Of a DNA stretch of 55,090 nt, positions 1 to 55,090 are shown piece after piece. Positions within the stretch are counted from its first letter, which is position 1; every line of letters begins with the position of its first letter. Both the position numbers and the translations under genes were made by a program. The notes under the pieces are model-generated. The model was not told the origin of the DNA, ran no database searches, and saw only the letters and a list, made by a program, of their open reading frames with translations. This DNA comes from Bacillales bacterium (lineage in GTDB: Bacteria > Bacillota_I > Bacilli_A > RFN20 > CAG-288), in the NCBI GenBank assembly GCA_021621525.1, contig JAJVUU010000002.1, positions 1 to 55,090 on the forward strand, read 5' to 3'.

Positions 1-114
1 GAAATATAGGACAACCTACATGGATGCGGAAAGGAGAAAAGACAGCAGACAATGTCTGAATTAGGATTGAACCGCCCATTGCCGAACGGCATGATGGGTG
101 GTGTGAGAGGTGAT

Positions 115-141
115 GGAAATTGAAGATTCTCTTCAATTTCC
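115..141. terminator. perfect 12-bp stem / 3-nt loop hairpin between convergent genes (no clear U-tract)
   Basis: GGAAATTGAAGA-TTC-TCTTCAATTTCC read directly. It abuts the stop codon of the minus-strand lipoprotein gene at 141. Confidence 0.4.
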
Positions 142-512
142 TAGCCTACTCGATCGTTTTCTTCGTTTGTGAATCCGTCATAGGTATATGTGAAGATAAG
201 TTTGGGCATCAAGAGCTTGGTGTTCTCCAGTTTCTTTTTGCTTTTGATTGAACCGACTCCCTGGATTGTGTATTTCGTATCATATCCGGAACGTTTGTCG
301 AAGTCTGGAACCAAGGCCGGGAAGGAGGAGTTTGTCTTCTTGAATATTTCATAGGTATTTTGAAAATCCTTGAAGGTATTGTAGCCATATTCAAGGACGA
401 CATCATCCTGGATGATCTTCCTTTCAGCATCGGATGAAGGTTGGATTGATGAAGATCCTCCGGAACAAGAGACTAGAAGGGGTAACAGAAGGAACAATCC
501 TTTTTTGGTCAT
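141..512 (-). CDS. small secreted lipoprotein, unknown function
   Basis: In ORF 141..551, the internal Met at 512 gives MTKKGLFLLLPLLVSC, a signal peptide with lipobox LLVSC. An AAGGGGG SD lies about 7 nt upstream. Confidence 0.6.
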   Translation of the reverse strand: MTKKGLFLLLPLLVSCSGGSSSIQPSSDAERKIIQDDVVLEYGYNTFKDFQNTYEIFKKTNSSFPALVPDFDKRSGYDTKYTIQGVGSIKSKKKLENTKLLMPKLIFTYTYDGFTNEENDRVG

Positions 513-843
513 AATGGGCCCCCTTATTAAGCTATATCGAATGATGGACATTTGATATCGTTTTGGAAAATTTGAATAGTTATATGACGAAAACGGTTAG
601 AACCTTGGGTGATGCCTGAAAATTGTTGTAATGTGTACCCGGTTTATAAAACCTGAGTGTGATTCAGTCATAAAACCTTTCCATATACAATGGATTTTCA
701 AAAGATGGTTTGGTTGTTGGACTAATTTTAATTTATAAGACTGTATTTGTCCAGCAGAGAACGTAAACGTTTTCGCTTGATGAACCGAGCATTTTACTTA
801 TCAAATGACTTACATTTATTTCCTTGTGTATACTATAGATTGG

Positions 844-1557
844 TTAAAGCAAGTCTTTGTTTTTATAAACGATATGGATATCAAACGACTTGGAAGATGC
901 GTGAAAGTCATCATCCTTCAGTTCATAAGTGAATTCTTCCTTTTCCTTCATACGGATTTCCTTTTGGAAGATGAAGTCCATTCTGGAGATGTAGTGGGAA
1001 AGCAGATAATCATCATTGATAAGGGAAGACAGCATCTTTACATAGCTTGCATTGCTTAAGTGCCCGTTCAGATCGCAGGATTCAAAGTCTGCCGTCAGGA
1101 TGGCATGGTTTTGATATTCCTGGTTCCTTCTTATCGGAAGCATGGGAAACCCATCCATGTCTATACCTTCGATGATGATATCATGTTCTGTAGGATCGAT
1201 GATTCTTCTATTTTCTTGGTCTATCAAAGACCAGAGGGAAGAGGCTTTGATAAGAGGTTTTCCGTTTAGGTCCTCAATCTCAAAATATCTTGGAAAGAAA
1301 TAGTGAAGCATCCTTCCCGGAGATGTCTTCAGGATGACTTCCTCATCATATCCGGGAAGCCTGTTTATGATATAGGACTGCTTGTCGATGACCCAGAGAA
1401 GCCCTTTGTCCAATGTCTTTTCTTTTCCGTATCCCAAAAGGGTGGTGTGTCTGATACACATCTCCTGGTGCAGGAAGAGAAGACTGGAAGCCTTGAGTCT
1501 TCTATTGGCATCACAGTCTTTGCTTTGAATTCTGAGAACCTCTTTATATTCACTCAT
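844..1557 (-). CDS. acyl-ACP thioesterase (FatA/B-like, double hot-dog)
   Basis: Translation shows the typical pattern LLWVIDKQ..INRLP..E.I.. in the first hot-dog and D.DLNGH.SNASY in the second. The MSEYKE start at 1557 overlaps the upstream ACP stop as ATGA. Confidence 0.75.
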   Translation of the reverse strand: MSEYKEVLRIQSKDCDANRRLKASSLLFLHQEMCIRHTTLLGYGKEKTLDKGLLWVIDKQSYIINRLPGYDEEVILKTSPGRMLHYFFPRYFEIEDLNGKPLIKASSLWSLIDQENRRIIDPTEHDIIIEGIDMDGFPMLPIRRNQEYQNHAILTADFESCDLNGHLSNASYVKMLSSLINDDYLLSHYISRMDFIFQKEIRMKEKEEFTYELKDDDFHASSKSFDIHIVYKNKDLL

Positions 1558-1802
1558 TTTGCAAGCTGGAGGCATACTTCATCGACGATGTCCCTTAAGG
1601 TGGACATCTTGTTCCATCGATTCTCTTTGACCTTGATCTTGAATTCTGCTTCGATCTTGCAGATGATGTAGATGAAGGTCATGCTGTCTAGACCTTGGCT
1701 TTGGTTGATGGTGGTGTCTTCCTTGATATCGACATCCCTGAAGTCCGGAAGGTTGTCCTTGATGACTTTGATGATTCGTTCTTTGATTTCGTTTCTGTTC
1801 AT
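1554..1802 (-). CDS. stand-alone acyl/peptidyl carrier protein
   Basis: 82 aa with the phosphopantetheine attachment motif GLDSM followed by a helix (TFIYIICKIEAEF). An AGGAGG SD precedes it, and it starts 13 nt after the ligase stop. Confidence 0.8.
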   Translation of the reverse strand: MNRNEIKERIIKVIKDNLPDFRDVDIKEDTTINQSQGLDSMTFIYIICKIEAEFKIKVKENRWNKMSTLRDIVDEVCLQLAK

Positions 1803-1815
1803 GTCGAACCTCCTG

Positions 1816-3123
1816 TCAATGATGAAGCAGATGTCTCTTGACCTTCATGGTCAATGTCTTTTCGATAGGATTGTCTTCAAAGACAACCTGAGCTATCTTT
1901 TTTGAATTGATTTTGTCTTTATTGTAAAGAGATATCTTCTCTTCGATATCTTTCTTATCATTTTTGGTATGAATGTGTAGGATGAGAGGATAAGTTCCTT
2001 CCAAGGCAAGGTCCTCTTCCTTCAGAAATGATTTGAGTCCCTCCTCACATTCCGGAAGATAAATCTTGTTTCCGTCATCCAAGACGATGATATCCTTCTT
2101 TCTTCCCAAGAGGATGAGTTTGCCATCTTCAATCTTTCCCAAGTCTCCTGTGTGGAAGAATCCATCTTTGTCTATCAATGTTTCATTTGACTTATAGTAA
2201 CCTTCTGCCAATATCTTATCGGATGAAACGAATATTTCACCATCTTCGGCAATCCTCAATTTTTCTAAAGGACATATCGTCATCCTTCTCGGGTCATGGC
2301 CTGTCGACAGGGCAAGACCTGAGGAAGTCTCCGTGAGTCCATATCCATAGGATACCTGGATTCTTTTTCTCGCTATGGCCTTGAGAATGTCATCGCTGCA
2401 TTCCCCGGCTCCGATGAGGACGAGCCTTAGATTCTGATTGAAAAGATTGTACTTGGCATAGAAGCCTGCCATCTGCGGAACAAGAGAAATCACACTGGGG
2501 TTGAAATAGCTTAAATCATCCATCATGTGTCTCATACCTCTTGAAAGACAAATCCTGACACCGAAGGAAAGAGGCCATAACAAGGAGCAGACAAAGCCGA
2601 AGACGTGGCTTAGTGGAAGGATGGAAAGGAAGACATCGTCTTTCTTGAGAGGAAGGACGCTTCCTCCGTTGTAGCAGGATGCAAGAAGATGCTCTTCTGT
2701 CAGGATGACGGCTTTGGATGAACTTGTCGTTCCGCTGGTAAAGAAAAGGATTTTCGGATCATTGTTCTCGATGTCTTCTTTTAGGTATGGCAGGAATCTA
2801 TCTATGATTTCCTTTCTTCCGAGAAGCAGGCTTGTATCGCTTGACTGAATCTGTCTTTGAAGTGTCTTTTCTTCTTCCATAGGATTGAAGAGGATGATGT
2901 CCTTCTTTTGGTAGGCCATGGCAAAGAGGGAAAGAATCGAAGAATAGGTGTTTTCAATCATGATTCCGACTCTTTGGTTTGGAATGACGGGATATTCTTC
3001 GATGTCTTTTATAAACTGCCTGACGCTGGTATTGACAAGAGTGTCACCCTCTTCATGGCTGAAGCAGATGGAATCTTTGTCTAAGGAGGATAATAAATCA
3101 AAAAGTGAATGGAACAATGTCAT
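1816..3123 (-). CDS. AMP-dependent synthetase/ligase (acyl-AMP / acyl-carrier-protein ligase type)
   Basis: Adenylation core motifs are present: FFTSGTTSSSKAV, YGYGLTETSS, FFHTGDLGKIEDGKLILLGRKKDII and a C-terminal MKVKR lysine. At 435 aa it is short for the family. Confidence 0.8.
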   Translation of the reverse strand: MTLFHSLFDLLSSLDKDSICFSHEEGDTLVNTSVRQFIKDIEEYPVIPNQRVGIMIENTYSSILSLFAMAYQKKDIILFNPMEEEKTLQRQIQSSDTSLLLGRKEIIDRFLPYLKEDIENNDPKILFFTSGTTSSSKAVILTEEHLLASCYNGGSVLPLKKDDVFLSILPLSHVFGFVCSLLWPLSFGVRICLSRGMRHMMDDLSYFNPSVISLVPQMAGFYAKYNLFNQNLRLVLIGAGECSDDILKAIARKRIQVSYGYGLTETSSGLALSTGHDPRRMTICPLEKLRIAEDGEIFVSSDKILAEGYYKSNETLIDKDGFFHTGDLGKIEDGKLILLGRKKDIIVLDDGNKIYLPECEEGLKSFLKEEDLALEGTYPLILHIHTKNDKKDIEEKISLYNKDKINSKKIAQVVFEDNPIEKTLTMKVKRHLLHH

Positions 3124-3137
3124 TTCTATACCTTCCG

Positions 3138-3198
3138 AATTATATTGTACAACAACTTAAATGAAAGGGATTACAATTATATTATTTTGCGTTAAAAT
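3138..3198. promoter_or_regulatory. divergent promoter region with an imperfect inverted repeat (AATTATATTGTA ... TACAATTATATT)
   Basis: Candidate + promoter TTACAA(3171)-N16-TAAAAT(3193). The right repeat arm overlaps the -35. On the minus strand the left arm reads TACAAT about 20 nt upstream of the ligase ATG. Confidence 0.3.
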
Positions 3199-3239
3199 AT
3201 TTGCAGTCCATTATTTTTTAAAAGGAGGCAATTCAGAAT

Positions 3240-4700
3240 ATGGATAAGAATACACGTATTGCGATCGTCGGTGGAGGTCCAGCCGGTCTTTCCATGGCTA
3301 TGTACCTGGAAATGAAAGGGTACAAGAACTATGTCATCTATGAAAAGACGGACCACGTTGGTGGAAAGTGCCACTCTCCGGTCTATAACGGAAAACGTTA
3401 TGAAATGGGAGCCATCATGGGTGTGCAGTATTACTACGCCATCCATGATGTCGAAAAGTTTGCCGGAGTCGAGCATGACGGACCCAAGCTCAATCGTGCC
3501 TATAAGTATCCTGACGGAAGAATCGACTATCGATGGGACACGGCCGATGCCCTGAAGAATCCTTTCGGTTTCTTCCTGAAGCATCCCTCTGCCGCATTGC
3601 ATCTGAAGAAGCTTCAGAAGCAGATCAAGAAGTTCGGTGAAATCCTTGAGACGAAGTACAAGGGCTATGACGTCACCGGACATAAAGGTGTTGCTCAGGG
3701 TAAGTATGACGGATTTGCCGTGACGGAAGGAAGAGAGCCTGTCTCCGGCGAGAACCCGAATCTGAAGGATCTTGCCATGCCTTTCAGCAAATTCTGCGAA
3801 ATGAATGGTGTTCCGCTTGTCCAGGAAGTCTGGATTCAGCCTTTTACCAGCTTCGGCTATGGCTACTTTGATGAGATTCCAGCCGCATATGTCCTGAAAT
3901 ATCTTGATTTCAAGACCATGATGGACTTTGTCGCCGTCAAGCTTTGGACCTGGAAAGATGGAACACAGTCCATCTTCGAGCGCCTCAATGACAAACTCAT
4001 GCATCCTGCTCTTCTCAACAGCAACATCGAAAAAGTCGTCAGAGGAGACAAGGTCACCTTGACTGTCAATGGCAAGGAAGAGGTCTTTGACAAGCTCATC
4101 ATCACGGCACCGCTTCAGGTTGCTACGGAAAAGAATCCGTTGGACAACCCTGTTGCCAAGTCCTTGGATACCTGGCTTGATGTCACCGACAGGGAAAGAG
4201 CCCTCTTCTCCAAGATCGACTATGAAAGATATGATACGCAGGCTGTCATGATTGAACCTGACAAATATCCGGATGTCTCTTATTATATCGTTGACAACAT
4301 GAAGAAGGAAAGACTTGGCCATCTCATGGTCTATTATAGAAGATGGGAAGGAGACAAGGAACAGCCTATCACCACCTATGCCTTACGTCATCATAAGACA
4401 TTCAACGGTGGCAAGGAACTTGGCTATGAAGATACCAAGAAGACAGTACTCGATGATATGAGAAAGATTGGTTGCACACCTAGAAAGAAGGATGGCAAGG
4501 ATGAGGTCATCTATGAATTCCAGACCTACTACTTCCCACATGTCTATTCCGAAGACTATGCCGATGGATGGTATGACAAGGTCGAAGCCATGCAGGGTGA
4601 GAACAACACCTTCTATGCCGGTGAAATCATGTCCTTCGGTGACATGGACGAGACCTGCGAATATTCGCACGATCTTGTCGAACATTTCTTTGCTGACTGA
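3240..4700 (+). CDS. FAD-dependent enzyme of the polyenoic fatty-acid (linoleate) isomerase PAI family
   Basis: N-terminal Rossmann motif RIAIVGGGPAGL. The blocks TDHVGGKCHSP, RYEMGAIMGV, PAAYVLKYLDF, LWTW.DGTQ, YFPHV..EDY..GWY.KVE.MQG and FYAGEIMSFG match my recollection of C. acnes PAI. A strong AAGGAGG SD is present. Confidence 0.7.
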   Translation: MDKNTRIAIVGGGPAGLSMAMYLEMKGYKNYVIYEKTDHVGGKCHSPVYNGKRYEMGAIMGVQYYYAIHDVEKFAGVEHDGPKLNRAYKYPDGRIDYRWDTADALKNPFGFFLKHPSAALHLKKLQKQIKKFGEILETKYKGYDVTGHKGVAQGKYDGFAVTEGREPVSGENPNLKDLAMPFSKFCEMNGVPLVQEVWIQPFTSFGYGYFDEIPAAYVLKYLDFKTMMDFVAVKLWTWKDGTQSIFERLNDKLMHPALLNSNIEKVVRGDKVTLTVNGKEEVFDKLIITAPLQVATEKNPLDNPVAKSLDTWLDVTDRERALFSKIDYERYDTQAVMIEPDKYPDVSYYIVDNMKKERLGHLMVYYRRWEGDKEQPITTYALRHHKTFNGGKELGYEDTKKTVLDDMRKIGCTPRKKDGKDEVIYEFQTYYFPHVYSEDYADGWYDKVEAMQGENNTFYAGEIMSFGDMDETCEYSHDLVEHFFAD

Positions 4701-4721
4701 TTTCTGAAATTTGCTGTCTTG

Positions 4722-4756
4722 CACCAAAGAGGCAGAGCTTCTCTGCTTCTTTGGTG
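4722..4756 (+). terminator. 16-bp intergenic hairpin, a partial terminator or mRNA-processing/stability element
   Basis: CACCAAAGAGGCAGAG-CTT-CTCTGCTTCTTTGGTG with one G.U pair, followed by an interrupted U-tract TTTCATGTATTTT. Confidence 0.45.
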
Positions 4757-4780
4757 TTTCATGTATTTTGGGGGTACTTT

Positions 4781-6340
4781 ATGGATAGTCCTTTTTTCAA
4801 GAAGAGATATCAGGTGGTCATCATCGGCGGTGCCTTGTCAGGCATGGCATGTGCTCTTCAGCTTATAAGCAAGGGAATCAAGGACATCTTGATTCTGGAA
4901 CAGCATAATCTTCCCGGAGGAATCGCAACCTCCTTCGTCAGAAGCGGAACGGAGATAGAAGCGACCCTTCATGAGATGATGTCCATCGGAAATGAAAATC
5001 AATTGAAGATCGGTGAGTTCTTCAAGGAATGTGGCATCGATATCGATTGGCTCAGGGTTCCTGATGCCTATCGATATGTCGATAAGGATGTAAACTGCCT
5101 TGTCCATGCCGGAACGCACGGGGATTTTGAGACTCCGGCCAAGGAGATGGCTTCTTCTGTCGGTGATGATGATGGTTCCGTTTATCAAAAAATACTTTCA
5201 TTCCTGAACATGTGCAAGAAGGTCTACGATGCCATGAACTATGTAAGCATGCATGAAATCAGCAAGCCGATGATGCTTCTGAAGTTCCCGGAGCTTGTCA
5301 AGACATGCGGGTATAGTGCCAAGGAAGTCATGGATAGCTATGGATTGCCTAAGAAGGTCCAGAATATTCTCTCGGCTTATTGGATTTATGTCGGAAATGT
5401 CGTAGATGACCTTCCTTTTTCTATCTTTGCCTTCCTTCTTGCCGATTATCTTGGATATGGTTCCGTGGTTCCTAAGAAGTTCAGCCATGAGATGTCTCTT
5501 AAGATGGCTGAGAAATGTGTCTCCCAAGGAGTGCAGATGGAATACGGACAAAGAGTATCTCAGATTCTGGTCAAAGACAAAAAAGCCTATGGTGTCATAA
5601 CAGCCGATGGAAGTGAGATACTCTCAGATTATGTCGTCTGCTCCGCTTATCCGAATACGGCCTATACGAAGATGATTTCACCTAAGAGCGAGGTGCCCAA
5701 GGAAGCGATAAGGCTCACCAATTTCAGGAAACTTGGCCTGACATGTTTCTCCGTCGTCCTTCTTCTGGATAAGAATCCGGAAGAACTCAACATTCATGAT
5801 TATTCCACTTTCTATGCACCCGAGGGGTTGGATTTTGATAGAATATGGAAAGACTACGCCACTGAGGGACCCTATAAGTACATCACCTCCATATGTACCA
5901 ACATCGCCAATCCCGGCTGTACGAGGAAGGGGACCTGCATTTATTCCATCACGGCCCTTCCTAGGCCGGATGGCTGGATGAAGGTGACGGAGGAAAACTA
6001 TGAGGAGATGAAGAGACTCAATGCGAAGTTCTTCATCGATATGGAGTCTGAGCGTCTGGGTGTCAATCTCTATGACCATATCCTGGATATCGTCATCGAA
6101 TCGCCGGTGAGCATTGCCCATTACACCGGAAGTTTCCGTGGCTCCGTCTATGGTTATCAGCACAGGATGGATGACAGCATCGTCGCCCGTCTTGGCATGG
6201 ATGACAAGGAACATTATATCGAACATCTGGCTTTTGCCGGTGCACATCAGATTTCAGGGGATGGCATGGGCCCGGCCATCACCAATGGCCGTAAGGCAGC
6301 CAAGGAGATTCTTTCTTCTCTTGAAAAGGAGGGCAGGTAA
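4781..6340 (+). CDS. CrtI/phytoene-desaturase-family FAD oxidoreductase, paralog 1
   Basis: Start chosen at MDSPFFKKRYQVVIIGGALSGMACAL (dinucleotide fold) with LPGG downstream. The C-terminal FAGAHQISGDGMGPAI is the typical CrtI-family FAD-closing motif. The longer TTG-start ORF would begin inside the hairpin. Confidence 0.8.
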   Translation: MDSPFFKKRYQVVIIGGALSGMACALQLISKGIKDILILEQHNLPGGIATSFVRSGTEIEATLHEMMSIGNENQLKIGEFFKECGIDIDWLRVPDAYRYVDKDVNCLVHAGTHGDFETPAKEMASSVGDDDGSVYQKILSFLNMCKKVYDAMNYVSMHEISKPMMLLKFPELVKTCGYSAKEVMDSYGLPKKVQNILSAYWIYVGNVVDDLPFSIFAFLLADYLGYGSVVPKKFSHEMSLKMAEKCVSQGVQMEYGQRVSQILVKDKKAYGVITADGSEILSDYVVCSAYPNTAYTKMISPKSEVPKEAIRLTNFRKLGLTCFSVVLLLDKNPEELNIHDYSTFYAPEGLDFDRIWKDYATEGPYKYITSICTNIANPGCTRKGTCIYSITALPRPDGWMKVTEENYEEMKRLNAKFFIDMESERLGVNLYDHILDIVIESPVSIAHYTGSFRGSVYGYQHRMDDSIVARLGMDDKEHYIEHLAFAGAHQISGDGMGPAITNGRKAAKEILSSLEKEGR

Positions 6341-6341
6341 C

Positions 6342-7523
6342 ATGAAGATCAAATCATTCTTTCAGGATATTCTAGGCTCGGCAAGAGTCACCAAGAGAAG
6401 AAGCGAAGCCATCAAAAGGGCTTCTGACATTCCGGATGGCACAGATCCTATCGGTGATGTGGCAAGGCTGCTTCATCCTGGAAAGTTCAATCTGAAGATT
6501 GTCTCGATCAGGGATGCAAGCAAGAGTGCCAAGACGTTCACGTTTGAATCGGAGACTGGCCATATTCCTTATTTCAAGGCCGGTCAGTTCCTCACCCTTG
6601 AATTCCATATCGGAAAGAGCCTGGTCACCAGGCCGTACTCCATCTCTTCAGCACCCTATCAGACCAGAGGAGAACATCCTATCGTCGAAATCACGGTAAG
6701 GAAGTCCAAGGGAGATGGATTCATCTCGGACTATCTCTATCATGAAGCCAAAATCGGTGACGTCTTCCTTTCTGAAGTCGGACTCGGCCAATTCTTCTAT
6801 GAACCGTTAAGGGATGCAGGACATGTGTTGGCTCTTGCCGGTGGAAGTGGTATCACGCCTTTTGTCTCCATGGCAAAGGAAATCAAAAACGGAAAGCTCG
6901 ATGTGGACCTAACCATCCTCTATGGTTCCGTAAGTGAAGATGATATCATCCTGAAGGATGAACTAGACGATTGCCTTTGTGACAAAGTCCATGTCATCCA
7001 TGTCCTTTCTGGTGATAATCCTGATTGGAAAGGTGAAAAAGGCTTGCTTGATGCTGAACTTATCAAGAAGTATTCTTCCGGGGATACGAGTTATTTCATC
7101 TGTGGGCCTCAGGCCATGTACACGTTCCTTCAGGGTGAACTGAAGAAACTGGAAGTCCCTGAAAGAAGAATCCGTTTTGAAGTCTTCGGTCAACCTAAGG
7201 ACGTCACCAAGATGGAAGGATATCCTAAGGAAAAGAAGGATAAGGTCTATGAAATCACGGTCTGCCGTGGTATCAAGGAAGACGTCATATCGGCCAGGGC
7301 TGATGAACCTATCGCCGTCAGCTTGGAACGTGCCGGAATGAAGATCCATACTGCTTGCCGCAGCGGAAGCTGTGGATTCTGTCGTATCAAGGTCCTGGAA
7401 GGCAAGTATTTTGTCTGCAAGGTAGGTGACGGAAGGAGGGCGGCCGACAAGGATTTTGACTATGTCCATGCCTGCAGCACCTATCCTATCTCCGATATGA
7501 AGATTCGCATCAACATCGACTGA
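6342..7523 (+). CDS. FNR-like flavin reductase fused to a C-terminal plant-type 2Fe-2S ferredoxin domain (Hcr/PDR-like)
   Basis: RPYSISS (FAD), LAGGSGITP (NAD(P)H) and CRSGSCGFC...C (C-x4-C-x2-C...C) are present. The ATG at 6342 lies 1 nt after the upstream stop. The 5' part of ORF 6114.. overlaps the CrtI gene and was discarded. Confidence 0.8.
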   Translation: MKIKSFFQDILGSARVTKRRSEAIKRASDIPDGTDPIGDVARLLHPGKFNLKIVSIRDASKSAKTFTFESETGHIPYFKAGQFLTLEFHIGKSLVTRPYSISSAPYQTRGEHPIVEITVRKSKGDGFISDYLYHEAKIGDVFLSEVGLGQFFYEPLRDAGHVLALAGGSGITPFVSMAKEIKNGKLDVDLTILYGSVSEDDIILKDELDDCLCDKVHVIHVLSGDNPDWKGEKGLLDAELIKKYSSGDTSYFICGPQAMYTFLQGELKKLEVPERRIRFEVFGQPKDVTKMEGYPKEKKDKVYEITVCRGIKEDVISARADEPIAVSLERAGMKIHTACRSGSCGFCRIKVLEGKYFVCKVGDGRRAADKDFDYVHACSTYPISDMKIRINID

Positions 7524-7527
7524 AAAC

Positions 7528-9153
7528 ATGGGTTCGCCGTATTACAAAGACAGCTATGGCTGCATCATCATCGGCTCAGCTCTCGCTGGCATGTCGGCAG
7601 CTTTGAAGCTGTCCAAGCGAGGTTTCAAGGACATATTGATTCTGGAGAGGCAGAACACGCCTGGAGGTGTTACGACTTCCTTTGTCCGTTCCGGCGTGGA
7701 ACTGGAAGCATCCCTTCATGAAATCTCTTCTGTATCCAGCAAGAGATATCCTCTTTTTGTACGTAAATTTCTCAATGAGTTCGATGTCAACGTCTCCTTT
7801 GTAAGGTCGGATGAAGCCTTCCATTATGTCGAACCTGGATTTTCCTGCACGGTGCACTGTGGCAAGGCAGGAAGATTTGAAATCCCCTGCCATGACATCT
7901 CTCTGGCAGTCGGAGATGAATCCGGTGAAATCTATGACAAGCTGATGCTCTTCTTCCAGGATTGCAAGAACGTCTTCGATTCCATCGGCTCTTTTTCCGA
8001 TGGTGACTTCCTTGGCCTGGACCTGATCCAGTCCCATATCGACCTCATGCGTTCCTTGTCCTATTCGACGATGGAGGTCATCGATGTCTATGGCTTTCCT
8101 GACGTCGTCAAAAGGATCCTTCTTGCCTATTGGTGCTATCTTGGAAACGAACCTGGTGATCTTCCCTATGTCCTATATAGCTGTCTCATGACGGATTATC
8201 TAGGATATGGCGTCTATACCTGCAAGGAAACAAGCCATGAGTTATCCATCAAGCTACTTGAAGCCTGCAGGAAGAAATCGATTCAGGTGGAGTTCAACCA
8301 GGAAGTGAAGAACATCCTGGTGAAGGACGGACATGTCATCGGTGTCAGACTCATGGACGGAAGCGAAATCTCTTCCAACTATGTCGTCAGCGGTCCCTAT
8401 CCCAATACTGTCTATAACTACATGATAGAACCACCAAGCGAGGCTCCTCAGAAGGCTTTCCAGATGCTCAGTGCCAAGAGTCTCAGCATGAGTGTCTTTT
8501 CGACTATCATGATCCTGGATGAACCTCCCGAGAAGCTGAACATGGATCATTACATGACCTTTGTTGCTCCTTCTGGATTGGATTTCAAGAAGATCATGGA
8601 TTCGTATCATTCCGACCATGGCTATGAGTACTTCATGACCGTATGCTTCAATCAGGTTCTTGACTATTGCCCGAAAGGAAAGACCATCTATTCCATCACC
8701 GCCCTTCCCTATCCTGACAGCTTCAAGGATGTCACGGAAGAAAACTATGATGAAAAGAAGCACATCATCGCAAGGGAGATGATTCAAGAGGAATCCAGAC
8801 GTCTTGGTGTGAACCTGCTTGATCATATTCTTGATATCGAGTTCATCACCCCGGTCTCCATCGCCCATTACTGCAAATCCTTCCAGGGCTGCATATATGG
8901 ATATCTTGCCAGCCTTGACGACAATGTCGCGGCAAGGATCATGAAGCATGAAGAGGAACAGCTGATCAAAGGCCTTGCCTTTGCCGGCGCCCACCAGATG
9001 TCCGGGGATGGTATGGGTACCCAGTTCATCAACGGCAACCAGGCTGCTGAGGATATCTACAAGCAGTTCCAGAGCGATGTGCCAGGTCCGCTTCAGAACA
9101 TCATCATTCCTAAGAAGCCTAAGAAGAAAAGAAGAAAAAAGCTTCAAAAATAA
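7528..9153 (+). CDS. CrtI/phytoene-desaturase-family FAD oxidoreductase, paralog 2, with a polybasic C-terminal tail
   Basis: CIIIGSALAGMSAAL plus TPGG. It is colinear with paralog 1 (SFVRSG.E.EA.LHE, YPNT.Y, TIYSITALP, FAGAHQMSGDGMG). The tail reads PKKPKKKRRKKLQK. Confidence 0.8.
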   Translation: MGSPYYKDSYGCIIIGSALAGMSAALKLSKRGFKDILILERQNTPGGVTTSFVRSGVELEASLHEISSVSSKRYPLFVRKFLNEFDVNVSFVRSDEAFHYVEPGFSCTVHCGKAGRFEIPCHDISLAVGDESGEIYDKLMLFFQDCKNVFDSIGSFSDGDFLGLDLIQSHIDLMRSLSYSTMEVIDVYGFPDVVKRILLAYWCYLGNEPGDLPYVLYSCLMTDYLGYGVYTCKETSHELSIKLLEACRKKSIQVEFNQEVKNILVKDGHVIGVRLMDGSEISSNYVVSGPYPNTVYNYMIEPPSEAPQKAFQMLSAKSLSMSVFSTIMILDEPPEKLNMDHYMTFVAPSGLDFKKIMDSYHSDHGYEYFMTVCFNQVLDYCPKGKTIYSITALPYPDSFKDVTEENYDEKKHIIAREMIQEESRRLGVNLLDHILDIEFITPVSIAHYCKSFQGCIYGYLASLDDNVAARIMKHEEEQLIKGLAFAGAHQMSGDGMGTQFINGNQAAEDIYKQFQSDVPGPLQNIIIPKKPKKKRRKKLQK

Positions 9154-9174
9154 AGAAAAAAGACTGATTCATAT

Positions 9175-9216
9175 AGGATTCCTTGGTTATCCAAGATGCC
9201 ATCAAATCCTTTTTTA
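9175..9216 (+). terminator. probable intrinsic terminator of the flavoenzyme operon
   Basis: Outer stem AGGATT/AATCCT encloses an inner hairpin CTTGG-TTAT-CCAAG and is followed by TTTTTT. Confidence 0.5.
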
Positions 9217-9228
9217 ATGGATGATAGC

Positions 9229-9327
9229 ATCCTAAAATATGCATAAATGAGGAAAAGCAATATTCTAAAATATGCATAAATGAATAGAATGAATATCCTA
9301 AAATATGCATAAATGAAAATTATGGTA
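9229..9327. repeat. 3 x 33-bp tandem direct repeat (22-bp conserved core + 11-bp variable part)
   Basis: Core AT(C/T)CTAAAATATGCATAAATGA at 9229, 9262 and 9295. Each core carries TGCATAAAT (extended -10-like) and an ATGCAT palindrome. The array ends at a TGGTATAAT extended -10 (9323-9331), 25 nt before the ATPase ATG. Confidence 0.9.
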
Positions 9328-9355
9328 TAATAATCTCACATATCGATAGGAGACT

Positions 9356-10678
9356 ATGATGCTGAAACGGAAAATGTATGAACGATTGCTGTCGTGGAAA
9401 AAACAGCCTAAGAAGGAGTGTGTCTTATTGAAAGGAGCAAGGCAGGTAGGAAAGACTTTTTTGGTGAGGGAATTCGGAAGAAAAGAATATGAAAGCTTCA
9501 TCGAAATCAATTTTCTGGAGAAGCCGGAACTGAAGACCGCCTTTGCTGGCGAAATCAGCGCTCAGGAAATCTATAAGAGGCTTACGGCAAATCTCCCTTC
9601 CATCAAACTGATTCCCGGGAAGACGCTGTTGTTTTTAGATGAAATCCAGGCTTGCTCAAAAGCACGTATGGCATTGAAATTCCTTTCCGAAGACGGGACT
9701 CTGGATGTGATTGCCTCTGGTTCTTTGTTAGGCCTCTCCTATGGAAGAGACGATGACGATAGAGTGGAAAGAGTCGAATCTGTGCCTGTAGGATATGAGA
9801 AATCGTTGATGATGTATCCCCTGGATTTTGAAGAATATCTATGGGCAAACGGATTTCCTGATGAAACCATCTCTTATCTGAAGACTTATTTTAGCGAAAG
9901 AAAACCACTGCCTTTTGATATCCTTACAAAGGAAGAAAACCTTCTGAAGGAGTATCTTGTCGTCGGTGGTATGCCCGAGGTGGTTTCTGATTTCATGAAA
10001 AATCATGACTTCAATCGAGTCCAGGACATCCAAGAGAAAATTCTCTCTTCCTATGAGGATGACATCGCCTTCCATGCCAAGGGCGTTGAAAAGACAAAGG
10101 TGAGGAAGTGTTTTGATAGTATCCCCAGACAGCTTGCTAAAGAGAATCGGAAGTTCAAGTATTCGGAAGTCGAACATAAGTCGACGGCAAGGAAGTACCA
10201 GGATAGCGTTGACTGGCTTAGGGATGCCAGTCTTGCTTTGGTCTGCGAAAATGTCAGTCAACCCTGTCTTCCTTTGAATGTTTATGAGAAGGAAAATGAA
10301 TTCAAAGTCTATTTTTCCGATACCGGTCTTCTTCTTGCCATGTATGGCTTTGAAACAAAAAAGGCTCTTCTCAATGATACTCTTAAAGGCTTTGCCAAAG
10401 GTGGTATTTATGAGAACTTTGTAGCACAGTCTCTTTTGGCAAAAGGATATGGTCTTCATTACTATAAGCCTGATGATGATTCTAAATTGGAATTTCTGAT
10501 AGAAAAGGATGGCGAAGTAAGACCGATTGAAGTCAAAGCCGGAAACAAGGCGACTGTATCATTGAATCGATTCCTGGAAAAAGAAAAACCACAGCTTGTC
10601 TATAAGTTGGCATATGCGAATTTAGGATATCACGAAAAAAAGCTCACCATACCCCATTTCATGGTCATGTTTCTATAG
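9356..10678 (+). CDS. AAA+ ATPase with C-terminal DUF4143 (PD-(D/E)xK-like) domain, COG1373 family, copy 1
   Basis: Walker A GARQVGKT and Walker B LLFLDEIQ. The C-terminal EFLIE...PIEVK is a nuclease-like motif. An AGGAG SD is present. Confidence 0.8.
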   Translation: MMLKRKMYERLLSWKKQPKKECVLLKGARQVGKTFLVREFGRKEYESFIEINFLEKPELKTAFAGEISAQEIYKRLTANLPSIKLIPGKTLLFLDEIQACSKARMALKFLSEDGTLDVIASGSLLGLSYGRDDDDRVERVESVPVGYEKSLMMYPLDFEEYLWANGFPDETISYLKTYFSERKPLPFDILTKEENLLKEYLVVGGMPEVVSDFMKNHDFNRVQDIQEKILSSYEDDIAFHAKGVEKTKVRKCFDSIPRQLAKENRKFKYSEVEHKSTARKYQDSVDWLRDASLALVCENVSQPCLPLNVYEKENEFKVYFSDTGLLLAMYGFETKKALLNDTLKGFAKGGIYENFVAQSLLAKGYGLHYYKPDDDSKLEFLIEKDGEVRPIEVKAGNKATVSLNRFLEKEKPQLVYKLAYANLGYHEKKLTIPHFMVMFL

Positions 10679-10692
10679 TGAGCTTTCGATGG

Positions 10693-11265
10693 TTATTTCT
10701 GGGGTGGTTCTTTCTTTCTGCAGGGAATCCTTCCGATATCGGCTTTGCTTAAACCTTTGATCAGGAAGAGACAGAGAATCGATACGACGACACAGGTCAC
10801 GATGCTTGAAAGGAAGCGGAAGACGGTCTCCAGGATGGTAAAGGATACAGGATAGTTCATCAAGTAGGCATCTAGGAAGATAAGCCCCGTATTGATGGAA
10901 GTCGTCAAGAGGAAGGTAAGAAGCATTAAGAGAGAATAGGCTGGAAGATGATTCTCGAGGTAAGTACCTTTCCTTCTTGCGATGACCTGGAAAAGAGAGA
11001 CCATGCCTGCCCGGAATAAGGAAGGAATGATCCATAGGAAGGTCGTTGGGGTAAAACCATACTGCAATAGCTGAGACAGCATTTCACCGACAAAGGCGAC
11101 AAGCAGGGCATCAGAGGGACTATAGAGAAGACCAGACAGGATGATGGCAAAGCTGGCAAAGGTGATGCGGATGTTTCCCATCTTCACGGAATATAAGGAA
11201 AGAACGAAATATAAGGCGGCAAGCAAAGAATCAAGACATAGTCGAAAGACGGCTTTTTTTCTCAT
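10693..11265 (-). CDS. folT: ECF transporter S component, folate family (FolT)
   Basis: 190-aa polytopic membrane protein with about 6 hydrophobic helices. It sits directly downstream of a THF riboswitch. Confidence 0.7.
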   Translation of the reverse strand: MRKKAVFRLCLDSLLAALYFVLSLYSVKMGNIRITFASFAIILSGLLYSPSDALLVAFVGEMLSQLLQYGFTPTTFLWIIPSLFRAGMVSLFQVIARRKGTYLENHLPAYSLLMLLTFLLTTSINTGLIFLDAYLMNYPVSFTILETVFRFLSSIVTCVVVSILCLFLIKGLSKADIGRIPCRKKEPPQK

Positions 11266-11287
11266 GGAACCTCATTTCTGGGAAGTT

Positions 11288-11383
11288 CGTCAAAGCGGAT
11301 GCAGACGGATACCGCGGCTATATAGCCTTCGTCCATCTGCAACTCCCATCAGGTGGCACTTGACGCATCCGTCCTACTCAATG
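11288..11383 (-). promoter_or_regulatory. THF (tetrahydrofolate) riboswitch, folT motif
   Basis: The minus-strand RNA reads GAGUAGGACGGAUGCGUCAAGUG..AUGGGAG..ACGAAGGC..GCCGCGGUAUCCGUCUGCAUCCGCU. It matches the Eubacterium siraeum THF aptamer block by block (GAGUAG, GCGUyAAGUG, AUGGGA, ACGAAG, GCGGU, UGCAUCCGCU), with compensatory P2 GACGGAU/AUCCGUC. A TATAAT -10 lies at 11392-11397. Downstream, GAACUUC..GAGGUUC can sequester the SD. Confidence 0.8.
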
Positions 11384-11423
11384 ACGTAGACATTATACTA
11401 TAATGTGGAAAAAATAAAAGCTT

Positions 11424-11448
11424 AAGAAAAGACCGGATTTCTCCGGCC
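11424..11448 (-). terminator. intrinsic terminator
   Basis: Minus strand GGCCGGA-GAAA-TCCGGTC followed by TTTTCTT, 6 nt after the stop at 11454. Confidence 0.7.
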
Positions 11449-11453
11449 TTACC

Positions 11454-12152
11454 TTATTTCTTGTTTCTGATTTCGTCGATTCTCTTTTGCATGAGAGAGA
11501 TGGTTTTATCATAGTTCTCATCCTTGAGAACACAGATGGGGACCATCGCACCATTGACAAAGAAGCCGAGAATCATCATATCCTTATATTCCTTGACCTT
11601 GTAGATATCCTTGTAGAGAAGGAAGAAGTCGTTTCTTGCTTCCTGGCCTTTGTAGTTCATCTTCATCTGATAACGGAGACGATCCATGAAGAAGGAGATA
11701 CGGAAATCTTCGATATCGAGATGCTTGCTCATCGAGATGCTTCTAAGAGGACTGACGATGAGATAGTAGAAGAGATAGACGAGGTCGACAGCCAAGAAGA
11801 TGAATCCAAGCGTCGTGAAGGTATCGACGGTATTGGTGACGAAGTAGGATATGAGGATGTCAGAAAGAAGAAGGATGAACATGACACTCCCTGAGATGAG
11901 AGGAATCGGATTTCCGAAGAGAAGGCTTCTTAGGGCCTGGGAATAGTTGAGTGTCTGATATTTGGTCTTCTCGATGACAGGCGTCTCATTGAAGGAAGCG
12001 GTTTGGTTTGCCTGGGATGAGAAGCTCTGATCTGCATGATACAATGTATTTTCGTTTGTCTCGTCATTCAAGGGGGCACCGCAGTTCTCACAGAAATTGG
12101 AGCTGCCTTTGTTGGCGTGGCCACAACGAGGACAGAATTTGATTTCTTCCAT
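11454..12152 (-). CDS. zinc-ribbon membrane protein (N-terminal CxxC..CxxC, two TM helices, YcxB-like C-terminal domain)
   Basis: FCPRCGHANKGSSNFCENCGAPL, hydrophobic segments ISGSVMFILLLSDILISYF and LGFIFLAVDLVYLFYYLIV, and a good terminator. Confidence 0.6.
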   Translation of the reverse strand: MEEIKFCPRCGHANKGSSNFCENCGAPLNDETNENTLYHADQSFSSQANQTASFNETPVIEKTKYQTLNYSQALRSLLFGNPIPLISGSVMFILLLSDILISYFVTNTVDTFTTLGFIFLAVDLVYLFYYLIVSPLRSISMSKHLDIEDFRISFFMDRLRYQMKMNYKGQEARNDFFLLYKDIYKVKEYKDMMILGFFVNGAMVPICVLKDENYDKTISLMQKRIDEIRNKK

Positions 12153-12209
12153 AGTTATTTCCTCCTAACTGGTGTAAAGATTATAGTCCAAAAAAAGAGA
12201 AAGGAAAGA

Positions 12210-13226
12210 TTATTCCTGTGTTTTTTCGTTTTTTCTTCGATAGATGGTACTTTGGATGAATAGGACAAGAAGGATGATGAGTGTGGTAAAGAGAAGACCG
12301 AAGCTCACATCACTTAGATAATGTGCTCCATAATAGATGCGGAAAAAGGCAACAAGGAGCGTATAGGATAATCCCGTAAGGAATAAGACGGTCTTATCAT
12401 ATTTGAAAGGATGGCGAAGGACTGGACAAAGAAGAGGAAGAAGGAGGACGACGGCAGAATTGGCCGTATGTCCGCTAGGATAGGACTTATGGTAGTCATC
12501 CTTATAGGAGAAGGGAGAAAACTGCCACCAGGAACGGAAGGATTCATTGGAAGTGTTCAATCCCGTATCGATGAGATAACGATATCTTGGTCTGCAGGCG
12601 ATGTTCTTGATAAGCTCTATAAGAAGAGACTGCATCAGGATGACGACCAGGATGGTGATACCAGCCCTGATAAGATATTCTCTTTTGTCCTTCTTGATTT
12701 CAAAAAGCAGCAATACGACAAAGAGGATGTTGATGAAGATGGATATCAGAATGGATGTCAGGTTGGATAGACGGATACCATAGTTCTTGTCCGGACTGGT
12801 GATATGGATGTGGCTATAGCAAAAGTAGATACCTAGAGCAAGGCCTAGGACAAGGATCACATATCCTAGGATCTTCAATGGCTTCCTTTTGTCATCCATG
12901 AGTCCCTTGAAGATCATGACGCATCCAAGAGGAATCATCAAGAAGGAGAAGAGGAAGCCGATGGTCTCGATGAAACCTCCGAAGGCAGAAGAAGTATTGA
13001 CGATTCCCTTTGAAATCGATAGGTCAAAGAAAGAACCAAAAAGAATCCCTGTCAAGGCAAGAAAGATGACGATGACATAGTCTCTGACCTTCAGACTCAG
13101 AATCTCTTTATTCATTGCAACAAGTTTATCATAAACGGCATAGGAAGTATTGCAAAAAGAATCCTGAAAGTACTTTTTTCGATCATGGATGACATTCAAA
13201 GGTGTTTTTGAACAGGAATTCCTCAT
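12210..13226 (-). CDS. PAP2-family (type 2 phosphatidic acid / lipid phosphate) phosphatase
   Basis: Motifs K..ACRPR, YPSGHT and R-x5-H-x3-D (FRIYYGAHYLSD) in a polytopic membrane protein. The true start may be the internal MNKEIL. Confidence 0.75.
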   Translation of the reverse strand: MRNSCSKTPLNVIHDRKKYFQDSFCNTSYAVYDKLVAMNKEILSLKVRDYVIVIFLALTGILFGSFFDLSISKGIVNTSSAFGGFIETIGFLFSFLMIPLGCVMIFKGLMDDKRKPLKILGYVILVLGLALGIYFCYSHIHITSPDKNYGIRLSNLTSILISIFINILFVVLLLFEIKKDKREYLIRAGITILVVILMQSLLIELIKNIACRPRYRYLIDTGLNTSNESFRSWWQFSPFSYKDDYHKSYPSGHTANSAVVLLLPLLCPVLRHPFKYDKTVLFLTGLSYTLLVAFFRIYYGAHYLSDVSFGLLFTTLIILLVLFIQSTIYRRKNEKTQE

Positions 13227-13365
13227 CGATTTCGATATCGAATCGCTTTCAGGATAAAATATGCCAAAATTCTTTCATTTGAACGTGGAAAGCATTAAAC
13301 TAAATAGAATAGATTATGGGAATGGAAACCTATAAGAAGGAACATTCGAAGGAGAACAGAAACGT

Positions 13366-13842
13366 ATGGCCAAGCCGGTAAAAAGAAACAGAAAGCCGAT
13401 TGCAAAAGTAGACTTCAGCGATTTCAAGGAAGGTATCTATCTTGATGATGTTGCCTTTGGCAATGTCTACCCCCTCATGAAGAGGAAGTCCGACTTCTCC
13501 GAGGATGTCGAGGAATTTGTCTTTGAAGGAAAGCTCCATCATGGAGAAATCCGTTTCCTGACAGGAGACGGACTTGATGTCGCTCTTCCGGAAGTGGAAG
13601 GATATAATCACGGCTATACCTTGGAAGGAGATGCCGTGCATCTCTTCAAGGTTGAGAATGCCCTCGATATCTATTCCGACAACGAAAAGAGAACCTTCAA
13701 CTATACCAAGAAGGACAGCAGATTGATCTTTGTCGGAGATTCCAAGAAGGACTATGTCCTCTTCGTCCGTTTCTATGAGAACTGCTATGGCGATTTCAAC
13801 AACCGCTGGGCCGTCATCTTTGCCGGAGAGAAGAACAACTGA
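13366..13842 (+). CDS. hypothetical cytoplasmic protein (158 aa)
   Basis: Clean ORF with an AAGGAG SD and a downstream hairpin plus T-run. No motif recognised. Confidence 0.55.
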   Translation: MAKPVKRNRKPIAKVDFSDFKEGIYLDDVAFGNVYPLMKRKSDFSEDVEEFVFEGKLHHGEIRFLTGDGLDVALPEVEGYNHGYTLEGDAVHLFKVENALDIYSDNEKRTFNYTKKDSRLIFVGDSKKDYVLFVRFYENCYGDFNNRWAVIFAGEKNN

Positions 13843-13849
13843 AAAAACA

Positions 13850-13897
13850 AGACATCCTATTTATATGAGAACACTCTCCTATGGGATGTCTTTTTTT
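13850..13897 (+). terminator. probable intrinsic terminator (long loop)
   Basis: AGACATCC ... GGATGTCT followed by TTTTTTTG. Confidence 0.5.
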
Positions 13898-13963
13898 GTG
13901 AAACGTATGGAGGACTTTCAGTTAAATCCATGCAGGTATTTTGGATTGAAATTCACTGATTTG

Positions 13964-14055
13964 AAAAAGTCTCGGAATGAAAATACAAAAAGTTTCGGAA
14001 TGAAAATACAAAAAGTTTCGGAATGAAATTGGCAAAAGCTTTGGATTGCTTTATG
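13964..14055. repeat. 23-bp tandem direct repeat, 3 good copies plus degenerate flanking copies
   Basis: AAAAAGT(C/T)TCGGAATGAAAATAC at 13964 and 13987, a third copy at 14010, and a degenerate fourth copy at 14033. A related TTGGATTGAAATT lies at 13941. The array ends 30 nt before the ATPase ATG. Confidence 0.85.
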
Positions 14056-14084
14056 TTTTAGATAAGTGTCCTGAGGTGATTTAT

Positions 14085-15359
14085 ATGGAAATGAATGGCT
14101 ATAAGAAAAGAACCGTGGATAGGAAACTACTGAAGTATTTGGAGTCTTTTGGTGCAGTATTGATTGAAGGGCCGAAATGGTGCGGTAAGACTTGGACCGG
14201 ACGGAATTCGGCTGAGAGCGTATTCATGGTTGCCGATCCAAAAGGCAACTTCAACAATCGAAGAATGGCCTTGATGGATCCGGATATGATTCTAAGCGGA
14301 AATACACCGAGGCTGATTGATGAATGGCAAGAAGTACCGACCATATGGGATGCTGTAAGAGGAGAAGTCGATGATAGAGCCAAGACAGGTCAGTTCATCT
14401 TGACCGGATCTGCGACAATCAACAAAGAAAAGTACATCCATACTGGGACAGGACGGATTGCTCATCTCAGGATGAGACCGATGTCTTTGTTTGAAAGCGG
14501 TCAGTCTGATGGAAGCGTCTCCCTGGAAGATATTTGCCTAGGGAGGGCAAAGAATCAGATGACCGGTGAAGTGAAATTGGAAAAGATCATCGAATATATC
14601 TTGTCTGGAGGATGGCCGGCTAATACCAGACTATCTTTTGACCAGGCCAGACTGATTCCTGAAGAATATGTCTATTCTGTTCTTCATGAAGATATCTTCA
14701 AGGTGGACAACATCAAAAGGGACGGGCACAAGGTGGAGCTGCTGCTTCGTTCTCTTTCCAGAAACGAAGCTATGACGGTTTCAAATGCTGCTTTGAAGAG
14801 AGACATCACAAATACAGATATGAGTGATGTCAATATTGATACAATCACGGATTATTTGAATCTCTTCAGGCATCTGTTCCTGATAGAGGACATTCCTCCC
14901 TTTTCACCCGATTTCCGTTCATCGCTGAGAATCAAGCAAAATGAAAAAAGGCATTTTACGGATCCATCTCTTCCGTGTGCTTTCTTATCGATGACAAAGA
15001 CAAAACTGCTGGAAGATCTGAACTTCCTCGGTTTTCTTTTCGAATCCTTGGTCGAACGTGATCTGCTGACTTATGTGGATGACTTCCATGGGAAACTATT
15101 CCACTATCAGGATTATAAAGGCAATGAGATGGATGCTGTGATCGAACTTCAGGATGGGAATTGGTGTGGAGTTGAAATCAGGCTCGGTGCCAATCAGATA
15201 GAAGAGGCTTCCAAGAACCTGCTGAAGGTCAATGATGACATAAAAAAAGCAGGAGGAAAGCCGGCAGGTTCACTTATGGTGATATGTGGTCTAAGCAATG
15301 CAGCTTATCTCAGACAAGATGGTGTCTATGTCGTTCCTATCACATCCTTAAGGAGCTAG
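14085..15359 (+). CDS. AAA+ ATPase with C-terminal DUF4143 (PD-(D/E)xK-like) domain, COG1373 family, copy 2
   Basis: Walker A GPKWCGKT and Walker B LIDEWQ. The C-terminal EMDAVIE...GVEIR motif is nuclease-like. The ATG at 14085 has a GAGG SD 8 nt upstream. The longer TTG-start ORF begins inside the repeat array. Confidence 0.8.
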   Translation: MEMNGYKKRTVDRKLLKYLESFGAVLIEGPKWCGKTWTGRNSAESVFMVADPKGNFNNRRMALMDPDMILSGNTPRLIDEWQEVPTIWDAVRGEVDDRAKTGQFILTGSATINKEKYIHTGTGRIAHLRMRPMSLFESGQSDGSVSLEDICLGRAKNQMTGEVKLEKIIEYILSGGWPANTRLSFDQARLIPEEYVYSVLHEDIFKVDNIKRDGHKVELLLRSLSRNEAMTVSNAALKRDITNTDMSDVNIDTITDYLNLFRHLFLIEDIPPFSPDFRSSLRIKQNEKRHFTDPSLPCAFLSMTKTKLLEDLNFLGFLFESLVERDLLTYVDDFHGKLFHYQDYKGNEMDAVIELQDGNWCGVEIRLGANQIEEASKNLLKVNDDIKKAGGKPAGSLMVICGLSNAAYLRQDGVYVVPITSLRS

Positions 15360-15374
15360 TTTCTGATTTCTTCC

Positions 15375-15943
15375 CTATGCGTGTTGCTTAAAAGGATGAT
15401 GGCAAGATAATATACACCCTTGCAAAATGCCAAGTATGATGTTTGTTCCAAGACCGATGTTGACCATCAGAAGGGCATCGCTGATGACAAGGACAAGGAT
15501 ACCAAAACGGATGAAGGGCTTCTCCTTGATGGAAGAACCGAAAAGAAAGGATATCAGAAAGGCATAGATGAGAAACATGACCATCAAAGGGTTGTTGCTT
15601 CTATCAAAGATGAGGATGACACAAAGAATGAGGACAAAGGAAATCCAGCTGCAATGAAACTATATCTGTTTAGCTTTTCATGCCTTAGGAAATAGACAAG
15701 AATGATGAGGTGGGCTAAGGCAAAGATACCTCCACTTGCGATGAAACTATAGTTGATGGTGATGTCAGCTGACATGAAGAGAGACATCAGCATCAAGAGG
15801 ATGATGCTATATGGATTTCTGTATTTATATAAGCTGATAAGAGAAAGAAGAAAGGAAATACCGATTCCTGCCTTGAACAAGGTACATAGAGGTTCGGACT
15901 TTCCACATTGAGGTGAAAGACAACTTACAATCCGGCACAGCAA
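15375..15943 (-). pseudogene. YhhN-family (lysoplasmalogenase-like) membrane protein split into two ORFs
   Basis: The 119-aa ORF carries LFMSAD..F..GGIFALAHLIILVYF and the 70-aa ORF carries VLVISDALL. Together these are the two YhhN signature blocks. The ORFs overlap by 4 nt (TTGA) at a CCCTTTG run, which indicates either a frameshift or a sequencing error. Confidence 0.4.
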
Positions 15944-16039
15944 AGGATAATCAAAGATGTAAACAGGATTCCAATAATCGTTTCTTTCTCGTGTATGATT
16001 TTTATGGCGATTCCTGTCATTACTTGAAATTGTTTTATG

Positions 16040-17029
16040 CTAGATACATTTCACAAAGTAATCAAAGCTATCGTCAAGGAACTCCTGTATCTTAAGACGG
16101 ACTTCCTCATTTAGATGAGATACTCTTCCTTGATTCATGACATAGGGATCGATATATCTCTTCTTGGAAGGAATCTTGAATGAGTACGGACTTGTCGGAA
16201 ATGCTTCTTTTGTGACGTGTCTCAGATTTCTAAACGATAGAAAGTCTTTCTTTGTCTCTTCATCCTGCAGCAGCTTATCTATCAATTCTTTCTCCGTGAG
16301 ATAGAGATCATTCATGGAGATGACGTTTCTGTCGATGGCCTTTTTTAGGACCCTGCTTAGATATTCCATTCCATATCTGTCTTCGTCAGTGACATAGACA
16401 TGGGAATTCTTCAAGGTGAGAAGAGCAAATTTCTTGGCCAAGGAGAGGCTTTGGAAGCAAAGTTCTTCTTCCTTGTCTTCGTTTAGGGATACTTCGATGT
16501 CCTGATAGATTTCTCTTAGTTCCTCTATGGAAGCAAAACCATAGTGATATAAATTTGAAAGGGTATATTCAAGCCTGTCACTGGAAAGCTTGGGAGAATC
16601 ATTGTCACAGATGGGATATCTGTGATAATCATTTACATCAAAGGTGCAAAGCCCTAGTCTTTTCAGGTTTTCCTGAATCTTATTGGAATTCTCGATGATT
16701 CTTGTCGTCTCTTCCTCGGTAGCTTCCTGACGGACATAATCCTTTTTCAGAAAGTCGATGACATGGGCAAAGCATGGTGTGGCGATGTCATGGAAAAGAG
16801 ACGCGAGAGACTGCCTTGTATCTTTGCTGAAGTGATAGGTTATCAAGGCGGTGTTCAGGCAGTGTGTGAATCTGGAATACTCCTTGAGATCCTTGTAGAA
16901 AGGAAAAGAAGTATATTCCATTCCACAGTGCATGCCGACATCCTTCAGTCTTGTCATCTCCCTGGCTTCTAAAAAAGGAAGAAGAAAAGAAGGCACCTCA
17001 TTGTGGTAAATTGTAGTAAGAGGGTTCAT
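16040..17029 (-). CDS. HD-domain metal-dependent phosphohydrolase
   Basis: H...HD signature (MHCGMEY ... SLFHDIATPCFAH). The start MNPLTT at 17029 overlaps the stop of the upstream Fur-family gene as ATGA. Confidence 0.7.
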   Translation of the reverse strand: MNPLTTIYHNEVPSFLLPFLEAREMTRLKDVGMHCGMEYTSFPFYKDLKEYSRFTHCLNTALITYHFSKDTRQSLASLFHDIATPCFAHVIDFLKKDYVRQEATEEETTRIIENSNKIQENLKRLGLCTFDVNDYHRYPICDNDSPKLSSDRLEYTLSNLYHYGFASIEELREIYQDIEVSLNEDKEEELCFQSLSLAKKFALLTLKNSHVYVTDEDRYGMEYLSRVLKKAIDRNVISMNDLYLTEKELIDKLLQDEETKKDFLSFRNLRHVTKEAFPTSPYSFKIPSKKRYIDPYVMNQGRVSHLNEEVRLKIQEFLDDSFDYFVKCI

Positions 17030-17436
17030 TTGTCTTTCTCCTGACATTCCTTGCAGATGCCATATAGCTCGATGTTCTGGTCATTGAGATGGAATCCGGT
17101 CGCCTTCTCTATCTTTTCGTTGACCTCTTCGAAAGGACAGAAGTCCAAAGGAATCCTCTTATGGCATTTCAGACAGACCAGGATGTGGGAATCCTCTTCT
17201 TTGACAAGAGAATAGACGTTCTCCTTCTTCTCATTGACTTCCTTTAGGACGAGACCGCTTTTTTCAAAAGCCTGCATGGTCCTGTAGATGGTGGACAGAT
17301 CGATGCTTCCTTTTTCAAAGTGGAAGAACAGCTCCTCGACGCTGCAGGGATGGTCGATCTCTTGTAAGGCTGAAAGAATCCGCTGTCGGTTCCTTGTCTT
17401 TTTGAGATGATATTTTTCAAATGCGTTTTCGTTCAT
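17026..17436 (-). CDS. Fur-family metalloregulator, Zur by genomic context
   Basis: Winged-helix N-terminus (RNRQRILSAL.. STIYRTMQAFEKSGLV) plus CLKCHK...CKEC structural Zn site. It is divergent from the Zn ABC operon and shares a 10-1-10 palindrome with it. Confidence 0.8.
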   Translation of the reverse strand: MNENAFEKYHLKKTRNRQRILSALQEIDHPCSVEELFFHFEKGSIDLSTIYRTMQAFEKSGLVLKEVNEKKENVYSLVKEEDSHILVCLKCHKRIPLDFCPFEEVNEKIEKATGFHLNDQNIELYGICKECQEKDK

Positions 17437-17494
17437 ATGAGGGTATTTTGAACTTTTTTGCTTGCAGTTTCAAGATGAAATGTGTATATTTCTC

Positions 17495-17515
17495 AAATGC
17501 AAATCATTTGCATTT
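17495..17515. promoter_or_regulatory. Fur/Zur-box-like perfect 10-1-10 palindrome overlapping the predicted znu promoter start site
   Basis: AAATGCAAAT-C-ATTTGCATTT. Candidate promoter TTGCAG(17462)-N17-TATATT(17485) lies just upstream. The site is 6 nt before the lipoprotein ATG. Confidence 0.6.
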
Positions 17516-17521
17516 ACATAT

Positions 17522-18391
17522 ATGAAAAAGAAATCTATTATATCCGTCCTTCTTCTATCGATATCTCTTTCTGTCACATCCTGTCAAAGTGAAAAGAACC
17601 AGAATGTCATCTACACCTCTTTCTTTGCCATAGAGGACCTTGTAAGGAGGATCGTCGGTGACAAGTATGAAGTGAGAAGCCTCACCCCATACGGCAATGA
17701 ACCTCATGAGTATGAGCCCAAAGCCAAGGATGTCATCGCCATGTATGATGCCAAGGCCATCTTCTTCAATGGCCTATCCTTGGAAGGATACTATGATTCC
17801 CTCCCAGACAAGATGAAGGAAAAGACGGTCCTTCTTGATAAGGGAATCACGCCGATGACCATCGATAAGACAATAGACCCCCATATCTGGCTTTCCATAG
17901 ACAATGCCATGAAGGAGATGGAAACCATCCTGTCGACTATGAAGGCCATCGATTCTGTAAATGCTGCCTATTATGAGAAGAACTATGAAGCGGCAAAGGG
18001 TGAATTCTCTTCCTTGCAGGAAGAATACAAAGCGAAGTTCTCCAATGTCGGGAAACCCTATCTTCTTGTCTCCCATGCGGCCTTCGGATACCTTTGCCGG
18101 GACTATCATCTGCAGCAGGTCTATGTCAATGGAATCTCTCCGGACAATGAACCGACGCCAAAGGCGCTGGAAAACATCATTGCCCTGGTCAGGCAATATG
18201 ATGTGAAGGTCATCTTCAATGAGGAGCTTGCCTCGGATGATGTCTCTTCCTTGATAGCCAAGGAGACCGGATGCAGGATGGATGTCCTAAGGACTCTGGA
18301 AGGGATTGAAAAAGACGAGGAAGGGAAGGAAGACTATCTTTCGTTGATGAGAAAGAATCTTGAAAAGATATACGAGGCAACCAATGATTGA
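17522..18391 (+). CDS. metal (Zn/Mn) ABC transporter substrate-binding lipoprotein, ZnuA/AdcA/TroA family
   Basis: MKKKSIISVLLLSISLSVTSC lipobox. Family blocks EPHEYEP, DPHIWLS and SHAAFGYL are present. Confidence 0.8.
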   Translation: MKKKSIISVLLLSISLSVTSCQSEKNQNVIYTSFFAIEDLVRRIVGDKYEVRSLTPYGNEPHEYEPKAKDVIAMYDAKAIFFNGLSLEGYYDSLPDKMKEKTVLLDKGITPMTIDKTIDPHIWLSIDNAMKEMETILSTMKAIDSVNAAYYEKNYEAAKGEFSSLQEEYKAKFSNVGKPYLLVSHAAFGYLCRDYHLQQVYVNGISPDNEPTPKALENIIALVRQYDVKVIFNEELASDDVSSLIAKETGCRMDVLRTLEGIEKDEEGKEDYLSLMRKNLEKIYEATND

Positions 18392-19043
18392 TTTTGAACA
18401 TGTCAGTTTCTCCTATGAGGATGGAGACATCCTCAAGGATGTCAGCTTCCATCTTGACGATGGACGGTTTGTCGGCATCCTTGGACCCAATGGTGGAGGG
18501 AAATCCACCTTTTTAAGGCTTTGCCTAGGTCTTTTGAAGCCAAAGAGCGGAACCATCCAGAGGAAGGAAAGAAAGATATCCTATATCGCACAGACCACAT
18601 CTTTGGGAGATTCCTCCTTCCCGGCAACGGTGGAGGAAATCATCTCCTTGGGCCTGGCTGGGAAAGGAATCGACTTTCACTTCAGAAGAAGGAAGGAGAA
18701 CGTTGAAGAAATGATGGAACTCTTCCATCTGACACCTCTTCGCAGAAGGCTTGTCAACGAGCTGTCCGGAGGACAGCAGCAGAAGGTCAAGATTGCCAAG
18801 GCCCTGATTTCGGAGCCTTCCCTTCTTGTACTGGATGAACCGGATGCCGGAATGGATGAAAATGCCCATCATGAACTTGTGGACATCATCAACAGGCTTC
18901 ATGAGAAAAAGACCGGAATCCTCTTTGTCTCTCATCATCCCCATGACTTGGAGAAAGCAGATTTCATCTACTTCATCGAAGGAGGAAAGATCCTGACCTA
19001 TGAGCAGGAACTTGAAAGGGGGCATCATCATGTTGACCTATAG
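18384..19043 (+). CDS. metal ABC transporter ATP-binding protein (ZnuC-like)
   Basis: Walker A GPNGGGKST, signature LSGGQQQK and Walker B LLVLDEP. It overlaps the upstream gene by 8 nt. Confidence 0.85.
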   Translation: MIDFEHVSFSYEDGDILKDVSFHLDDGRFVGILGPNGGGKSTFLRLCLGLLKPKSGTIQRKERKISYIAQTTSLGDSSFPATVEEIISLGLAGKGIDFHFRRRKENVEEMMELFHLTPLRRRLVNELSGGQQQKVKIAKALISEPSLLVLDEPDAGMDENAHHELVDIINRLHEKKTGILFVSHHPHDLEKADFIYFIEGGKILTYEQELERGHHHVDL

Positions 19044-19842
19044 CTTCATGAGGATAGCCTTCTTAGTTTGTATCTTCCTAGGTGTATCGATACCTCTTTT
19101 GGGAAGTTCGGCAGTCTATAAGAGACTATCTTCTTCCGGAGATGCCTTAGCCCATTCATCTTTGGCTGGCGTTGCCATCGGTCTGGCAAGCGGACTCAAT
19201 CCGCTTTGGATTTCAATCCTATGCTGCATCGTTTCCTTTCTCATCATCGAAGTGCTGAGAAAGAAGTTCAATAAGTACTCCGAACTCGGTGTCTCGGTCG
19301 TTTTGTCTGCCTCCATCGGCATTGCCGGCATTCTTTCAAGCTTCACCAAGGCCAGCAATTTCGATTCCTATCTCTTCGGAAGCATCCTTCTGATATCCGA
19401 TACGGAATTCATCATCACCCTTGTCCTCTTTGTCATATCCATCGCCTTCTCCTTTGTCTTCTATCCCCAGATCTTTGCAACCTTGTACAGTGAAAACGAA
19501 AGCAGGGTGTCTTCCATCAACGTCGGACTGCTCACCTTCTTCTCGGATCTCCTTCTTTCCATCTGTATCGCCATCGGAAGCAAGGTCGTCGGTTCTCTTG
19601 TCGTCTCAAGCCTGGTCGTCCTTCCTACCGCCATCGCCCTTCAGTTCAAGAAAGGATATAAGGTGACTTTGATCATATCTCTTGCAGCTTCTCTTCTTTC
19701 CATGCTTCTTGGCCTTACCATCGCCTACTATGCTGACTTGAAGCCTGGTGCCACCATCGTCTCTTTCTCTGTCTGTCTCCTTCTTCTTTCCATGGGCTAT
19801 ATGAAAACCAAGAGCCTGATAAGGAAACATCGTCATAACTGA
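19030..19842 (+). CDS. metal ABC transporter permease (ZnuB-like)
   Basis: Polytopic ABC-3 family membrane protein whose start overlaps the znuC end. Confidence 0.8.
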   Translation: MLTYSFMRIAFLVCIFLGVSIPLLGSSAVYKRLSSSGDALAHSSLAGVAIGLASGLNPLWISILCCIVSFLIIEVLRKKFNKYSELGVSVVLSASIGIAGILSSFTKASNFDSYLFGSILLISDTEFIITLVLFVISIAFSFVFYPQIFATLYSENESRVSSINVGLLTFFSDLLLSICIAIGSKVVGSLVVSSLVVLPTAIALQFKKGYKVTLIISLAASLLSMLLGLTIAYYADLKPGATIVSFSVCLLLLSMGYMKTKSLIRKHRHN

Positions 19843-19902
19843 AACAAGAAATGCCAGCTCCTATCTTTGCTAGGGAACCGGCATTTTTTATGGAACAGAA
19901 AA

Positions 19903-19920
19903 AGCCGGCAAAAGCCGGCT
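19903..19920. terminator. terminator hairpin between convergent genes (U-tract on the minus strand)
   Basis: AGCCGGC-AAAA-GCCGGCT. On the minus strand it is followed by TTTTTCTG, directly after the stop at 19921. Confidence 0.6.
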
Positions 19921-21486
19921 TTAGATAGTCTGTGGTTTTTTGACGGGAAGCTTTCCCAAAAGAGGTCTTTCTTCCTTGTTGACGAATTTCCTTCCGTCGA
20001 TACGGCATAGCCTCTGACAGGCATGCTTGCCGGAGATGAGGGCGATGGGAAGACCACCCGGTGGCATGATCCACTGGCCTGCGATGACAAAGGAATGAAG
20101 TCCCTTGATGAGACCAGGCCTCATCAGTCCCTTGGTGAACTTGGTCGTGATGAAGGACATATAGGAACCTTTATAGGCGTTGGTATAGCGCTCATAGGTA
20201 AGCGGCGTCGTGACATCGAGAAGCTGGATTTCGCCATCCTTGAGATGAAGCTTTTCCTTCATGAGCTTTAAGAAGGTATTGCCAAGAGCCATCTTCTGCC
20301 TGCGGTATTCATCCTTAGGCAAGGAAGAAAGGTAGTCATAGACTTCCTCGTTGGCCGGAATAAGGATGGTGAGGAGGGTATCGTCATGGAAGGAAGCCAA
20401 GGATTTGTCGAAGGCAAAGTTGCGGATACCGAAATGGTCGGTTCTCTTTCCGAAGATATCGATCGGATCGATCTTGTAATCCATCATCTTCGGGAAATTG
20501 TTCATGTTGCGCTTGGTCTTGAAGGCAATCATGATGGAAGTGTTGATCGGATTGGCCTTGGCATCACGGAATTGGGATTCAAAGCTTTCATCCTTATATT
20601 TGCCTTCCAGAAGGACGTTCAAGGTATGATAGGCATCGCAGGCAGCGATGACATAGTCAGCCTGGATTTCCTTTCCGTTCTCCAAGATGATTCCCTGGGC
20701 ATTGTCCCTCTTGATGAGAATCTTCTTCACGGGAGCGTTGAGGAAGAGTTTTCCACCCATCCTGGCGAACTTTCTGGCAACCTTCTTCATCAGTTCAAGG
20801 GAACCGCCTTCGACCATGCCGGCATTGTCCTTGCTGACAGCGGCACAGACGTAGAAGAAGGAATGGATGTTGTAGTTCGGCTCCATGAAACGGGTGATGA
20901 TTTCCCCGAGTTCCTTGTTGTGGAAGGTGCTGACATATTCTTCGACGGAGACATGCTTGTAGTGGAGGAAGGGGTAGGCTGCAGGAAGCATCCTGAGTCC
21001 GAAGAGCGTGAATTCGAATGGATTCATGTAATCCAAAGGCTTTTTGCAGGGAACGGAAATGGAATGGTATGCCTTGACGGTGGAGATGAAATTCCTGATG
21101 TTCCTTCGGTCTTCAGGGAAGAAGAAAAGCATCTCCTGCTCAAGCTTCTTCAAATCGCTGTAGAAGGTGAAGATCCTACCATCGTCGAGCATGTATTTGG
21201 TGATATATTCCGTCTTGAAGGTCTTGGCACCATCGTCAAAAAGGCCGATGTGCTGCCAGAGAGGATAGAGCTCGCTTGTAGGATTGGTTCCGACGATCCA
21301 GTGGGCACATCCGTCGATGTACTGCCCCTGTCTCATCCAACCGGTGCATTCTCCTCCGGGAATGGAGTGCTTCTCATAGATTTCGACATCAAAGCCATTG
21401 TCCAGGCAGTATATGCCTGCGGTCAGGCCGGACACACCGGCACCGACGATTATGACTTTCTTCTTGGTTAAATTTGAAATGTTCAT
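19921..21486 (-). CDS. CrtI/phytoene-desaturase-family FAD oxidoreductase, paralog 3
   Basis: MNISNLTKKKVIIVGAGVSGLTAG..IPGGEC and a C-terminal VIAGQWIMPPGGLP. The start at 21486 was chosen because the Rossmann motif follows immediately. No SD is present. TGCGATAAT lies 11 nt upstream. Confidence 0.8.
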   Translation of the reverse strand: MNISNLTKKKVIIVGAGVSGLTAGIYCLDNGFDVEIYEKHSIPGGECTGWMRQGQYIDGCAHWIVGTNPTSELYPLWQHIGLFDDGAKTFKTEYITKYMLDDGRIFTFYSDLKKLEQEMLFFFPEDRRNIRNFISTVKAYHSISVPCKKPLDYMNPFEFTLFGLRMLPAAYPFLHYKHVSVEEYVSTFHNKELGEIITRFMEPNYNIHSFFYVCAAVSKDNAGMVEGGSLELMKKVARKFARMGGKLFLNAPVKKILIKRDNAQGIILENGKEIQADYVIAACDAYHTLNVLLEGKYKDESFESQFRDAKANPINTSIMIAFKTKRNMNNFPKMMDYKIDPIDIFGKRTDHFGIRNFAFDKSLASFHDDTLLTILIPANEEVYDYLSSLPKDEYRRQKMALGNTFLKLMKEKLHLKDGEIQLLDVTTPLTYERYTNAYKGSYMSFITTKFTKGLMRPGLIKGLHSFVIAGQWIMPPGGLPIALISGKHACQRLCRIDGRKFVNKEERPLLGKLPVKKPQTI

Positions 21487-21644
21487 ATGGTGTATATTAT
21501 CGCAAAACCGCTCTTCAATTGATATAGAAAACGTAGGAACGGCATAAATCATGCTTTAAAAGCGCTTAAATTGTCTTGTACAAATGATGGATTGCGTAAA
21601 ATAAATGCACGATTGGTAAAGAGCATGACAAAAGATGACAGGGT

Positions 21645-21672
21645 AAACAAAAACAGGGTCGAAACCCTGTTT
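21645..21672 (-). terminator. intrinsic terminator after bioY
   Basis: Minus strand ACAGGGT-TTCG-ACCCTGT followed by TTTTTGTTT. Confidence 0.65.
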
Positions 21673-22237
21673 AAGCGGCATGTCTTGTGGGAATGGACAA
21701 GGCCTTGTCAAGCGGCTTCCTGAGTTTGAAGGTCACGAGCGTTCCACAGACAATCTTGCATGCGTCTCCAGGAAGGAAGGGAACGACGCAGGCCATCAAG
21801 GCAGCAGCGAAGGCTTTCGGATTTCCATTGACGTTGCAATAGATGAGGTACCAGGCAAGGCCGAAGGCGTAGATGAAGAATGTCGCAAGAATCATGCCGA
21901 GAGGATAAATCCAGAATCTATCTTTCTTCCATGTGATGAGAAGGGATTCGGCGACGATTCCGACGATGTATCCATAGATGAATCCTGCAGTCGGTCCGGC
22001 AAGCGGAGCAAGTCCGGCCTGGAAGCTGGAGAAGACAGGAACACCCATCATACCTATCAATATATATAGGACGACACAGATGGGAGCTCTCTTGACATCA
22101 AGAAGAGCACCGATGATATAGACAGCCAAGGTTGCCAGTGTTATCGGGACAGGTCCTATAGGAATGGAAAGCGGAGCAAGCACACATAACAAGGCAGTGA
22201 ACAGGGCGATGAAGGCAATATTTCTTGTGGTATTCAT
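21671..22237 (-). CDS. bioY: biotin transporter BioY
   Basis: 188 aa. PLSIPIGPVPITLATLAVYIIGALL and GMMGVPVFS..AG...L.GPT.GFIYGY are characteristic BioY blocks. Confidence 0.85.
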   Translation of the reverse strand: MNTTRNIAFIALFTALLCVLAPLSIPIGPVPITLATLAVYIIGALLDVKRAPICVVLYILIGMMGVPVFSSFQAGLAPLAGPTAGFIYGYIVGIVAESLLITWKKDRFWIYPLGMILATFFIYAFGLAWYLIYCNVNGNPKAFAAALMACVVPFLPGDACKIVCGTLVTFKLRKPLDKALSIPTRHAA

Positions 22238-22251
22238 TTGAATGGGTCCTT

Positions 22252-22265
22252 TGTTGTATACAACA
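22252..22265. promoter_or_regulatory. perfect 14-bp palindrome TGTTGTATACAACA just upstream of the bioY SD, a candidate operator
   Basis: Read directly. It lies 14 nt before the bioY ATG and just downstream of a TAAAAT -10-like hexamer on the minus strand. Confidence 0.35.
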
Positions 22266-22394
22266 GATTTATTTTACGCCTTTGAAAGAGGTTTTCCTAG
22301 CAAAATCATCTGGGTCACAAAAGTTCTTCCTGCTGTGATGCAAAGCAAGGTAGTTTTTGCTTGAAGGGTGGTCTTTTTCAAACCTGATGGAAGT

Positions 22395-22850
22395 TCAGTC
22401 TTTTTTTGCATCCGGATGGGAAGAAAGATAGGTTTTTTTGATTTCTTCCGGCATATTGTCAATATCGGTGAGCTTCTCCATGTCGATTTTCCCGTCTTGC
22501 AGGGCAGTTTGATAGTACCATTTCTTGAACTGGATCAGATCGAGGTTCTTCTCCAATTCCTGTATTTGGTTTCTGATCCTTTCCTCGGCCTTGACAAAGA
22601 GGTCATATCTTTCATGGATGGTGGAGTCCCCCTGTTTGCAAAGCTCCATGAAATGGACGATCTCGTTGAGTTGAAGACCTGACTTCTTCAGACATTCGAC
22701 AAGGCGTATGGCATCGATGTTTTCCTTGTTGTAATAACGGATGCCACTCTTCCTTTCGGCATTGATGAGGATTCCTTCCTTCTCGTAATAACGTAAGGTT
22801 GAGATTGGCAAATTGGTAAGCTGGCTGATTTCTCCGATTGTGTATTTCAT
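22395..22850 (-). CDS. MerR-family transcriptional regulator
   Basis: N-terminal HTH YTIGEISQLTNLPISTLRYYEKEGIL followed by a coiled-coil dimerisation helix. Confidence 0.85.
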   Translation of the reverse strand: MKYTIGEISQLTNLPISTLRYYEKEGILINAERKSGIRYYNKENIDAIRLVECLKKSGLQLNEIVHFMELCKQGDSTIHERYDLFVKAEERIRNQIQELEKNLDLIQFKKWYYQTALQDGKIDMEKLTDIDNMPEEIKKTYLSSHPDAKKD

Positions 22851-22877
22851 GATATGATGCTGAAGTTGACTTTAGCT

Positions 22878-22911
22878 ATAGAATTCTATTCATAAGATGT
22901 CAGAAAGGCAA
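22878..22911 (-). promoter_or_regulatory. predicted merR promoter (TTGCCT-N17-TAGAAT) with a 12-bp palindrome ATAGAATTCTAT over the -10
   Basis: -35 at 22906-22911, -10 at 22883-22888 and the palindrome at 22878-22889, all read from the minus strand. Confidence 0.4.
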
Positions 22912-23040
22912 GATGGAATGCAAGCACTTTCAGTCCGTTATGGAAGGATAAAACCTCCTGTTTCTATCTTCAAAGAAAAGAAAACTGAAAGAAAAGAGCC
23001 ATGATTTTAAGAAAAGTTTCTTCCATCAGTCTTCCTATCA

Positions 23041-23070
23041 TTGAACAGGAGAGGATGATTTGGATATAAT
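23041..23070 (+). promoter_or_regulatory. sigma-A type promoter of the large lipoprotein gene
   Basis: TTGAAC-N18-TATAAT, 27 nt upstream of the ATG. A GGAGG SD follows. Confidence 0.5.
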
Positions 23071-23096
23071 ATAGTTCGCTTTTTGGAGGTCTCTCT

Positions 23097-26000
23097 ATGA
23101 AAAAATCAAAGAAATGTCTTCTTTTGACCATGCTTTTTGTAGGTCTTGTCGGCTGTCAGAGAACAAATGATGTTTCCTCATCTTTACCGAATCGTGGTGA
23201 TTCATCTGATGTGTCAAGTACTTTTCAGTCAACTTCAGGGAAACCTTCTTCGAACACATCAAGCTCGAATGGCCAGGGAGAAGCTTCTTCCAGTAATCCA
23301 CTGAGCGATGAGGAACTCTGGGGAAAGAGCATCAGTCAGGATATGAAGGACCATCTTGGTGTGGTGCTTCCTTATTTCAAGATGGGCAATGCCAAGGATA
23401 TCCATGTTGGATGGCATAGGACAAAGGATGATTATGGTTCATTGAAAATCACCGGCGGAGATTTCTCTTCAGGCCTCCTTGCCAAGGCCAAAAGTACATA
23501 TGCTTCTGCTGGTTATCAGGTCTCTGACCTTTCCAAGGGAATCCTTGCCAAGAAAGGAAATGTCAGTGTCCGCATCCTCGATGAGAAGGATACCATTGTT
23601 TTGAATGCGACCTTGGATGAAGAATATGATGGTCAGGGCTTATCTTCCTGGTCGAATGACATCGAAGAGGATCTGAAGTTCTACTTCTCCAGAAGCAATG
23701 ACCTTCCTTTTTTCTATCTTGGAACAAAGAACAATCATCTGACGGATTTTGATACCCAAAGCAGGACGTATTCCATCTATGGTGGAAAATGGGATGACAG
23801 GATGGTCGATGACATCAAGAAGGAATTGGAAAGCCTGAATGCTTCCCCCGTTGTCAAGAAAGATGACGGAGGTTCTTTTGAAAGCCTGAGTGCCAAGATT
23901 ACCTTTTCCGATAACAGCTTCTATCAGATTGCCCTTGCTCGATATGGAACGTCTATGCCGACTCCTTGTCTTACTGTCACTTATCAGGAAGAGTTCAATC
24001 CATCCCTTTCTACGGCATGGAGTGATGATATCAAAGATGTGTTTTCTTTCTATGGAAGCAAAAAGGTCCTTCCGTATCTCTATTTAGGCAAGACCACGCC
24101 AAGCTATGATAAGCCGGATAACAATTCTTTGATGCGCATCTATGGCGGAAAGTATGATGATAGGATGCTCTCTCTTGCCAAGACTTCCTTTGAAGCTGAC
24201 AACACGGATGGAAGCTTTAAAATCTATGAATATGAAGATAAGCTCATGGCAAGCAAGACTTATTCAGATGGTGGAACCTATACCTGCATTTTAAAAGAAG
24301 TCAATGGCTATGCAGAGCTTGATATCGTCTATTATGGGAAGCTTGTAACTTTTGCTGCGACTTCATGGAATAGCGATACGCTTGCATTGATGAACGAACA
24401 TCTGGATGGGCATGCCTCGGAGTTTCCCTATGTCTATCTTCACACCGAAGGGTATAAGTCACAATATGATGAAGGAAACGATCTTGTCAGGATCACGGGA
24501 ACGAATTTCAATGAGTCGATGATCGATATTCTTGTCAGTCAGCTTTCCGGTTGGACAATCACCTATTCCTGTGAAACCTATGGAAGAGGCATCCATGCAA
24601 GCAAGGAACTCTCTGATGCATGCTTGCTCTCCCTTGACATGAAGGCAGGGAAGGATGCTACCTCTGCCAAGATTGAATTCGGCTGCCATGAAGGATTCCA
24701 TCCTGTTGAGGATGGAAGCTGGTCTGAAGATGTCCAAGACGAGATGAAGGACAAGCTTGGCGGAACTGTCCTTCCTTATTTCTATCTTGGTGCAAGAAAT
24801 CCTTCCATCGACAGGATGTCTGGTACCAACAAGGTTGTCTTATATGGAAAAGTATGGGATGATTCCATACCATCCATTGTTCTTGAAGCTCTGAAGGATG
24901 GTTTTTCAGGATATCGTTTAAAATCCAATGACAGTGAATCTTCTTCGTATCTTCTTGACCTCACTTTTTCTGACGAAAGGACAGATGAAATCAATCTGAC
25001 ACTGAAAAAGGATTTTGACGGATATGCTATCTGCAGCATCACTTATAAGAAAGCCTTCATCGTGCCTGAAAACGGAGACTGGTCCGATGCCATCAAGGCA
25101 AGGATGAATACAGCCTTTGGTGAAGTCCTTCCCTATTTCTATCTCAACAGCGAGAATCCGTACTGGACAAAGGATTCCTTCCTGGAAGTCTATTACCTTA
25201 TGGGAAATACCTATAACGAGAAGATGGAGACTCTTTTTGATGACGTCTTTTCTTCCGAGAAGGGCTGGGAAGTCTTTTCGGGTATCTCTTCAGGAAAGAC
25301 GGCAGTCAAGATGCTCTCTGATTCTTCTTCCATCCGTATCAGGCTTGACAAGGCAAACAACGGAAATGCCATTCTCTATATGGAAAAGGATGATGCAGTG
25401 ACCTTGACGAAATCCTCCTGGGATGAGAGCACGCTCACTCAGCTTGAGTCCTATCTGGGCAAGGACAACGTTCTTCCCTATCTTGAACTTGGTGTAGACA
25501 ACCTTTCCTTCAGCGAGAAGAAGTCTTATCTATTTGCCAATCAGGAACCTTCCAAGACCGTCAGCCTGAGTGATTATAATCATCTCTATACTTATCTAGC
25601 CTCTCAGACGTTGAAGAAAGACGGATGGAAGGTGACCTATTCGGCCTTGGAAGTCGAAAACAAAGGAAAAAATGTCTATGCTCCTCTTCTTCTTGCCAGC
25701 AAGAAGAATGCCGACAAGACCGTGACGAACTTCAACATCGTTCCTCAGAGCAACACGTCTGTCTCCATCTATCTCTATCGTAACGGAACACCGTTCGATC
25801 CATCTTCTTCCTTCTCTTATTCTGATGAAGTCAAGTCGGCCATCTCATCCCTGCTTGGTGACTCTTCCTTTGATTTCCCGTATGTCTATCTGGGAAGCGA
25901 CAACCTGAAGATGACAAAGACGGCAGAAAAGATTTCCCTCTATGGTGGAACCTGGGATGATTCGATTCTCTCCTCTTTGACATCTTCTTCCTGCTTTGCT

Positions 26001-26171
26001 GACGGAGACTGGATCTATGAAGCCAAAGACGGTGTCTTCTCTGCTCATCTTGCAAAGCTGATTGGAGGCACTCAGGATATCTATGTCCAGGTCTATAAGG
26101 CAGACAGTGGTGAGAACTACTATGGCATGGAACTTCCTCTGATGGTCATTTCCAAGAAACCTCTCAAATGA
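23097..26171 (+). CDS. 1024-aa surface lipoprotein made of eight tandem ~110-135-aa modules of unknown function
   Basis: Signal peptide with lipobox MLFVGLVGC and a Ser-rich linker. The module signature W(S/D)x(D/E)..x8-12..LPYFYLG ... (I/L)YGGKWDD recurs 8 times (LPYFKMG, LPFFYLG, LPYLYLG, FPYVYLH, LPYFYLG, LPYFYLN, LPYLELG, FPYVYLG). Confidence 0.8.
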   Translation: MKKSKKCLLLTMLFVGLVGCQRTNDVSSSLPNRGDSSDVSSTFQSTSGKPSSNTSSSNGQGEASSSNPLSDEELWGKSISQDMKDHLGVVLPYFKMGNAKDIHVGWHRTKDDYGSLKITGGDFSSGLLAKAKSTYASAGYQVSDLSKGILAKKGNVSVRILDEKDTIVLNATLDEEYDGQGLSSWSNDIEEDLKFYFSRSNDLPFFYLGTKNNHLTDFDTQSRTYSIYGGKWDDRMVDDIKKELESLNASPVVKKDDGGSFESLSAKITFSDNSFYQIALARYGTSMPTPCLTVTYQEEFNPSLSTAWSDDIKDVFSFYGSKKVLPYLYLGKTTPSYDKPDNNSLMRIYGGKYDDRMLSLAKTSFEADNTDGSFKIYEYEDKLMASKTYSDGGTYTCILKEVNGYAELDIVYYGKLVTFAATSWNSDTLALMNEHLDGHASEFPYVYLHTEGYKSQYDEGNDLVRITGTNFNESMIDILVSQLSGWTITYSCETYGRGIHASKELSDACLLSLDMKAGKDATSAKIEFGCHEGFHPVEDGSWSEDVQDEMKDKLGGTVLPYFYLGARNPSIDRMSGTNKVVLYGKVWDDSIPSIVLEALKDGFSGYRLKSNDSESSSYLLDLTFSDERTDEINLTLKKDFDGYAICSITYKKAFIVPENGDWSDAIKARMNTAFGEVLPYFYLNSENPYWTKDSFLEVYYLMGNTYNEKMETLFDDVFSSEKGWEVFSGISSGKTAVKMLSDSSSIRIRLDKANNGNAILYMEKDDAVTLTKSSWDESTLTQLESYLGKDNVLPYLELGVDNLSFSEKKSYLFANQEPSKTVSLSDYNHLYTYLASQTLKKDGWKVTYSALEVENKGKNVYAPLLLASKKNADKTVTNFNIVPQSNTSVSIYLYRNGTPFDPSSSFSYSDEVKSAISSLLGDSSFDFPYVYLGSDNLKMTKTAEKISLYGGTWDDSILSSLTSSSCFADGDWIYEAKDGVFSAHLAKLIGGTQDIYVQVYKADSGENYYGMELPLMVISKKPLK

Positions 26172-26176
26172 TATTT

Positions 26177-26211
26177 TCCCTGATGTCCGATGGATGTCAG
26201 GGAGTTTTTTT
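26177..26211 (+). terminator. strong intrinsic terminator
   Basis: 12-bp stem TCCCTGATGTCC-GAT-GGATGTCAGGGA with two G.U pairs, followed by GTTTTTTT. Confidence 0.8.
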
Positions 26212-26295
26212 GAAAGAAATACGGTGTAGGATTGGATTTTCGAATTCCTGTTTGAAAGAGATGATGTCACCATCATCTAAAAATGCTGCCATCCT

Positions 26296-27004
26296 TTGTT
26301 TGGCATCTTCAAAAGGATCAATAGGAAGGCAGCCTTTTCTGACATTGAAAACACCCTTTCGGCTTTGAAGAGAGATCATGTCGATATCCTGCTTCTTCAT
26401 CGTGACGATGGGTCTGTTCCAATCGAAGATATCATCACCTTCATGAATGAGATCGTAAAGAAAGGATATGCAGGTCTATCGGCGTATCCGATTTCACTTC
26501 TGACAGGGTAAGAAAAGCGAACCATTATGCAAAAGCCATGGTATGCAACCATTTCAAGTCAACGAACCGCAGTTCTCTCTTGTTCTCCGCAACAGAGACC
26601 CCTGGCATAACGGGCCTTTAAGCATCACGGGTGAGAGACAGGAGAAGGAACGTCGATTCTATAAAGAGACATGAATCCCATGCCTCTGTTATTCCTCCCT
26701 GGCAGACGGATATCTTTCCGGAAAGGTCAAAAGCGACTCTCCGGACTTCGTAAGAAGTCTCACATCCTTTTCAAGGAGAGGATATGAGAGCAAGTCAAAC
26801 CGCGAGATTCTAAAAAGGGCCGAAGAGCTCAGCCTCAGAAAAGGAGTCTCTCTTCCCAGCCTTGCCCTAAGCTATGTCCTATCTCAGGATTTTTCCAGCG
26901 CATGCATCGTATCTATGTCAACAATAAAGAGAATCAAAGACAACCTACAGGCCTTTGATATATCTTTGTCCGGTGAAGATATCGACTTTCTTCTTCAACG
27001 ATAA
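26296..27004 (+). pseudogene. aldo/keto reductase remnant (5'-truncated, multiple frameshifts)
   Basis: AKR-like peptides sit in different frames: ..TLSALKRDHVDILLLHRDD..PIEDII..MNEIVKKGYA, then ..PFQVNEPQFSL.., ..SSLADGYLSGK.., and the C-terminus LALSYVLSQDFSSACIVSMSTIKRIKDNLQAFDISLSGEDIDFLL. Confidence 0.6.
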
Positions 27005-27005
27005 A

Positions 27006-27032
27006 ACGGATGCCTGATGGCCAGACATCCGT
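27006..27032. terminator. bidirectional terminator hairpin
   Basis: ACGGATG-N13-CATCCGT with T-rich runs on both strands, between the AKR remnant and the convergent GH43 gene. Confidence 0.6.
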
Positions 27033-27047
27033 ATTTCTATTTGTGTT

Positions 27048-28478
27048 TTATTCTTCGAAGTCAAAGGAAAAGAAATCGCATTTTCCCTTGCCGCTGAAAT
27101 ATAAGTATAAGGCACTTCCTTCTCTTCCATGAGGGATATCAAGAGGAATCCTGTCTTCACCTTTCAGTTCAAAGAGGGTGGTCGAAACCTTTCCTTCCCT
27201 TTCATCAAAGGCCAATGAGACACTTCCCTTGAACCTTCCCCTCAGATGAAGGTTGATTCTGCTTGCCTTGGAAAGATCGAAGTATTTGTATCCGATGACA
27301 AGTCCGTCCTGTACATTGTGGATATACTGTGTCTCCTCTTTCTCGTTATCCTTCCTAGCCTGGGTGATGTACGTCTTTGTCAGGCTGTAGAATGGAGGAC
27401 GGAAGAACGGATAGAAGACATTGCCTTCCTTGGGAACAAGGCTTGAGCAGATGCTGCTTGGATATTCACCTTTTCCCAAAAGAGGTACCATGTTCAGCCC
27501 CTGGCTTGTCTTTTCAACCTGTGGGAAGAGACCTTTTTCATCCGGGATGATCCTTTCTGCCATCGCCTGTCTGTCGGTGTTGGTATAGTTGGTATGCCTG
27601 TGATAGAAGATGAAATAGTCGTCATGAACCTTGACGAGGCTTCCATGGTTGTTTCCAAGAGGGTAGAGAGGGTTTTTCCTTCCCTTGTATCCGACATCGC
27701 CGTTTGAGATGAGGACACCCTGGTATGTGAATGGACCCATCGGAGAAGAGGAGGTGGCATAGCATAGTTCATGACCTGCCTGGGATGAGTAGATGAAGTA
27801 ATACTGGTTGAAGAATTTCCTCATGGAGGAGGCTTCAAAGAAGCTGTGGTCAAAGCCCATCTTTCCCTCATTGTCCAAAATGGAAAGAGGCTTTGGTTCA
27901 CCCTTGATGGTGAGCATGTCATTCTCTAGCTCCATCACGAAACTGCCTTGAGGCTTGTGCCTGTGCGGAATCTGAGGGAAGAAGGTCTTTGCACCAAAGC
28001 CGGAATAAAGATAGATTCTCCCGTCGTCATCGATGAAGATGGCAGGGTCGAAGGCAAAGGGGTCTCCTTTTCTCATGCCGTATTCTCCGCCTGAGGAATC
28101 ATGGACATGTCCCAGATAGATGAAGGGGCCTTTGGGTGAAGAAGATACGCACACGGAGATGATGCTGCTCCAGGAATAGGAATAGAAGAGATAGTAGTTT
28201 CCATCGTTTCCTTTTGCGACATCCGGGGCATAGAAATCTCTCCTTCCGTTTTTCGAAAGTGGATCGTCGTTCTTCTTTGGATAGATGACACCTTCATACC
28301 GCCAGGAAGTCAAATCGTCGACAGGGGCAGAATAAGTCACATAGGAATTGTGACAGAAAGGAAACTTGCCAAAACAATCATGGCTTCCATAGACGTAGAG
28401 CCTGTTTTCGAAGACGTGAGGTTCACCGTCGGGAACAAACTCGAAGTTTGGCATGTAGGGGTTGTAAATCTGGTTCAT
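27048..28478 (-). CDS. glycoside hydrolase family 43 (beta-xylosidase / alpha-L-arabinofuranosidase type)
   Basis: Typical cytoplasmic GH43 N-terminus MNQIYNPYMPNFEFVPDGEPHVFENRLYVYGSHD with a later FEASSM block. An AAGGAGGG SD precedes the 28478 ATG. Confidence 0.8.
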   Translation of the reverse strand: MNQIYNPYMPNFEFVPDGEPHVFENRLYVYGSHDCFGKFPFCHNSYVTYSAPVDDLTSWRYEGVIYPKKNDDPLSKNGRRDFYAPDVAKGNDGNYYLFYSYSWSSIISVCVSSSPKGPFIYLGHVHDSSGGEYGMRKGDPFAFDPAIFIDDDGRIYLYSGFGAKTFFPQIPHRHKPQGSFVMELENDMLTIKGEPKPLSILDNEGKMGFDHSFFEASSMRKFFNQYYFIYSSQAGHELCYATSSSPMGPFTYQGVLISNGDVGYKGRKNPLYPLGNNHGSLVKVHDDYFIFYHRHTNYTNTDRQAMAERIIPDEKGLFPQVEKTSQGLNMVPLLGKGEYPSSICSSLVPKEGNVFYPFFRPPFYSLTKTYITQARKDNEKEETQYIHNVQDGLVIGYKYFDLSKASRINLHLRGRFKGSVSLAFDEREGKVSTTLFELKGEDRIPLDIPHGREGSALYLYFSGKGKCDFFSFDFEE

Positions 28479-28598
28479 GATATCAGCCCTCCTTGATATA
28501 TGGATTCTATCAAAAGGGAAGTCCGTGTGGTATGAACATGGCTTAAATTGCATGTTTTAAGGCGTAAATTTAAGAAAAAAGGATGAAAAAGGGAGTTC

Positions 28599-31010
28599 CT
28601 AAATATGGAAGTCTTCTTCCGGAGTCGACTTCAGGATGCGGATCCTCTTTGTTTCGGTACCATACTTCGTCTTTGCGGTGATGCTGAGATATCCGTCCAT
28701 GTCATCCGGCTTTACGATGGCAAGAGCTTTTCCATAGTAGGCGTTGGTCTTCTTGTCAAGATAGCTTCCCTTGTAGTATGGACAGGCATTTCCGAGGCCT
28801 AGAAGGGTGCCGTTTTCGATGTCGGTGATCTCGATATCTTCGTTCTCAAGCCTCTTTGCAGTACCGTTCTTATCGGTGAACCACAGGCGCACATAGGCTA
28901 GGTCATGTCCGCCTCTGAGTGTAGCATTTTCAGGAAACATCCTGAATTCGGTATCTTCGGAAGAAGACATCAATATACAGCTTCCGATTTCCCTTTCCTC
29001 TTTGTCCATGGCGACAGCCTTCAAAGTCCCTTTTTGGTAGTTGATCTTGAAGGAATATAGTCCGTCCGGGTTTCTCTTCTTCTTCTTTTTCTTTCCGATG
29101 AGCTTATCGTTGAGATAGAGCTTGACCTGGTGAGCCTGGGAATAGACTTCTACTTCGGTAGGGTGGCCTTCGTATCCTGGGAAGTCATATGTGTAATGTG
29201 CCCAGGAGAGCTTCCAGCTTGACGGGGAATGTCCTAAGGCGTAGTCTTTGGGTGAGATGACGGCCATGGAGATGACATCCTGCCTGAAGGCTGTCCTGGT
29301 ATATTTCATCTCTGCACATTCGTTTCCCAGGATATCGATGCGTCCGCTTCCGGCAAGAAGCCATCCTGCCTTGTCGTCATAGATTTCCTTGCTTTCCGCA
29401 GCGACCCAGCTTCCGATACCTGCTTCGCCGATATAGTCCCATCCTGCCCAGACGAAGTCTCCGATGATGCGAGGATTGTCCTTGCTCAGCTCATAGAACT
29501 TTCCGGCATCGGCACAGAAGGTCTCGCTTCCGAGAATGAAGCGCTCAGGGTATTTCTTCAGGTCATGCTTATATCGTTTGATGCCATAATTGTATCCGGC
29601 GACATCCATCTTGGCAAAGGCACCCCTTGTCTTCCTGTCAGACTGTGGTAAGGTGGCACCGAACTTCATGAATCCGGCTCCGAGAAGTCCTGCCAGGTTG
29701 TTGAAGAACTCGCTTCCGACGCTTTTCTTTTTCTTGGAAGGCTTGTTCTTGGCAGCCTTCTCTGCCTTCTTGTCGCTATAGACACCGAATCCCCAGCTGA
29801 AGAGGGCGTTGAAGAAGATGTTGATGCCGCATGTCGTCGGCCTTGTGTCATCCAGGGAATGAAGATATCTTGTCATGGTATCGACAAAGTCAATACCCTT
29901 CTTCTGAGAGGTTTCAGCCACTTCATTTCCTTCGGAATAGAGGATGACGCTGGGATGGTTGTAGTCTTTTTCCACCATGTCCTTCAAATCCTTTTCGTAC
30001 CAGTCCAAGGCAAAACCGGCATAGTCATACATCGTCTTGTGGATATACCAGCAGTCTGCATATTCATCCATGACGTACATGCCGTATTTGTCGCAGGCCT
30101 TCAAAAGGGATCTTGAAATCGGATTGTGTGCACTTCTTATGGCATTGTATCCTGCCTCCTTCATGATTCTGATCTTTCTCTCATTGGAAAAGTCATCATC
30201 CACGGCTCCCAGAAGACCATTGTCATGATGGATGCAGCATCCATAGAGGATTTCCCTCTGTCCGTTGATGAGAAGACCTTTTTCTTTGTCAAGTTCGATC
30301 TGCCTTATGCCGAAATGCTCTCTTGCCTCATCCTTTTCAAAGGTCAGGTGTGCTTCATATAGATAGGGATCCTTTCCGCTATAAAGCCTTGCATGATCGA
30401 TGGAAAGTTCCTCGGCAAAGGAAGTGACCCCGCTATATCCTTTCTTCAGGACAACGTTCTTATCGGCATCCAGGATTTCCAAGGTTGCATTCCCCATGCA
30501 GGAAAAATCCGCCTTGACCAGAATCTTCCCCTCTTTATAGTCGGTCGTCTTGATATGGAAGCTTCTTGGAAGGATGTGTTCCTTCTTTAGATGGAAGATG
30601 TGGACGTTCCGGTAGATGCCACTTCCGGTATACCACCTGGAGTTTGGCTGATTGGAGTTGTCAGCGATGACCTTGATGTGGTTTCTTCCTTCGATAAGAA
30701 AGTCGCTTGCATCAAAATAGAAGTCGCTGTATCCATAGGGACGGTAACATGCTTCCTTGCCGTTAAGATACACCCTTGCCCACATATAGACACCTTCGAA
30801 TTCGAAATAGACCTTGTCACCTTCCTCAAGATGGAGGTCAAAGTCTTTTTCATAGATGTATGTGCCTCCGGCAAAATAGGAGATGTTGGCTCCACCTGGA
30901 TTGTCGATGTCCCTCTTCTCTGAAAGCATCGCATCATGGGGAAGGTCGATGACCTTCTTCTTGTCTTCTTCGCCTTTTTTATAAAAAATCCACGAATCAT
31001 TGAATAGCAT
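28599..31010 (-). CDS. glycoside hydrolase family 2 (beta-galactosidase / beta-glucuronidase-like)
   Basis: WIFYK..., sugar-binding domain RVYLNGKE, NAIRSAHNP (N..R..H.P) and the acid/base motif YSEGNE. A GGAGA SD precedes the MLFNDSW start. Confidence 0.8.
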   Translation of the reverse strand: MLFNDSWIFYKKGEEDKKKVIDLPHDAMLSEKRDIDNPGGANISYFAGGTYIYEKDFDLHLEEGDKVYFEFEGVYMWARVYLNGKEACYRPYGYSDFYFDASDFLIEGRNHIKVIADNSNQPNSRWYTGSGIYRNVHIFHLKKEHILPRSFHIKTTDYKEGKILVKADFSCMGNATLEILDADKNVVLKKGYSGVTSFAEELSIDHARLYSGKDPYLYEAHLTFEKDEAREHFGIRQIELDKEKGLLINGQREILYGCCIHHDNGLLGAVDDDFSNERKIRIMKEAGYNAIRSAHNPISRSLLKACDKYGMYVMDEYADCWYIHKTMYDYAGFALDWYEKDLKDMVEKDYNHPSVILYSEGNEVAETSQKKGIDFVDTMTRYLHSLDDTRPTTCGINIFFNALFSWGFGVYSDKKAEKAAKNKPSKKKKSVGSEFFNNLAGLLGAGFMKFGATLPQSDRKTRGAFAKMDVAGYNYGIKRYKHDLKKYPERFILGSETFCADAGKFYELSKDNPRIIGDFVWAGWDYIGEAGIGSWVAAESKEIYDDKAGWLLAGSGRIDILGNECAEMKYTRTAFRQDVISMAVISPKDYALGHSPSSWKLSWAHYTYDFPGYEGHPTEVEVYSQAHQVKLYLNDKLIGKKKKKKRNPDGLYSFKINYQKGTLKAVAMDKEEREIGSCILMSSSEDTEFRMFPENATLRGGHDLAYVRLWFTDKNGTAKRLENEDIEITDIENGTLLGLGNACPYYKGSYLDKKTNAYYGKALAIVKPDDMDGYLSITAKTKYGTETKRIRILKSTPEEDFHI

Positions 31011-31270
31011 GAGAATATCTCCTTCCATATGGACGGAAATATTATAGTTGGAGGAAAAGGGCTTACAAAGAAAAAGACACAAACTGTTTCAGTTTTGACT
31101 TCATTTGCCTAGACAAAAATAGTAAACGTGTTCGAATGTGCTTGCTACTGATGAAAATAGTATAAATCCAATGTCAAATAAGCATGAATGTGAACAACCG
31201 AAAAAATACGATACTTTTTCAAGACCTAGCAATTATAATGAAAGCGAGTACAAGAAAGGAGCCAATCATC

Positions 31271-32416
31271 ATGGCAAATCGTTTCGTTTTGAATGAAATT
31301 TCCTACCACGGACACGGTGCTATCGAAAACATCGTCCCGGAGGCTGTGCAGAGAGGATTCAAGAAAGCCCTCGTCTGCTCTGATCCGTCTTTGGTCAAGT
31401 TCGGCGTCACCAAAAAGGTCACGGACCTTCTTGACAAGGCTGGTCTTGCCTACGAACTCTATACGGACATCAAGCCGAATCCGACCATCGAAAACGTGAC
31501 ACAGGGTGTCAAGGCAGCCAAGGAAGCAAAAGCAGACTTCCTCCTTGCCATCGGCGGTGGTTCTTCCATGGATACCGCCAAGGCTATCGGCATCATCATG
31601 ACGAATCCTGAATTTGCCGATGTCCGTTCTTTGGAAGGTGTCGCACCGACCAAGAAACCGGCCCTTCCGATCTTTGCCGTACCGACCACGGCTGGAACGG
31701 CTGCCGAAGTCACCATCAACTATGTCATCACCGATGTCGAGAAAGTGAGAAAGTTCGTCTGCGTCGATGTCCATGACATCCCTGTCGTCGCCTTCGTCGA
31801 TCCTGACATGATGTCTTCCATGCCAAAAAGCCTCACTGCCTTCACCGGTATGGATGCTTTGACCCATGCCATCGAAGGTTATATCACCAGAGGTGCCTGG
31901 GAGATGTCTGACATGTTCCATATCAAGGCCATCGAAATCATCGGCAAGAGCCTGAGAGCTGCCGTCAACAACGATCCTGATGGAAGAGAACAGATGGCTC
32001 TCGGTCAGTATATCGCCGGTATGGGCTTCTCCAATGTCGGCCTTGGCATCGACCATGCCATGGCTCATACGCTTTCTGCCTATTATGACGTTCCCCACGG
32101 CAAGGCATGCGCCATGCTTCTTCCGATCGCCATGGAATTCAACGCACCGGTGAGCGGAACCAAGTACCGTGACATCGCCATCGCCTTGGGCGTCAAGGAT
32201 GTCGACAAGATGAACCAGGAAGAATATCGCCTTGCAGCCATCAATGCCGTCAAACAGCTTTCCAAGGATGTCGGCATTCCGGAGAAGTGTGCCGAAATCA
32301 AACCTGAAGACCTTGACAATATCTCCAGGGATGCTCTCAAGGATGCCTGCTATCCAGGCAACCCGAGAGAAGCCAGCCAGGAACAGGTCAAGGAACTGTT
32401 CATGAAGCTGATGTAG
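31271..32416 (+). CDS. fucO: lactaldehyde reductase / L-1,2-propanediol oxidoreductase (Fe-dependent ADH)
   Basis: 381 aa, near-colinear with E. coli FucO as I recall it (MANRF.LNE, NPEFADVRSLEG, PTTAGTAAEVTINYVITD, KFVCVD.HDIP, DALTHAIEGYITRGAW, GMGFSNVGLG, GNPREA). Confidence 0.85.
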   Translation: MANRFVLNEISYHGHGAIENIVPEAVQRGFKKALVCSDPSLVKFGVTKKVTDLLDKAGLAYELYTDIKPNPTIENVTQGVKAAKEAKADFLLAIGGGSSMDTAKAIGIIMTNPEFADVRSLEGVAPTKKPALPIFAVPTTAGTAAEVTINYVITDVEKVRKFVCVDVHDIPVVAFVDPDMMSSMPKSLTAFTGMDALTHAIEGYITRGAWEMSDMFHIKAIEIIGKSLRAAVNNDPDGREQMALGQYIAGMGFSNVGLGIDHAMAHTLSAYYDVPHGKACAMLLPIAMEFNAPVSGTKYRDIAIALGVKDVDKMNQEEYRLAAINAVKQLSKDVGIPEKCAEIKPEDLDNISRDALKDACYPGNPREASQEQVKELFMKLM

Positions 32417-32432
32417 AATTGAACCAAAAAAG

Positions 32433-32466
32433 AAGCCGCCTTCTCTTCCGGGAGGCGACTTTTTTA
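32433..32466. terminator. bidirectional intrinsic terminator
   Basis: GC-rich hairpin CGCCTTC..GGGAGGCG flanked by an A-run upstream and TTTTTT downstream, between the convergent fucO and cupin genes. Confidence 0.6.
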
Positions 32467-32790
32467 AAACTGCGGAACGACGCAGAGGAGTATCAAAGGT
32501 TCCTCATCCTCGTTTTTGAAGTGATGGCTGTGACCTAAGGGACAATAGTGAACCTGACCTTCGACAAGCACCTCTTCCTTGCCATCCAGGAAGAAATGGC
32601 CTCTTCCTGACAGGACATAGATGATTTCGGCGCTGTTTTCATGGATGTGTTCACCGCTTGATACGCCTTTTTCGATGACGGACTTGATGATCTTGACCTT
32701 TTTGTCATCCACCATCTTCATCCTGCAGATGCCTTCTCCGTTCTTGAAATGTTCGACTTCCTGCAATTTCAGTTCATTGAAATCAATCAT
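32464..32790 (-). CDS. cupin domain protein (108 aa)
   Basis: Cupin motifs SGEHIHENSAEIIYVLSG and H.CP.GHSH. Confidence 0.7.
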   Translation of the reverse strand: MIDFNELKLQEVEHFKNGEGICRMKMVDDKKVKIIKSVIEKGVSSGEHIHENSAEIIYVLSGRGHFFLDGKEEVLVEGQVHYCPLGHSHHFKNEDEEPLILLCVVPQF

Positions 32791-32864
32791 GATATTACCT
32801 CGTTTGCAATATTATAGCCTGGAAAGTGATCGGATCATCTCTCTTTCTTGTCTTTTGAAGGGTG

Positions 32865-33500
32865 CTAGTAACCGAGTGTCTCTTCGATGAGAAGAACCTG
32901 GATGCGGACAGGCTCATGGCTTCTCCTGGTGATGAGTATGTTGTCGCAGATGCAATCCGGGGATAGGCAGTCCATGCATTTCATACTCTTTCTGCAGGGC
33001 GTGTTCTTATCCAGTCGGACACAGTTTTTCGTAGCGGCGACATTCCTTGCCCTGAGATAGGCTGAGCGTAGGTCTTTCTCAATCTTGTTTGTCCCGGCAA
33101 GGATGACGACCTTCTTAGGTCCATAAAGGAGGTAGGAAAGGCGGTTTCCTCTTCCGTCGATGTTGACTAGCTCCCCTGTCATGCTGATGGCATTGGATGA
33201 CATCAGAAAGACATCCGCATTTGTCATCATGGCATTGAGGTCTTCCCTTTGGATGCTCTTGTCATAGCGGTCGATGAGATGGTATTCCTTTCTCGCCTTC
33301 AGATCCTGATATAGATTCAGGTCTTTTTCAAACGTCATGCTTCCGCCAAAACCGATATGACAACCTTCAAAGAAGATGTTTTTGAATAAATAATTGATGG
33401 CTTGGCTTTTTTCATTGAAAATACAGCAGCCAATCTGTCTTCTTTTGAAATGAAGGATGAGGTCATTCTTTTCTTCATCCGTGAGTTTTGGTTCATCCAT
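32865..33500 (-). CDS. LUD-domain (lactate utilisation protein / DUF162) protein with a Cys-rich C-terminus
   Basis: GFGGSMT, FLMSSNAISMTGELVNIDGRGNR and LLYGPKKVVILAGTNKI match the LUD fold. The tail reads CMDCLSPDCIC. Confidence 0.7.
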   Translation of the reverse strand: MDEPKLTDEEKNDLILHFKRRQIGCCIFNEKSQAINYLFKNIFFEGCHIGFGGSMTFEKDLNLYQDLKARKEYHLIDRYDKSIQREDLNAMMTNADVFLMSSNAISMTGELVNIDGRGNRLSYLLYGPKKVVILAGTNKIEKDLRSAYLRARNVAATKNCVRLDKNTPCRKSMKCMDCLSPDCICDNILITRRSHEPVRIQVLLIEETLGY

Positions 33501-33573
33501 GGCTTTATCTCCCCCCCTTATGATTTTAAAAAATGCTTGTATCAGAATTCAAGCTCCCTTAGAATAAAGGCAA

Positions 33574-35070
33574 ATGTCAGAGAGAAAAGCAATCAAGGCT
33601 TCTGCCAAGAAGAACCTGACCCATCCTTATTGGAGGGGCGTCTTCATCGCCATTCTGGTCCTTGTCACCACGACTGGTGTGCTCAACTCTCTTTTGTTTT
33701 CCCTCAGCAACCATGTCAATGGTCAGACGGGCGACTATGGATGGCTTTTTGTCAAATATGTCATCCGTTTCTATAGGCCTGATTTCTTGATTCCGAATCC
33801 CGAGGATATGGCCGATGTTGCCTTGTGCACGCTTTATGATTTCCTAGGCAACGGAGCTGTCTCAAGGCTTACCCAGGATGTCTCCTATCCCTTCTATATT
33901 GCCTATTCCACCCTCTCAGCGACAAAAGACCCGAGCCTCAACAGGATATGGATGGCCATCTTCGGTTGTCTTCTTTTCTATGTCTTCATCGCCTTTATCC
34001 TCCATCCCCTCAACATCGGCTCCAAAGCCTATTTCTATAAGCGGATGAAAGGGGAGAATGACAACCATAACATCATCATCCAGGCCGGTTTCAACCGTTT
34101 CTACATCAATATCGTCCTGACCAGGATGCTGAAATCCATCTTTACATTCCTATGGTCCCTTACCATCATCGGAGGAGTCGTGAAGCATTATTCCTACTTC
34201 CTTGTAGACTATATCATCATGGACAACCCAAGCCTGGGACCCATCAAATCCCTACAGCTATCCAAGAAGATGATGTATGGTCACAAATGGGAGTTCTTCA
34301 AACTTGAATTTTCCTTTATCCTATGGAGGTTGCTTTCTTATCTAACGGCTGATCTTCTATTGATATTCTATCTGGAACCCTATGAGCAGCTCTCCTATGC
34401 CCAAGCGTATATCCAAGTCAAGGATGAATTTGCTCTTGACGACCTTGCCCTCTTCAAGGAATCCTTCATGGATATCTATGAAAACAACAGCAAGTCTCTG
34501 ATCATGAGAAGGAACGTCGAATATGATGTTCCTTATGAGTTGGTCGACTATGTCTTAATCTTCTTCATCGTCTCTTTTGTCGGATGGCTCTGGGAAGTGT
34601 TCTATAATTTCATCAATACCTTCCAATTTGCCAACAGAGGCACCCTTTGGGGACCAGTTCTTCCCATCTATGGAACGGGAGCTGTCGTCGCCCTCTTCCT
34701 TCTGAAGAAGTTTCGAAAGACCCCATGGCTTTCCTTCCTTCTTTCCGTCATCGTCTGCCTGGCCATCGAATATTGCACAGGATTGATTCTGGAGAAGATG
34801 ACAGGCATGCGTTATTGGAACTATGACGACATGCCCTTCAACATCCAGGGAAGAATCTGTCTTTTCGGAGGTGTCTTCTTTGGCTTGGGATGCCTTGTTG
34901 CCATCTACTTTGTCGGTCCGTTCTTATATCCTCTGCTTCATCGGATGTCAAAGAAGACGAGGTGGATCCTATCTGGTATCTTCATCTGCCTCATCCTTAC
35001 TGATTTCATCGTTTCGAAGTTCTATCCGAACCCTGACGGGATGGAACCGATAAGTCTTCTCTTCCTATAA
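33574..35070 (+). CDS. polytopic membrane protein, a DUF975-like N-terminal half fused to a putative ABC-transporter type IV (PF06541-like) C-terminal half
   Basis: The N-terminus MSERKAIKASAKKNL..YWRG resembles DUF975. The C-terminal FFIVSFVGWLWEVFY..RGTLWGPVLPIYGTGAV resembles PF06541. Confidence 0.6.
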   Translation: MSERKAIKASAKKNLTHPYWRGVFIAILVLVTTTGVLNSLLFSLSNHVNGQTGDYGWLFVKYVIRFYRPDFLIPNPEDMADVALCTLYDFLGNGAVSRLTQDVSYPFYIAYSTLSATKDPSLNRIWMAIFGCLLFYVFIAFILHPLNIGSKAYFYKRMKGENDNHNIIIQAGFNRFYINIVLTRMLKSIFTFLWSLTIIGGVVKHYSYFLVDYIIMDNPSLGPIKSLQLSKKMMYGHKWEFFKLEFSFILWRLLSYLTADLLLIFYLEPYEQLSYAQAYIQVKDEFALDDLALFKESFMDIYENNSKSLIMRRNVEYDVPYELVDYVLIFFIVSFVGWLWEVFYNFINTFQFANRGTLWGPVLPIYGTGAVVALFLLKKFRKTPWLSFLLSVIVCLAIEYCTGLILEKMTGMRYWNYDDMPFNIQGRICLFGGVFFGLGCLVAIYFVGPFLYPLLHRMSKKTRWILSGIFICLILTDFIVSKFYPNPDGMEPISLLFL

Positions 35071-35129
35071 GAAAGGTGGCGTTAGACTAGTCCGGTTTTA
35101 ACCTGACTTTTCTAACAACCCCTCATTTT

Positions 35130-36542
35130 TCAGTCCTGGTTTTCCTTTTGGACCTGTCTCTTTTTCAGTGTCTTGACTTTCCAAAGGAGGAAGAAGAGTG
35201 AACATATCGCCGTGAGGAACTCACTGATGGGGAAGGTCCACCAGAAGGCTGAAAGCGGATCGCCGATGTTGAGGAAAAGGAAACCGAAGGGGACGACGAA
35301 GACGATGAGCCTCAATAGGGAGATGATGAGGGGAAGGAAGACGCTCCGGAATCCCTGAAGGATACCTTGTATGGCAACGCTGACGCCCATGAAGACATAT
35401 CCGATGGTAGCAATATGCATGGCACTTACACAGATCTGGATGACCTCTTTTCCACCATCGGAGATGGTCATTCCGAATAGACGGCTGATCGGTGTGGCAA
35501 GAAGCTGAAAGAGGAGTGTCAGGACGGCTGCGACGATGACGGAATCCAGGATGCCAAAGAGGATGGCTTTCCTGACTCTCTTTTCATCGCCCATGCCATG
35601 GTTGTAGGAAACGATGCTGATGAGGGTGTTGCTGAGTCCGAAGCAGGCAAACAAGGCAATCTGCATGATCTTGTAGTAGATGCCGAAGGCTCCCTGGAGC
35701 AAGGTTCCGACCTCTTTCTGGGTTCCGATGATCTCGATGCAGAGGAACATCATCACAGCAAGCATGATCTGCATCAGCATGGCCGGAAGGCCGATGGTAT
35801 AGATCTGCCTGATGATTCTGAAGTCAGGCTTGATGTATTTCGGATGACCGTCGATCTCCTTGTTGAAGAAATAGTGGAAGAACATGGCAACTGACAGGGA
35901 CAGAATCTGACCTAGGATGGTCGCCAAGGCTGCACCGAAGGTTCCCATGTTGCAAGGATAGATGAAGACATAGTCAAGAAGGATGTTGAGCAGGGCGCCG
36001 CTGATTTGACCGATGGTCGAATACATGGTCTTTCCTGTCGCCTGAAGGAATCTCTCGAAGATGGCAAAGCCTACGCTTCCGATGGAGTAGACGCAGCATA
36101 CGCTAAGATACTCGCTCCCCAGGGAAACGATGGTGCTTTTGTCGTAGAGGCTCTCATCGACGTTCCTTGCCATGAACTGCATATACGGGTTGGCCCCGAA
36201 GAGGCCGAAGAGGACAAAGACGAGGGTGATGATGATTCCCAGTGCGATGCCACTTCCGCATACCTTGTTGGCCACTTCCTTGTTTCCCTCTCCAAGGCTC
36301 TTGGAGAGCATCGCGTTGATGCCGACACCCGTTCCTACTCCTATGGCGATTCTGAAGAACTGTACGGGGAAGGCAAACGTCAGGGCCTGGTTGGCAATCT
36401 GGCCGAGTCCTTCCCTGTTGACGACGAAGACCGTGTCGACGACATTGTAGATGGCCTGTAAGATCATGGAGAGGATCATCGGAAGTCCCATGACCCATAA
36501 TAGCTTGGACATCTTCATGATGCCCATCTTGTTTTCATGCAT
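35130..36542 (-). CDS. MATE-family efflux transporter
   Basis: 470 aa with 12 predicted TM segments and the MATE N-terminus LLWVMGLPMILSMILQAIYNVVDTVFV. A perfect AGGAGG SD lies 7 nt before the ATG. Confidence 0.85.
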   Translation of the reverse strand: MHENKMGIMKMSKLLWVMGLPMILSMILQAIYNVVDTVFVVNREGLGQIANQALTFAFPVQFFRIAIGVGTGVGINAMLSKSLGEGNKEVANKVCGSGIALGIIITLVFVLFGLFGANPYMQFMARNVDESLYDKSTIVSLGSEYLSVCCVYSIGSVGFAIFERFLQATGKTMYSTIGQISGALLNILLDYVFIYPCNMGTFGAALATILGQILSLSVAMFFHYFFNKEIDGHPKYIKPDFRIIRQIYTIGLPAMLMQIMLAVMMFLCIEIIGTQKEVGTLLQGAFGIYYKIMQIALFACFGLSNTLISIVSYNHGMGDEKRVRKAILFGILDSVIVAAVLTLLFQLLATPISRLFGMTISDGGKEVIQICVSAMHIATIGYVFMGVSVAIQGILQGFRSVFLPLIISLLRLIVFVVPFGFLFLNIGDPLSAFWWTFPISEFLTAICSLFFLLWKVKTLKKRQVQKENQD

Positions 36543-36557
36543 GTTGTTTCCTCCTAT

Positions 36558-36598
36558 GAAAAAAAGCGTAAATCCGGTCTTGTAACCGGACTTACGCT
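36558..36598 (-). terminator. strong intrinsic terminator located inside the MATE 5' leader
   Basis: Minus strand AAAGCGTAAGTCCGGT-TACAAG-ACCGGATTTACGC, a 13-bp stem followed by TTTTTTT. It ends 9 nt upstream of the MATE SD and 15 nt upstream of the ATG. Confidence 0.75.
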
Positions 36599-36619
36599 TT
36601 GCTGCACGTTACTTTGGAT

Positions 36620-36648
36620 ATTTTAAAGAAACGGAAGTTGGAATGTAA
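36620..36648 (-). promoter_or_regulatory. predicted promoter of the MATE leader
   Basis: TTACAT-N17-TAAAAT on the minus strand, upstream of the leader terminator. Confidence 0.45.
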
Positions 36649-36675
36649 GAAGAAAATGCAAATGAAAAGGCTTTT

Positions 36676-37421
36676 TCAGTCTTTCTTGCAGTCTTCGAGG
36701 TACTCCTCTTCTTTGACTCCCTCAAGCCATTGGTTGGACGTTTCCTCTCCTTTGACCTCGATGGCGAGATGGGAAAACCAGCAGTTCGGGAAGGCACCAT
36801 GGCAATGCTTGATGTTGGCGGGGATGTAGACGACGCTTCCTGGAGTCATGATGACCTTTCTTCCGCCTTCTTCCTTGTAGATTCTCTTTCCTTCGACACA
36901 AAGAAGAATCTGGCCTCCGCCTTCCTTGGCCTTATGTATGTGATGGAAGTTCCTGCATCCTGGTTCGAAGGTGACGTTGTAATAGCCTGAGGGGCATCCT
37001 TTGGGGTCAGTGTCTTCAGATAGGATGTTCCGGTGAAGTATTTTGCATAGGCCTTGTTTTCCTCTCCCGTGCCGAAGTATCCGCCATGGTTGATGGTGTC
37101 GTCAATGAAGACTTCCTTGGCCATGTGGAAGGCTGCCCAGGCGTTTGGCCATCCTGCATAGAAGCCGGCGTGGGTGATGATCCTTCTGATTTCCTCCCTG
37201 GTGACGCCGTTGGCCTTGGCAAAGGCAAGGTGATGGGTGAATGAAGAGTCCAAAAGACCTTTTCCGATCATGACGCTGATGGTGATGATGGATCTGGTCT
37301 TTGGGCTGATGACAGCATCATCGCTCCATACTTCGCCAAAAAGGATGTCATCGTTGACCTTGGCAAATTCATCGGCCAGTCCGCTGAGCTGGTCTCTTCC
37401 GGCCGTCTGCTTGATTTTCAT
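36676..37421 (-). pseudogene. carboxymuconolactone decarboxylase (CMD)-cupin fusion gene interrupted by one frameshift
   Basis: The N-terminal frame gives MKIKQTAGRDQL..NDDILFGEVW..ITHAGFYAGWPNAW (CMD). After the run GATGCCCCTCAGG (~36985-36995) a different frame continues CPSGYYNVTFEPGCRNFHHIH..GGGQILLCVEG..IPANIKHCHGA.. (cupin) to a TGA at 36676. Confidence 0.65.
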
Positions 37422-37480
37422 GTTGTAGTTTCCTCCGTCTTGATCATTCAATCACCTGAAGTCAGGTATAGGTCAAGAAA

Positions 37481-37508
37481 AAGATTTAAAAAGGCGCCTT
37501 TCAGCGCC
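37481..37508 (-). terminator. short GC hairpin plus U-tract overlapping the stop codon
   Basis: Minus strand GGCGC-TGAAAG-GCGCC followed by TTTTTAAATCTTTTT. Confidence 0.5.
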
Positions 37509-38688
37509 TCGAGGGTTTGGTTTCCTTTGCCAAGGATTTCAGGCCTTGGTTGGAAAGAAGGGATTTGACTTCATCGATGGAATGGAATTCCTTGTCTTCC
37601 AATGCATGGTAGAGACAAGAGAGGATGTCCGTCTCTTCGTCTATGATGTTGTCGTATTCCTTCGGGTCGACGGAAAGGAAATATTCTTCTATCAGAGTCA
37701 GTACATATCTTCTCATCAGGCAGAGGATGGAGTCTTCAATCCAGTAATGGATGTTTTCGTATCTGTTTTTCTTTTCAAGCCTAAGGAATCTCAGATAAAG
37801 GGGAAGGGCGTCCTGGCTTGTGTGGTAGATATCGACGAAGACATAGTCATAATGAGTGTCTTTCATCTCCCTGTCAAAATAAAGGAAGGCATCGATTTTG
37901 ATGATGCGGATCTTTTCCTTATGTGGGAAGAGCGGCAGGATGTTCTTCTTGAAAAGTTCGATGACCTTGGCATCCTTCTCGATGATGGTGACGGAGTTGA
38001 CGTCATCCTTGTTGGATATCTCATAGGCAAAGTAGCCTAAGCCGAGTCCAAATGTCAGCACGTCCCCAAAGGCCTGTGCAATCGGCTTTTTCATGGTGTT
38101 GATCTCATGAGGCGTGATGCTCATCCAGATTTCTTCGCCCTGGGTGAGCATGAGGTAGGGGACTTTCTTATCGAAATAGCCTACGGATGTCATTTCGGCA
38201 AAATTGTTTTTCTCATCGGCGGTGGTGTCTTCTCTGGTGAAAAGCTCAAAGGGTGAGAAATAATTGTACCTCAGCTGATAAGGGCCTAGGACAGCCTTTG
38301 GAATCTTCAAGCTCTGGAAAGGCTCTCTGAGAAAGGTTTCCTCATCCAATCTGGTGAGTGAGCCAAAGCCGGTGTGCTCCTTCATCTCTTCGACCACGGG
38401 GTCGCTTGAATCTAGATTGAGATAGTCAAGGAAAGCTTCCTCCATGGCAATCTTCTCGTCGAGCCCTTCCTTGTCCATGAGGAAATGCACATCTTTCTCA
38501 CCAATGGCATCGAAGTGATCGTCAAGATAGGAGTTATAAAGTTCGCTGACGGCACAGTTTTCGTCTTTCTGGGTCAGGATGTCGTCCAGTGCCTGACGCT
38601 CCTGTTCGTTCAATTCTATTTTCATATGGATATATTCTACAGGAAGGTGGTTCCTGATGGAAGAAAAACATAAGTCAGGATACGCCAT
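37501..38688 (-). CDS. hypothetical protein with a spermidine-synthase-like / class I SAM-MTase-fold C-terminal half
   Basis: VLTFGLGLGYFAYEI (motif I-like), TIIEKD, IIKIDAF and YVFVDIY. The N-terminal ~170 aa are unassigned. An alternative start MKIELNE exists at 38625, and neither start has a strong SD. Confidence 0.55.
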   Translation of the reverse strand: MAYPDLCFSSIRNHLPVEYIHMKIELNEQERQALDDILTQKDENCAVSELYNSYLDDHFDAIGEKDVHFLMDKEGLDEKIAMEEAFLDYLNLDSSDPVVEEMKEHTGFGSLTRLDEETFLREPFQSLKIPKAVLGPYQLRYNYFSPFELFTREDTTADEKNNFAEMTSVGYFDKKVPYLMLTQGEEIWMSITPHEINTMKKPIAQAFGDVLTFGLGLGYFAYEISNKDDVNSVTIIEKDAKVIELFKKNILPLFPHKEKIRIIKIDAFLYFDREMKDTHYDYVFVDIYHTSQDALPLYLRFLRLEKKNRYENIHYWIEDSILCLMRRYVLTLIEEYFLSVDPKEYDNIIDEETDILSCLYHALEDKEFHSIDEVKSLLSNQGLKSLAKETKPSRR

Positions 38689-38770
38689 CGGGGGTTGTAA
38701 TGAAAATCAACCCTATAATACCTTATATATATGTGTTTTCATGAAAAGGCAAAAAAACTTCACTTTTTTG

Positions 38771-38799
38771 TTGACATGACTTGTATATAAGAGTAGACT
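38771..38799 (+). promoter_or_regulatory. candidate promoter of the ribosomal-protein super-operon
   Basis: TTGACA-N17-TAGACT preceded by a T-run (UP-like). Confidence 0.5.
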
Positions 38800-38934
38800 A
38801 GTACACGCTGAATGCCATTTCAGCCCGTATTGACGTGTGAAGTTGCGGAAACGCCATCAAAGGTTGTCAACGTTTCCGGTAATTCATACTGAACGGATGC
38901 CCGAACATAGATCTCGGGTAAAGGAGGAAACACA
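38800..38934 (+). promoter_or_regulatory. structured 5' leader of the S10 operon (three hairpins)
   Basis: GCTGAA-N6-TTCAGC (38807-38824), CGGAAACG-N17-CGTTTCCG (38846-38878) and CCCGA-N9-TCGGG (38900-38918), which abuts the AAGGAGG SD. Confidence 0.4.
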
Positions 38935-39246
38935 ATGGCAGAAAACAAATCAATCCGTGTTCGTCTCAAGGGCTATGATCACAAAGTCCTTGACCAGGCG
39001 GTCGCAAAGATCGTCGAAGCCGCCAAGAAGACCGGCGCTCAGGTAGTTGGCCCAATCCCGCTTCCTACCGAAAAACAGATCTTCACCATCTTACGTTCTC
39101 CGTTCGTCGACAAGGATTCCCGCGAACAATTCGAAATCAGAACGCATAAGAGACTGATCGACATCAACCGCCCGACCAAGCAGACCATCGACATTCTCAA
39201 GAATCTCGACTTACCTGCCGGTGTCGATGTTGAAATCAAGCTGTAA
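38935..39246 (+). CDS. rpsJ: 30S ribosomal protein S10
   Basis: Translation [29 protein letters not shown] is canonical S10. It is the first gene of the operon. Confidence 0.97.
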
Positions 39247-39263
39247 GGAGGATAGACAAGTTT

Positions 39264-40040
39264 ATGAAATCTATCATCGGAAGAAAGATCGGAATGACTT
39301 CCGTCTTCGCTGAAGACGGTTCCACTTACCCGGTCACTGTCGTCGAAGTCCTTCCAAACGTTGTTCTCCAGGTCAAGACCAAGGAGAAGGACGGATATGA
39401 GGCTCTTCAGGTCGGCTATGAAGACAAGAAGGAAAAACGTGCCAACAAGCCGCTCCTCGGTGTCTGCAAGAAGGCCAACACTGCTCCAAAGTATTTCATC
39501 CGTGAGCTGGAAGGCGATGAAATTTATGGAAAATTCGAAGTAGGCTCCAGCATTGACGCTTCCATCTTCGCCACCGGCGATATGGTCGATGTCACTGCCA
39601 AGAGCAAGGGCCATGGTTACACTGGCACCATCAAGAGATATCACGGCATCATCGGTCCGAAGGGCCATGGTTCCGGCTATCACAGACAGATCGGTTCCCT
39701 TGCCACCAACGGACGCTGCAACAACCGTGTCCATGCCGGCAAGAAGATGTCTGGTCAGTGGAGACCGCAGACGAGAACCGTCCTCAATCTCCCCATCGTC
39801 TCCGTCGATGCCGAAAAGAACTGCATCCTCATCCGTGGTTCCGTCGCTGGTCCGAAGTATTCCATCATGAAGATCCGTTCCACCGTCGAACACAAGAAGC
39901 CGTTCGCTGTCAGCGCAATCGTCGACTACACCAAGGAGACCATCGCTGATATCGAAAAGAAGCAGCAGGAAGCTTTGGCCAAGGCCGCAGCTGTCCCGGG
40001 CAAGAAGGTCAACCCGATGAAGACCTCCAAGAGATCCTAA
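39264..40040 (+). CDS. rplC: 50S ribosomal protein L3 (with a ~45-aa C-terminal extension)
   Basis: [12 protein letters not shown]...PVTVVE and KGHGY.G.IKR motifs, plus operon position. Confidence 0.95.
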
Positions 40041-40059
40041 TCGAGAAGGAGAATAGAAA

Positions 40060-40731
40060 ATGGCTAACGAAAATCTTAACTGGCCGGTCGTCGATTATAC
40101 CGGTGCCAAGGTCGGAGAAGTCAACCTTCCGTGCGATCTCTTCTCTGCCGAAATCAATGAAGTCGTCGTCCAGAGAGCTGTCAGAGTCGACCTTTCCAAC
40201 AGAAGAGTCGACACTGCCCACACTCTTACCCGTGACATTGTCCATGGTTCCAACCGCAAGCCTTTCCGTCAGAAGGGCACTGGCCGCGCCAGAGCCGGTA
40301 CCACCAACTCTCCTGTCTGGAGACACGGCGGTGTCGTCTTTGCTCCGAATGGTCAGCAGAACCACACCCTGAAGATGAACAAGAAGGAGCATTACATCGC
40401 TTTCACTTCTGCTCTCTCCGACAAGGTCAACAACAATAATCTCATCGTCCTTACCGATGAAGCCTTCTCTTCTTCCAAGACCAAGGACTTCGTCAAGGCC
40501 CTCAGCGCCATCGGCGCCGATGAGAAGAAGAATCTGTTGGTTGTCGCTGCCTATGATGAGAACCTCATCAGAGCCGCTGCCAACATTCCGTCCGTTACTG
40601 TCGTCTCTGCCGATAACCTTTCTGTCTATGACATCCTCAATTCCAAGAAGCTGATCATGGTCAAGGGCGTTATCCCGGCACCGCTCGATGAATGCCACTG
40701 CGATGAATGCTGCAAGGAGGATGCTGAATAA
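40060..40731 (+). CDS. rplD: 50S ribosomal protein L4 (with a Cys-rich C-terminal tail)
   Basis: [26 protein letters not shown] motif. The stop overlaps the rplW start (TAATG). Confidence 0.95.
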
Positions 40732-41159
40732 TGGCTGAAGAAAAGAAGATTGAAGAAGCTGTCGAAGCTTCCGCTGCCAAGGCTGAAGACAAGGCCGAGG
40801 AAACTGTTGAATTCGTCACCCGTCCTGCTATCATCAAGGACTTTTCCATCATCAAGCACATCATCGTCACCGAAGAGACCCAGAAGCTCCAGTCTACGGA
40901 GAATGCCATGGTCTTCGCCGTTGACAAGAAGGCTACCAAGCTTGAAATCAAGGCTGCCGTTCAGGCTATCTTCAGTGCCAAGGTCAAGAGCGTCAATACG
41001 ATGAACATCCCTAGCAAGACCAGAAGAGTCGGTCGCTACTCCGGCAAGCTGCCGCAGTACAAGAAAGCCATTGTCAGATTTGATTCTTCCTTCGACCTCG
41101 GCAAGATTGCTGCCCAGGTTGCCAACGAAGAAAGATCTGCCAATGAGGAAGCCAAGTAA
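40731..41159 (+). CDS. rplW: 50S ribosomal protein L23 (with N- and C-terminal extensions)
   Basis: Core IIKHIIVTEE...VFAVDKKATKLEIKAAV..IF..KV..VNT, plus operon position. Confidence 0.93.
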   Translation: MAEEKKIEEAVEASAAKAEDKAEETVEFVTRPAIIKDFSIIKHIIVTEETQKLQSTENAMVFAVDKKATKLEIKAAVQAIFSAKVKSVNTMNIPSKTRRVGRYSGKLPQYKKAIVRFDSSFDLGKIAAQVANEERSANEEAK

Positions 41160-41185
41160 GTAAAAGAAAATTATAGGAGAAAAAT

Positions 41186-42016
41186 ATGGCTATCAAAACT
41201 TATAACCCCTTGACCGGGGGTATGAGAAACCTCGCCACCTTATCGACGAGAGATCTCACGAAAAAAGCTCCTGAAAAATCTTTGATGAAGCCGCTCAAGA
41301 AGACTGGCGGCAGAAACAATCAGGGCTACATCACCTGCCGTCACATCGGTGGCGGCAACAAGAGAATGTACCGTATCATCGACTTCAAGAGAAACGGTGA
41401 ATCCACCTCTGTCGTCAAGGCCATCGAATATGACCCGAACAGAAACTGCCGTATCGCTTTGATCGTCGATACCCATGGCAAGAAGAGATACATCATCTGC
41501 CCGAAGGGCTTGACTGTCGGCATGACCGTCACTGACGGCAAGGCCGGTGAAATCGCCGTCGGCAACTGCATGCAACTTGCTAACATTCCTGAAGGTATCA
41601 CTGTCCACAATGTCGAACTTGAACCTGGCAAGGGTGGACAGGTCTGCCGTGCAGCTGGTACTTCTGCCCAGATTCTTGGTAAGGAAGACAAATACTGCAC
41701 CCTCAGACTCGCTTCCGGCGAAGTCAGAAAGTTCCTTCTCACCTGCAGAGCCACCGTCGGCGCTGTCGGCAATGAAGATTACAACCTTGTTTCCAAGGGC
41801 AAGGCCGGTAGAACCAGATGGCTCGGCGAACGTCCGACCGTCCGTGGTGCCGTCATGAACCCGAACGACCATCCACATGGTGGTGGTGAAGGTAAGAACC
41901 CTGTCGGTCACGATGCTCCGAGATCTCCTTGGGGCAGAAGACTCATGGGTGTCAAGACCCGTTCCAAGAAGAACAAGACGAACCGTCTCATCGTCAGAAG
42001 ACGCAACGGCAAGTAA
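41186..42016 (+). CDS. rplB: 50S ribosomal protein L2
   Basis: GRNN.G.IT.RH.GGG.KR.YR.IDF and [12 protein letters not shown] motifs. Confidence 0.97.
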
Positions 42017-42034
42017 ACAGGAGGAGAATGACAA

Positions 42035-42316
42035 ATGTCCAGAAGTTTAAAAAAGGGTCCGTATTGCGATCCAAAGCTCCTCAAGAGAGTTCAGGAGCAG
42101 AATGCATCCGGAAAGAAGGAGGTCATCAAGACCTGGTCCAGACGTTCCACCATTTTCCCGGATTTCATCCAGCATACAATCTCTGTTCACAACGGCAGAG
42201 CTTTTGTCCCGGTCTATGTCACTGAAGATATGGTCGGCCACAAATTGGGTGAATTCGTTTTCACCCGTACCTTCACTGCACATCGTTCCGGTGCAGATGA
42301 TACCACCAAGAAGTAA
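42035..42316 (+). CDS. rpsS: 30S ribosomal protein S19
   Basis: [11 protein letters not shown] and TWSRRSTI.P...GHTI.VHNG motifs. Confidence 0.97.
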
Positions 42317-42327
42317 GGAGAAGAAAA

Positions 42328-42735
42328 ATGGCTGAAAAAGAAAACAAACAGACTGAAGTCAAACCTTTAGCCGAAGAAAAGACCGTCACTGTCACCGAAG
42401 CCAAGGCTAAGCTCCTTAACTATGGTGTCACTCCGAGAAAGGTCAGACTTGTCATCGATCTGATTCGTGGCAAGGACCTCGATACTGCCTACGCCATCCT
42501 GGCCAACTGCCCTAAGATGTGCGCCAAGGATATCGCCGGCCTCATCAAGTCTGCTGAAGCAAACGCTGTCAACAACTTCCATATGGACCGCGATTCCCTC
42601 TACATCGCTGAAATCACTGCCAACGATGCCATGAGATTAAAGAGAATCTTACCAAGAGCCAAGGGCTCTGCCAGCGGTCTTGTCAAGCGCTGGTCTCACG
42701 TCTTCGTCACTCTCAAGACCAAGGAGGCTAAGTAA
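42328..42735 (+). CDS. rplV: 50S ribosomal protein L22 (with N-terminal extension)
   Basis: PRKVRLVIDLIRGK....A..IL and LKRI.PRAKG.A motifs. Confidence 0.95.
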   Translation: MAEKENKQTEVKPLAEEKTVTVTEAKAKLLNYGVTPRKVRLVIDLIRGKDLDTAYAILANCPKMCAKDIAGLIKSAEANAVNNFHMDRDSLYIAEITANDAMRLKRILPRAKGSASGLVKRWSHVFVTLKTKEAK

Positions 42736-42737
42736 TT

Positions 42738-43529
42738 ATGGGTCAGAAAGTCAATCCAAACGGTTTACGTTTAGGCATCAACCGCGACTGGTCCAGTCAC
42801 TGGTATGCCGATAAGAAGACCTTTGCTTCCTATCTTGAAGAAGACATCAAGATCAGAAAGTATCTTGAACCTCTTCTCAACAAGATCGATGCCGGTCTTT
42901 CCCACATCGATATCGAGAGAATCAAGAACAACATCACCATCTCCCTCTTCGTCTCTCATCCTGCCATTGTCTTAGGCAAGGACAATGCCCAGATCAAGGA
43001 GATCACCAGCAAGGTTTCCAAGATCCTCAAGAAGGATCCCAAGACCATCAAGTTCTCCATCGTCGAAATCAAGAATCCTGATCTCGATGCCATGCTCGTT
43101 GCCAAGGACATCGCCAAGCAGCTCCAGGAAAGAGCTTCTTACAGAGTTGTCCAGAAGAAGGCCCTTCAGAGAGTCATGAGAGCCGGCGCCCTCGGTTGCA
43201 AGACGATGACCAAGGGACGTATCGGTGGTGCTGAAATTGCCCGTTACGAAGAATATCGTGAAGGCGTTCTCGGTCTCCATACCCTCCGTCAGCCTATCGA
43301 CTATGCCTACACTCCATGCCAGACCACCTATGGCGTCATCGGCGTCAAGGTTTGGATCGCTCTTCCTGAGAACTATCAGGAACTGAGAGACCGCCGTCCT
43401 GATCAGGGACGTTTCGGCCGTGGCCGTTTCAACAAAGGCGGCCGTCCGAACAACCGTGGCAACCGTCCAGCCCCTCAGGCTACTCCGAGCGAAAGCAAGG
43501 ATGCAGCTCCTGAACAGAAAGGAGAATAA
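42738..43529 (+). CDS. rpsC: 30S ribosomal protein S3 (with a basic/Pro-rich C-terminal extension)
   Basis: MGQKVNPNGLRLGI.RDW.S.WYA motif and KH domain. Confidence 0.97.
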   Translation: MGQKVNPNGLRLGINRDWSSHWYADKKTFASYLEEDIKIRKYLEPLLNKIDAGLSHIDIERIKNNITISLFVSHPAIVLGKDNAQIKEITSKVSKILKKDPKTIKFSIVEIKNPDLDAMLVAKDIAKQLQERASYRVVQKKALQRVMRAGALGCKTMTKGRIGGAEIARYEEYREGVLGLHTLRQPIDYAYTPCQTTYGVIGVKVWIALPENYQELRDRRPDQGRFGRGRFNKGGRPNNRGNRPAPQATPSESKDAAPEQKGE

Positions 43530-43531
43530 GA

Positions 43532-43951
43532 ATGTTACAACCGAAGAGACAGAAATGGCGTCGCAGCCATTTAGTCAAGCCGAAGGATTTTGCTTCAAGA
43601 TGCAACACCGTCGCCTATGGTGACTATGGACTTGTCGCAACCTGCGGTGGATACATCAACAACCGTCAGATCGAATCTGCCCGTGTTGTCTTATCCAGAT
43701 ACACCAAGAAATTTGGTAAATCCTACATTCGTATCTTCCCTTACCTTGGCATCACCAAGAAACCTGCTGAAGTCCGTATGGGTAACGGTAAAGGTACTGT
43801 CGAGAAGTGGGATGCTGTCGTCGACAAGGGAACTGTCATGTTCGAAATCGGCGGCATTGCTCCGGCTGACTGCATCACTGCTCTCAAGCAGGCCGGATAT
43901 AAGCTCTCTGTCACTACGAGAGTTGTCAAGAAAGGCGAGGAAAACAAATAA
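43532..43951 (+). CDS. rplP: 50S ribosomal protein L16
   Basis: MLQPKR.K.R and IESARV...R......G...IRIFP motifs. Confidence 0.97.
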   Translation: MLQPKRQKWRRSHLVKPKDFASRCNTVAYGDYGLVATCGGYINNRQIESARVVLSRYTKKFGKSYIRIFPYLGITKKPAEVRMGNGKGTVEKWDAVVDKGTVMFEIGGIAPADCITALKQAGYKLSVTTRVVKKGEENK

Positions 43952-44166
43952 TGACTATCGAAGAAGTTAGAAAATTATCTGACAAAGACCTCGCTCAGAA
44001 GGTCTACGAACTCAAGGGCAATCTTCTTACCCTCAGATTCCAGGCCAAGGCCGGTCAGTTGGATAACGGTGCCAAGATCACCGCTTGCCGTAAGGACATC
44101 GCTAGACTCCTCACGGTCGCTCAGGAAAGAAAGAATGCTGCAGCCAAGGATGCTGCCGCTAAGTAA
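43951..44166 (+). CDS. rpmC: 50S ribosomal protein L29
   Basis: Typical L29 sequence L..K..ELK..L..LRFQ.A.GQL.N, plus position. Confidence 0.93.
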   Translation: MTIEEVRKLSDKDLAQKVYELKGNLLTLRFQAKAGQLDNGAKITACRKDIARLLTVAQERKNAAAKDAAAK

Positions 44167-44183
44167 AATGGAGGCTTGAAAAC

Positions 44184-44465
44184 ATGGCTGAAGAATTAGA
44201 TGAAAAGGTCATTAAGGCCTCTAACAGAAGAAGACTTCAGGGAATTGTCGTCTCTGCCAAGATGGAAAAAACCATTGTCGTCGAGACTGAAACCTACAAG
44301 GCTCATCCGATTTACAAGAAGAGAGTCCTTTCCCGCAAGAAGTACAAGGTCGATGACAGAAACTCTGTCGCCAAGGTCGGCGATGTCGTCGTCTTCGAAG
44401 AATGCCGTCCGCTTTCCCACGACAAGCATTTCCGCTTGGTTGAAGTGGTCAAGAAGGGAGAATAA
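44184..44465 (+). CDS. rpsQ: 30S ribosomal protein S17
   Basis: R..LQG.VVS.KM.KT.VV.VE....HP.YKK and GD.V...ECRPLS..K.F.L motifs. Confidence 0.96.
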
Positions 44466-44467
44466 TC

Positions 44468-44842
44468 ATGGTTCAGACTGAAACTAACCTGGTTGTTGCT
44501 GACAACTCCGGTGCTCGTTCTGTCAGAGTCTTCCATCTTATGGGTGGCTCTCACAGAAAATCTGCCAGCGTCGGTGATGTTGTCATCTGCGCTGTCAAGG
44601 ATGCCATCCCGAATGGCAAAGTCAAGAAGAGCGATGTCGTCAAGGGTGTCATCGTTCGCGTCAAGAAGGCTTATCAGAGAAAGGATGGTTCCACCATCCG
44701 TTTCGATGACAATGCCGTCGTCATCATCAACGATGACGGAACCCCAAAGGGTACCCGTGTCTTCGGACCTGTTGCCCGTGAACTTCGTGAAAAGGGCGAT
44801 AAATATATGAAGATCGTCTCTTTGGCTGTCGAAGTTCTTTAG
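44468..44842 (+). CDS. rplN: 50S ribosomal protein L14
   Basis: VADNSGAR and IRFD.NA.V.I motifs. Confidence 0.97.
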
Positions 44843-44860
44843 TCCAGGAGGAACGAAATC

Positions 44861-45169
44861 ATGAAAGTCAAAACTGGTGATACAGTCATCGTCCTCTCCG
44901 GCGACGACAAGGGAAAGACCGGCAAGGTCCTCAAGGCCATGCCGAAGGATAACAAAGTCGTTGTCGAAGGCGTCAATGTCAATAAGAAACATGTCAAGCC
45001 CTCTCAGGCCAATCCGAAGGGAACCATCAAGGATGTAACTCTTCCTATCGATGCTTCCAAGGTTGCTGTTGTCGATCCCAAGACCAACAAGGCTACCAGA
45101 ATCGGTTATATGCTGAAAGATGGCAAGAAGGTCAGAGTCGCCAAGAAGAGCGGCACTGAAATCAAGTAA
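44861..45169 (+). CDS. rplX: 50S ribosomal protein L24
   Basis: KTGDTV.V.SG.DKGK.GKVL (KOW motif), plus position. Confidence 0.96.
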
Positions 45170-45180
45170 GGAGATCGAAA

Positions 45181-45792
45181 ATGGCTGAAGAAAAGAAAAA
45201 CGGCGTGTCCGTCAAGAAAGCTCACAATCAGGGCAACCAGAAAGCTGCCTTTGTCTCCCGTCTTGAGCAGAGATATCAGGAAGAAATCGTTCCTGAAATG
45301 ATGAAGGAATTCGGCTACAAGTCCATCATGGAATGCCCGAAGCTTGTCAAGATCGTCCTCAACATGAGACTTGGCGAAGCCGGCGGCAACGAGAAGAACG
45401 TCGAAGAAGCCGTTTCCGAATTGGCCACGATTGCCGGTCAGAAGCCGGTCGTCACCAAGGCCAAGAAGTCCATCGCCAACTTCAAGCTCCGTGAAGGCGT
45501 CCCGGTCGGTGTCAAGGTCACTCTCAGAAGAATTCATATGTTTGATTTCCTCGACAAGTTCATCTCCATCGACCTTCCGCGTGTCAGAGACTTCCGCGGT
45601 ATCTCCAAGGATTCCTTCGATGGACGTGGCAATTATTCCGTCGGTGTCAAGGAACAGTTGATCTTCCCTGAAATCAAGTATGACAAGGTCACCCGTACCC
45701 AGGGTATGGATGTCGTCATTGTCACCACTGCCAAGACCGATAAGGAAGCCGCTGCCCTGCTCACCAAGCTCGGCATGCCCTTCTCTAAGTAA
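45181..45792 (+). CDS. rplE: 50S ribosomal protein L5 (with short N-terminal extension)
   Basis: P.L.KIV.NM..GEA, A.KSIA.FKLREG.P.G.KVTLR and FDGRGNY..G..EQ.IFPEI motifs. Confidence 0.97.
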
Positions 45793-45807
45793 TAGGAGGA
45801 AAGATCA

Positions 45808-45996
45808 ATGGCTAGAAAAGCTTTAATCATCAAGTGTGCTGCTCCCAAGAAGCACCCCAAGACCCAGAACTACACCCGCTGCAGCCGCTGCGGAAGAGTC
45901 CATGGCGTCATCAGACAGTTCGGTGTCTGCCGTATCTGCCTCAGAGAAATGGCCTACAATGGCGAAATCCCTGGCATGCACAAGGCCAGCTGGTAA
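45808..45996 (+). CDS. rpsN: 30S ribosomal protein S14 type Z (zinc-binding)
   Basis: 62 aa, MARKALI.K with CSRCGR...CRIC four-Cys zinc ribbon. Confidence 0.96.
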
Positions 45997-46014
45997 GGAA
46001 AGGAGAGAAATCAA

Positions 46015-46416
46015 ATGGTTAACGATACTTTGTCTGATTTATTGACCCGTATCCGCAATGCTAACTTAAGCAAAGCCGAAGAAGTTTCTCTTCCGACTTT
46101 CAAGCTCGGTGAAAAGGTTGCCAAGATTTTAAAGGAAGAAGGCTTCATCGCCGACTTCTCCGTCAAGGCTGAAGAAGGCAAGCCTTCCAAGACTTTGACC
46201 ATCAAGATGAAATATGATTCCAAGAACAACCGTGTCATCACGGGTATCAAGAGAATCTCTAAGCCGGGTCTCCGTGTCACTGTTCCTGCTGACAAGCTTC
46301 CGAAGGTCCTCAACGGCCTCGGCATCGCCATTGTCTCCACTTCCAACGGTGTCATGACTGACAAGGCTGCCAGAAAGCTCAACGTCGGCGGCGAAGTGCT
46401 TGCCTACGTTTGGTAA
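46015..46416 (+). CDS. rpsH: 30S ribosomal protein S8
   Basis: D.L.DLLTRIRNA and SKPGLRV motifs with C-terminal GGE.L.YVW. Confidence 0.97.
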   Translation: MVNDTLSDLLTRIRNANLSKAEEVSLPTFKLGEKVAKILKEEGFIADFSVKAEEGKPSKTLTIKMKYDSKNNRVITGIKRISKPGLRVTVPADKLPKVLNGLGIAIVSTSNGVMTDKAARKLNVGGEVLAYVW

Positions 46417-46429
46417 GGAGGATAGGGAA

Positions 46430-46978
46430 ATGTCTAGAATCGGTAGAGAACCTATTGCAATTCCGGAAGGCGTCACCGTCACTTTCGATGGTAGCAAGGC
46501 TACTGTCAAGGGAAAGCTCGGCGAACTTACCCAGACCTTCAACAAGCACCTTTCCTTCGACGAGAAGGATGGTCACATCCATGTCACCCGTCCGAATGAT
46601 ACCATCTCCATGCGTATGAACCACGGCACTGCCCGTGCCATTCTTGCCGACATGATCAAGGGTGTCAACGAAGGCTTCAAGAAGGTCCTTGAAGTCAAGG
46701 GTGTCGGTTACAGAGCCGAAATGAAGGGCAACGATCTTGTCCTCTATGTCGGTCATTCCCATCCGGATGTCATCCACGCCGTGGAAGGCATCAAGATGAG
46801 CATCGATACCAAGAATATGTTCATCATCGTCGAAGGTATCGACAAGCAGAAAGTCGGCCAGGTCGCTGCCGTCATCCGTGACGTCAGAAAGCCGGAATGC
46901 TATCATGGCAAGGGTATCCGCTATCAGGGTGAAGTCGTCACTCTTCGTCAGCCTGCCTCCGCCAAGAAGTCCGCTTAA
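46430..46978 (+). CDS. rplF: 50S ribosomal protein L6
   Basis: MSRIGREPI.IP.GV.V start with an AAGGAGG SD. KGVGYRA and EPYKGKGI-like (ECYHGKGIRY) motifs. Confidence 0.96.
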   Translation: MSRIGREPIAIPEGVTVTFDGSKATVKGKLGELTQTFNKHLSFDEKDGHIHVTRPNDTISMRMNHGTARAILADMIKGVNEGFKKVLEVKGVGYRAEMKGNDLVLYVGHSHPDVIHAVEGIKMSIDTKNMFIIVEGIDKQKVGQVAAVIRDVRKPECYHGKGIRYQGEVVTLRQPASAKKSA

Positions 46979-46993
46979 AAGGAGAGATGAAAC

Positions 46994-47350
46994 ATGTATA
47001 GCGCATTCAATAAGAACAAGCAGAGATTGCATCGCCACATCAGAATCAGAGCCAAGGTCAAGGGCACTGCCGATCGTCCGAGAATCTCTGTCTTCCGTTC
47101 CAATAAATTCATCTATGCCGCTTTGGTCGACGATACCACCGGTAAGACTTTGGCTGCTTCCAGCAGCGCAAAGCTCGGCTTGGACAATCCGTCCAACTGC
47201 GAGGCCGCTGCCAAGGTCGGTGCTGATTTAGCCGCCAAGGCCAAGGCCCTCAATATTGCCAAGGCTGTCTTCGATCGTTCCGGATATCTCTATCACGGAC
47301 AGGTCAAGGCTTTGGCCGATGCCTGCAGAGAAGCAGGCTTAGCCTTCTAA
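46994..47350 (+). CDS. rplR: 50S ribosomal protein L18
   Basis: RH.RIR.K..GT..RPR..VFRSNK.IYA..VDD and FDR.GY.YHG.VKALAD.AREAGL.F motifs. Confidence 0.96.
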   Translation: MYSAFNKNKQRLHRHIRIRAKVKGTADRPRISVFRSNKFIYAALVDDTTGKTLAASSSAKLGLDNPSNCEAAAKVGADLAAKAKALNIAKAVFDRSGYLYHGQVKALADACREAGLAF

Positions 47351-47363
47351 GGAGAAATAGAAA

Positions 47364-48032
47364 ATGGCTGAAGAATTAAAAGAGAACGTCGCTCCGGTCG
47401 CTGAGACCGAAGTCAAGGCTGAAGCCGCCCAGGGCGGTGAGAAGTCTGCTGCCAATGCTAAGGGAAACAAGCGTTTCGGCAATGGCGGTCGCCGTTTCAA
47501 CCGTGACAGAAATGGTCGCGGAAGAAAAGAAGAGAAGCTTTACGAGGAAAGAGTCATCAAGATCTCCAGAGTCGCAAAGACCGTCAAGGGTGGCAAGCGT
47601 GTCCGCTTCACGGCCCTTGTCGTCATCGGTGATGGAAAAGGCAAATTCGGTTATGGTCTGGGCAAGTCCAGCGAAGTACCGGATGCCATCAAGAAGGCCT
47701 TAGCCGTCGCCAAGAAGAACATGTTCAAGATCAGCATCTCCAAGGGTGATACCATCGCCCACACGACCATGGGTCATTTCGGTGCTACCCAGGTCTTCCT
47801 GAAGCCGGCTCCGGCCGGTACCGGACTTGTCGCCGGTGGTGCTGTCCGTTCCATTCTTGAACTTGCCGGTGTCAAGAACGTCTATTCCAAGATCTATGGC
47901 GCCAGGACACAGGGCAATGTCGTCAAGGCTACCATCGAAGGCCTCCAGCAGCTCAAGTCCTATGACAAGGTTGTTGAAGTCCGTTATGGCAAGAAGCCGG
48001 CCGTCGAAGCCGAAACTTCCTCAGCCAAGTAA
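47364..48032 (+). CDS. rpsE: 30S ribosomal protein S5 (with a ~55-aa N-terminal extension)
   Basis: Core ERVI.I.RV.K.VKGG...RF.ALVV.GD..G..G.G.GK. Confidence 0.96.
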   Translation: MAEELKENVAPVAETEVKAEAAQGGEKSAANAKGNKRFGNGGRRFNRDRNGRGRKEEKLYEERVIKISRVAKTVKGGKRVRFTALVVIGDGKGKFGYGLGKSSEVPDAIKKALAVAKKNMFKISISKGDTIAHTTMGHFGATQVFLKPAPAGTGLVAGGAVRSILELAGVKNVYSKIYGARTQGNVVKATIEGLQQLKSYDKVVEVRYGKKPAVEAETSSAK

Positions 48033-48047
48033 TAGGAGGATTGAATC

Positions 48048-48569
48048 ATGGAATTGAATGAACTCAAAATCGCTGAAGGTTCCCGTCATCTTCCCAAGAA
48101 AGTCGGCCGTGGCTTAGGCTCCGGCATGGGCAAGACTTCTACCCGTGGTCAGAAAGGTCAGGGTGCCAGACAGGGACGCAAGGTCCCGATCGGATTCGAA
48201 GGTGGTCAGTTGCCACTTTACAGACGTATTCCGAAGCATGGCTTTGTCAATTATGGCAGAGTGGAGTATACTATTGTGAAGCTTGGCGACTTGGATGCCG
48301 CTTTTGCCGATGGTACCACTGTCAATGACACTGCCTTGGTTTTTGCCGGCCTTGTCAGAAATCTCAACAATCCTGTCAAGATTCTTGGCAATGGCACTCT
48401 CACCAAGAAGCTGAACGTCACCGTCCAGGCTTTCACGAAGTCTGCCAAGGAAGCCATCGAGAAGGTCGGAGGCACCACTGCCACCGAATCTCTGCATGAT
48501 GCCAGAGTCACCTTCAACAAGAGCTTGGCTTCTTTGGATCAGGACCAGTCTGAAAACGAGGGTGAATAA
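48048..48569 (+). CDS. rplO: 50S ribosomal protein L15 (with C-terminal extension)
   Basis: L..L....GS....KRVGRG.GSG.GKT..RG.KGQ..R motif. It follows rpsE after only 15 nt, with no rpmD between them. Confidence 0.96.
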   Translation: MELNELKIAEGSRHLPKKVGRGLGSGMGKTSTRGQKGQGARQGRKVPIGFEGGQLPLYRRIPKHGFVNYGRVEYTIVKLGDLDAAFADGTTVNDTALVFAGLVRNLNNPVKILGNGTLTKKLNVTVQAFTKSAKEAIEKVGGTTATESLHDARVTFNKSLASLDQDQSENEGE

Positions 48570-49909
48570 TGAAAAAGGTAGCCGCATTTTTCCATAACAA
48601 GGACGTGTTGAATCGTATTCTATTTACGTTGGCCATTTTCCTTGTCTTCCGAATTGGGTCGGCTATCACCGTTCCAGGTGTTACTGTCAGCTCTAACATC
48701 TGGGACGATACTACTTCGGCCTTCTCCCTTCTGAACATGATGGGCGGAGGTGCGTTGCAGAATTTCTCTATTCTTGCTCTCGGTGTTTCGCCGTATATCA
48801 CGGCTCAGATCATCATCCAGCTGCTTTCCATGGACGTTCTCCCTGCCTTGACCAATATGACCAAGGAAGGCGAGACGGGAAGGAAGAAGCTGGACGTCGT
48901 TACCCGTATCCTGTCTGTTGCCCTTGCAGCAGTCCAGGCCTACGGCATCATCGTTGCCTTGAAGAACAGTTCGGGCATCACCCTCAAAGACGATTCGGCC
49001 TGGGGTTATACGAAGATTATCGTCTTCATGATCGCAGGTACGATGATTCTCACCTGGTTAGGTGACCAGATTACGGACAAAGGTATCGGAAACGGTATCT
49101 CCGTCCTCATCTTCGAGGGTATCATCTCGTCCCTTCCGTCTCAGATCAGCAATGCCTTCTCCTCCTACCTTGGCGACAAGGTACAGCAAGGCGATGCTTC
49201 CCTGATTCTCGAAGGCGCCGTCCAGATCACCGTCTATCTTCTTGCTTTGATATTGATTGTCGTCTTTGTTACATTCATTGAGAAATCCGTCAGGAAACTG
49301 CCGGTTTCACACTCCAACACTTCCCAGTCGAACGAACTTTCATCCCAGCAGGCCAGTTTCCTGCCAATCAAGGTGAATGCTAGTTCGGTCATGCCGGTCA
49401 TCTTCGCATCTTCCATCATGGTTGCTCCAAGTATCATCATCTCGCTCTTCAGTAACGGAAATCCTCCGGCTTGGGCACAGAAGATTGAAGAGGTGTTCAA
49501 TTATCAGTCGATGACGACCATGGGAGACAGCTTCAGCTTCCCGTGGGGCCCGATCATCTACGCTGTATTGATCATCGCCTTCTCTTACTTCTATGCTCAG
49601 CTTGAAATCAATCCGGAACGAATTGCCGAGAACTTCCAGCAGTCCGGTACCTATATTACCGGAATCAAACCTGGTGTCGAAACGGAAAGATACATTTCCA
49701 AGGTCCTCAACCGCATCACTTTCATCGGTTCCATGGCCTTGATGGTTATCGCTCTCATCCCCGTCATCCTTTCCTTGACAGGAGCAGTCCCGACGAGCTT
49801 GTCTCTCGGCGGAACCGGTCTTATCATCGTCGTCGGTGTCGCCCTTGAAATCAATAATCAGATCAATGGTATCCTTGCCGGTCAGGGATTTGCAGAAAGT
49901 GAAATGTAA
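48569..49909 (+). CDS. secY: preprotein translocase subunit SecY
   Basis: 446 aa with 10 TM segments, LGV.PYITA.II.QLL and GIGNGIS.LIF motifs. Confidence 0.96.
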   Translation: MKKVAAFFHNKDVLNRILFTLAIFLVFRIGSAITVPGVTVSSNIWDDTTSAFSLLNMMGGGALQNFSILALGVSPYITAQIIIQLLSMDVLPALTNMTKEGETGRKKLDVVTRILSVALAAVQAYGIIVALKNSSGITLKDDSAWGYTKIIVFMIAGTMILTWLGDQITDKGIGNGISVLIFEGIISSLPSQISNAFSSYLGDKVQQGDASLILEGAVQITVYLLALILIVVFVTFIEKSVRKLPVSHSNTSQSNELSSQQASFLPIKVNASSVMPVIFASSIMVAPSIIISLFSNGNPPAWAQKIEEVFNYQSMTTMGDSFSFPWGPIIYAVLIIAFSYFYAQLEINPERIAENFQQSGTYITGIKPGVETERYISKVLNRITFIGSMALMVIALIPVILSLTGAVPTSLSLGGTGLIIVVGVALEINNQINGILAGQGFAESEM

Positions 49910-49912
49910 ACA

Positions 49913-50584
49913 ATGACTACTGAAAACAAAGAATTGAATATCATTCTGATGGGTCCCCCTGCCGCTGGCAAGGGTACCCAGTCGGAATTGATTGTCAGCA
50001 ACTTCGCCGTTCCACACATTTCGACCGGCGATATGCTGCGCAGTGCTGTTTCCGATAAGACTCCATTGGGCTTGAAAGCCGCTGAATACATGAATGCCGG
50101 AAAGCTTGTTCCGGATGATGTCATCATCGGCCTTGTCGAAGAACGCATCTCCAAGGATGACTGCAGGAAGGGTTTCCTTCTTGACGGATTCCCGAGAACC
50201 ATTCCTCAGGCTGAAGCCCTGGATACGATGCTTGCAAAGCTGGGAAGGAAAATCAACTCCGTCATCCTTCTGACGGCAGATGATGAAGTACTGACCGGCC
50301 GTATCACATCAAGGCGTGTGTGTCCCAACTGTGGCGCCAGCTACAACATCAACACCAAGAAACCGAAGGTCGAAGGTGTATGCGACAGCTGCGGTGCAAC
50401 CCTGATACAGCGCAAGGATGACAATGCGGAAGCTTTCAAGGTACGTCTGAAGGCCTATGCCGACCAAACATTCCCGATTGCCGATTATTACGCCAAGAAA
50501 GGCGTCGTGAGTGAAGTCAATGCCCTCCAGTCTATCGATGAAGTCTTTGCAGACGTTAAGAAGGCTCTCTCAGAGGCGGAATAA
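49913..50584 (+). CDS. adk: adenylate kinase (zinc-lid type)
   Basis: P-loop GPPAAGKGTQ. The lid reads CPNCGASYN...CDSCG (four Cys). Confidence 0.96.
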   Translation: MTTENKELNIILMGPPAAGKGTQSELIVSNFAVPHISTGDMLRSAVSDKTPLGLKAAEYMNAGKLVPDDVIIGLVEERISKDDCRKGFLLDGFPRTIPQAEALDTMLAKLGRKINSVILLTADDEVLTGRITSRRVCPNCGASYNINTKKPKVEGVCDSCGATLIQRKDDNAEAFKVRLKAYADQTFPIADYYAKKGVVSEVNALQSIDEVFADVKKALSEAE

Positions 50585-51390
50585 TGATCATCATCAAAAC
50601 CAAACGAGAAATGGAAAAGATGGTGGAAGCTGGAAACAAGCTTGGTCCGATTTTTGACCTTTTGGCTCAGGAAATCAGGCCTGGACGTTCCACTGCCGAA
50701 ATCGACAAACTTGCTGAAAAGTTTATCCGGGACACCGGTGGTAAGCCGAACTTCTCTCTGGAGGAAGGCTATCATTGGGCAGTGTGTGCATCCGTCAATT
50801 CCACTTTGATTCATGGCATTCCGTCGAAAAGTGTAGTCTTGCAGGAAGGCGACATTCTCTCCATCGACATGGGAAACCTTGACAGCAACGGTTTCAATGG
50901 CGATGCCTGCAGAACGTTCGCCGTAGGAAATATCTCCGATGAAGCGAAACGGCTCATCCGTTGCACCGAAGAATGTTTCTGGGAGGCTTTCAAGGTTCTC
51001 AAGCCTGGTCGCCATCTGTATGAAATCAGTATGGCCATTCAGAGAACCGCCGATAAATATGGCTACTCGCTCGTCAAAGAGTATGGTGGCCATGGCATCG
51101 GAAAAGAGATGCATGAAGATCCGTTCATCTACAATTACTACTCTCCGGAAATGGGACTCGGCCCCTATCTGAGAGAAGGCATGTGTCTTGCCATCGAACC
51201 CATGGTCATGTCCGGAAAAAGTGATATCATCACTGAAAAGGACGGCTGGGGCGTCGTATCAGCCGATCATAAGCTGACCTGTCACTATGAGAATGATGTC
51301 GTCATCACTTCTGATGGGGCAGTCGTTACGTCGGTTGACTCCAATGTCAAACGACATCTAAAAGAATTGGAGAATGAAAGCAAAGAATGA
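50584..51390 (+). CDS. map: type I methionine aminopeptidase
   Basis: IKT..E...M..AG, metal ligands D..D, GHGIG...HE and a later E, plus position. Confidence 0.95.
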
Positions 51391-51605
51391 GCAGAGAAGA
51401 TTTCATTAAGATGGAGGGAACGGTTCTCGATTCCCTGCCCGGCGAGAAGTTTTCGGTACAACTCGACGGTGGCGCCGTAATCCGCGCCAGGGTTTCCGGC
51501 AAAATGAGGATGAACAAGATTCATATTCTCCCCGGAGACAAGGTTACGGTTGAAATCTCTCCTTATGATGTCACAAATGGCTGCATCGTGTACCGATTCA
51601 AGTAA
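51387..51605 (+). CDS. infA: translation initiation factor IF-1
   Basis: 72 aa with an S1-like fold (GKMR.N.I.ILPGD.V.VE.SPYD...G.I.YR.K). ATGA overlap with map. Confidence 0.96.
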
Positions 51606-51632
51606 AGAAGACTTTTAAAGGAGAACTTAACA

Positions 51633-51746
51633 ATGAAAGTTAGAGCTTCAGTTAAGCCGATCTGCGATAAGTGCAGAGTTATTAAGCGTAAGGGACGTGT
51701 CATGGTCATCTGCTCCAATCCAAAGCATAAGCAGAGACAGGGTTAA
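51633..51746 (+). CDS. rpmJ: 50S ribosomal protein L36 (zinc-binding form)
   Basis: Below the ORF-track length cut-off. Manual translation gives [45 protein letters not shown] lies upstream. Confidence 0.95.
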
Positions 51747-51766
51747 AGAAAGGACATCGGATAAAT

Positions 51767-52141
51767 ATGGCTCGTATTGCAGGCGTTGATATTCCGAACG
51801 ACAAGCAGTTGGTCTATTCCCTCCGTTACATCTATGGTATCGGACTTACCACAGCCAAGAAAATTGTCGTCGATGCTAAAGTTGATGGCACCAAGCGTGT
51901 CAAAGATTGTTCTGAAGAAGAACTGACTGCCGTCAGAAACGAAGTCGCCAAGTATGTCGTCGAAGGTGACCTCCGCAGACAGTATGCTCTTGATATCAAG
52001 AGACTTGAAGAAATCGGTACCTATCGTGGTCAGAGACATAAGAAGAACCTTCCTTGCCGTGGCCAGAGAGACAAGACCAATGCTCGTACCTGCAAGGGTC
52101 CGAGAAAGACTGTTGCCAACCATAAGAAAGCAACAATGTAA
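51767..52141 (+). CDS. rpsM: 30S ribosomal protein S13
   Basis: [11 protein letters not shown] and G.YRG.RH...LP.RGQR.KTNART.KG motifs. Confidence 0.97.
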
Positions 52142-52159
52142 TCGGGAGGATAGAATAAA

Positions 52160-52552
52160 ATGGCTGATAAAAAGACTACTATCAGAAAGAAGAAGGCAAA
52201 GCTTAACTTTACCAAGGGTGTTGCTCACATCCATGCGACTTTCTCCAACACCATCATTTCTATCTCTGATGAACAGGGTAGAGTCATCGCTTGGGCCAGC
52301 GCTGGTACTTCCGGTTATTCCGGAAGCAGAAAGTCCACTCCTTTTGCTGCCCAGATCGCTGCAACCAATGTTGCCAAGACCTGCTTTGATCGTGGATTGA
52401 GAAGTGTCGATGTCGAAATCAAGGGTCCTGGCCCGGGCAGAGAAACTGCTACCAGAGCTTTGGAAGCTGCCGGTCTTAAGGTCCTTTCCATCGCTGATGT
52501 CACTCCGATTCCGCATAACGGCTGCCGTCCGGCCAAGAAGCCTCGCGGTTAA
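52160..52552 (+). CDS. rpsK: 30S ribosomal protein S11
   Basis: G.AHI.ATFNNTI..I.D..G.....S.G and V...KGPG.GRE.A.RAL..AGL motifs. Confidence 0.97.
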
Positions 52553-52576
52553 AGAATAGCGGAAAGGAGAGCTAGA

Positions 52577-53548
52577 ATGAAAGAATTCGAACAGCCGAAG
52601 TTCAATATCGACAAATCCGACATCCGTCCGAATTATGGACGTTTCACCGTCACTCCGCTTGAAACGGGTTATGGTGTCACTGTCGGTAACGCTTTGAGAA
52701 GAGTCCTTCTCTCCTCTTTACCTGGTATTGCCGTCTATGCCATCGAAGTCGATGGCGCACGTCATGAATACACTCCACTTCCAGGTGTAGTTGAAGATCT
52801 GACGCAGATTGTCCTCAACATCAAGGAACTCGTCCTTCATGATGATTCCGATATCGATGAAGACAAGATCCTGAAACTCGATGTTACTGCCAAAGACGAT
52901 GAAAAGACCGTCAAGGCCGGAGATATCGTCTGCCCGGACATGGTTTCCGTCGTCAACAAGGAGATGGTCATCTGCCATCTTGCCAAGGGCGGTCACATCC
53001 GTATGTCCTTATACGCCAAGAAGGGCCGTGGATTCATCACTGCTGAAGAAAACAAGGCTTCCAATTGGCCGTTAGGATTGATTGCTGTCGATTCCAACTT
53101 CTCTCCAATTGTCAAAGCCAACATCACCGTCGAACCGACCCGTGTCGGCCACGACGCCAACTATGAAAAGCTTGTCATCGATGTTACGACCGATGGAAGC
53201 ATGGAAGCCAGCGACGCTGTTGCTTTGGCTGCCAAAATCCTCGATGAGCACTTCAAGCTCTTCGAAGATCTCAACCAGGCTGTCAAGGATGCGACAGTCA
53301 TGGCCACCAGCAAAGAAAAACCTGAGAATCAGTTCAATTCTATGACTCTTGAGGATCTGGACCTTTCCGTCCGTTCCTACAACTGTCTCAAGAGAAATGG
53401 ACTGAAGACTGTCCAGGAACTTTGCAACATGAAGGAATCCGAACTGATGACCGTCCGTAACCTTGGAAAGAAGTCCTACAAGGAAATTCTCGACAAGTTG
53501 GCGGCCTTCGGTTTATCCCTCCAGCATGACGATAACACCAAGAAGTAA
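52577..53548 (+). CDS. rpoA: DNA-directed RNA polymerase alpha subunit
   Basis: GRF.V.PLE.G.G.T.GNALRR.LLSSLPG and the C-terminal domain LDLSVRSYNCLKR.G..TV.EL. Confidence 0.96.
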   Translation: MKEFEQPKFNIDKSDIRPNYGRFTVTPLETGYGVTVGNALRRVLLSSLPGIAVYAIEVDGARHEYTPLPGVVEDLTQIVLNIKELVLHDDSDIDEDKILKLDVTAKDDEKTVKAGDIVCPDMVSVVNKEMVICHLAKGGHIRMSLYAKKGRGFITAEENKASNWPLGLIAVDSNFSPIVKANITVEPTRVGHDANYEKLVIDVTTDGSMEASDAVALAAKILDEHFKLFEDLNQAVKDATVMATSKEKPENQFNSMTLEDLDLSVRSYNCLKRNGLKTVQELCNMKESELMTVRNLGKKSYKEILDKLAAFGLSLQHDDNTKK

Positions 53549-53564
53549 AGAGAGGTAAACTACT

Positions 53565-53972
53565 ATGGGTACTATTGGTAGAAGAAATGTACACGGCAAG
53601 GGCGGTGTCCGCTTCAAGGCCGGTTATACTTCCGACAAGAGAAAGAATATGCTCAGAAACGTCGTTTCTCAGCTTATCATCTCTGGTCAGGTCGAAGTCA
53701 CTCTGACGGTTGCCAAGCGTGCAAGCCAGGAAGCCGAACGCCTTGTCACATATGCCAAGGCCGGTGATCTTGCAAACCGCCGTCTTGCTGCCAGATTTGT
53801 CCGTGAACAGGGATTCATCGATCCGAAGACCGGCAAGAATGCCTTGCAGAAGCTCTTCGATGTCTATGGCCCGAAGTACAAGGACAGAAACGGTGGCTAC
53901 ACCAGAGTCCTGAAGACTTACAATCGTCGTGGCGACAATGCCCCGATGGCCATCTTAGCCTTCGTCGACTAA
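53565..53972 (+). CDS. rplQ: 50S ribosomal protein L17 (with short N-terminal extension)
   Basis: KRKNMLRN....LI....V.T....AK and GGYTR..K...R.GD.A.MA.L.FV motifs. Confidence 0.95.
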   Translation: MGTIGRRNVHGKGGVRFKAGYTSDKRKNMLRNVVSQLIISGQVEVTLTVAKRASQEAERLVTYAKAGDLANRRLAARFVREQGFIDPKTGKNALQKLFDVYGPKYKDRNGGYTRVLKTYNRRGDNAPMAILAFVD

Positions 53973-53985
53973 TCAACAATAATGC

Positions 53986-54016
53986 CTTAGGCTTCATGCC
54001 TAAGACATTTTTATTT
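53986..54016. terminator. operon-end terminator (bidirectional position)
   Basis: CTTAGGC-TTCAT-GCCTAAG followed by ACATTTTTATTT, between rplQ and the convergent nitroreductase gene. Confidence 0.6.
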
Positions 54017-54020
54017 GGCT

Positions 54021-54677
54021 TTATTCGATTGTTTTCTTACCGGATATCATCTCAAAATGGCAGTTTGCGATACCTAGGTCAAGCTTGGTATAGAATCCGC
54101 CCTTGGTGCTTCTTTTTACCTGGCCGTCTTCCTGGAGTTCAAAACGGAACTTCTGCTGATTCATGGCTGTCGGTGCAAGAAGGGCAGCTTTGACTCCCTC
54201 CAAGAACCAGGAAGGGGAGTCTTTTTTAGCGTTGCTTGCTTTTTCAATCGGCTTGCTTTGGTGGCTGACTCCCTGAGTGACACCATAGCCTAAGGCGATG
54301 AGGCAGACGAGTTTTTCACCTTTCTGAATGATTGCCTTGCTCTTTCCGTGGGTCAGAGCGACAAAGCAGGTGTTCAGTCCAAGCTCCTGAGCCTTCAGTA
54401 CGATTCTCTCTCCCTGATAGCCGAGTGTTTCATCCAAGGGGTCTGACTTCTTTTTGATGAGGGCGATGTAATTTTTCACACCGCTGAATTTTCCGTAGTG
54501 TGCCATGAAGGAATCAAAGCTCTTCGGCTCGTCATAGATGGCCTGGATATGGAGATTGTTCTCTTGGTTGATTTCTGCTATGAGGGTATCCAGGATAGCC
54601 TTCTTTTCTTCTTCAATCGGTTTGTCCTGGTATTGTCTTACGCTGTGACGGCTCTTCATGACTTCAATGAGTTCCAT
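54021..54677 (-). CDS. nitroreductase-family flavoprotein
   Basis: MELIEVMKSRHSVRQYQDKPI (the R.S.R.. FMN-binding N-terminus) and a family-typical length. An alternative upstream ATG exists at 54704. Confidence 0.8.
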   Translation of the reverse strand: MELIEVMKSRHSVRQYQDKPIEEEKKAILDTLIAEINQENNLHIQAIYDEPKSFDSFMAHYGKFSGVKNYIALIKKKSDPLDETLGYQGERIVLKAQELGLNTCFVALTHGKSKAIIQKGEKLVCLIALGYGVTQGVSHQSKPIEKASNAKKDSPSWFLEGVKAALLAPTAMNQQKFRFELQEDGQVKRSTKGGFYTKLDLGIANCHFEMISGKKTIE

Positions 54678-55090
54678 GGTCTTGTTTTCCTTTCTTGGTT
54701 TCATTGTTCCTGTCTGGCATTGTCTTCAGAATTTCCAAGGCATGATTCAGCATGTCGATGAGACTTTGAAGACTGTCTTTCCGGATCAAAATAATAGTAG
54801 TTCTTCGTTTCTTCCTTTCGCATCTTGCCCAAACCGTTATTCTTCATGACCTTCGGATGGTGGCTGGTCCTTTTGAACGAATCTATTATACGACGTTCGC
54901 TTCCTTTTCTTTTATCGAGAAAGAAAATCGAGAATGATGGAATGGATAGAGGAGAGAAAAAACGCGATGATTGCATGGGTTGACGATGATTGCAAAAAAT
55001 ATATATAAATTGTAAATTTAAAATGGATTAAATCTAGAAATCAATGTAAAAATTTGCAAAAAATATAATAATTACAGATAATTAGAATAT

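Follow-up and report, generated by a model that had tools for sequence, protein, structure and literature searches.

A candidate two-module gene cluster for the hydrogenation of polyunsaturated fat in gut and rumen bacteria

What might a locus do that sets a homolog of a fatty-acid double-bond isomerase beside genes for loading and unloading a carrier protein, and beside two CrtI-superfamily flavoenzymes with a reductase between them? The locus lies in a window of 55,090 nucleotides (the whole stretch of DNA that was analysed), and an earlier note had read its seven genes as one self-contained pathway. Open reading frames, domain matches and reading of the sequence confirmed all seven genes and their spacings (Table 1). 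By reading of the sequence, 13 nt separate the ligase stop from the ACP start, and the ACP stop and the thioesterase start share an ATGA overlap; because of this overlap we place the thioesterase start at 1557 and not at 1575, where another in-frame ATG lies further upstream. CrtI-like 1 is separated from the reductase by 1 nt and the reductase from CrtI-like 2 by 4 nt, while the 80 nt between the PAI-like gene and CrtI-like 1, a gap that the earlier note does not mention, contain a hairpin. CrtI-like 1 most likely starts at the ATG at 4781, behind a GGGGG ribosome-binding site, and not at the TTG at 4751; the ATG of the reductase at 6342 is internal to a longer mechanical open reading frame (6114-7523). 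The host is an RF39-like bacterium without fatty-acid synthesis, a pathway reported to be absent from RF39 genomes (PMC6784871).

Table 1. Features of the locus, with positions in the window.
Feature	Position	Strand	Match or remark
Acyl-ACP thioesterase, 237 aa, two hotdog domains	844..1557	-	PF01643 (E 1.2e-19), PF20791
Stand-alone acyl carrier protein (ACP), 82 aa, GLDSM	1554..1802	-	PF00550
Compact ANL-family adenylating ligase, 435 aa, candidate fatty acid-[ACP] ligase	1816..3123	-	PF00501 (E 9.9e-32)
Divergent intergenic region, 116 bp	3124..3239		Presumed promoters of both units
PAI-type FAD-dependent polyunsaturated fatty-acid double-bond isomerase homolog, 486 aa	3240..4700	+	PF01593, 2b9w
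Hairpin of 17 bp with U-rich tract	4721..4757	+	Between PAI and CrtI-like 1
CrtI-superfamily flavoenzyme 1, 519 aa, candidate C=C saturase	4781..6340	+	PF01593
NAD(P)H-dependent flavin reductase, C-terminal plant-type 2Fe-2S, 393 aa	6342..7523	+	PF00970, PF00175, PF00111
CrtI-superfamily flavoenzyme 2, 541 aa, polybasic C-terminal tail PKKPKKKRRKKLQK	7528..9153	+	PF01593

The predicted isomerase aligns to C. acnes PAI along its length, as had been proposed (2b9w, over residues 2-484, E 3.6e-117), and shares with it the FAD fold and the PAI-specific domains 2 and 3. Identity is 45% overall and about 52% outside four insertions, which total about 60 aa and distinguish the locus protein from the C. 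acnes enzyme. R88, F168 and F193 (C. acnes numbering), carboxylate and channel residues whose roles were reportedly described by Liavonchanka and colleagues in 2006, are kept in 58-59 of 59 PAI homologs, the carboxylate-anchoring Arg in 58. The conservation of this Arg suggests that the free acid is isomerised first and the ACP loaded afterwards, and so argues against the earlier claim that conjugation follows loading onto a private carrier; C. acnes PAI itself uses free acids. Near the Arg, PAI proteins of the cluster type carry a Lys-rich extra helix, LHLKKLQKQIKKFG, absent from C. acnes PAI. PAI-type enzymes also work alone, in C. acnes and as a stand-alone fungal homolog that has the same insertions and no ACP genes, a counterpoint to a joint pathway. 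Proteins of the locus type belong to anaerobic gut and rumen Bacillota and their relatives and not to a skin actinobacterium; BLAST counts of PAI homologs in rumen MAGs have also been published (PMC10019597).

Among the three genes on the opposite strand, the thioesterase has acyl-ACP thioesterases as its best PDB matches (4gak, 2own, 2ess), and its D-x-N-x-H-x-x-N motif reads DLNGHLSN, aligned to DQNQHVNN of 4gak. The ACP, whose GLDSM holds the serine for phosphopantetheine attachment, scores 27.9 bits with PF00550 (cut-off 20.8) and falls under every AcpP equivalog cut-off (42 vs 70 bits); it is therefore not of the housekeeping type. The translated ligase contains the motifs TSGTTSSSK, YGYGLTE, HTGDLG and GRKKD and matches 3ipl best in the PDB, while its matches to MenE and long-chain fatty-acid ligase models are weak, none near the cut-off. 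AasS, an acyl-ACP synthetase, and AcpB, the second ACP of Enterococcus and Streptococcus, likewise represent an ANL ligase and an extra ACP that handle fatty acids scavenged by a host that does not synthesise them, but the ligase described here is far shorter, and its partners are a FatA/B-type thioesterase and an isomerase. Another counterpoint to a joint pathway is that a cycle of ACP loading and release consumes ATP without an obvious need.

That the two flavoenzymes belong to the CrtI family was borne out by their best PDB fold match, 4rep (TM 0.78/0.83); the AF2 model of CrtI-like 1 has a pLDDT of 85.8. With the superfamily (CrtI/CrtD, 4dgk and 4rep; CrtISO, RetSat, UfaD) they share the fold, PF01593 and a predicted long lipophilic substrate, but identity is at most 18% and scores lie far below all carotenoid-enzyme cut-offs: CrtI-like 1 reaches 63.9 of 238 bits with crtI_fam and 64 of 587 bits with carot_isom (TIGR02730), which ties for its best NCBIfam match. 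Neither the window nor ten related contexts yielded a phytoene or squalene synthase. CrtI-like 2 is a paralog of CrtI-like 1 (45% identity, BLASTP E 2e-168) from a small, lineage-restricted clade of 13 protein clusters, with Lys-rich tails that are strong in P0241-P0247 and consist of 1-3 terminal Lys in P0248-P0253. The window also contains, at 19921-21552, a third and distant member of the CrtI family.

In every context seen, CrtI-like 1 is followed by the reductase and CrtI-like 2 adjoins it, and the called-gene tables of four related contigs show CrtI and reductase genes overlapping (L089, L090, L091, L092). The translated reductase contains RPYSIS, GGSGITP and cysteines in the pattern C-x4-C-x2-C...C, and comes closest to the models of PaaE, GbcB and Hcr-type NADH oxidoreductase without reaching the cut-off of any. 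It has the three-domain order and cofactor motifs of class I FNR-like reductases with a C-terminal 2Fe-2S domain (PaaE, phthalate dioxygenase reductase, Hcr, AscD/E3), but misses their equivalog cut-offs, and in these strict anaerobes it would serve a CrtI-like flavoenzyme and not an oxygenase or hybrid-cluster protein. We know of no characterised CrtI-family enzyme that has an NAD(P)H/2Fe-2S reductase of its own.

Conservation of the neighbourhood was examined in the best 80 related loci, whose hosts are RF39-like Bacilli, Erysipelotrichaceae and Oscillospiraceae. The trio of thioesterase, ACP and ligase genes adjoins the PAI gene in 68 of the 70 loci with enough flank, and a CrtI-like gene and the Fe-S flavin reductase occur together in 27 of the 40 with enough flank on both sides. 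Overall, module B (the CrtI-like and reductase genes) directly follows PAI in at least 34 loci. Four different gene orders occur, including single-strand operons in which ligase, ACP and thioesterase precede CrtI-like and reductase genes (L004-006, L015) or in which PAI, CrtI-like, reductase, ligase, ACP, thioesterase and an IsrA-like gene follow one another (L033). The arrangement is common to many gut and rumen species, and since it recurs in dozens of species it goes far beyond chance. The synteny that the earlier note proposed to look for was found, but the seven genes are not one indivisible system: the locus consists of two separable modules, each of which also occurs alone. PAI with the trio is all that can be seen in 31 of the 80 loci, a number of which lie on contigs that stop shortly past PAI, and in 13 of the 40 with enough flank on both sides. 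Close relatives carry, at the same chromosomal position, a CrtI-reductase pair that lacks PAI (L086, L087, L093). The trio goes with PAI and not with the CrtI genes, and as the CrtI-reductase pair occurs without PAI nearby, the two modules need not share one molecule. Neighbours include a PPTase beside the trio in four loci, a patatin lipase directly after the CrtI-reductase pair in L090, a PlsC-type acyltransferase near it in L092 and, as a further lipid-related gene, DegV. No account of this cluster was found in the literature.

An IsrA-like Fe-S flavoprotein gene with HypA/HypB, absent from this window, abuts the cluster in 13 related loci of four lineages. Its product (about 900-1010 aa; a domain-free N-terminal region, 4Fe-4S domains and Pyr_redox_2) and the accompanying HypA/HypB resemble, in architecture, the IsrA operon of Acetobacterium wieringae, where IsrA is proteogenomically implicated as the reductase of isoprene, a conjugated diene, and where hydrogenation of unfunctionalised conjugated C=C bonds was proposed for IsrA homologs (PMC10134865). 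Both would handle non-activated conjugated dienes, but the substrate of IsrA is a C5 hydrocarbon. The association is an independent pointer to C=C hydrogenation. The IsrA-like protein with its Ni chaperones is a second candidate for diene reduction, a putative conjugated-diene reductase and, where present, a candidate at least as good as the CrtI-like enzymes.

Our leading reading, held tentatively and with a little less than even confidence, is that the two modules act on scavenged unsaturated fatty acids by isomerisation followed by reduction. From gene content, homologies, conserved residues and synteny we infer the catalytic steps, the sequence in which they occur, their substrates and which way the electrons flow, as follows. 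In module A (PAI-like protein, ligase, ACP and thioesterase), the FAD isomerase would convert a free methylene-interrupted cis,cis fatty acid of the linoleate type to a conjugated diene, predicted by homology to be t10,c12-CLA; the ligase would adenylate the fatty acid and load it onto the dedicated ACP, from which the thioesterase could free it again. Module B (CrtI-like 1, reductase and CrtI-like 2) would be a two-component reductase system in which electrons pass from NAD(P)H through the reductase flavin and the 2Fe-2S centre to the FAD of the CrtI-like partners. These would saturate one C=C of the activated conjugated system to a trans-monoene by hydride chemistry of the RetSat/CrtISO type. 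CrtI-like 2, with its polybasic tail, probably serves a second substrate, such as a linolenate-derived conjugated triene, or works at the membrane. The product might be set free or enter phospholipid synthesis as acyl-ACP, and proposed benefits are detoxification of polyunsaturated fatty acids, re-oxidation of NADH and control of membrane fluidity. The reductive direction is favoured because strict anaerobes have, to our knowledge, neither O2 nor quinone as acceptor for a CrtI-type desaturase and because electron flow from NADH to an alkene is exergonic. The frequent occurrence of module A without module B is a counterpoint to a joint pathway.

Both the habitat and the predicted order of isomerisation and reduction are shared with rumen and gut biohydrogenation of linoleate (trans-10 and trans-11 routes; Butyrivibrio 'CLA reductase' activity). 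The reviews consulted name no gene for its reductive steps, in line with the earlier note; the locus offers strong candidates for the unassigned genes of polyunsaturated-fat hydrogenation. Lactiplantibacillus plantarum also has a multi-gene system for saturating dietary polyunsaturated fatty acids via conjugated intermediates (CLA-HY/CLA-DH/CLA-DC/CLA-ER; PMC13365329), but it employs wholly different enzyme families (a hydratase, an SDR, an isomerase and an enone reductase), proceeds through hydroxy and oxo intermediates and uses no carrier protein.

The order of steps could be that of the earlier note, with ACP loading first, the PAI-like and CrtI-like enzymes acting on acyl-ACP and the thioesterase releasing the product. 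The trio's tight linkage to PAI, the four-gene form that stands alone and the PPTase neighbours fit this, the Lys-rich helix could dock an acidic ACP, and loading followed by release is chemically meaningful only if some step takes place on the carrier. We nevertheless consider it unlikely, given the conserved carboxylate-anchoring Arg, the fungal homolog without ACP genes, the use of free acids by C. acnes PAI and an ATP outlay for a reaction that is already exergonic. Module B, for its part, might achieve no net hydrogenation. CrtISO-type enzymes require reduced flavin without net reduction, and the tied TIGR02730 match agrees with CrtI-like proteins that are redox-neutral isomerases, their FAD merely kept reduced by the reductase; we give this a rather small chance. 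The locus would then interconvert geometric or positional isomers (cis to trans, conjugation shifts). A dedicated reductase gene tightly coupled to every CrtI-like gene seen suggests stoichiometric electron flow instead, and the IsrA-like association points to hydrogenation.

It is quite improbable that module B, only loosely linked to PAI, acts on other lipids (dietary carotenoids, polyprenols, quinone side chains) while the trio merely activates exogenous fatty acids for the phospholipids of an auxotroph. RF39 bacteria, having no FASII, must activate scavenged fatty acids, and both the solitary CrtI-reductase pairs and the third CrtI-family gene agree with such a division; against it stand the operons of several lineages that interleave the pair with ligase, ACP and thioesterase, its frequent position directly after PAI, and the patatin lipase and PlsC-type neighbours of stand-alone pairs. 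Least credible, and very improbable, are CrtI-like desaturases that extend conjugation to triene or tetraene acids. Most characterised family members are desaturases, and UfaD desaturates a fatty acyl chain, but fermentative anaerobes such as these hosts offer no evident O2 or quinone to take up the electrons, reverse operation of an FNR-like NAD(P)H reductase would be a strongly endergonic process, and the IsrA-type association argues the opposite way.

In the divergent region, a promoter consensus scan gave no excess over shuffles (14 hits vs 14.9), and just one AT-rich inverted repeat of 9 nt was seen. The hairpin downstream of the PAI-like gene has a dG of -32.9 kcal/mol (z -5.96), a stability equalled in 0 of 200 shuffles; it may act as a terminator or attenuator, and its position marks the junction of the two modules.

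All seven open reading frames that the earlier note had placed on two divergent units are real and lie where it put them. Its spacings agree with the sequence as well: 13 nt between the ligase and acyl carrier protein (ACP) genes, an ATGA overlap between the ACP and thioesterase genes, and 1 nt and 4 nt before and after the reductase gene. The extent of the thioesterase gene follows from this overlap, in which its ATG meets the ACP stop codon. The gene of the PAI-like protein (PAI being the FAD-dependent linoleate isomerase of C. acnes) is separated from that of CrtI-like 1 by 80 nt, which hold a hairpin of 17 bp and, behind it, a U-rich tract (dG -32.9 kcal/mol, z -5.96 for the fold against shuffles). 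Terminator-like sites were not clearly enriched (11 vs. 7.0 in shuffles, sd 3.1), a consensus promoter scan gave no excess (14 sites vs. 14.9 in shuffles), and a search of the divergent intergenic region for operator palindromes returned none that was convincing. The G+C content per gene, 0.41-0.48, equals the range of the flanking genes and gives no sign that the PAI module (PAI-like gene plus ligase, ACP and thioesterase genes) is a recent foreign insertion. The window is chromosomal, with a ribosomal-protein operon region in which SecY and RpoA are present. The closest related contig (98% identity) is from a MAG of Candidatus Enterosoma, which NCBI files under Bacilli, and further close matches are titled 'uncultured Mollicutes' or 'Bacillales UBA', names of the type given to RF39, the group of gut Bacilli to which we take Enterosoma to belong. 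In RF39 genomes fatty-acid synthesis is wholly lost and exogenous fatty acids are required (PMC6784871).

Features of the window, with positions, strands and supporting matches
Feature	Position	Strand	Match or remark
Acyl-ACP thioesterase	844-1557	-	PF01643 + PF20791, two hotdog domains
Carrier protein (ACP), 82 aa	1554-1802	-	PF00550; GLDSM
AMP-binding ligase, 435 aa	1816-3123	-	PF00501
Divergent spacer, 116 bp			between ligase and PAI-like genes
PAI-like flavoprotein, 486 aa	3240-4700	+	2b9w
Hairpin and U-rich tract	4721-4757
CrtI-like 1	4781-6340	+	PF01593; ATG at 4781
FNR-like reductase	6342-7523	+	PF00970 + PF00175 + PF00111 (C-terminal 2Fe-2S)
CrtI-like 2	7528-9153	+	polybasic tail, 9096-9153
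Direct repeats, 3 x 33 nt	9229-9327
AAA_14/DUF4143 ATPase	9356-10678
ECF riboflavin transporter S-component	10693-11265	-
Direct repeats, 3 x 23 nt	13964-14048
AAA_14/DUF4143 ATPase	14046-15359
Third CrtI-family flavoprotein, 543 aa	19921-21552	-	crtI_fam 87.9 bits; 4rep E 2.6e-15
BioY biotin transporter component	21671-22237	-
MerR/NmlR-type regulator	22395-22850	-
Open reading frame, 1024 aa	23097-26171	+	no Pfam or NCBIfam match

The PAI homology that had been claimed for the 486-aa protein extends over its whole length. A PDB search matched it to PAI (2b9w) with E 3.6e-117, in two blocks (query 2-149 on chain residues 4-134, query 176-484 on chain residues 139-423) that include the PAI-specific domains 2 and 3; the second-best match (E 2e-06) covers the Rossmann motif only. 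With C. acnes PAI it shares 45% identity, rising to about 52% when four insertions are left aside, and PF13450 was found with E 5.4e-11. Conservation was read from an alignment of 59 proteins, comprising 57 cluster-linked homologs, one fungal homolog and PAI. The FAD motif GxGxxG reads VGGGPAG, with G13, G15 and G18 invariant (59/59), and, in C. acnes numbering, R88 is kept in 58 of the 59 proteins and F168 and F193 in every one; the window protein has R86 in the place of R88 and both Phe residues. In PAI, according to what Liavonchanka reportedly described in 2006, Arg88 anchors the carboxylate and Phe168 and Phe193 line the channel. By homology we predict a PAI-type polyunsaturated fatty-acid isomerase, which would convert linoleate to t10,c12-conjugated linoleate (CLA).

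The fungal homolog, from the anaerobic gut fungus Anaeromyces robustus, has 476 aa and is 66% identical to the window protein. It is encoded by a single uninterrupted reading frame (8001-9431 of locus L081, on the 94.9-kb scaffold MCFG01000271.1), with neither the ACP genes nor CrtI genes nearby. It was probably acquired by horizontal transfer from rumen bacteria, and it may explain CLA formation by such fungi.

Synteny was followed across related genomes. Scanning one genome per species (185,579 species genomes) gave 350 stretches that encode PAI-like relatives, and the best 80 of these 350 were examined, their partner genes being mapped by tblastn with the window proteins. Among these best 80, the trio of thioesterase (TE), ACP and ligase (LIG) genes lies directly beside the PAI gene in 68 of the 70 loci with at least 2.6 kb upstream, and one of the two remaining loci misses only a detectable ACP. 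Where there was enough flank on both sides (40 loci), 27 loci have a CrtI-like gene (CRT) and the reductase gene (RED), and 13 have the trio without any CrtI-like gene. Thirty-four of the best 80 loci have the divergent order TE-ACP-LIG <> PAI-CRT-RED and 31 have TE-ACP-LIG <> PAI only, some of these contigs ending soon after PAI; four loci have RED-CRT-TE-ACP-LIG <> PAI, and one (L033) has PAI-CRT-RED-LIG-ACP-TE on one strand. That the same partners are kept through rearrangement is strong evidence for functional coupling. By record title, the loci come from RF39-like Bacilli, Erysipelotrichaceae, Oscillospiraceae, Mogibacterium and Coriobacteriales, and individual protein look-ups added one contig each from Sphaerochaetaceae and Eubacteriales. 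Clustering all reading frames of the 80 loci brought up no further general partner besides the six core families and a set of IsrA-like and Hyp genes; naive calling of reading frames in GC-rich loci yielded spurious antisense ones, and a GGDEF/EAL protein encoded 3' of the reductase gene in two loci is regarded as incidental. A number of records ('H07...cleanbin': L009, L011, L012, L014, L016, L023 and others) are titled Escherichia coli, Bacteroides uniformis, Parasutterella, Roseburia hominis and others. Their contigs match RF39-like Bacilli by gene content and PAI-cluster identities, the values of L023 ('E. coli') being identical to those of L013 ('uncultured Mollicutes'), and these organism labels appear unreliable.

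Searches with the individual proteins matched every family that the earlier note had named (PF01643, PF00550, PF00501, the 2b9w structure, PF01593, and PF00175 with PF00111). In the thioesterase both hotdog domains scored above the cut-off, and its DLNGH is in register with DQNQH of 4gak, one of the bacterial acyl-ACP thioesterase structures; D-x-N-x-H is presumably the catalytic motif of the FatA/FatB type. The ACP scored 27.9 bits on its family model (cut-off 20.8), carries the Ser of the DSx motif within GLDSM, and falls below the housekeeping AcpP equivalog cut-off (42.1 vs. 70 bits). The ligase scored 110.6 bits on PF00501 and has the ANL core motifs in its translation; as a candidate AasS-type fatty acid-[ACP] ligase it is below the equivalog cut-off (NF004971, 61.9 vs. 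847 bits). None of the seven proteins has an equivalog in NCBIfam, and homologs of the CrtI-like and PAI-like proteins bear generic database names ('NAD(P)/FAD-dependent oxidoreductase', 'prolycopene isomerase', 'protoporphyrinogen oxidase'). Genes for a DegV (FakB-like) fatty-acid-binding protein and a 4'-phosphopantetheinyl transferase were seen about 5 kb from the trio (L012, L013, L017 and L023) and about 2.5 kb from the thioesterase gene (L019-L022), respectively.

CrtI-like 1 and CrtI-like 2 are paralogs, 45% identical, and the family proposed for them is borne out by PF01593, the amine-oxidase-type FAD domain, and by the fold: the AlphaFold (AF2) model of CrtI-like 1 (pLDDT 85.8) best matches 4rep (E 5.4e-27, TM 0.78/0.83, 18% identity), with amine oxidases well behind. 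On the CrtI, CrtD and CrtISO models both proteins reach 55-75 bits against cut-offs of 238-640 (CrtI-like 1, 63.9 vs. 238.1 on TIGR02734 crtI_fam and 64.0 vs. 586.9 on TIGR02730; CrtI-like 2, 62.9 vs. 238.1 and 75.1 vs. 580 on curated carotenoid-family models). The fold match and the low scores together place them in the CrtI fold, yet outside every curated carotenoid family. Neighbours of the crtM/crtB type, which would have spoken for carotenoid enzymes, were looked for as PF00494 (phytoene/diapophytoene/squalene synthase), and none occurs in the scanned reading frames of the window or in the gene tables of the related loci L084-L093. A carotenoid pathway was rejected on the missing synthase gene and the scores under cut-off, and polyketide or de novo lipid synthesis on the absence of ketosynthase and other chain-building genes from the locus. 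The reductase combines its three domains with the cofactor motifs to be expected, has four Cys ligands in its translation (CRSGSCGFC...C) and gave no equivalog match to PaaE, GbcB, Hcr-type NADH oxidoreductase or BenC (best 134.5 bits vs. a cut-off of 420.8). The clade of CrtI-like 2 is small (13 protein clusters), and beyond it identity falls to the level of CrtI-like 1. Its C-terminus in the window is the polybasic tail PKKPKKKRRKKLQK; Lys-rich tails are long in the orthologs P0241-P0247, shrink to 1-3 terminal Lys in P0248-P0253 and are absent in the CrtI-like 1 clade, which suggests that CrtI-like 2 acts at an anionic surface (membrane or ACP) or on a second substrate.

The seven genes had been taken for one self-contained pathway. 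Their linkage stands, but the single unit does not: PAI with its trio, and the CrtI-like genes with the reductase, are two modules, each found without the other. Orthologs of CrtI-like 2 with neither PAI nor the trio nearby are arranged as CRT1-RED-CRT2 in L084-L086 and as RED-CRT2 alone in L087 and L088. Stand-alone CRT-RED pairs occur elsewhere, in L090, where a gene for a patatin-type lipase (11712-12635) follows after 10 nt, and in L092, near a gene for a PlsC-type acyltransferase (5453-6280). The window, L086, L087 and L093 have the same downstream genes (ECF riboflavin S-component, zinc-ribbon protein, PAP2), and L086 additionally has ZnuABC genes and a third CrtI-like gene in common with the window. 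This shared synteny indicates that, in the lineage, this place on the chromosome is home to the CrtI/reductase unit, with or without the PAI-plus-trio module upstream; the hairpin lies at the junction of the two.

In 13 related loci from several lineages a protein of about 900-1010 aa is encoded directly beside the cluster, usually with the nickel chaperones HypA and HypB. Eleven of these are among the best 80 (L032, L033, L062, L068-L070, L072-L075 and L077) and two are L089 and L091, the latter with two copies. The protein begins with a stretch in which Pfam recognises no domain and also has 4Fe-4S domains and Pyr_redox_2, and its gene follows the reductase gene or stands after or before that of the thioesterase; the order in L089 is HypA-HypB-HypB-TE-ACP-LIG <> PAI-CRT-RED-(938 aa). 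The gene is absent from the window, where only Rossmann-motif matches of about 40 aa were found. By description, the architecture and the nickel-chaperone link are those of IsrA, the putative isoprene reductase of Acetobacterium wieringae, and on architecture and context we assign these neighbours to a putative IsrA-like family. Among 'clade 9' homologs of IsrA 73% are linked to HypA and some adjoin oleate hydratase, and for the homologs the authors suggested a role in hydrogenating unfunctionalised conjugated C=C bonds (PMC10134865). The association is an independent pointer to conjugated-diene hydrogenation as the theme of the neighbourhood, and where IsrA-like genes occur, they may encode the true diene reductase.

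From the observed homologies, conserved residues and gene linkage we infer every catalytic step of the pathway proposed here. The PAI-like enzyme would conjugate a linoleate-type acid, in free form because the carboxylate Arg is kept. The ligase would load the fatty acid onto the dedicated ACP, from which the thioesterase could unload it. Electrons from NAD(P)H would pass through the flavin and the 2Fe-2S centre of the reductase to the FAD of the CrtI-like enzyme, which would saturate one C=C of the conjugated system. This reductive direction is favoured since the hosts, being fermentative anaerobes, lack the O2 and quinone to which CrtI desaturases pass electrons, since electron transfer from NADH to an alkene is downhill and the reverse is not, and since a reductase gene is tightly coupled to every CrtI-like gene; the CrtI-like proteins may instead be CrtISO-like and redox-neutral. 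In the RF39 host, acyl-ACP might also feed phospholipid synthesis, so that tailoring the membrane could be the purpose no less than detoxification or the disposal of NADH.

This model is weakest on what the trio does. The earlier note, whose observations hold and whose functional reading is partly supported, had the substrate loaded on the ACP before isomerisation. The kept Arg favours conjugation of the free acid first, and PAI-type enzymes act by themselves and on the free acid; yet the trio is tied to PAI nonetheless, which leaves the tethered order a live rival. With free-acid conjugation and the reductive direction as the preferred reading, we suggest, tentatively and with more doubt than confidence, that the CrtI-like/Fe-S-reductase pair is the long-sought conjugated-linoleate reductase and that trans-10 biohydrogenation in gut and rumen has its complete, horizontally mobile genetic basis in this pair, the PAI-type isomerase and the private ACP system, to which other lineages add the Ni-dependent IsrA-like reductase. 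If so, RF39, Erysipelotrichaceae and Oscillospiraceae would be makers of t10,c12-CLA and t10-18:1, and hence behind milk-fat depression.

How much trans and conjugated fatty acid milk and meat contain is set by microbes that hydrogenate the polyunsaturated fats of the diet. The same process brings on diet-induced milk-fat depression and is a source of bioactive CLA isomers in the human gut. To our knowledge, the sole known trans-10 isomerase gene is from a skin actinobacterium. A full-text literature search, with most subscription journals outside its coverage, found no description of this gene combination and within that coverage agrees with the earlier view that no such system had been described. 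The reviews consulted on CLA and biohydrogenation likewise name no genes for the reductive steps, as had been claimed: CLA reductase is named once, as a Butyrivibrio activity with no gene, in a 2026 review of CLA-forming enzymes (PMC13365329) and appears only as an activity of Butyrivibrio strains in a 2025 review, and in a 2026 review of rumen biohydrogenation the term 'reductase' does not occur. PAI homologs in rumen MAGs were counted by BLAST at at least 40% identity, their gene context not being considered (PMC10019597). Biohydrogenation as a process and the isomerase family are known; the surrounding genetic system is undescribed within the coverage of the search, and the proposed enzymology is new. 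The locus provides concrete, clonable candidates (the isomerase, the two CrtI-like enzymes and the reductase dedicated to them, and the ACP handling set) and makes directly testable the old open question of the genes and organisms behind the reductive and trans-10 steps. It points to a new enzymology, in which a CrtI-fold enzyme of strict anaerobes would receive its electrons from a NAD(P)H/2Fe-2S reductase of its own, and to a connection of fatty-acid conjugation with the putative Ni-dependent alkene reductases of the IsrA family. For the fatty-acid-auxotrophic RF39, it suggests how scavenged lipids get tailored.

Further features accompany the locus. The host showed no sign of carotenoid synthesis alongside the third CrtI-family gene of the window, whose product is only 23% identical to CrtI-like 1. 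This gene adjoins those of BioY and the MerR/NmlR-type regulator, and both it and BioY recur in L086. The riboflavin S-component gene lies 1.5 kb from the last CrtI-like gene, and its counterparts in L086, L087, L088 and L093 run convergently towards the final CrtI-like or reductase gene; it may serve flavin supply for the four flavoenzymes or reflect plain synteny. The two AAA_14/DUF4143 ATPase genes are divergent, their products are about 21% identical, and three tandem direct repeats lie at or just before the start of each; both genes are missing from the otherwise syntenic L086 and so look like insertions. Besides the 1024-aa reading frame of the window, large unannotated proteins (1400-1500 aa) flank the CrtI/reductase module in L084, L086 and L093.
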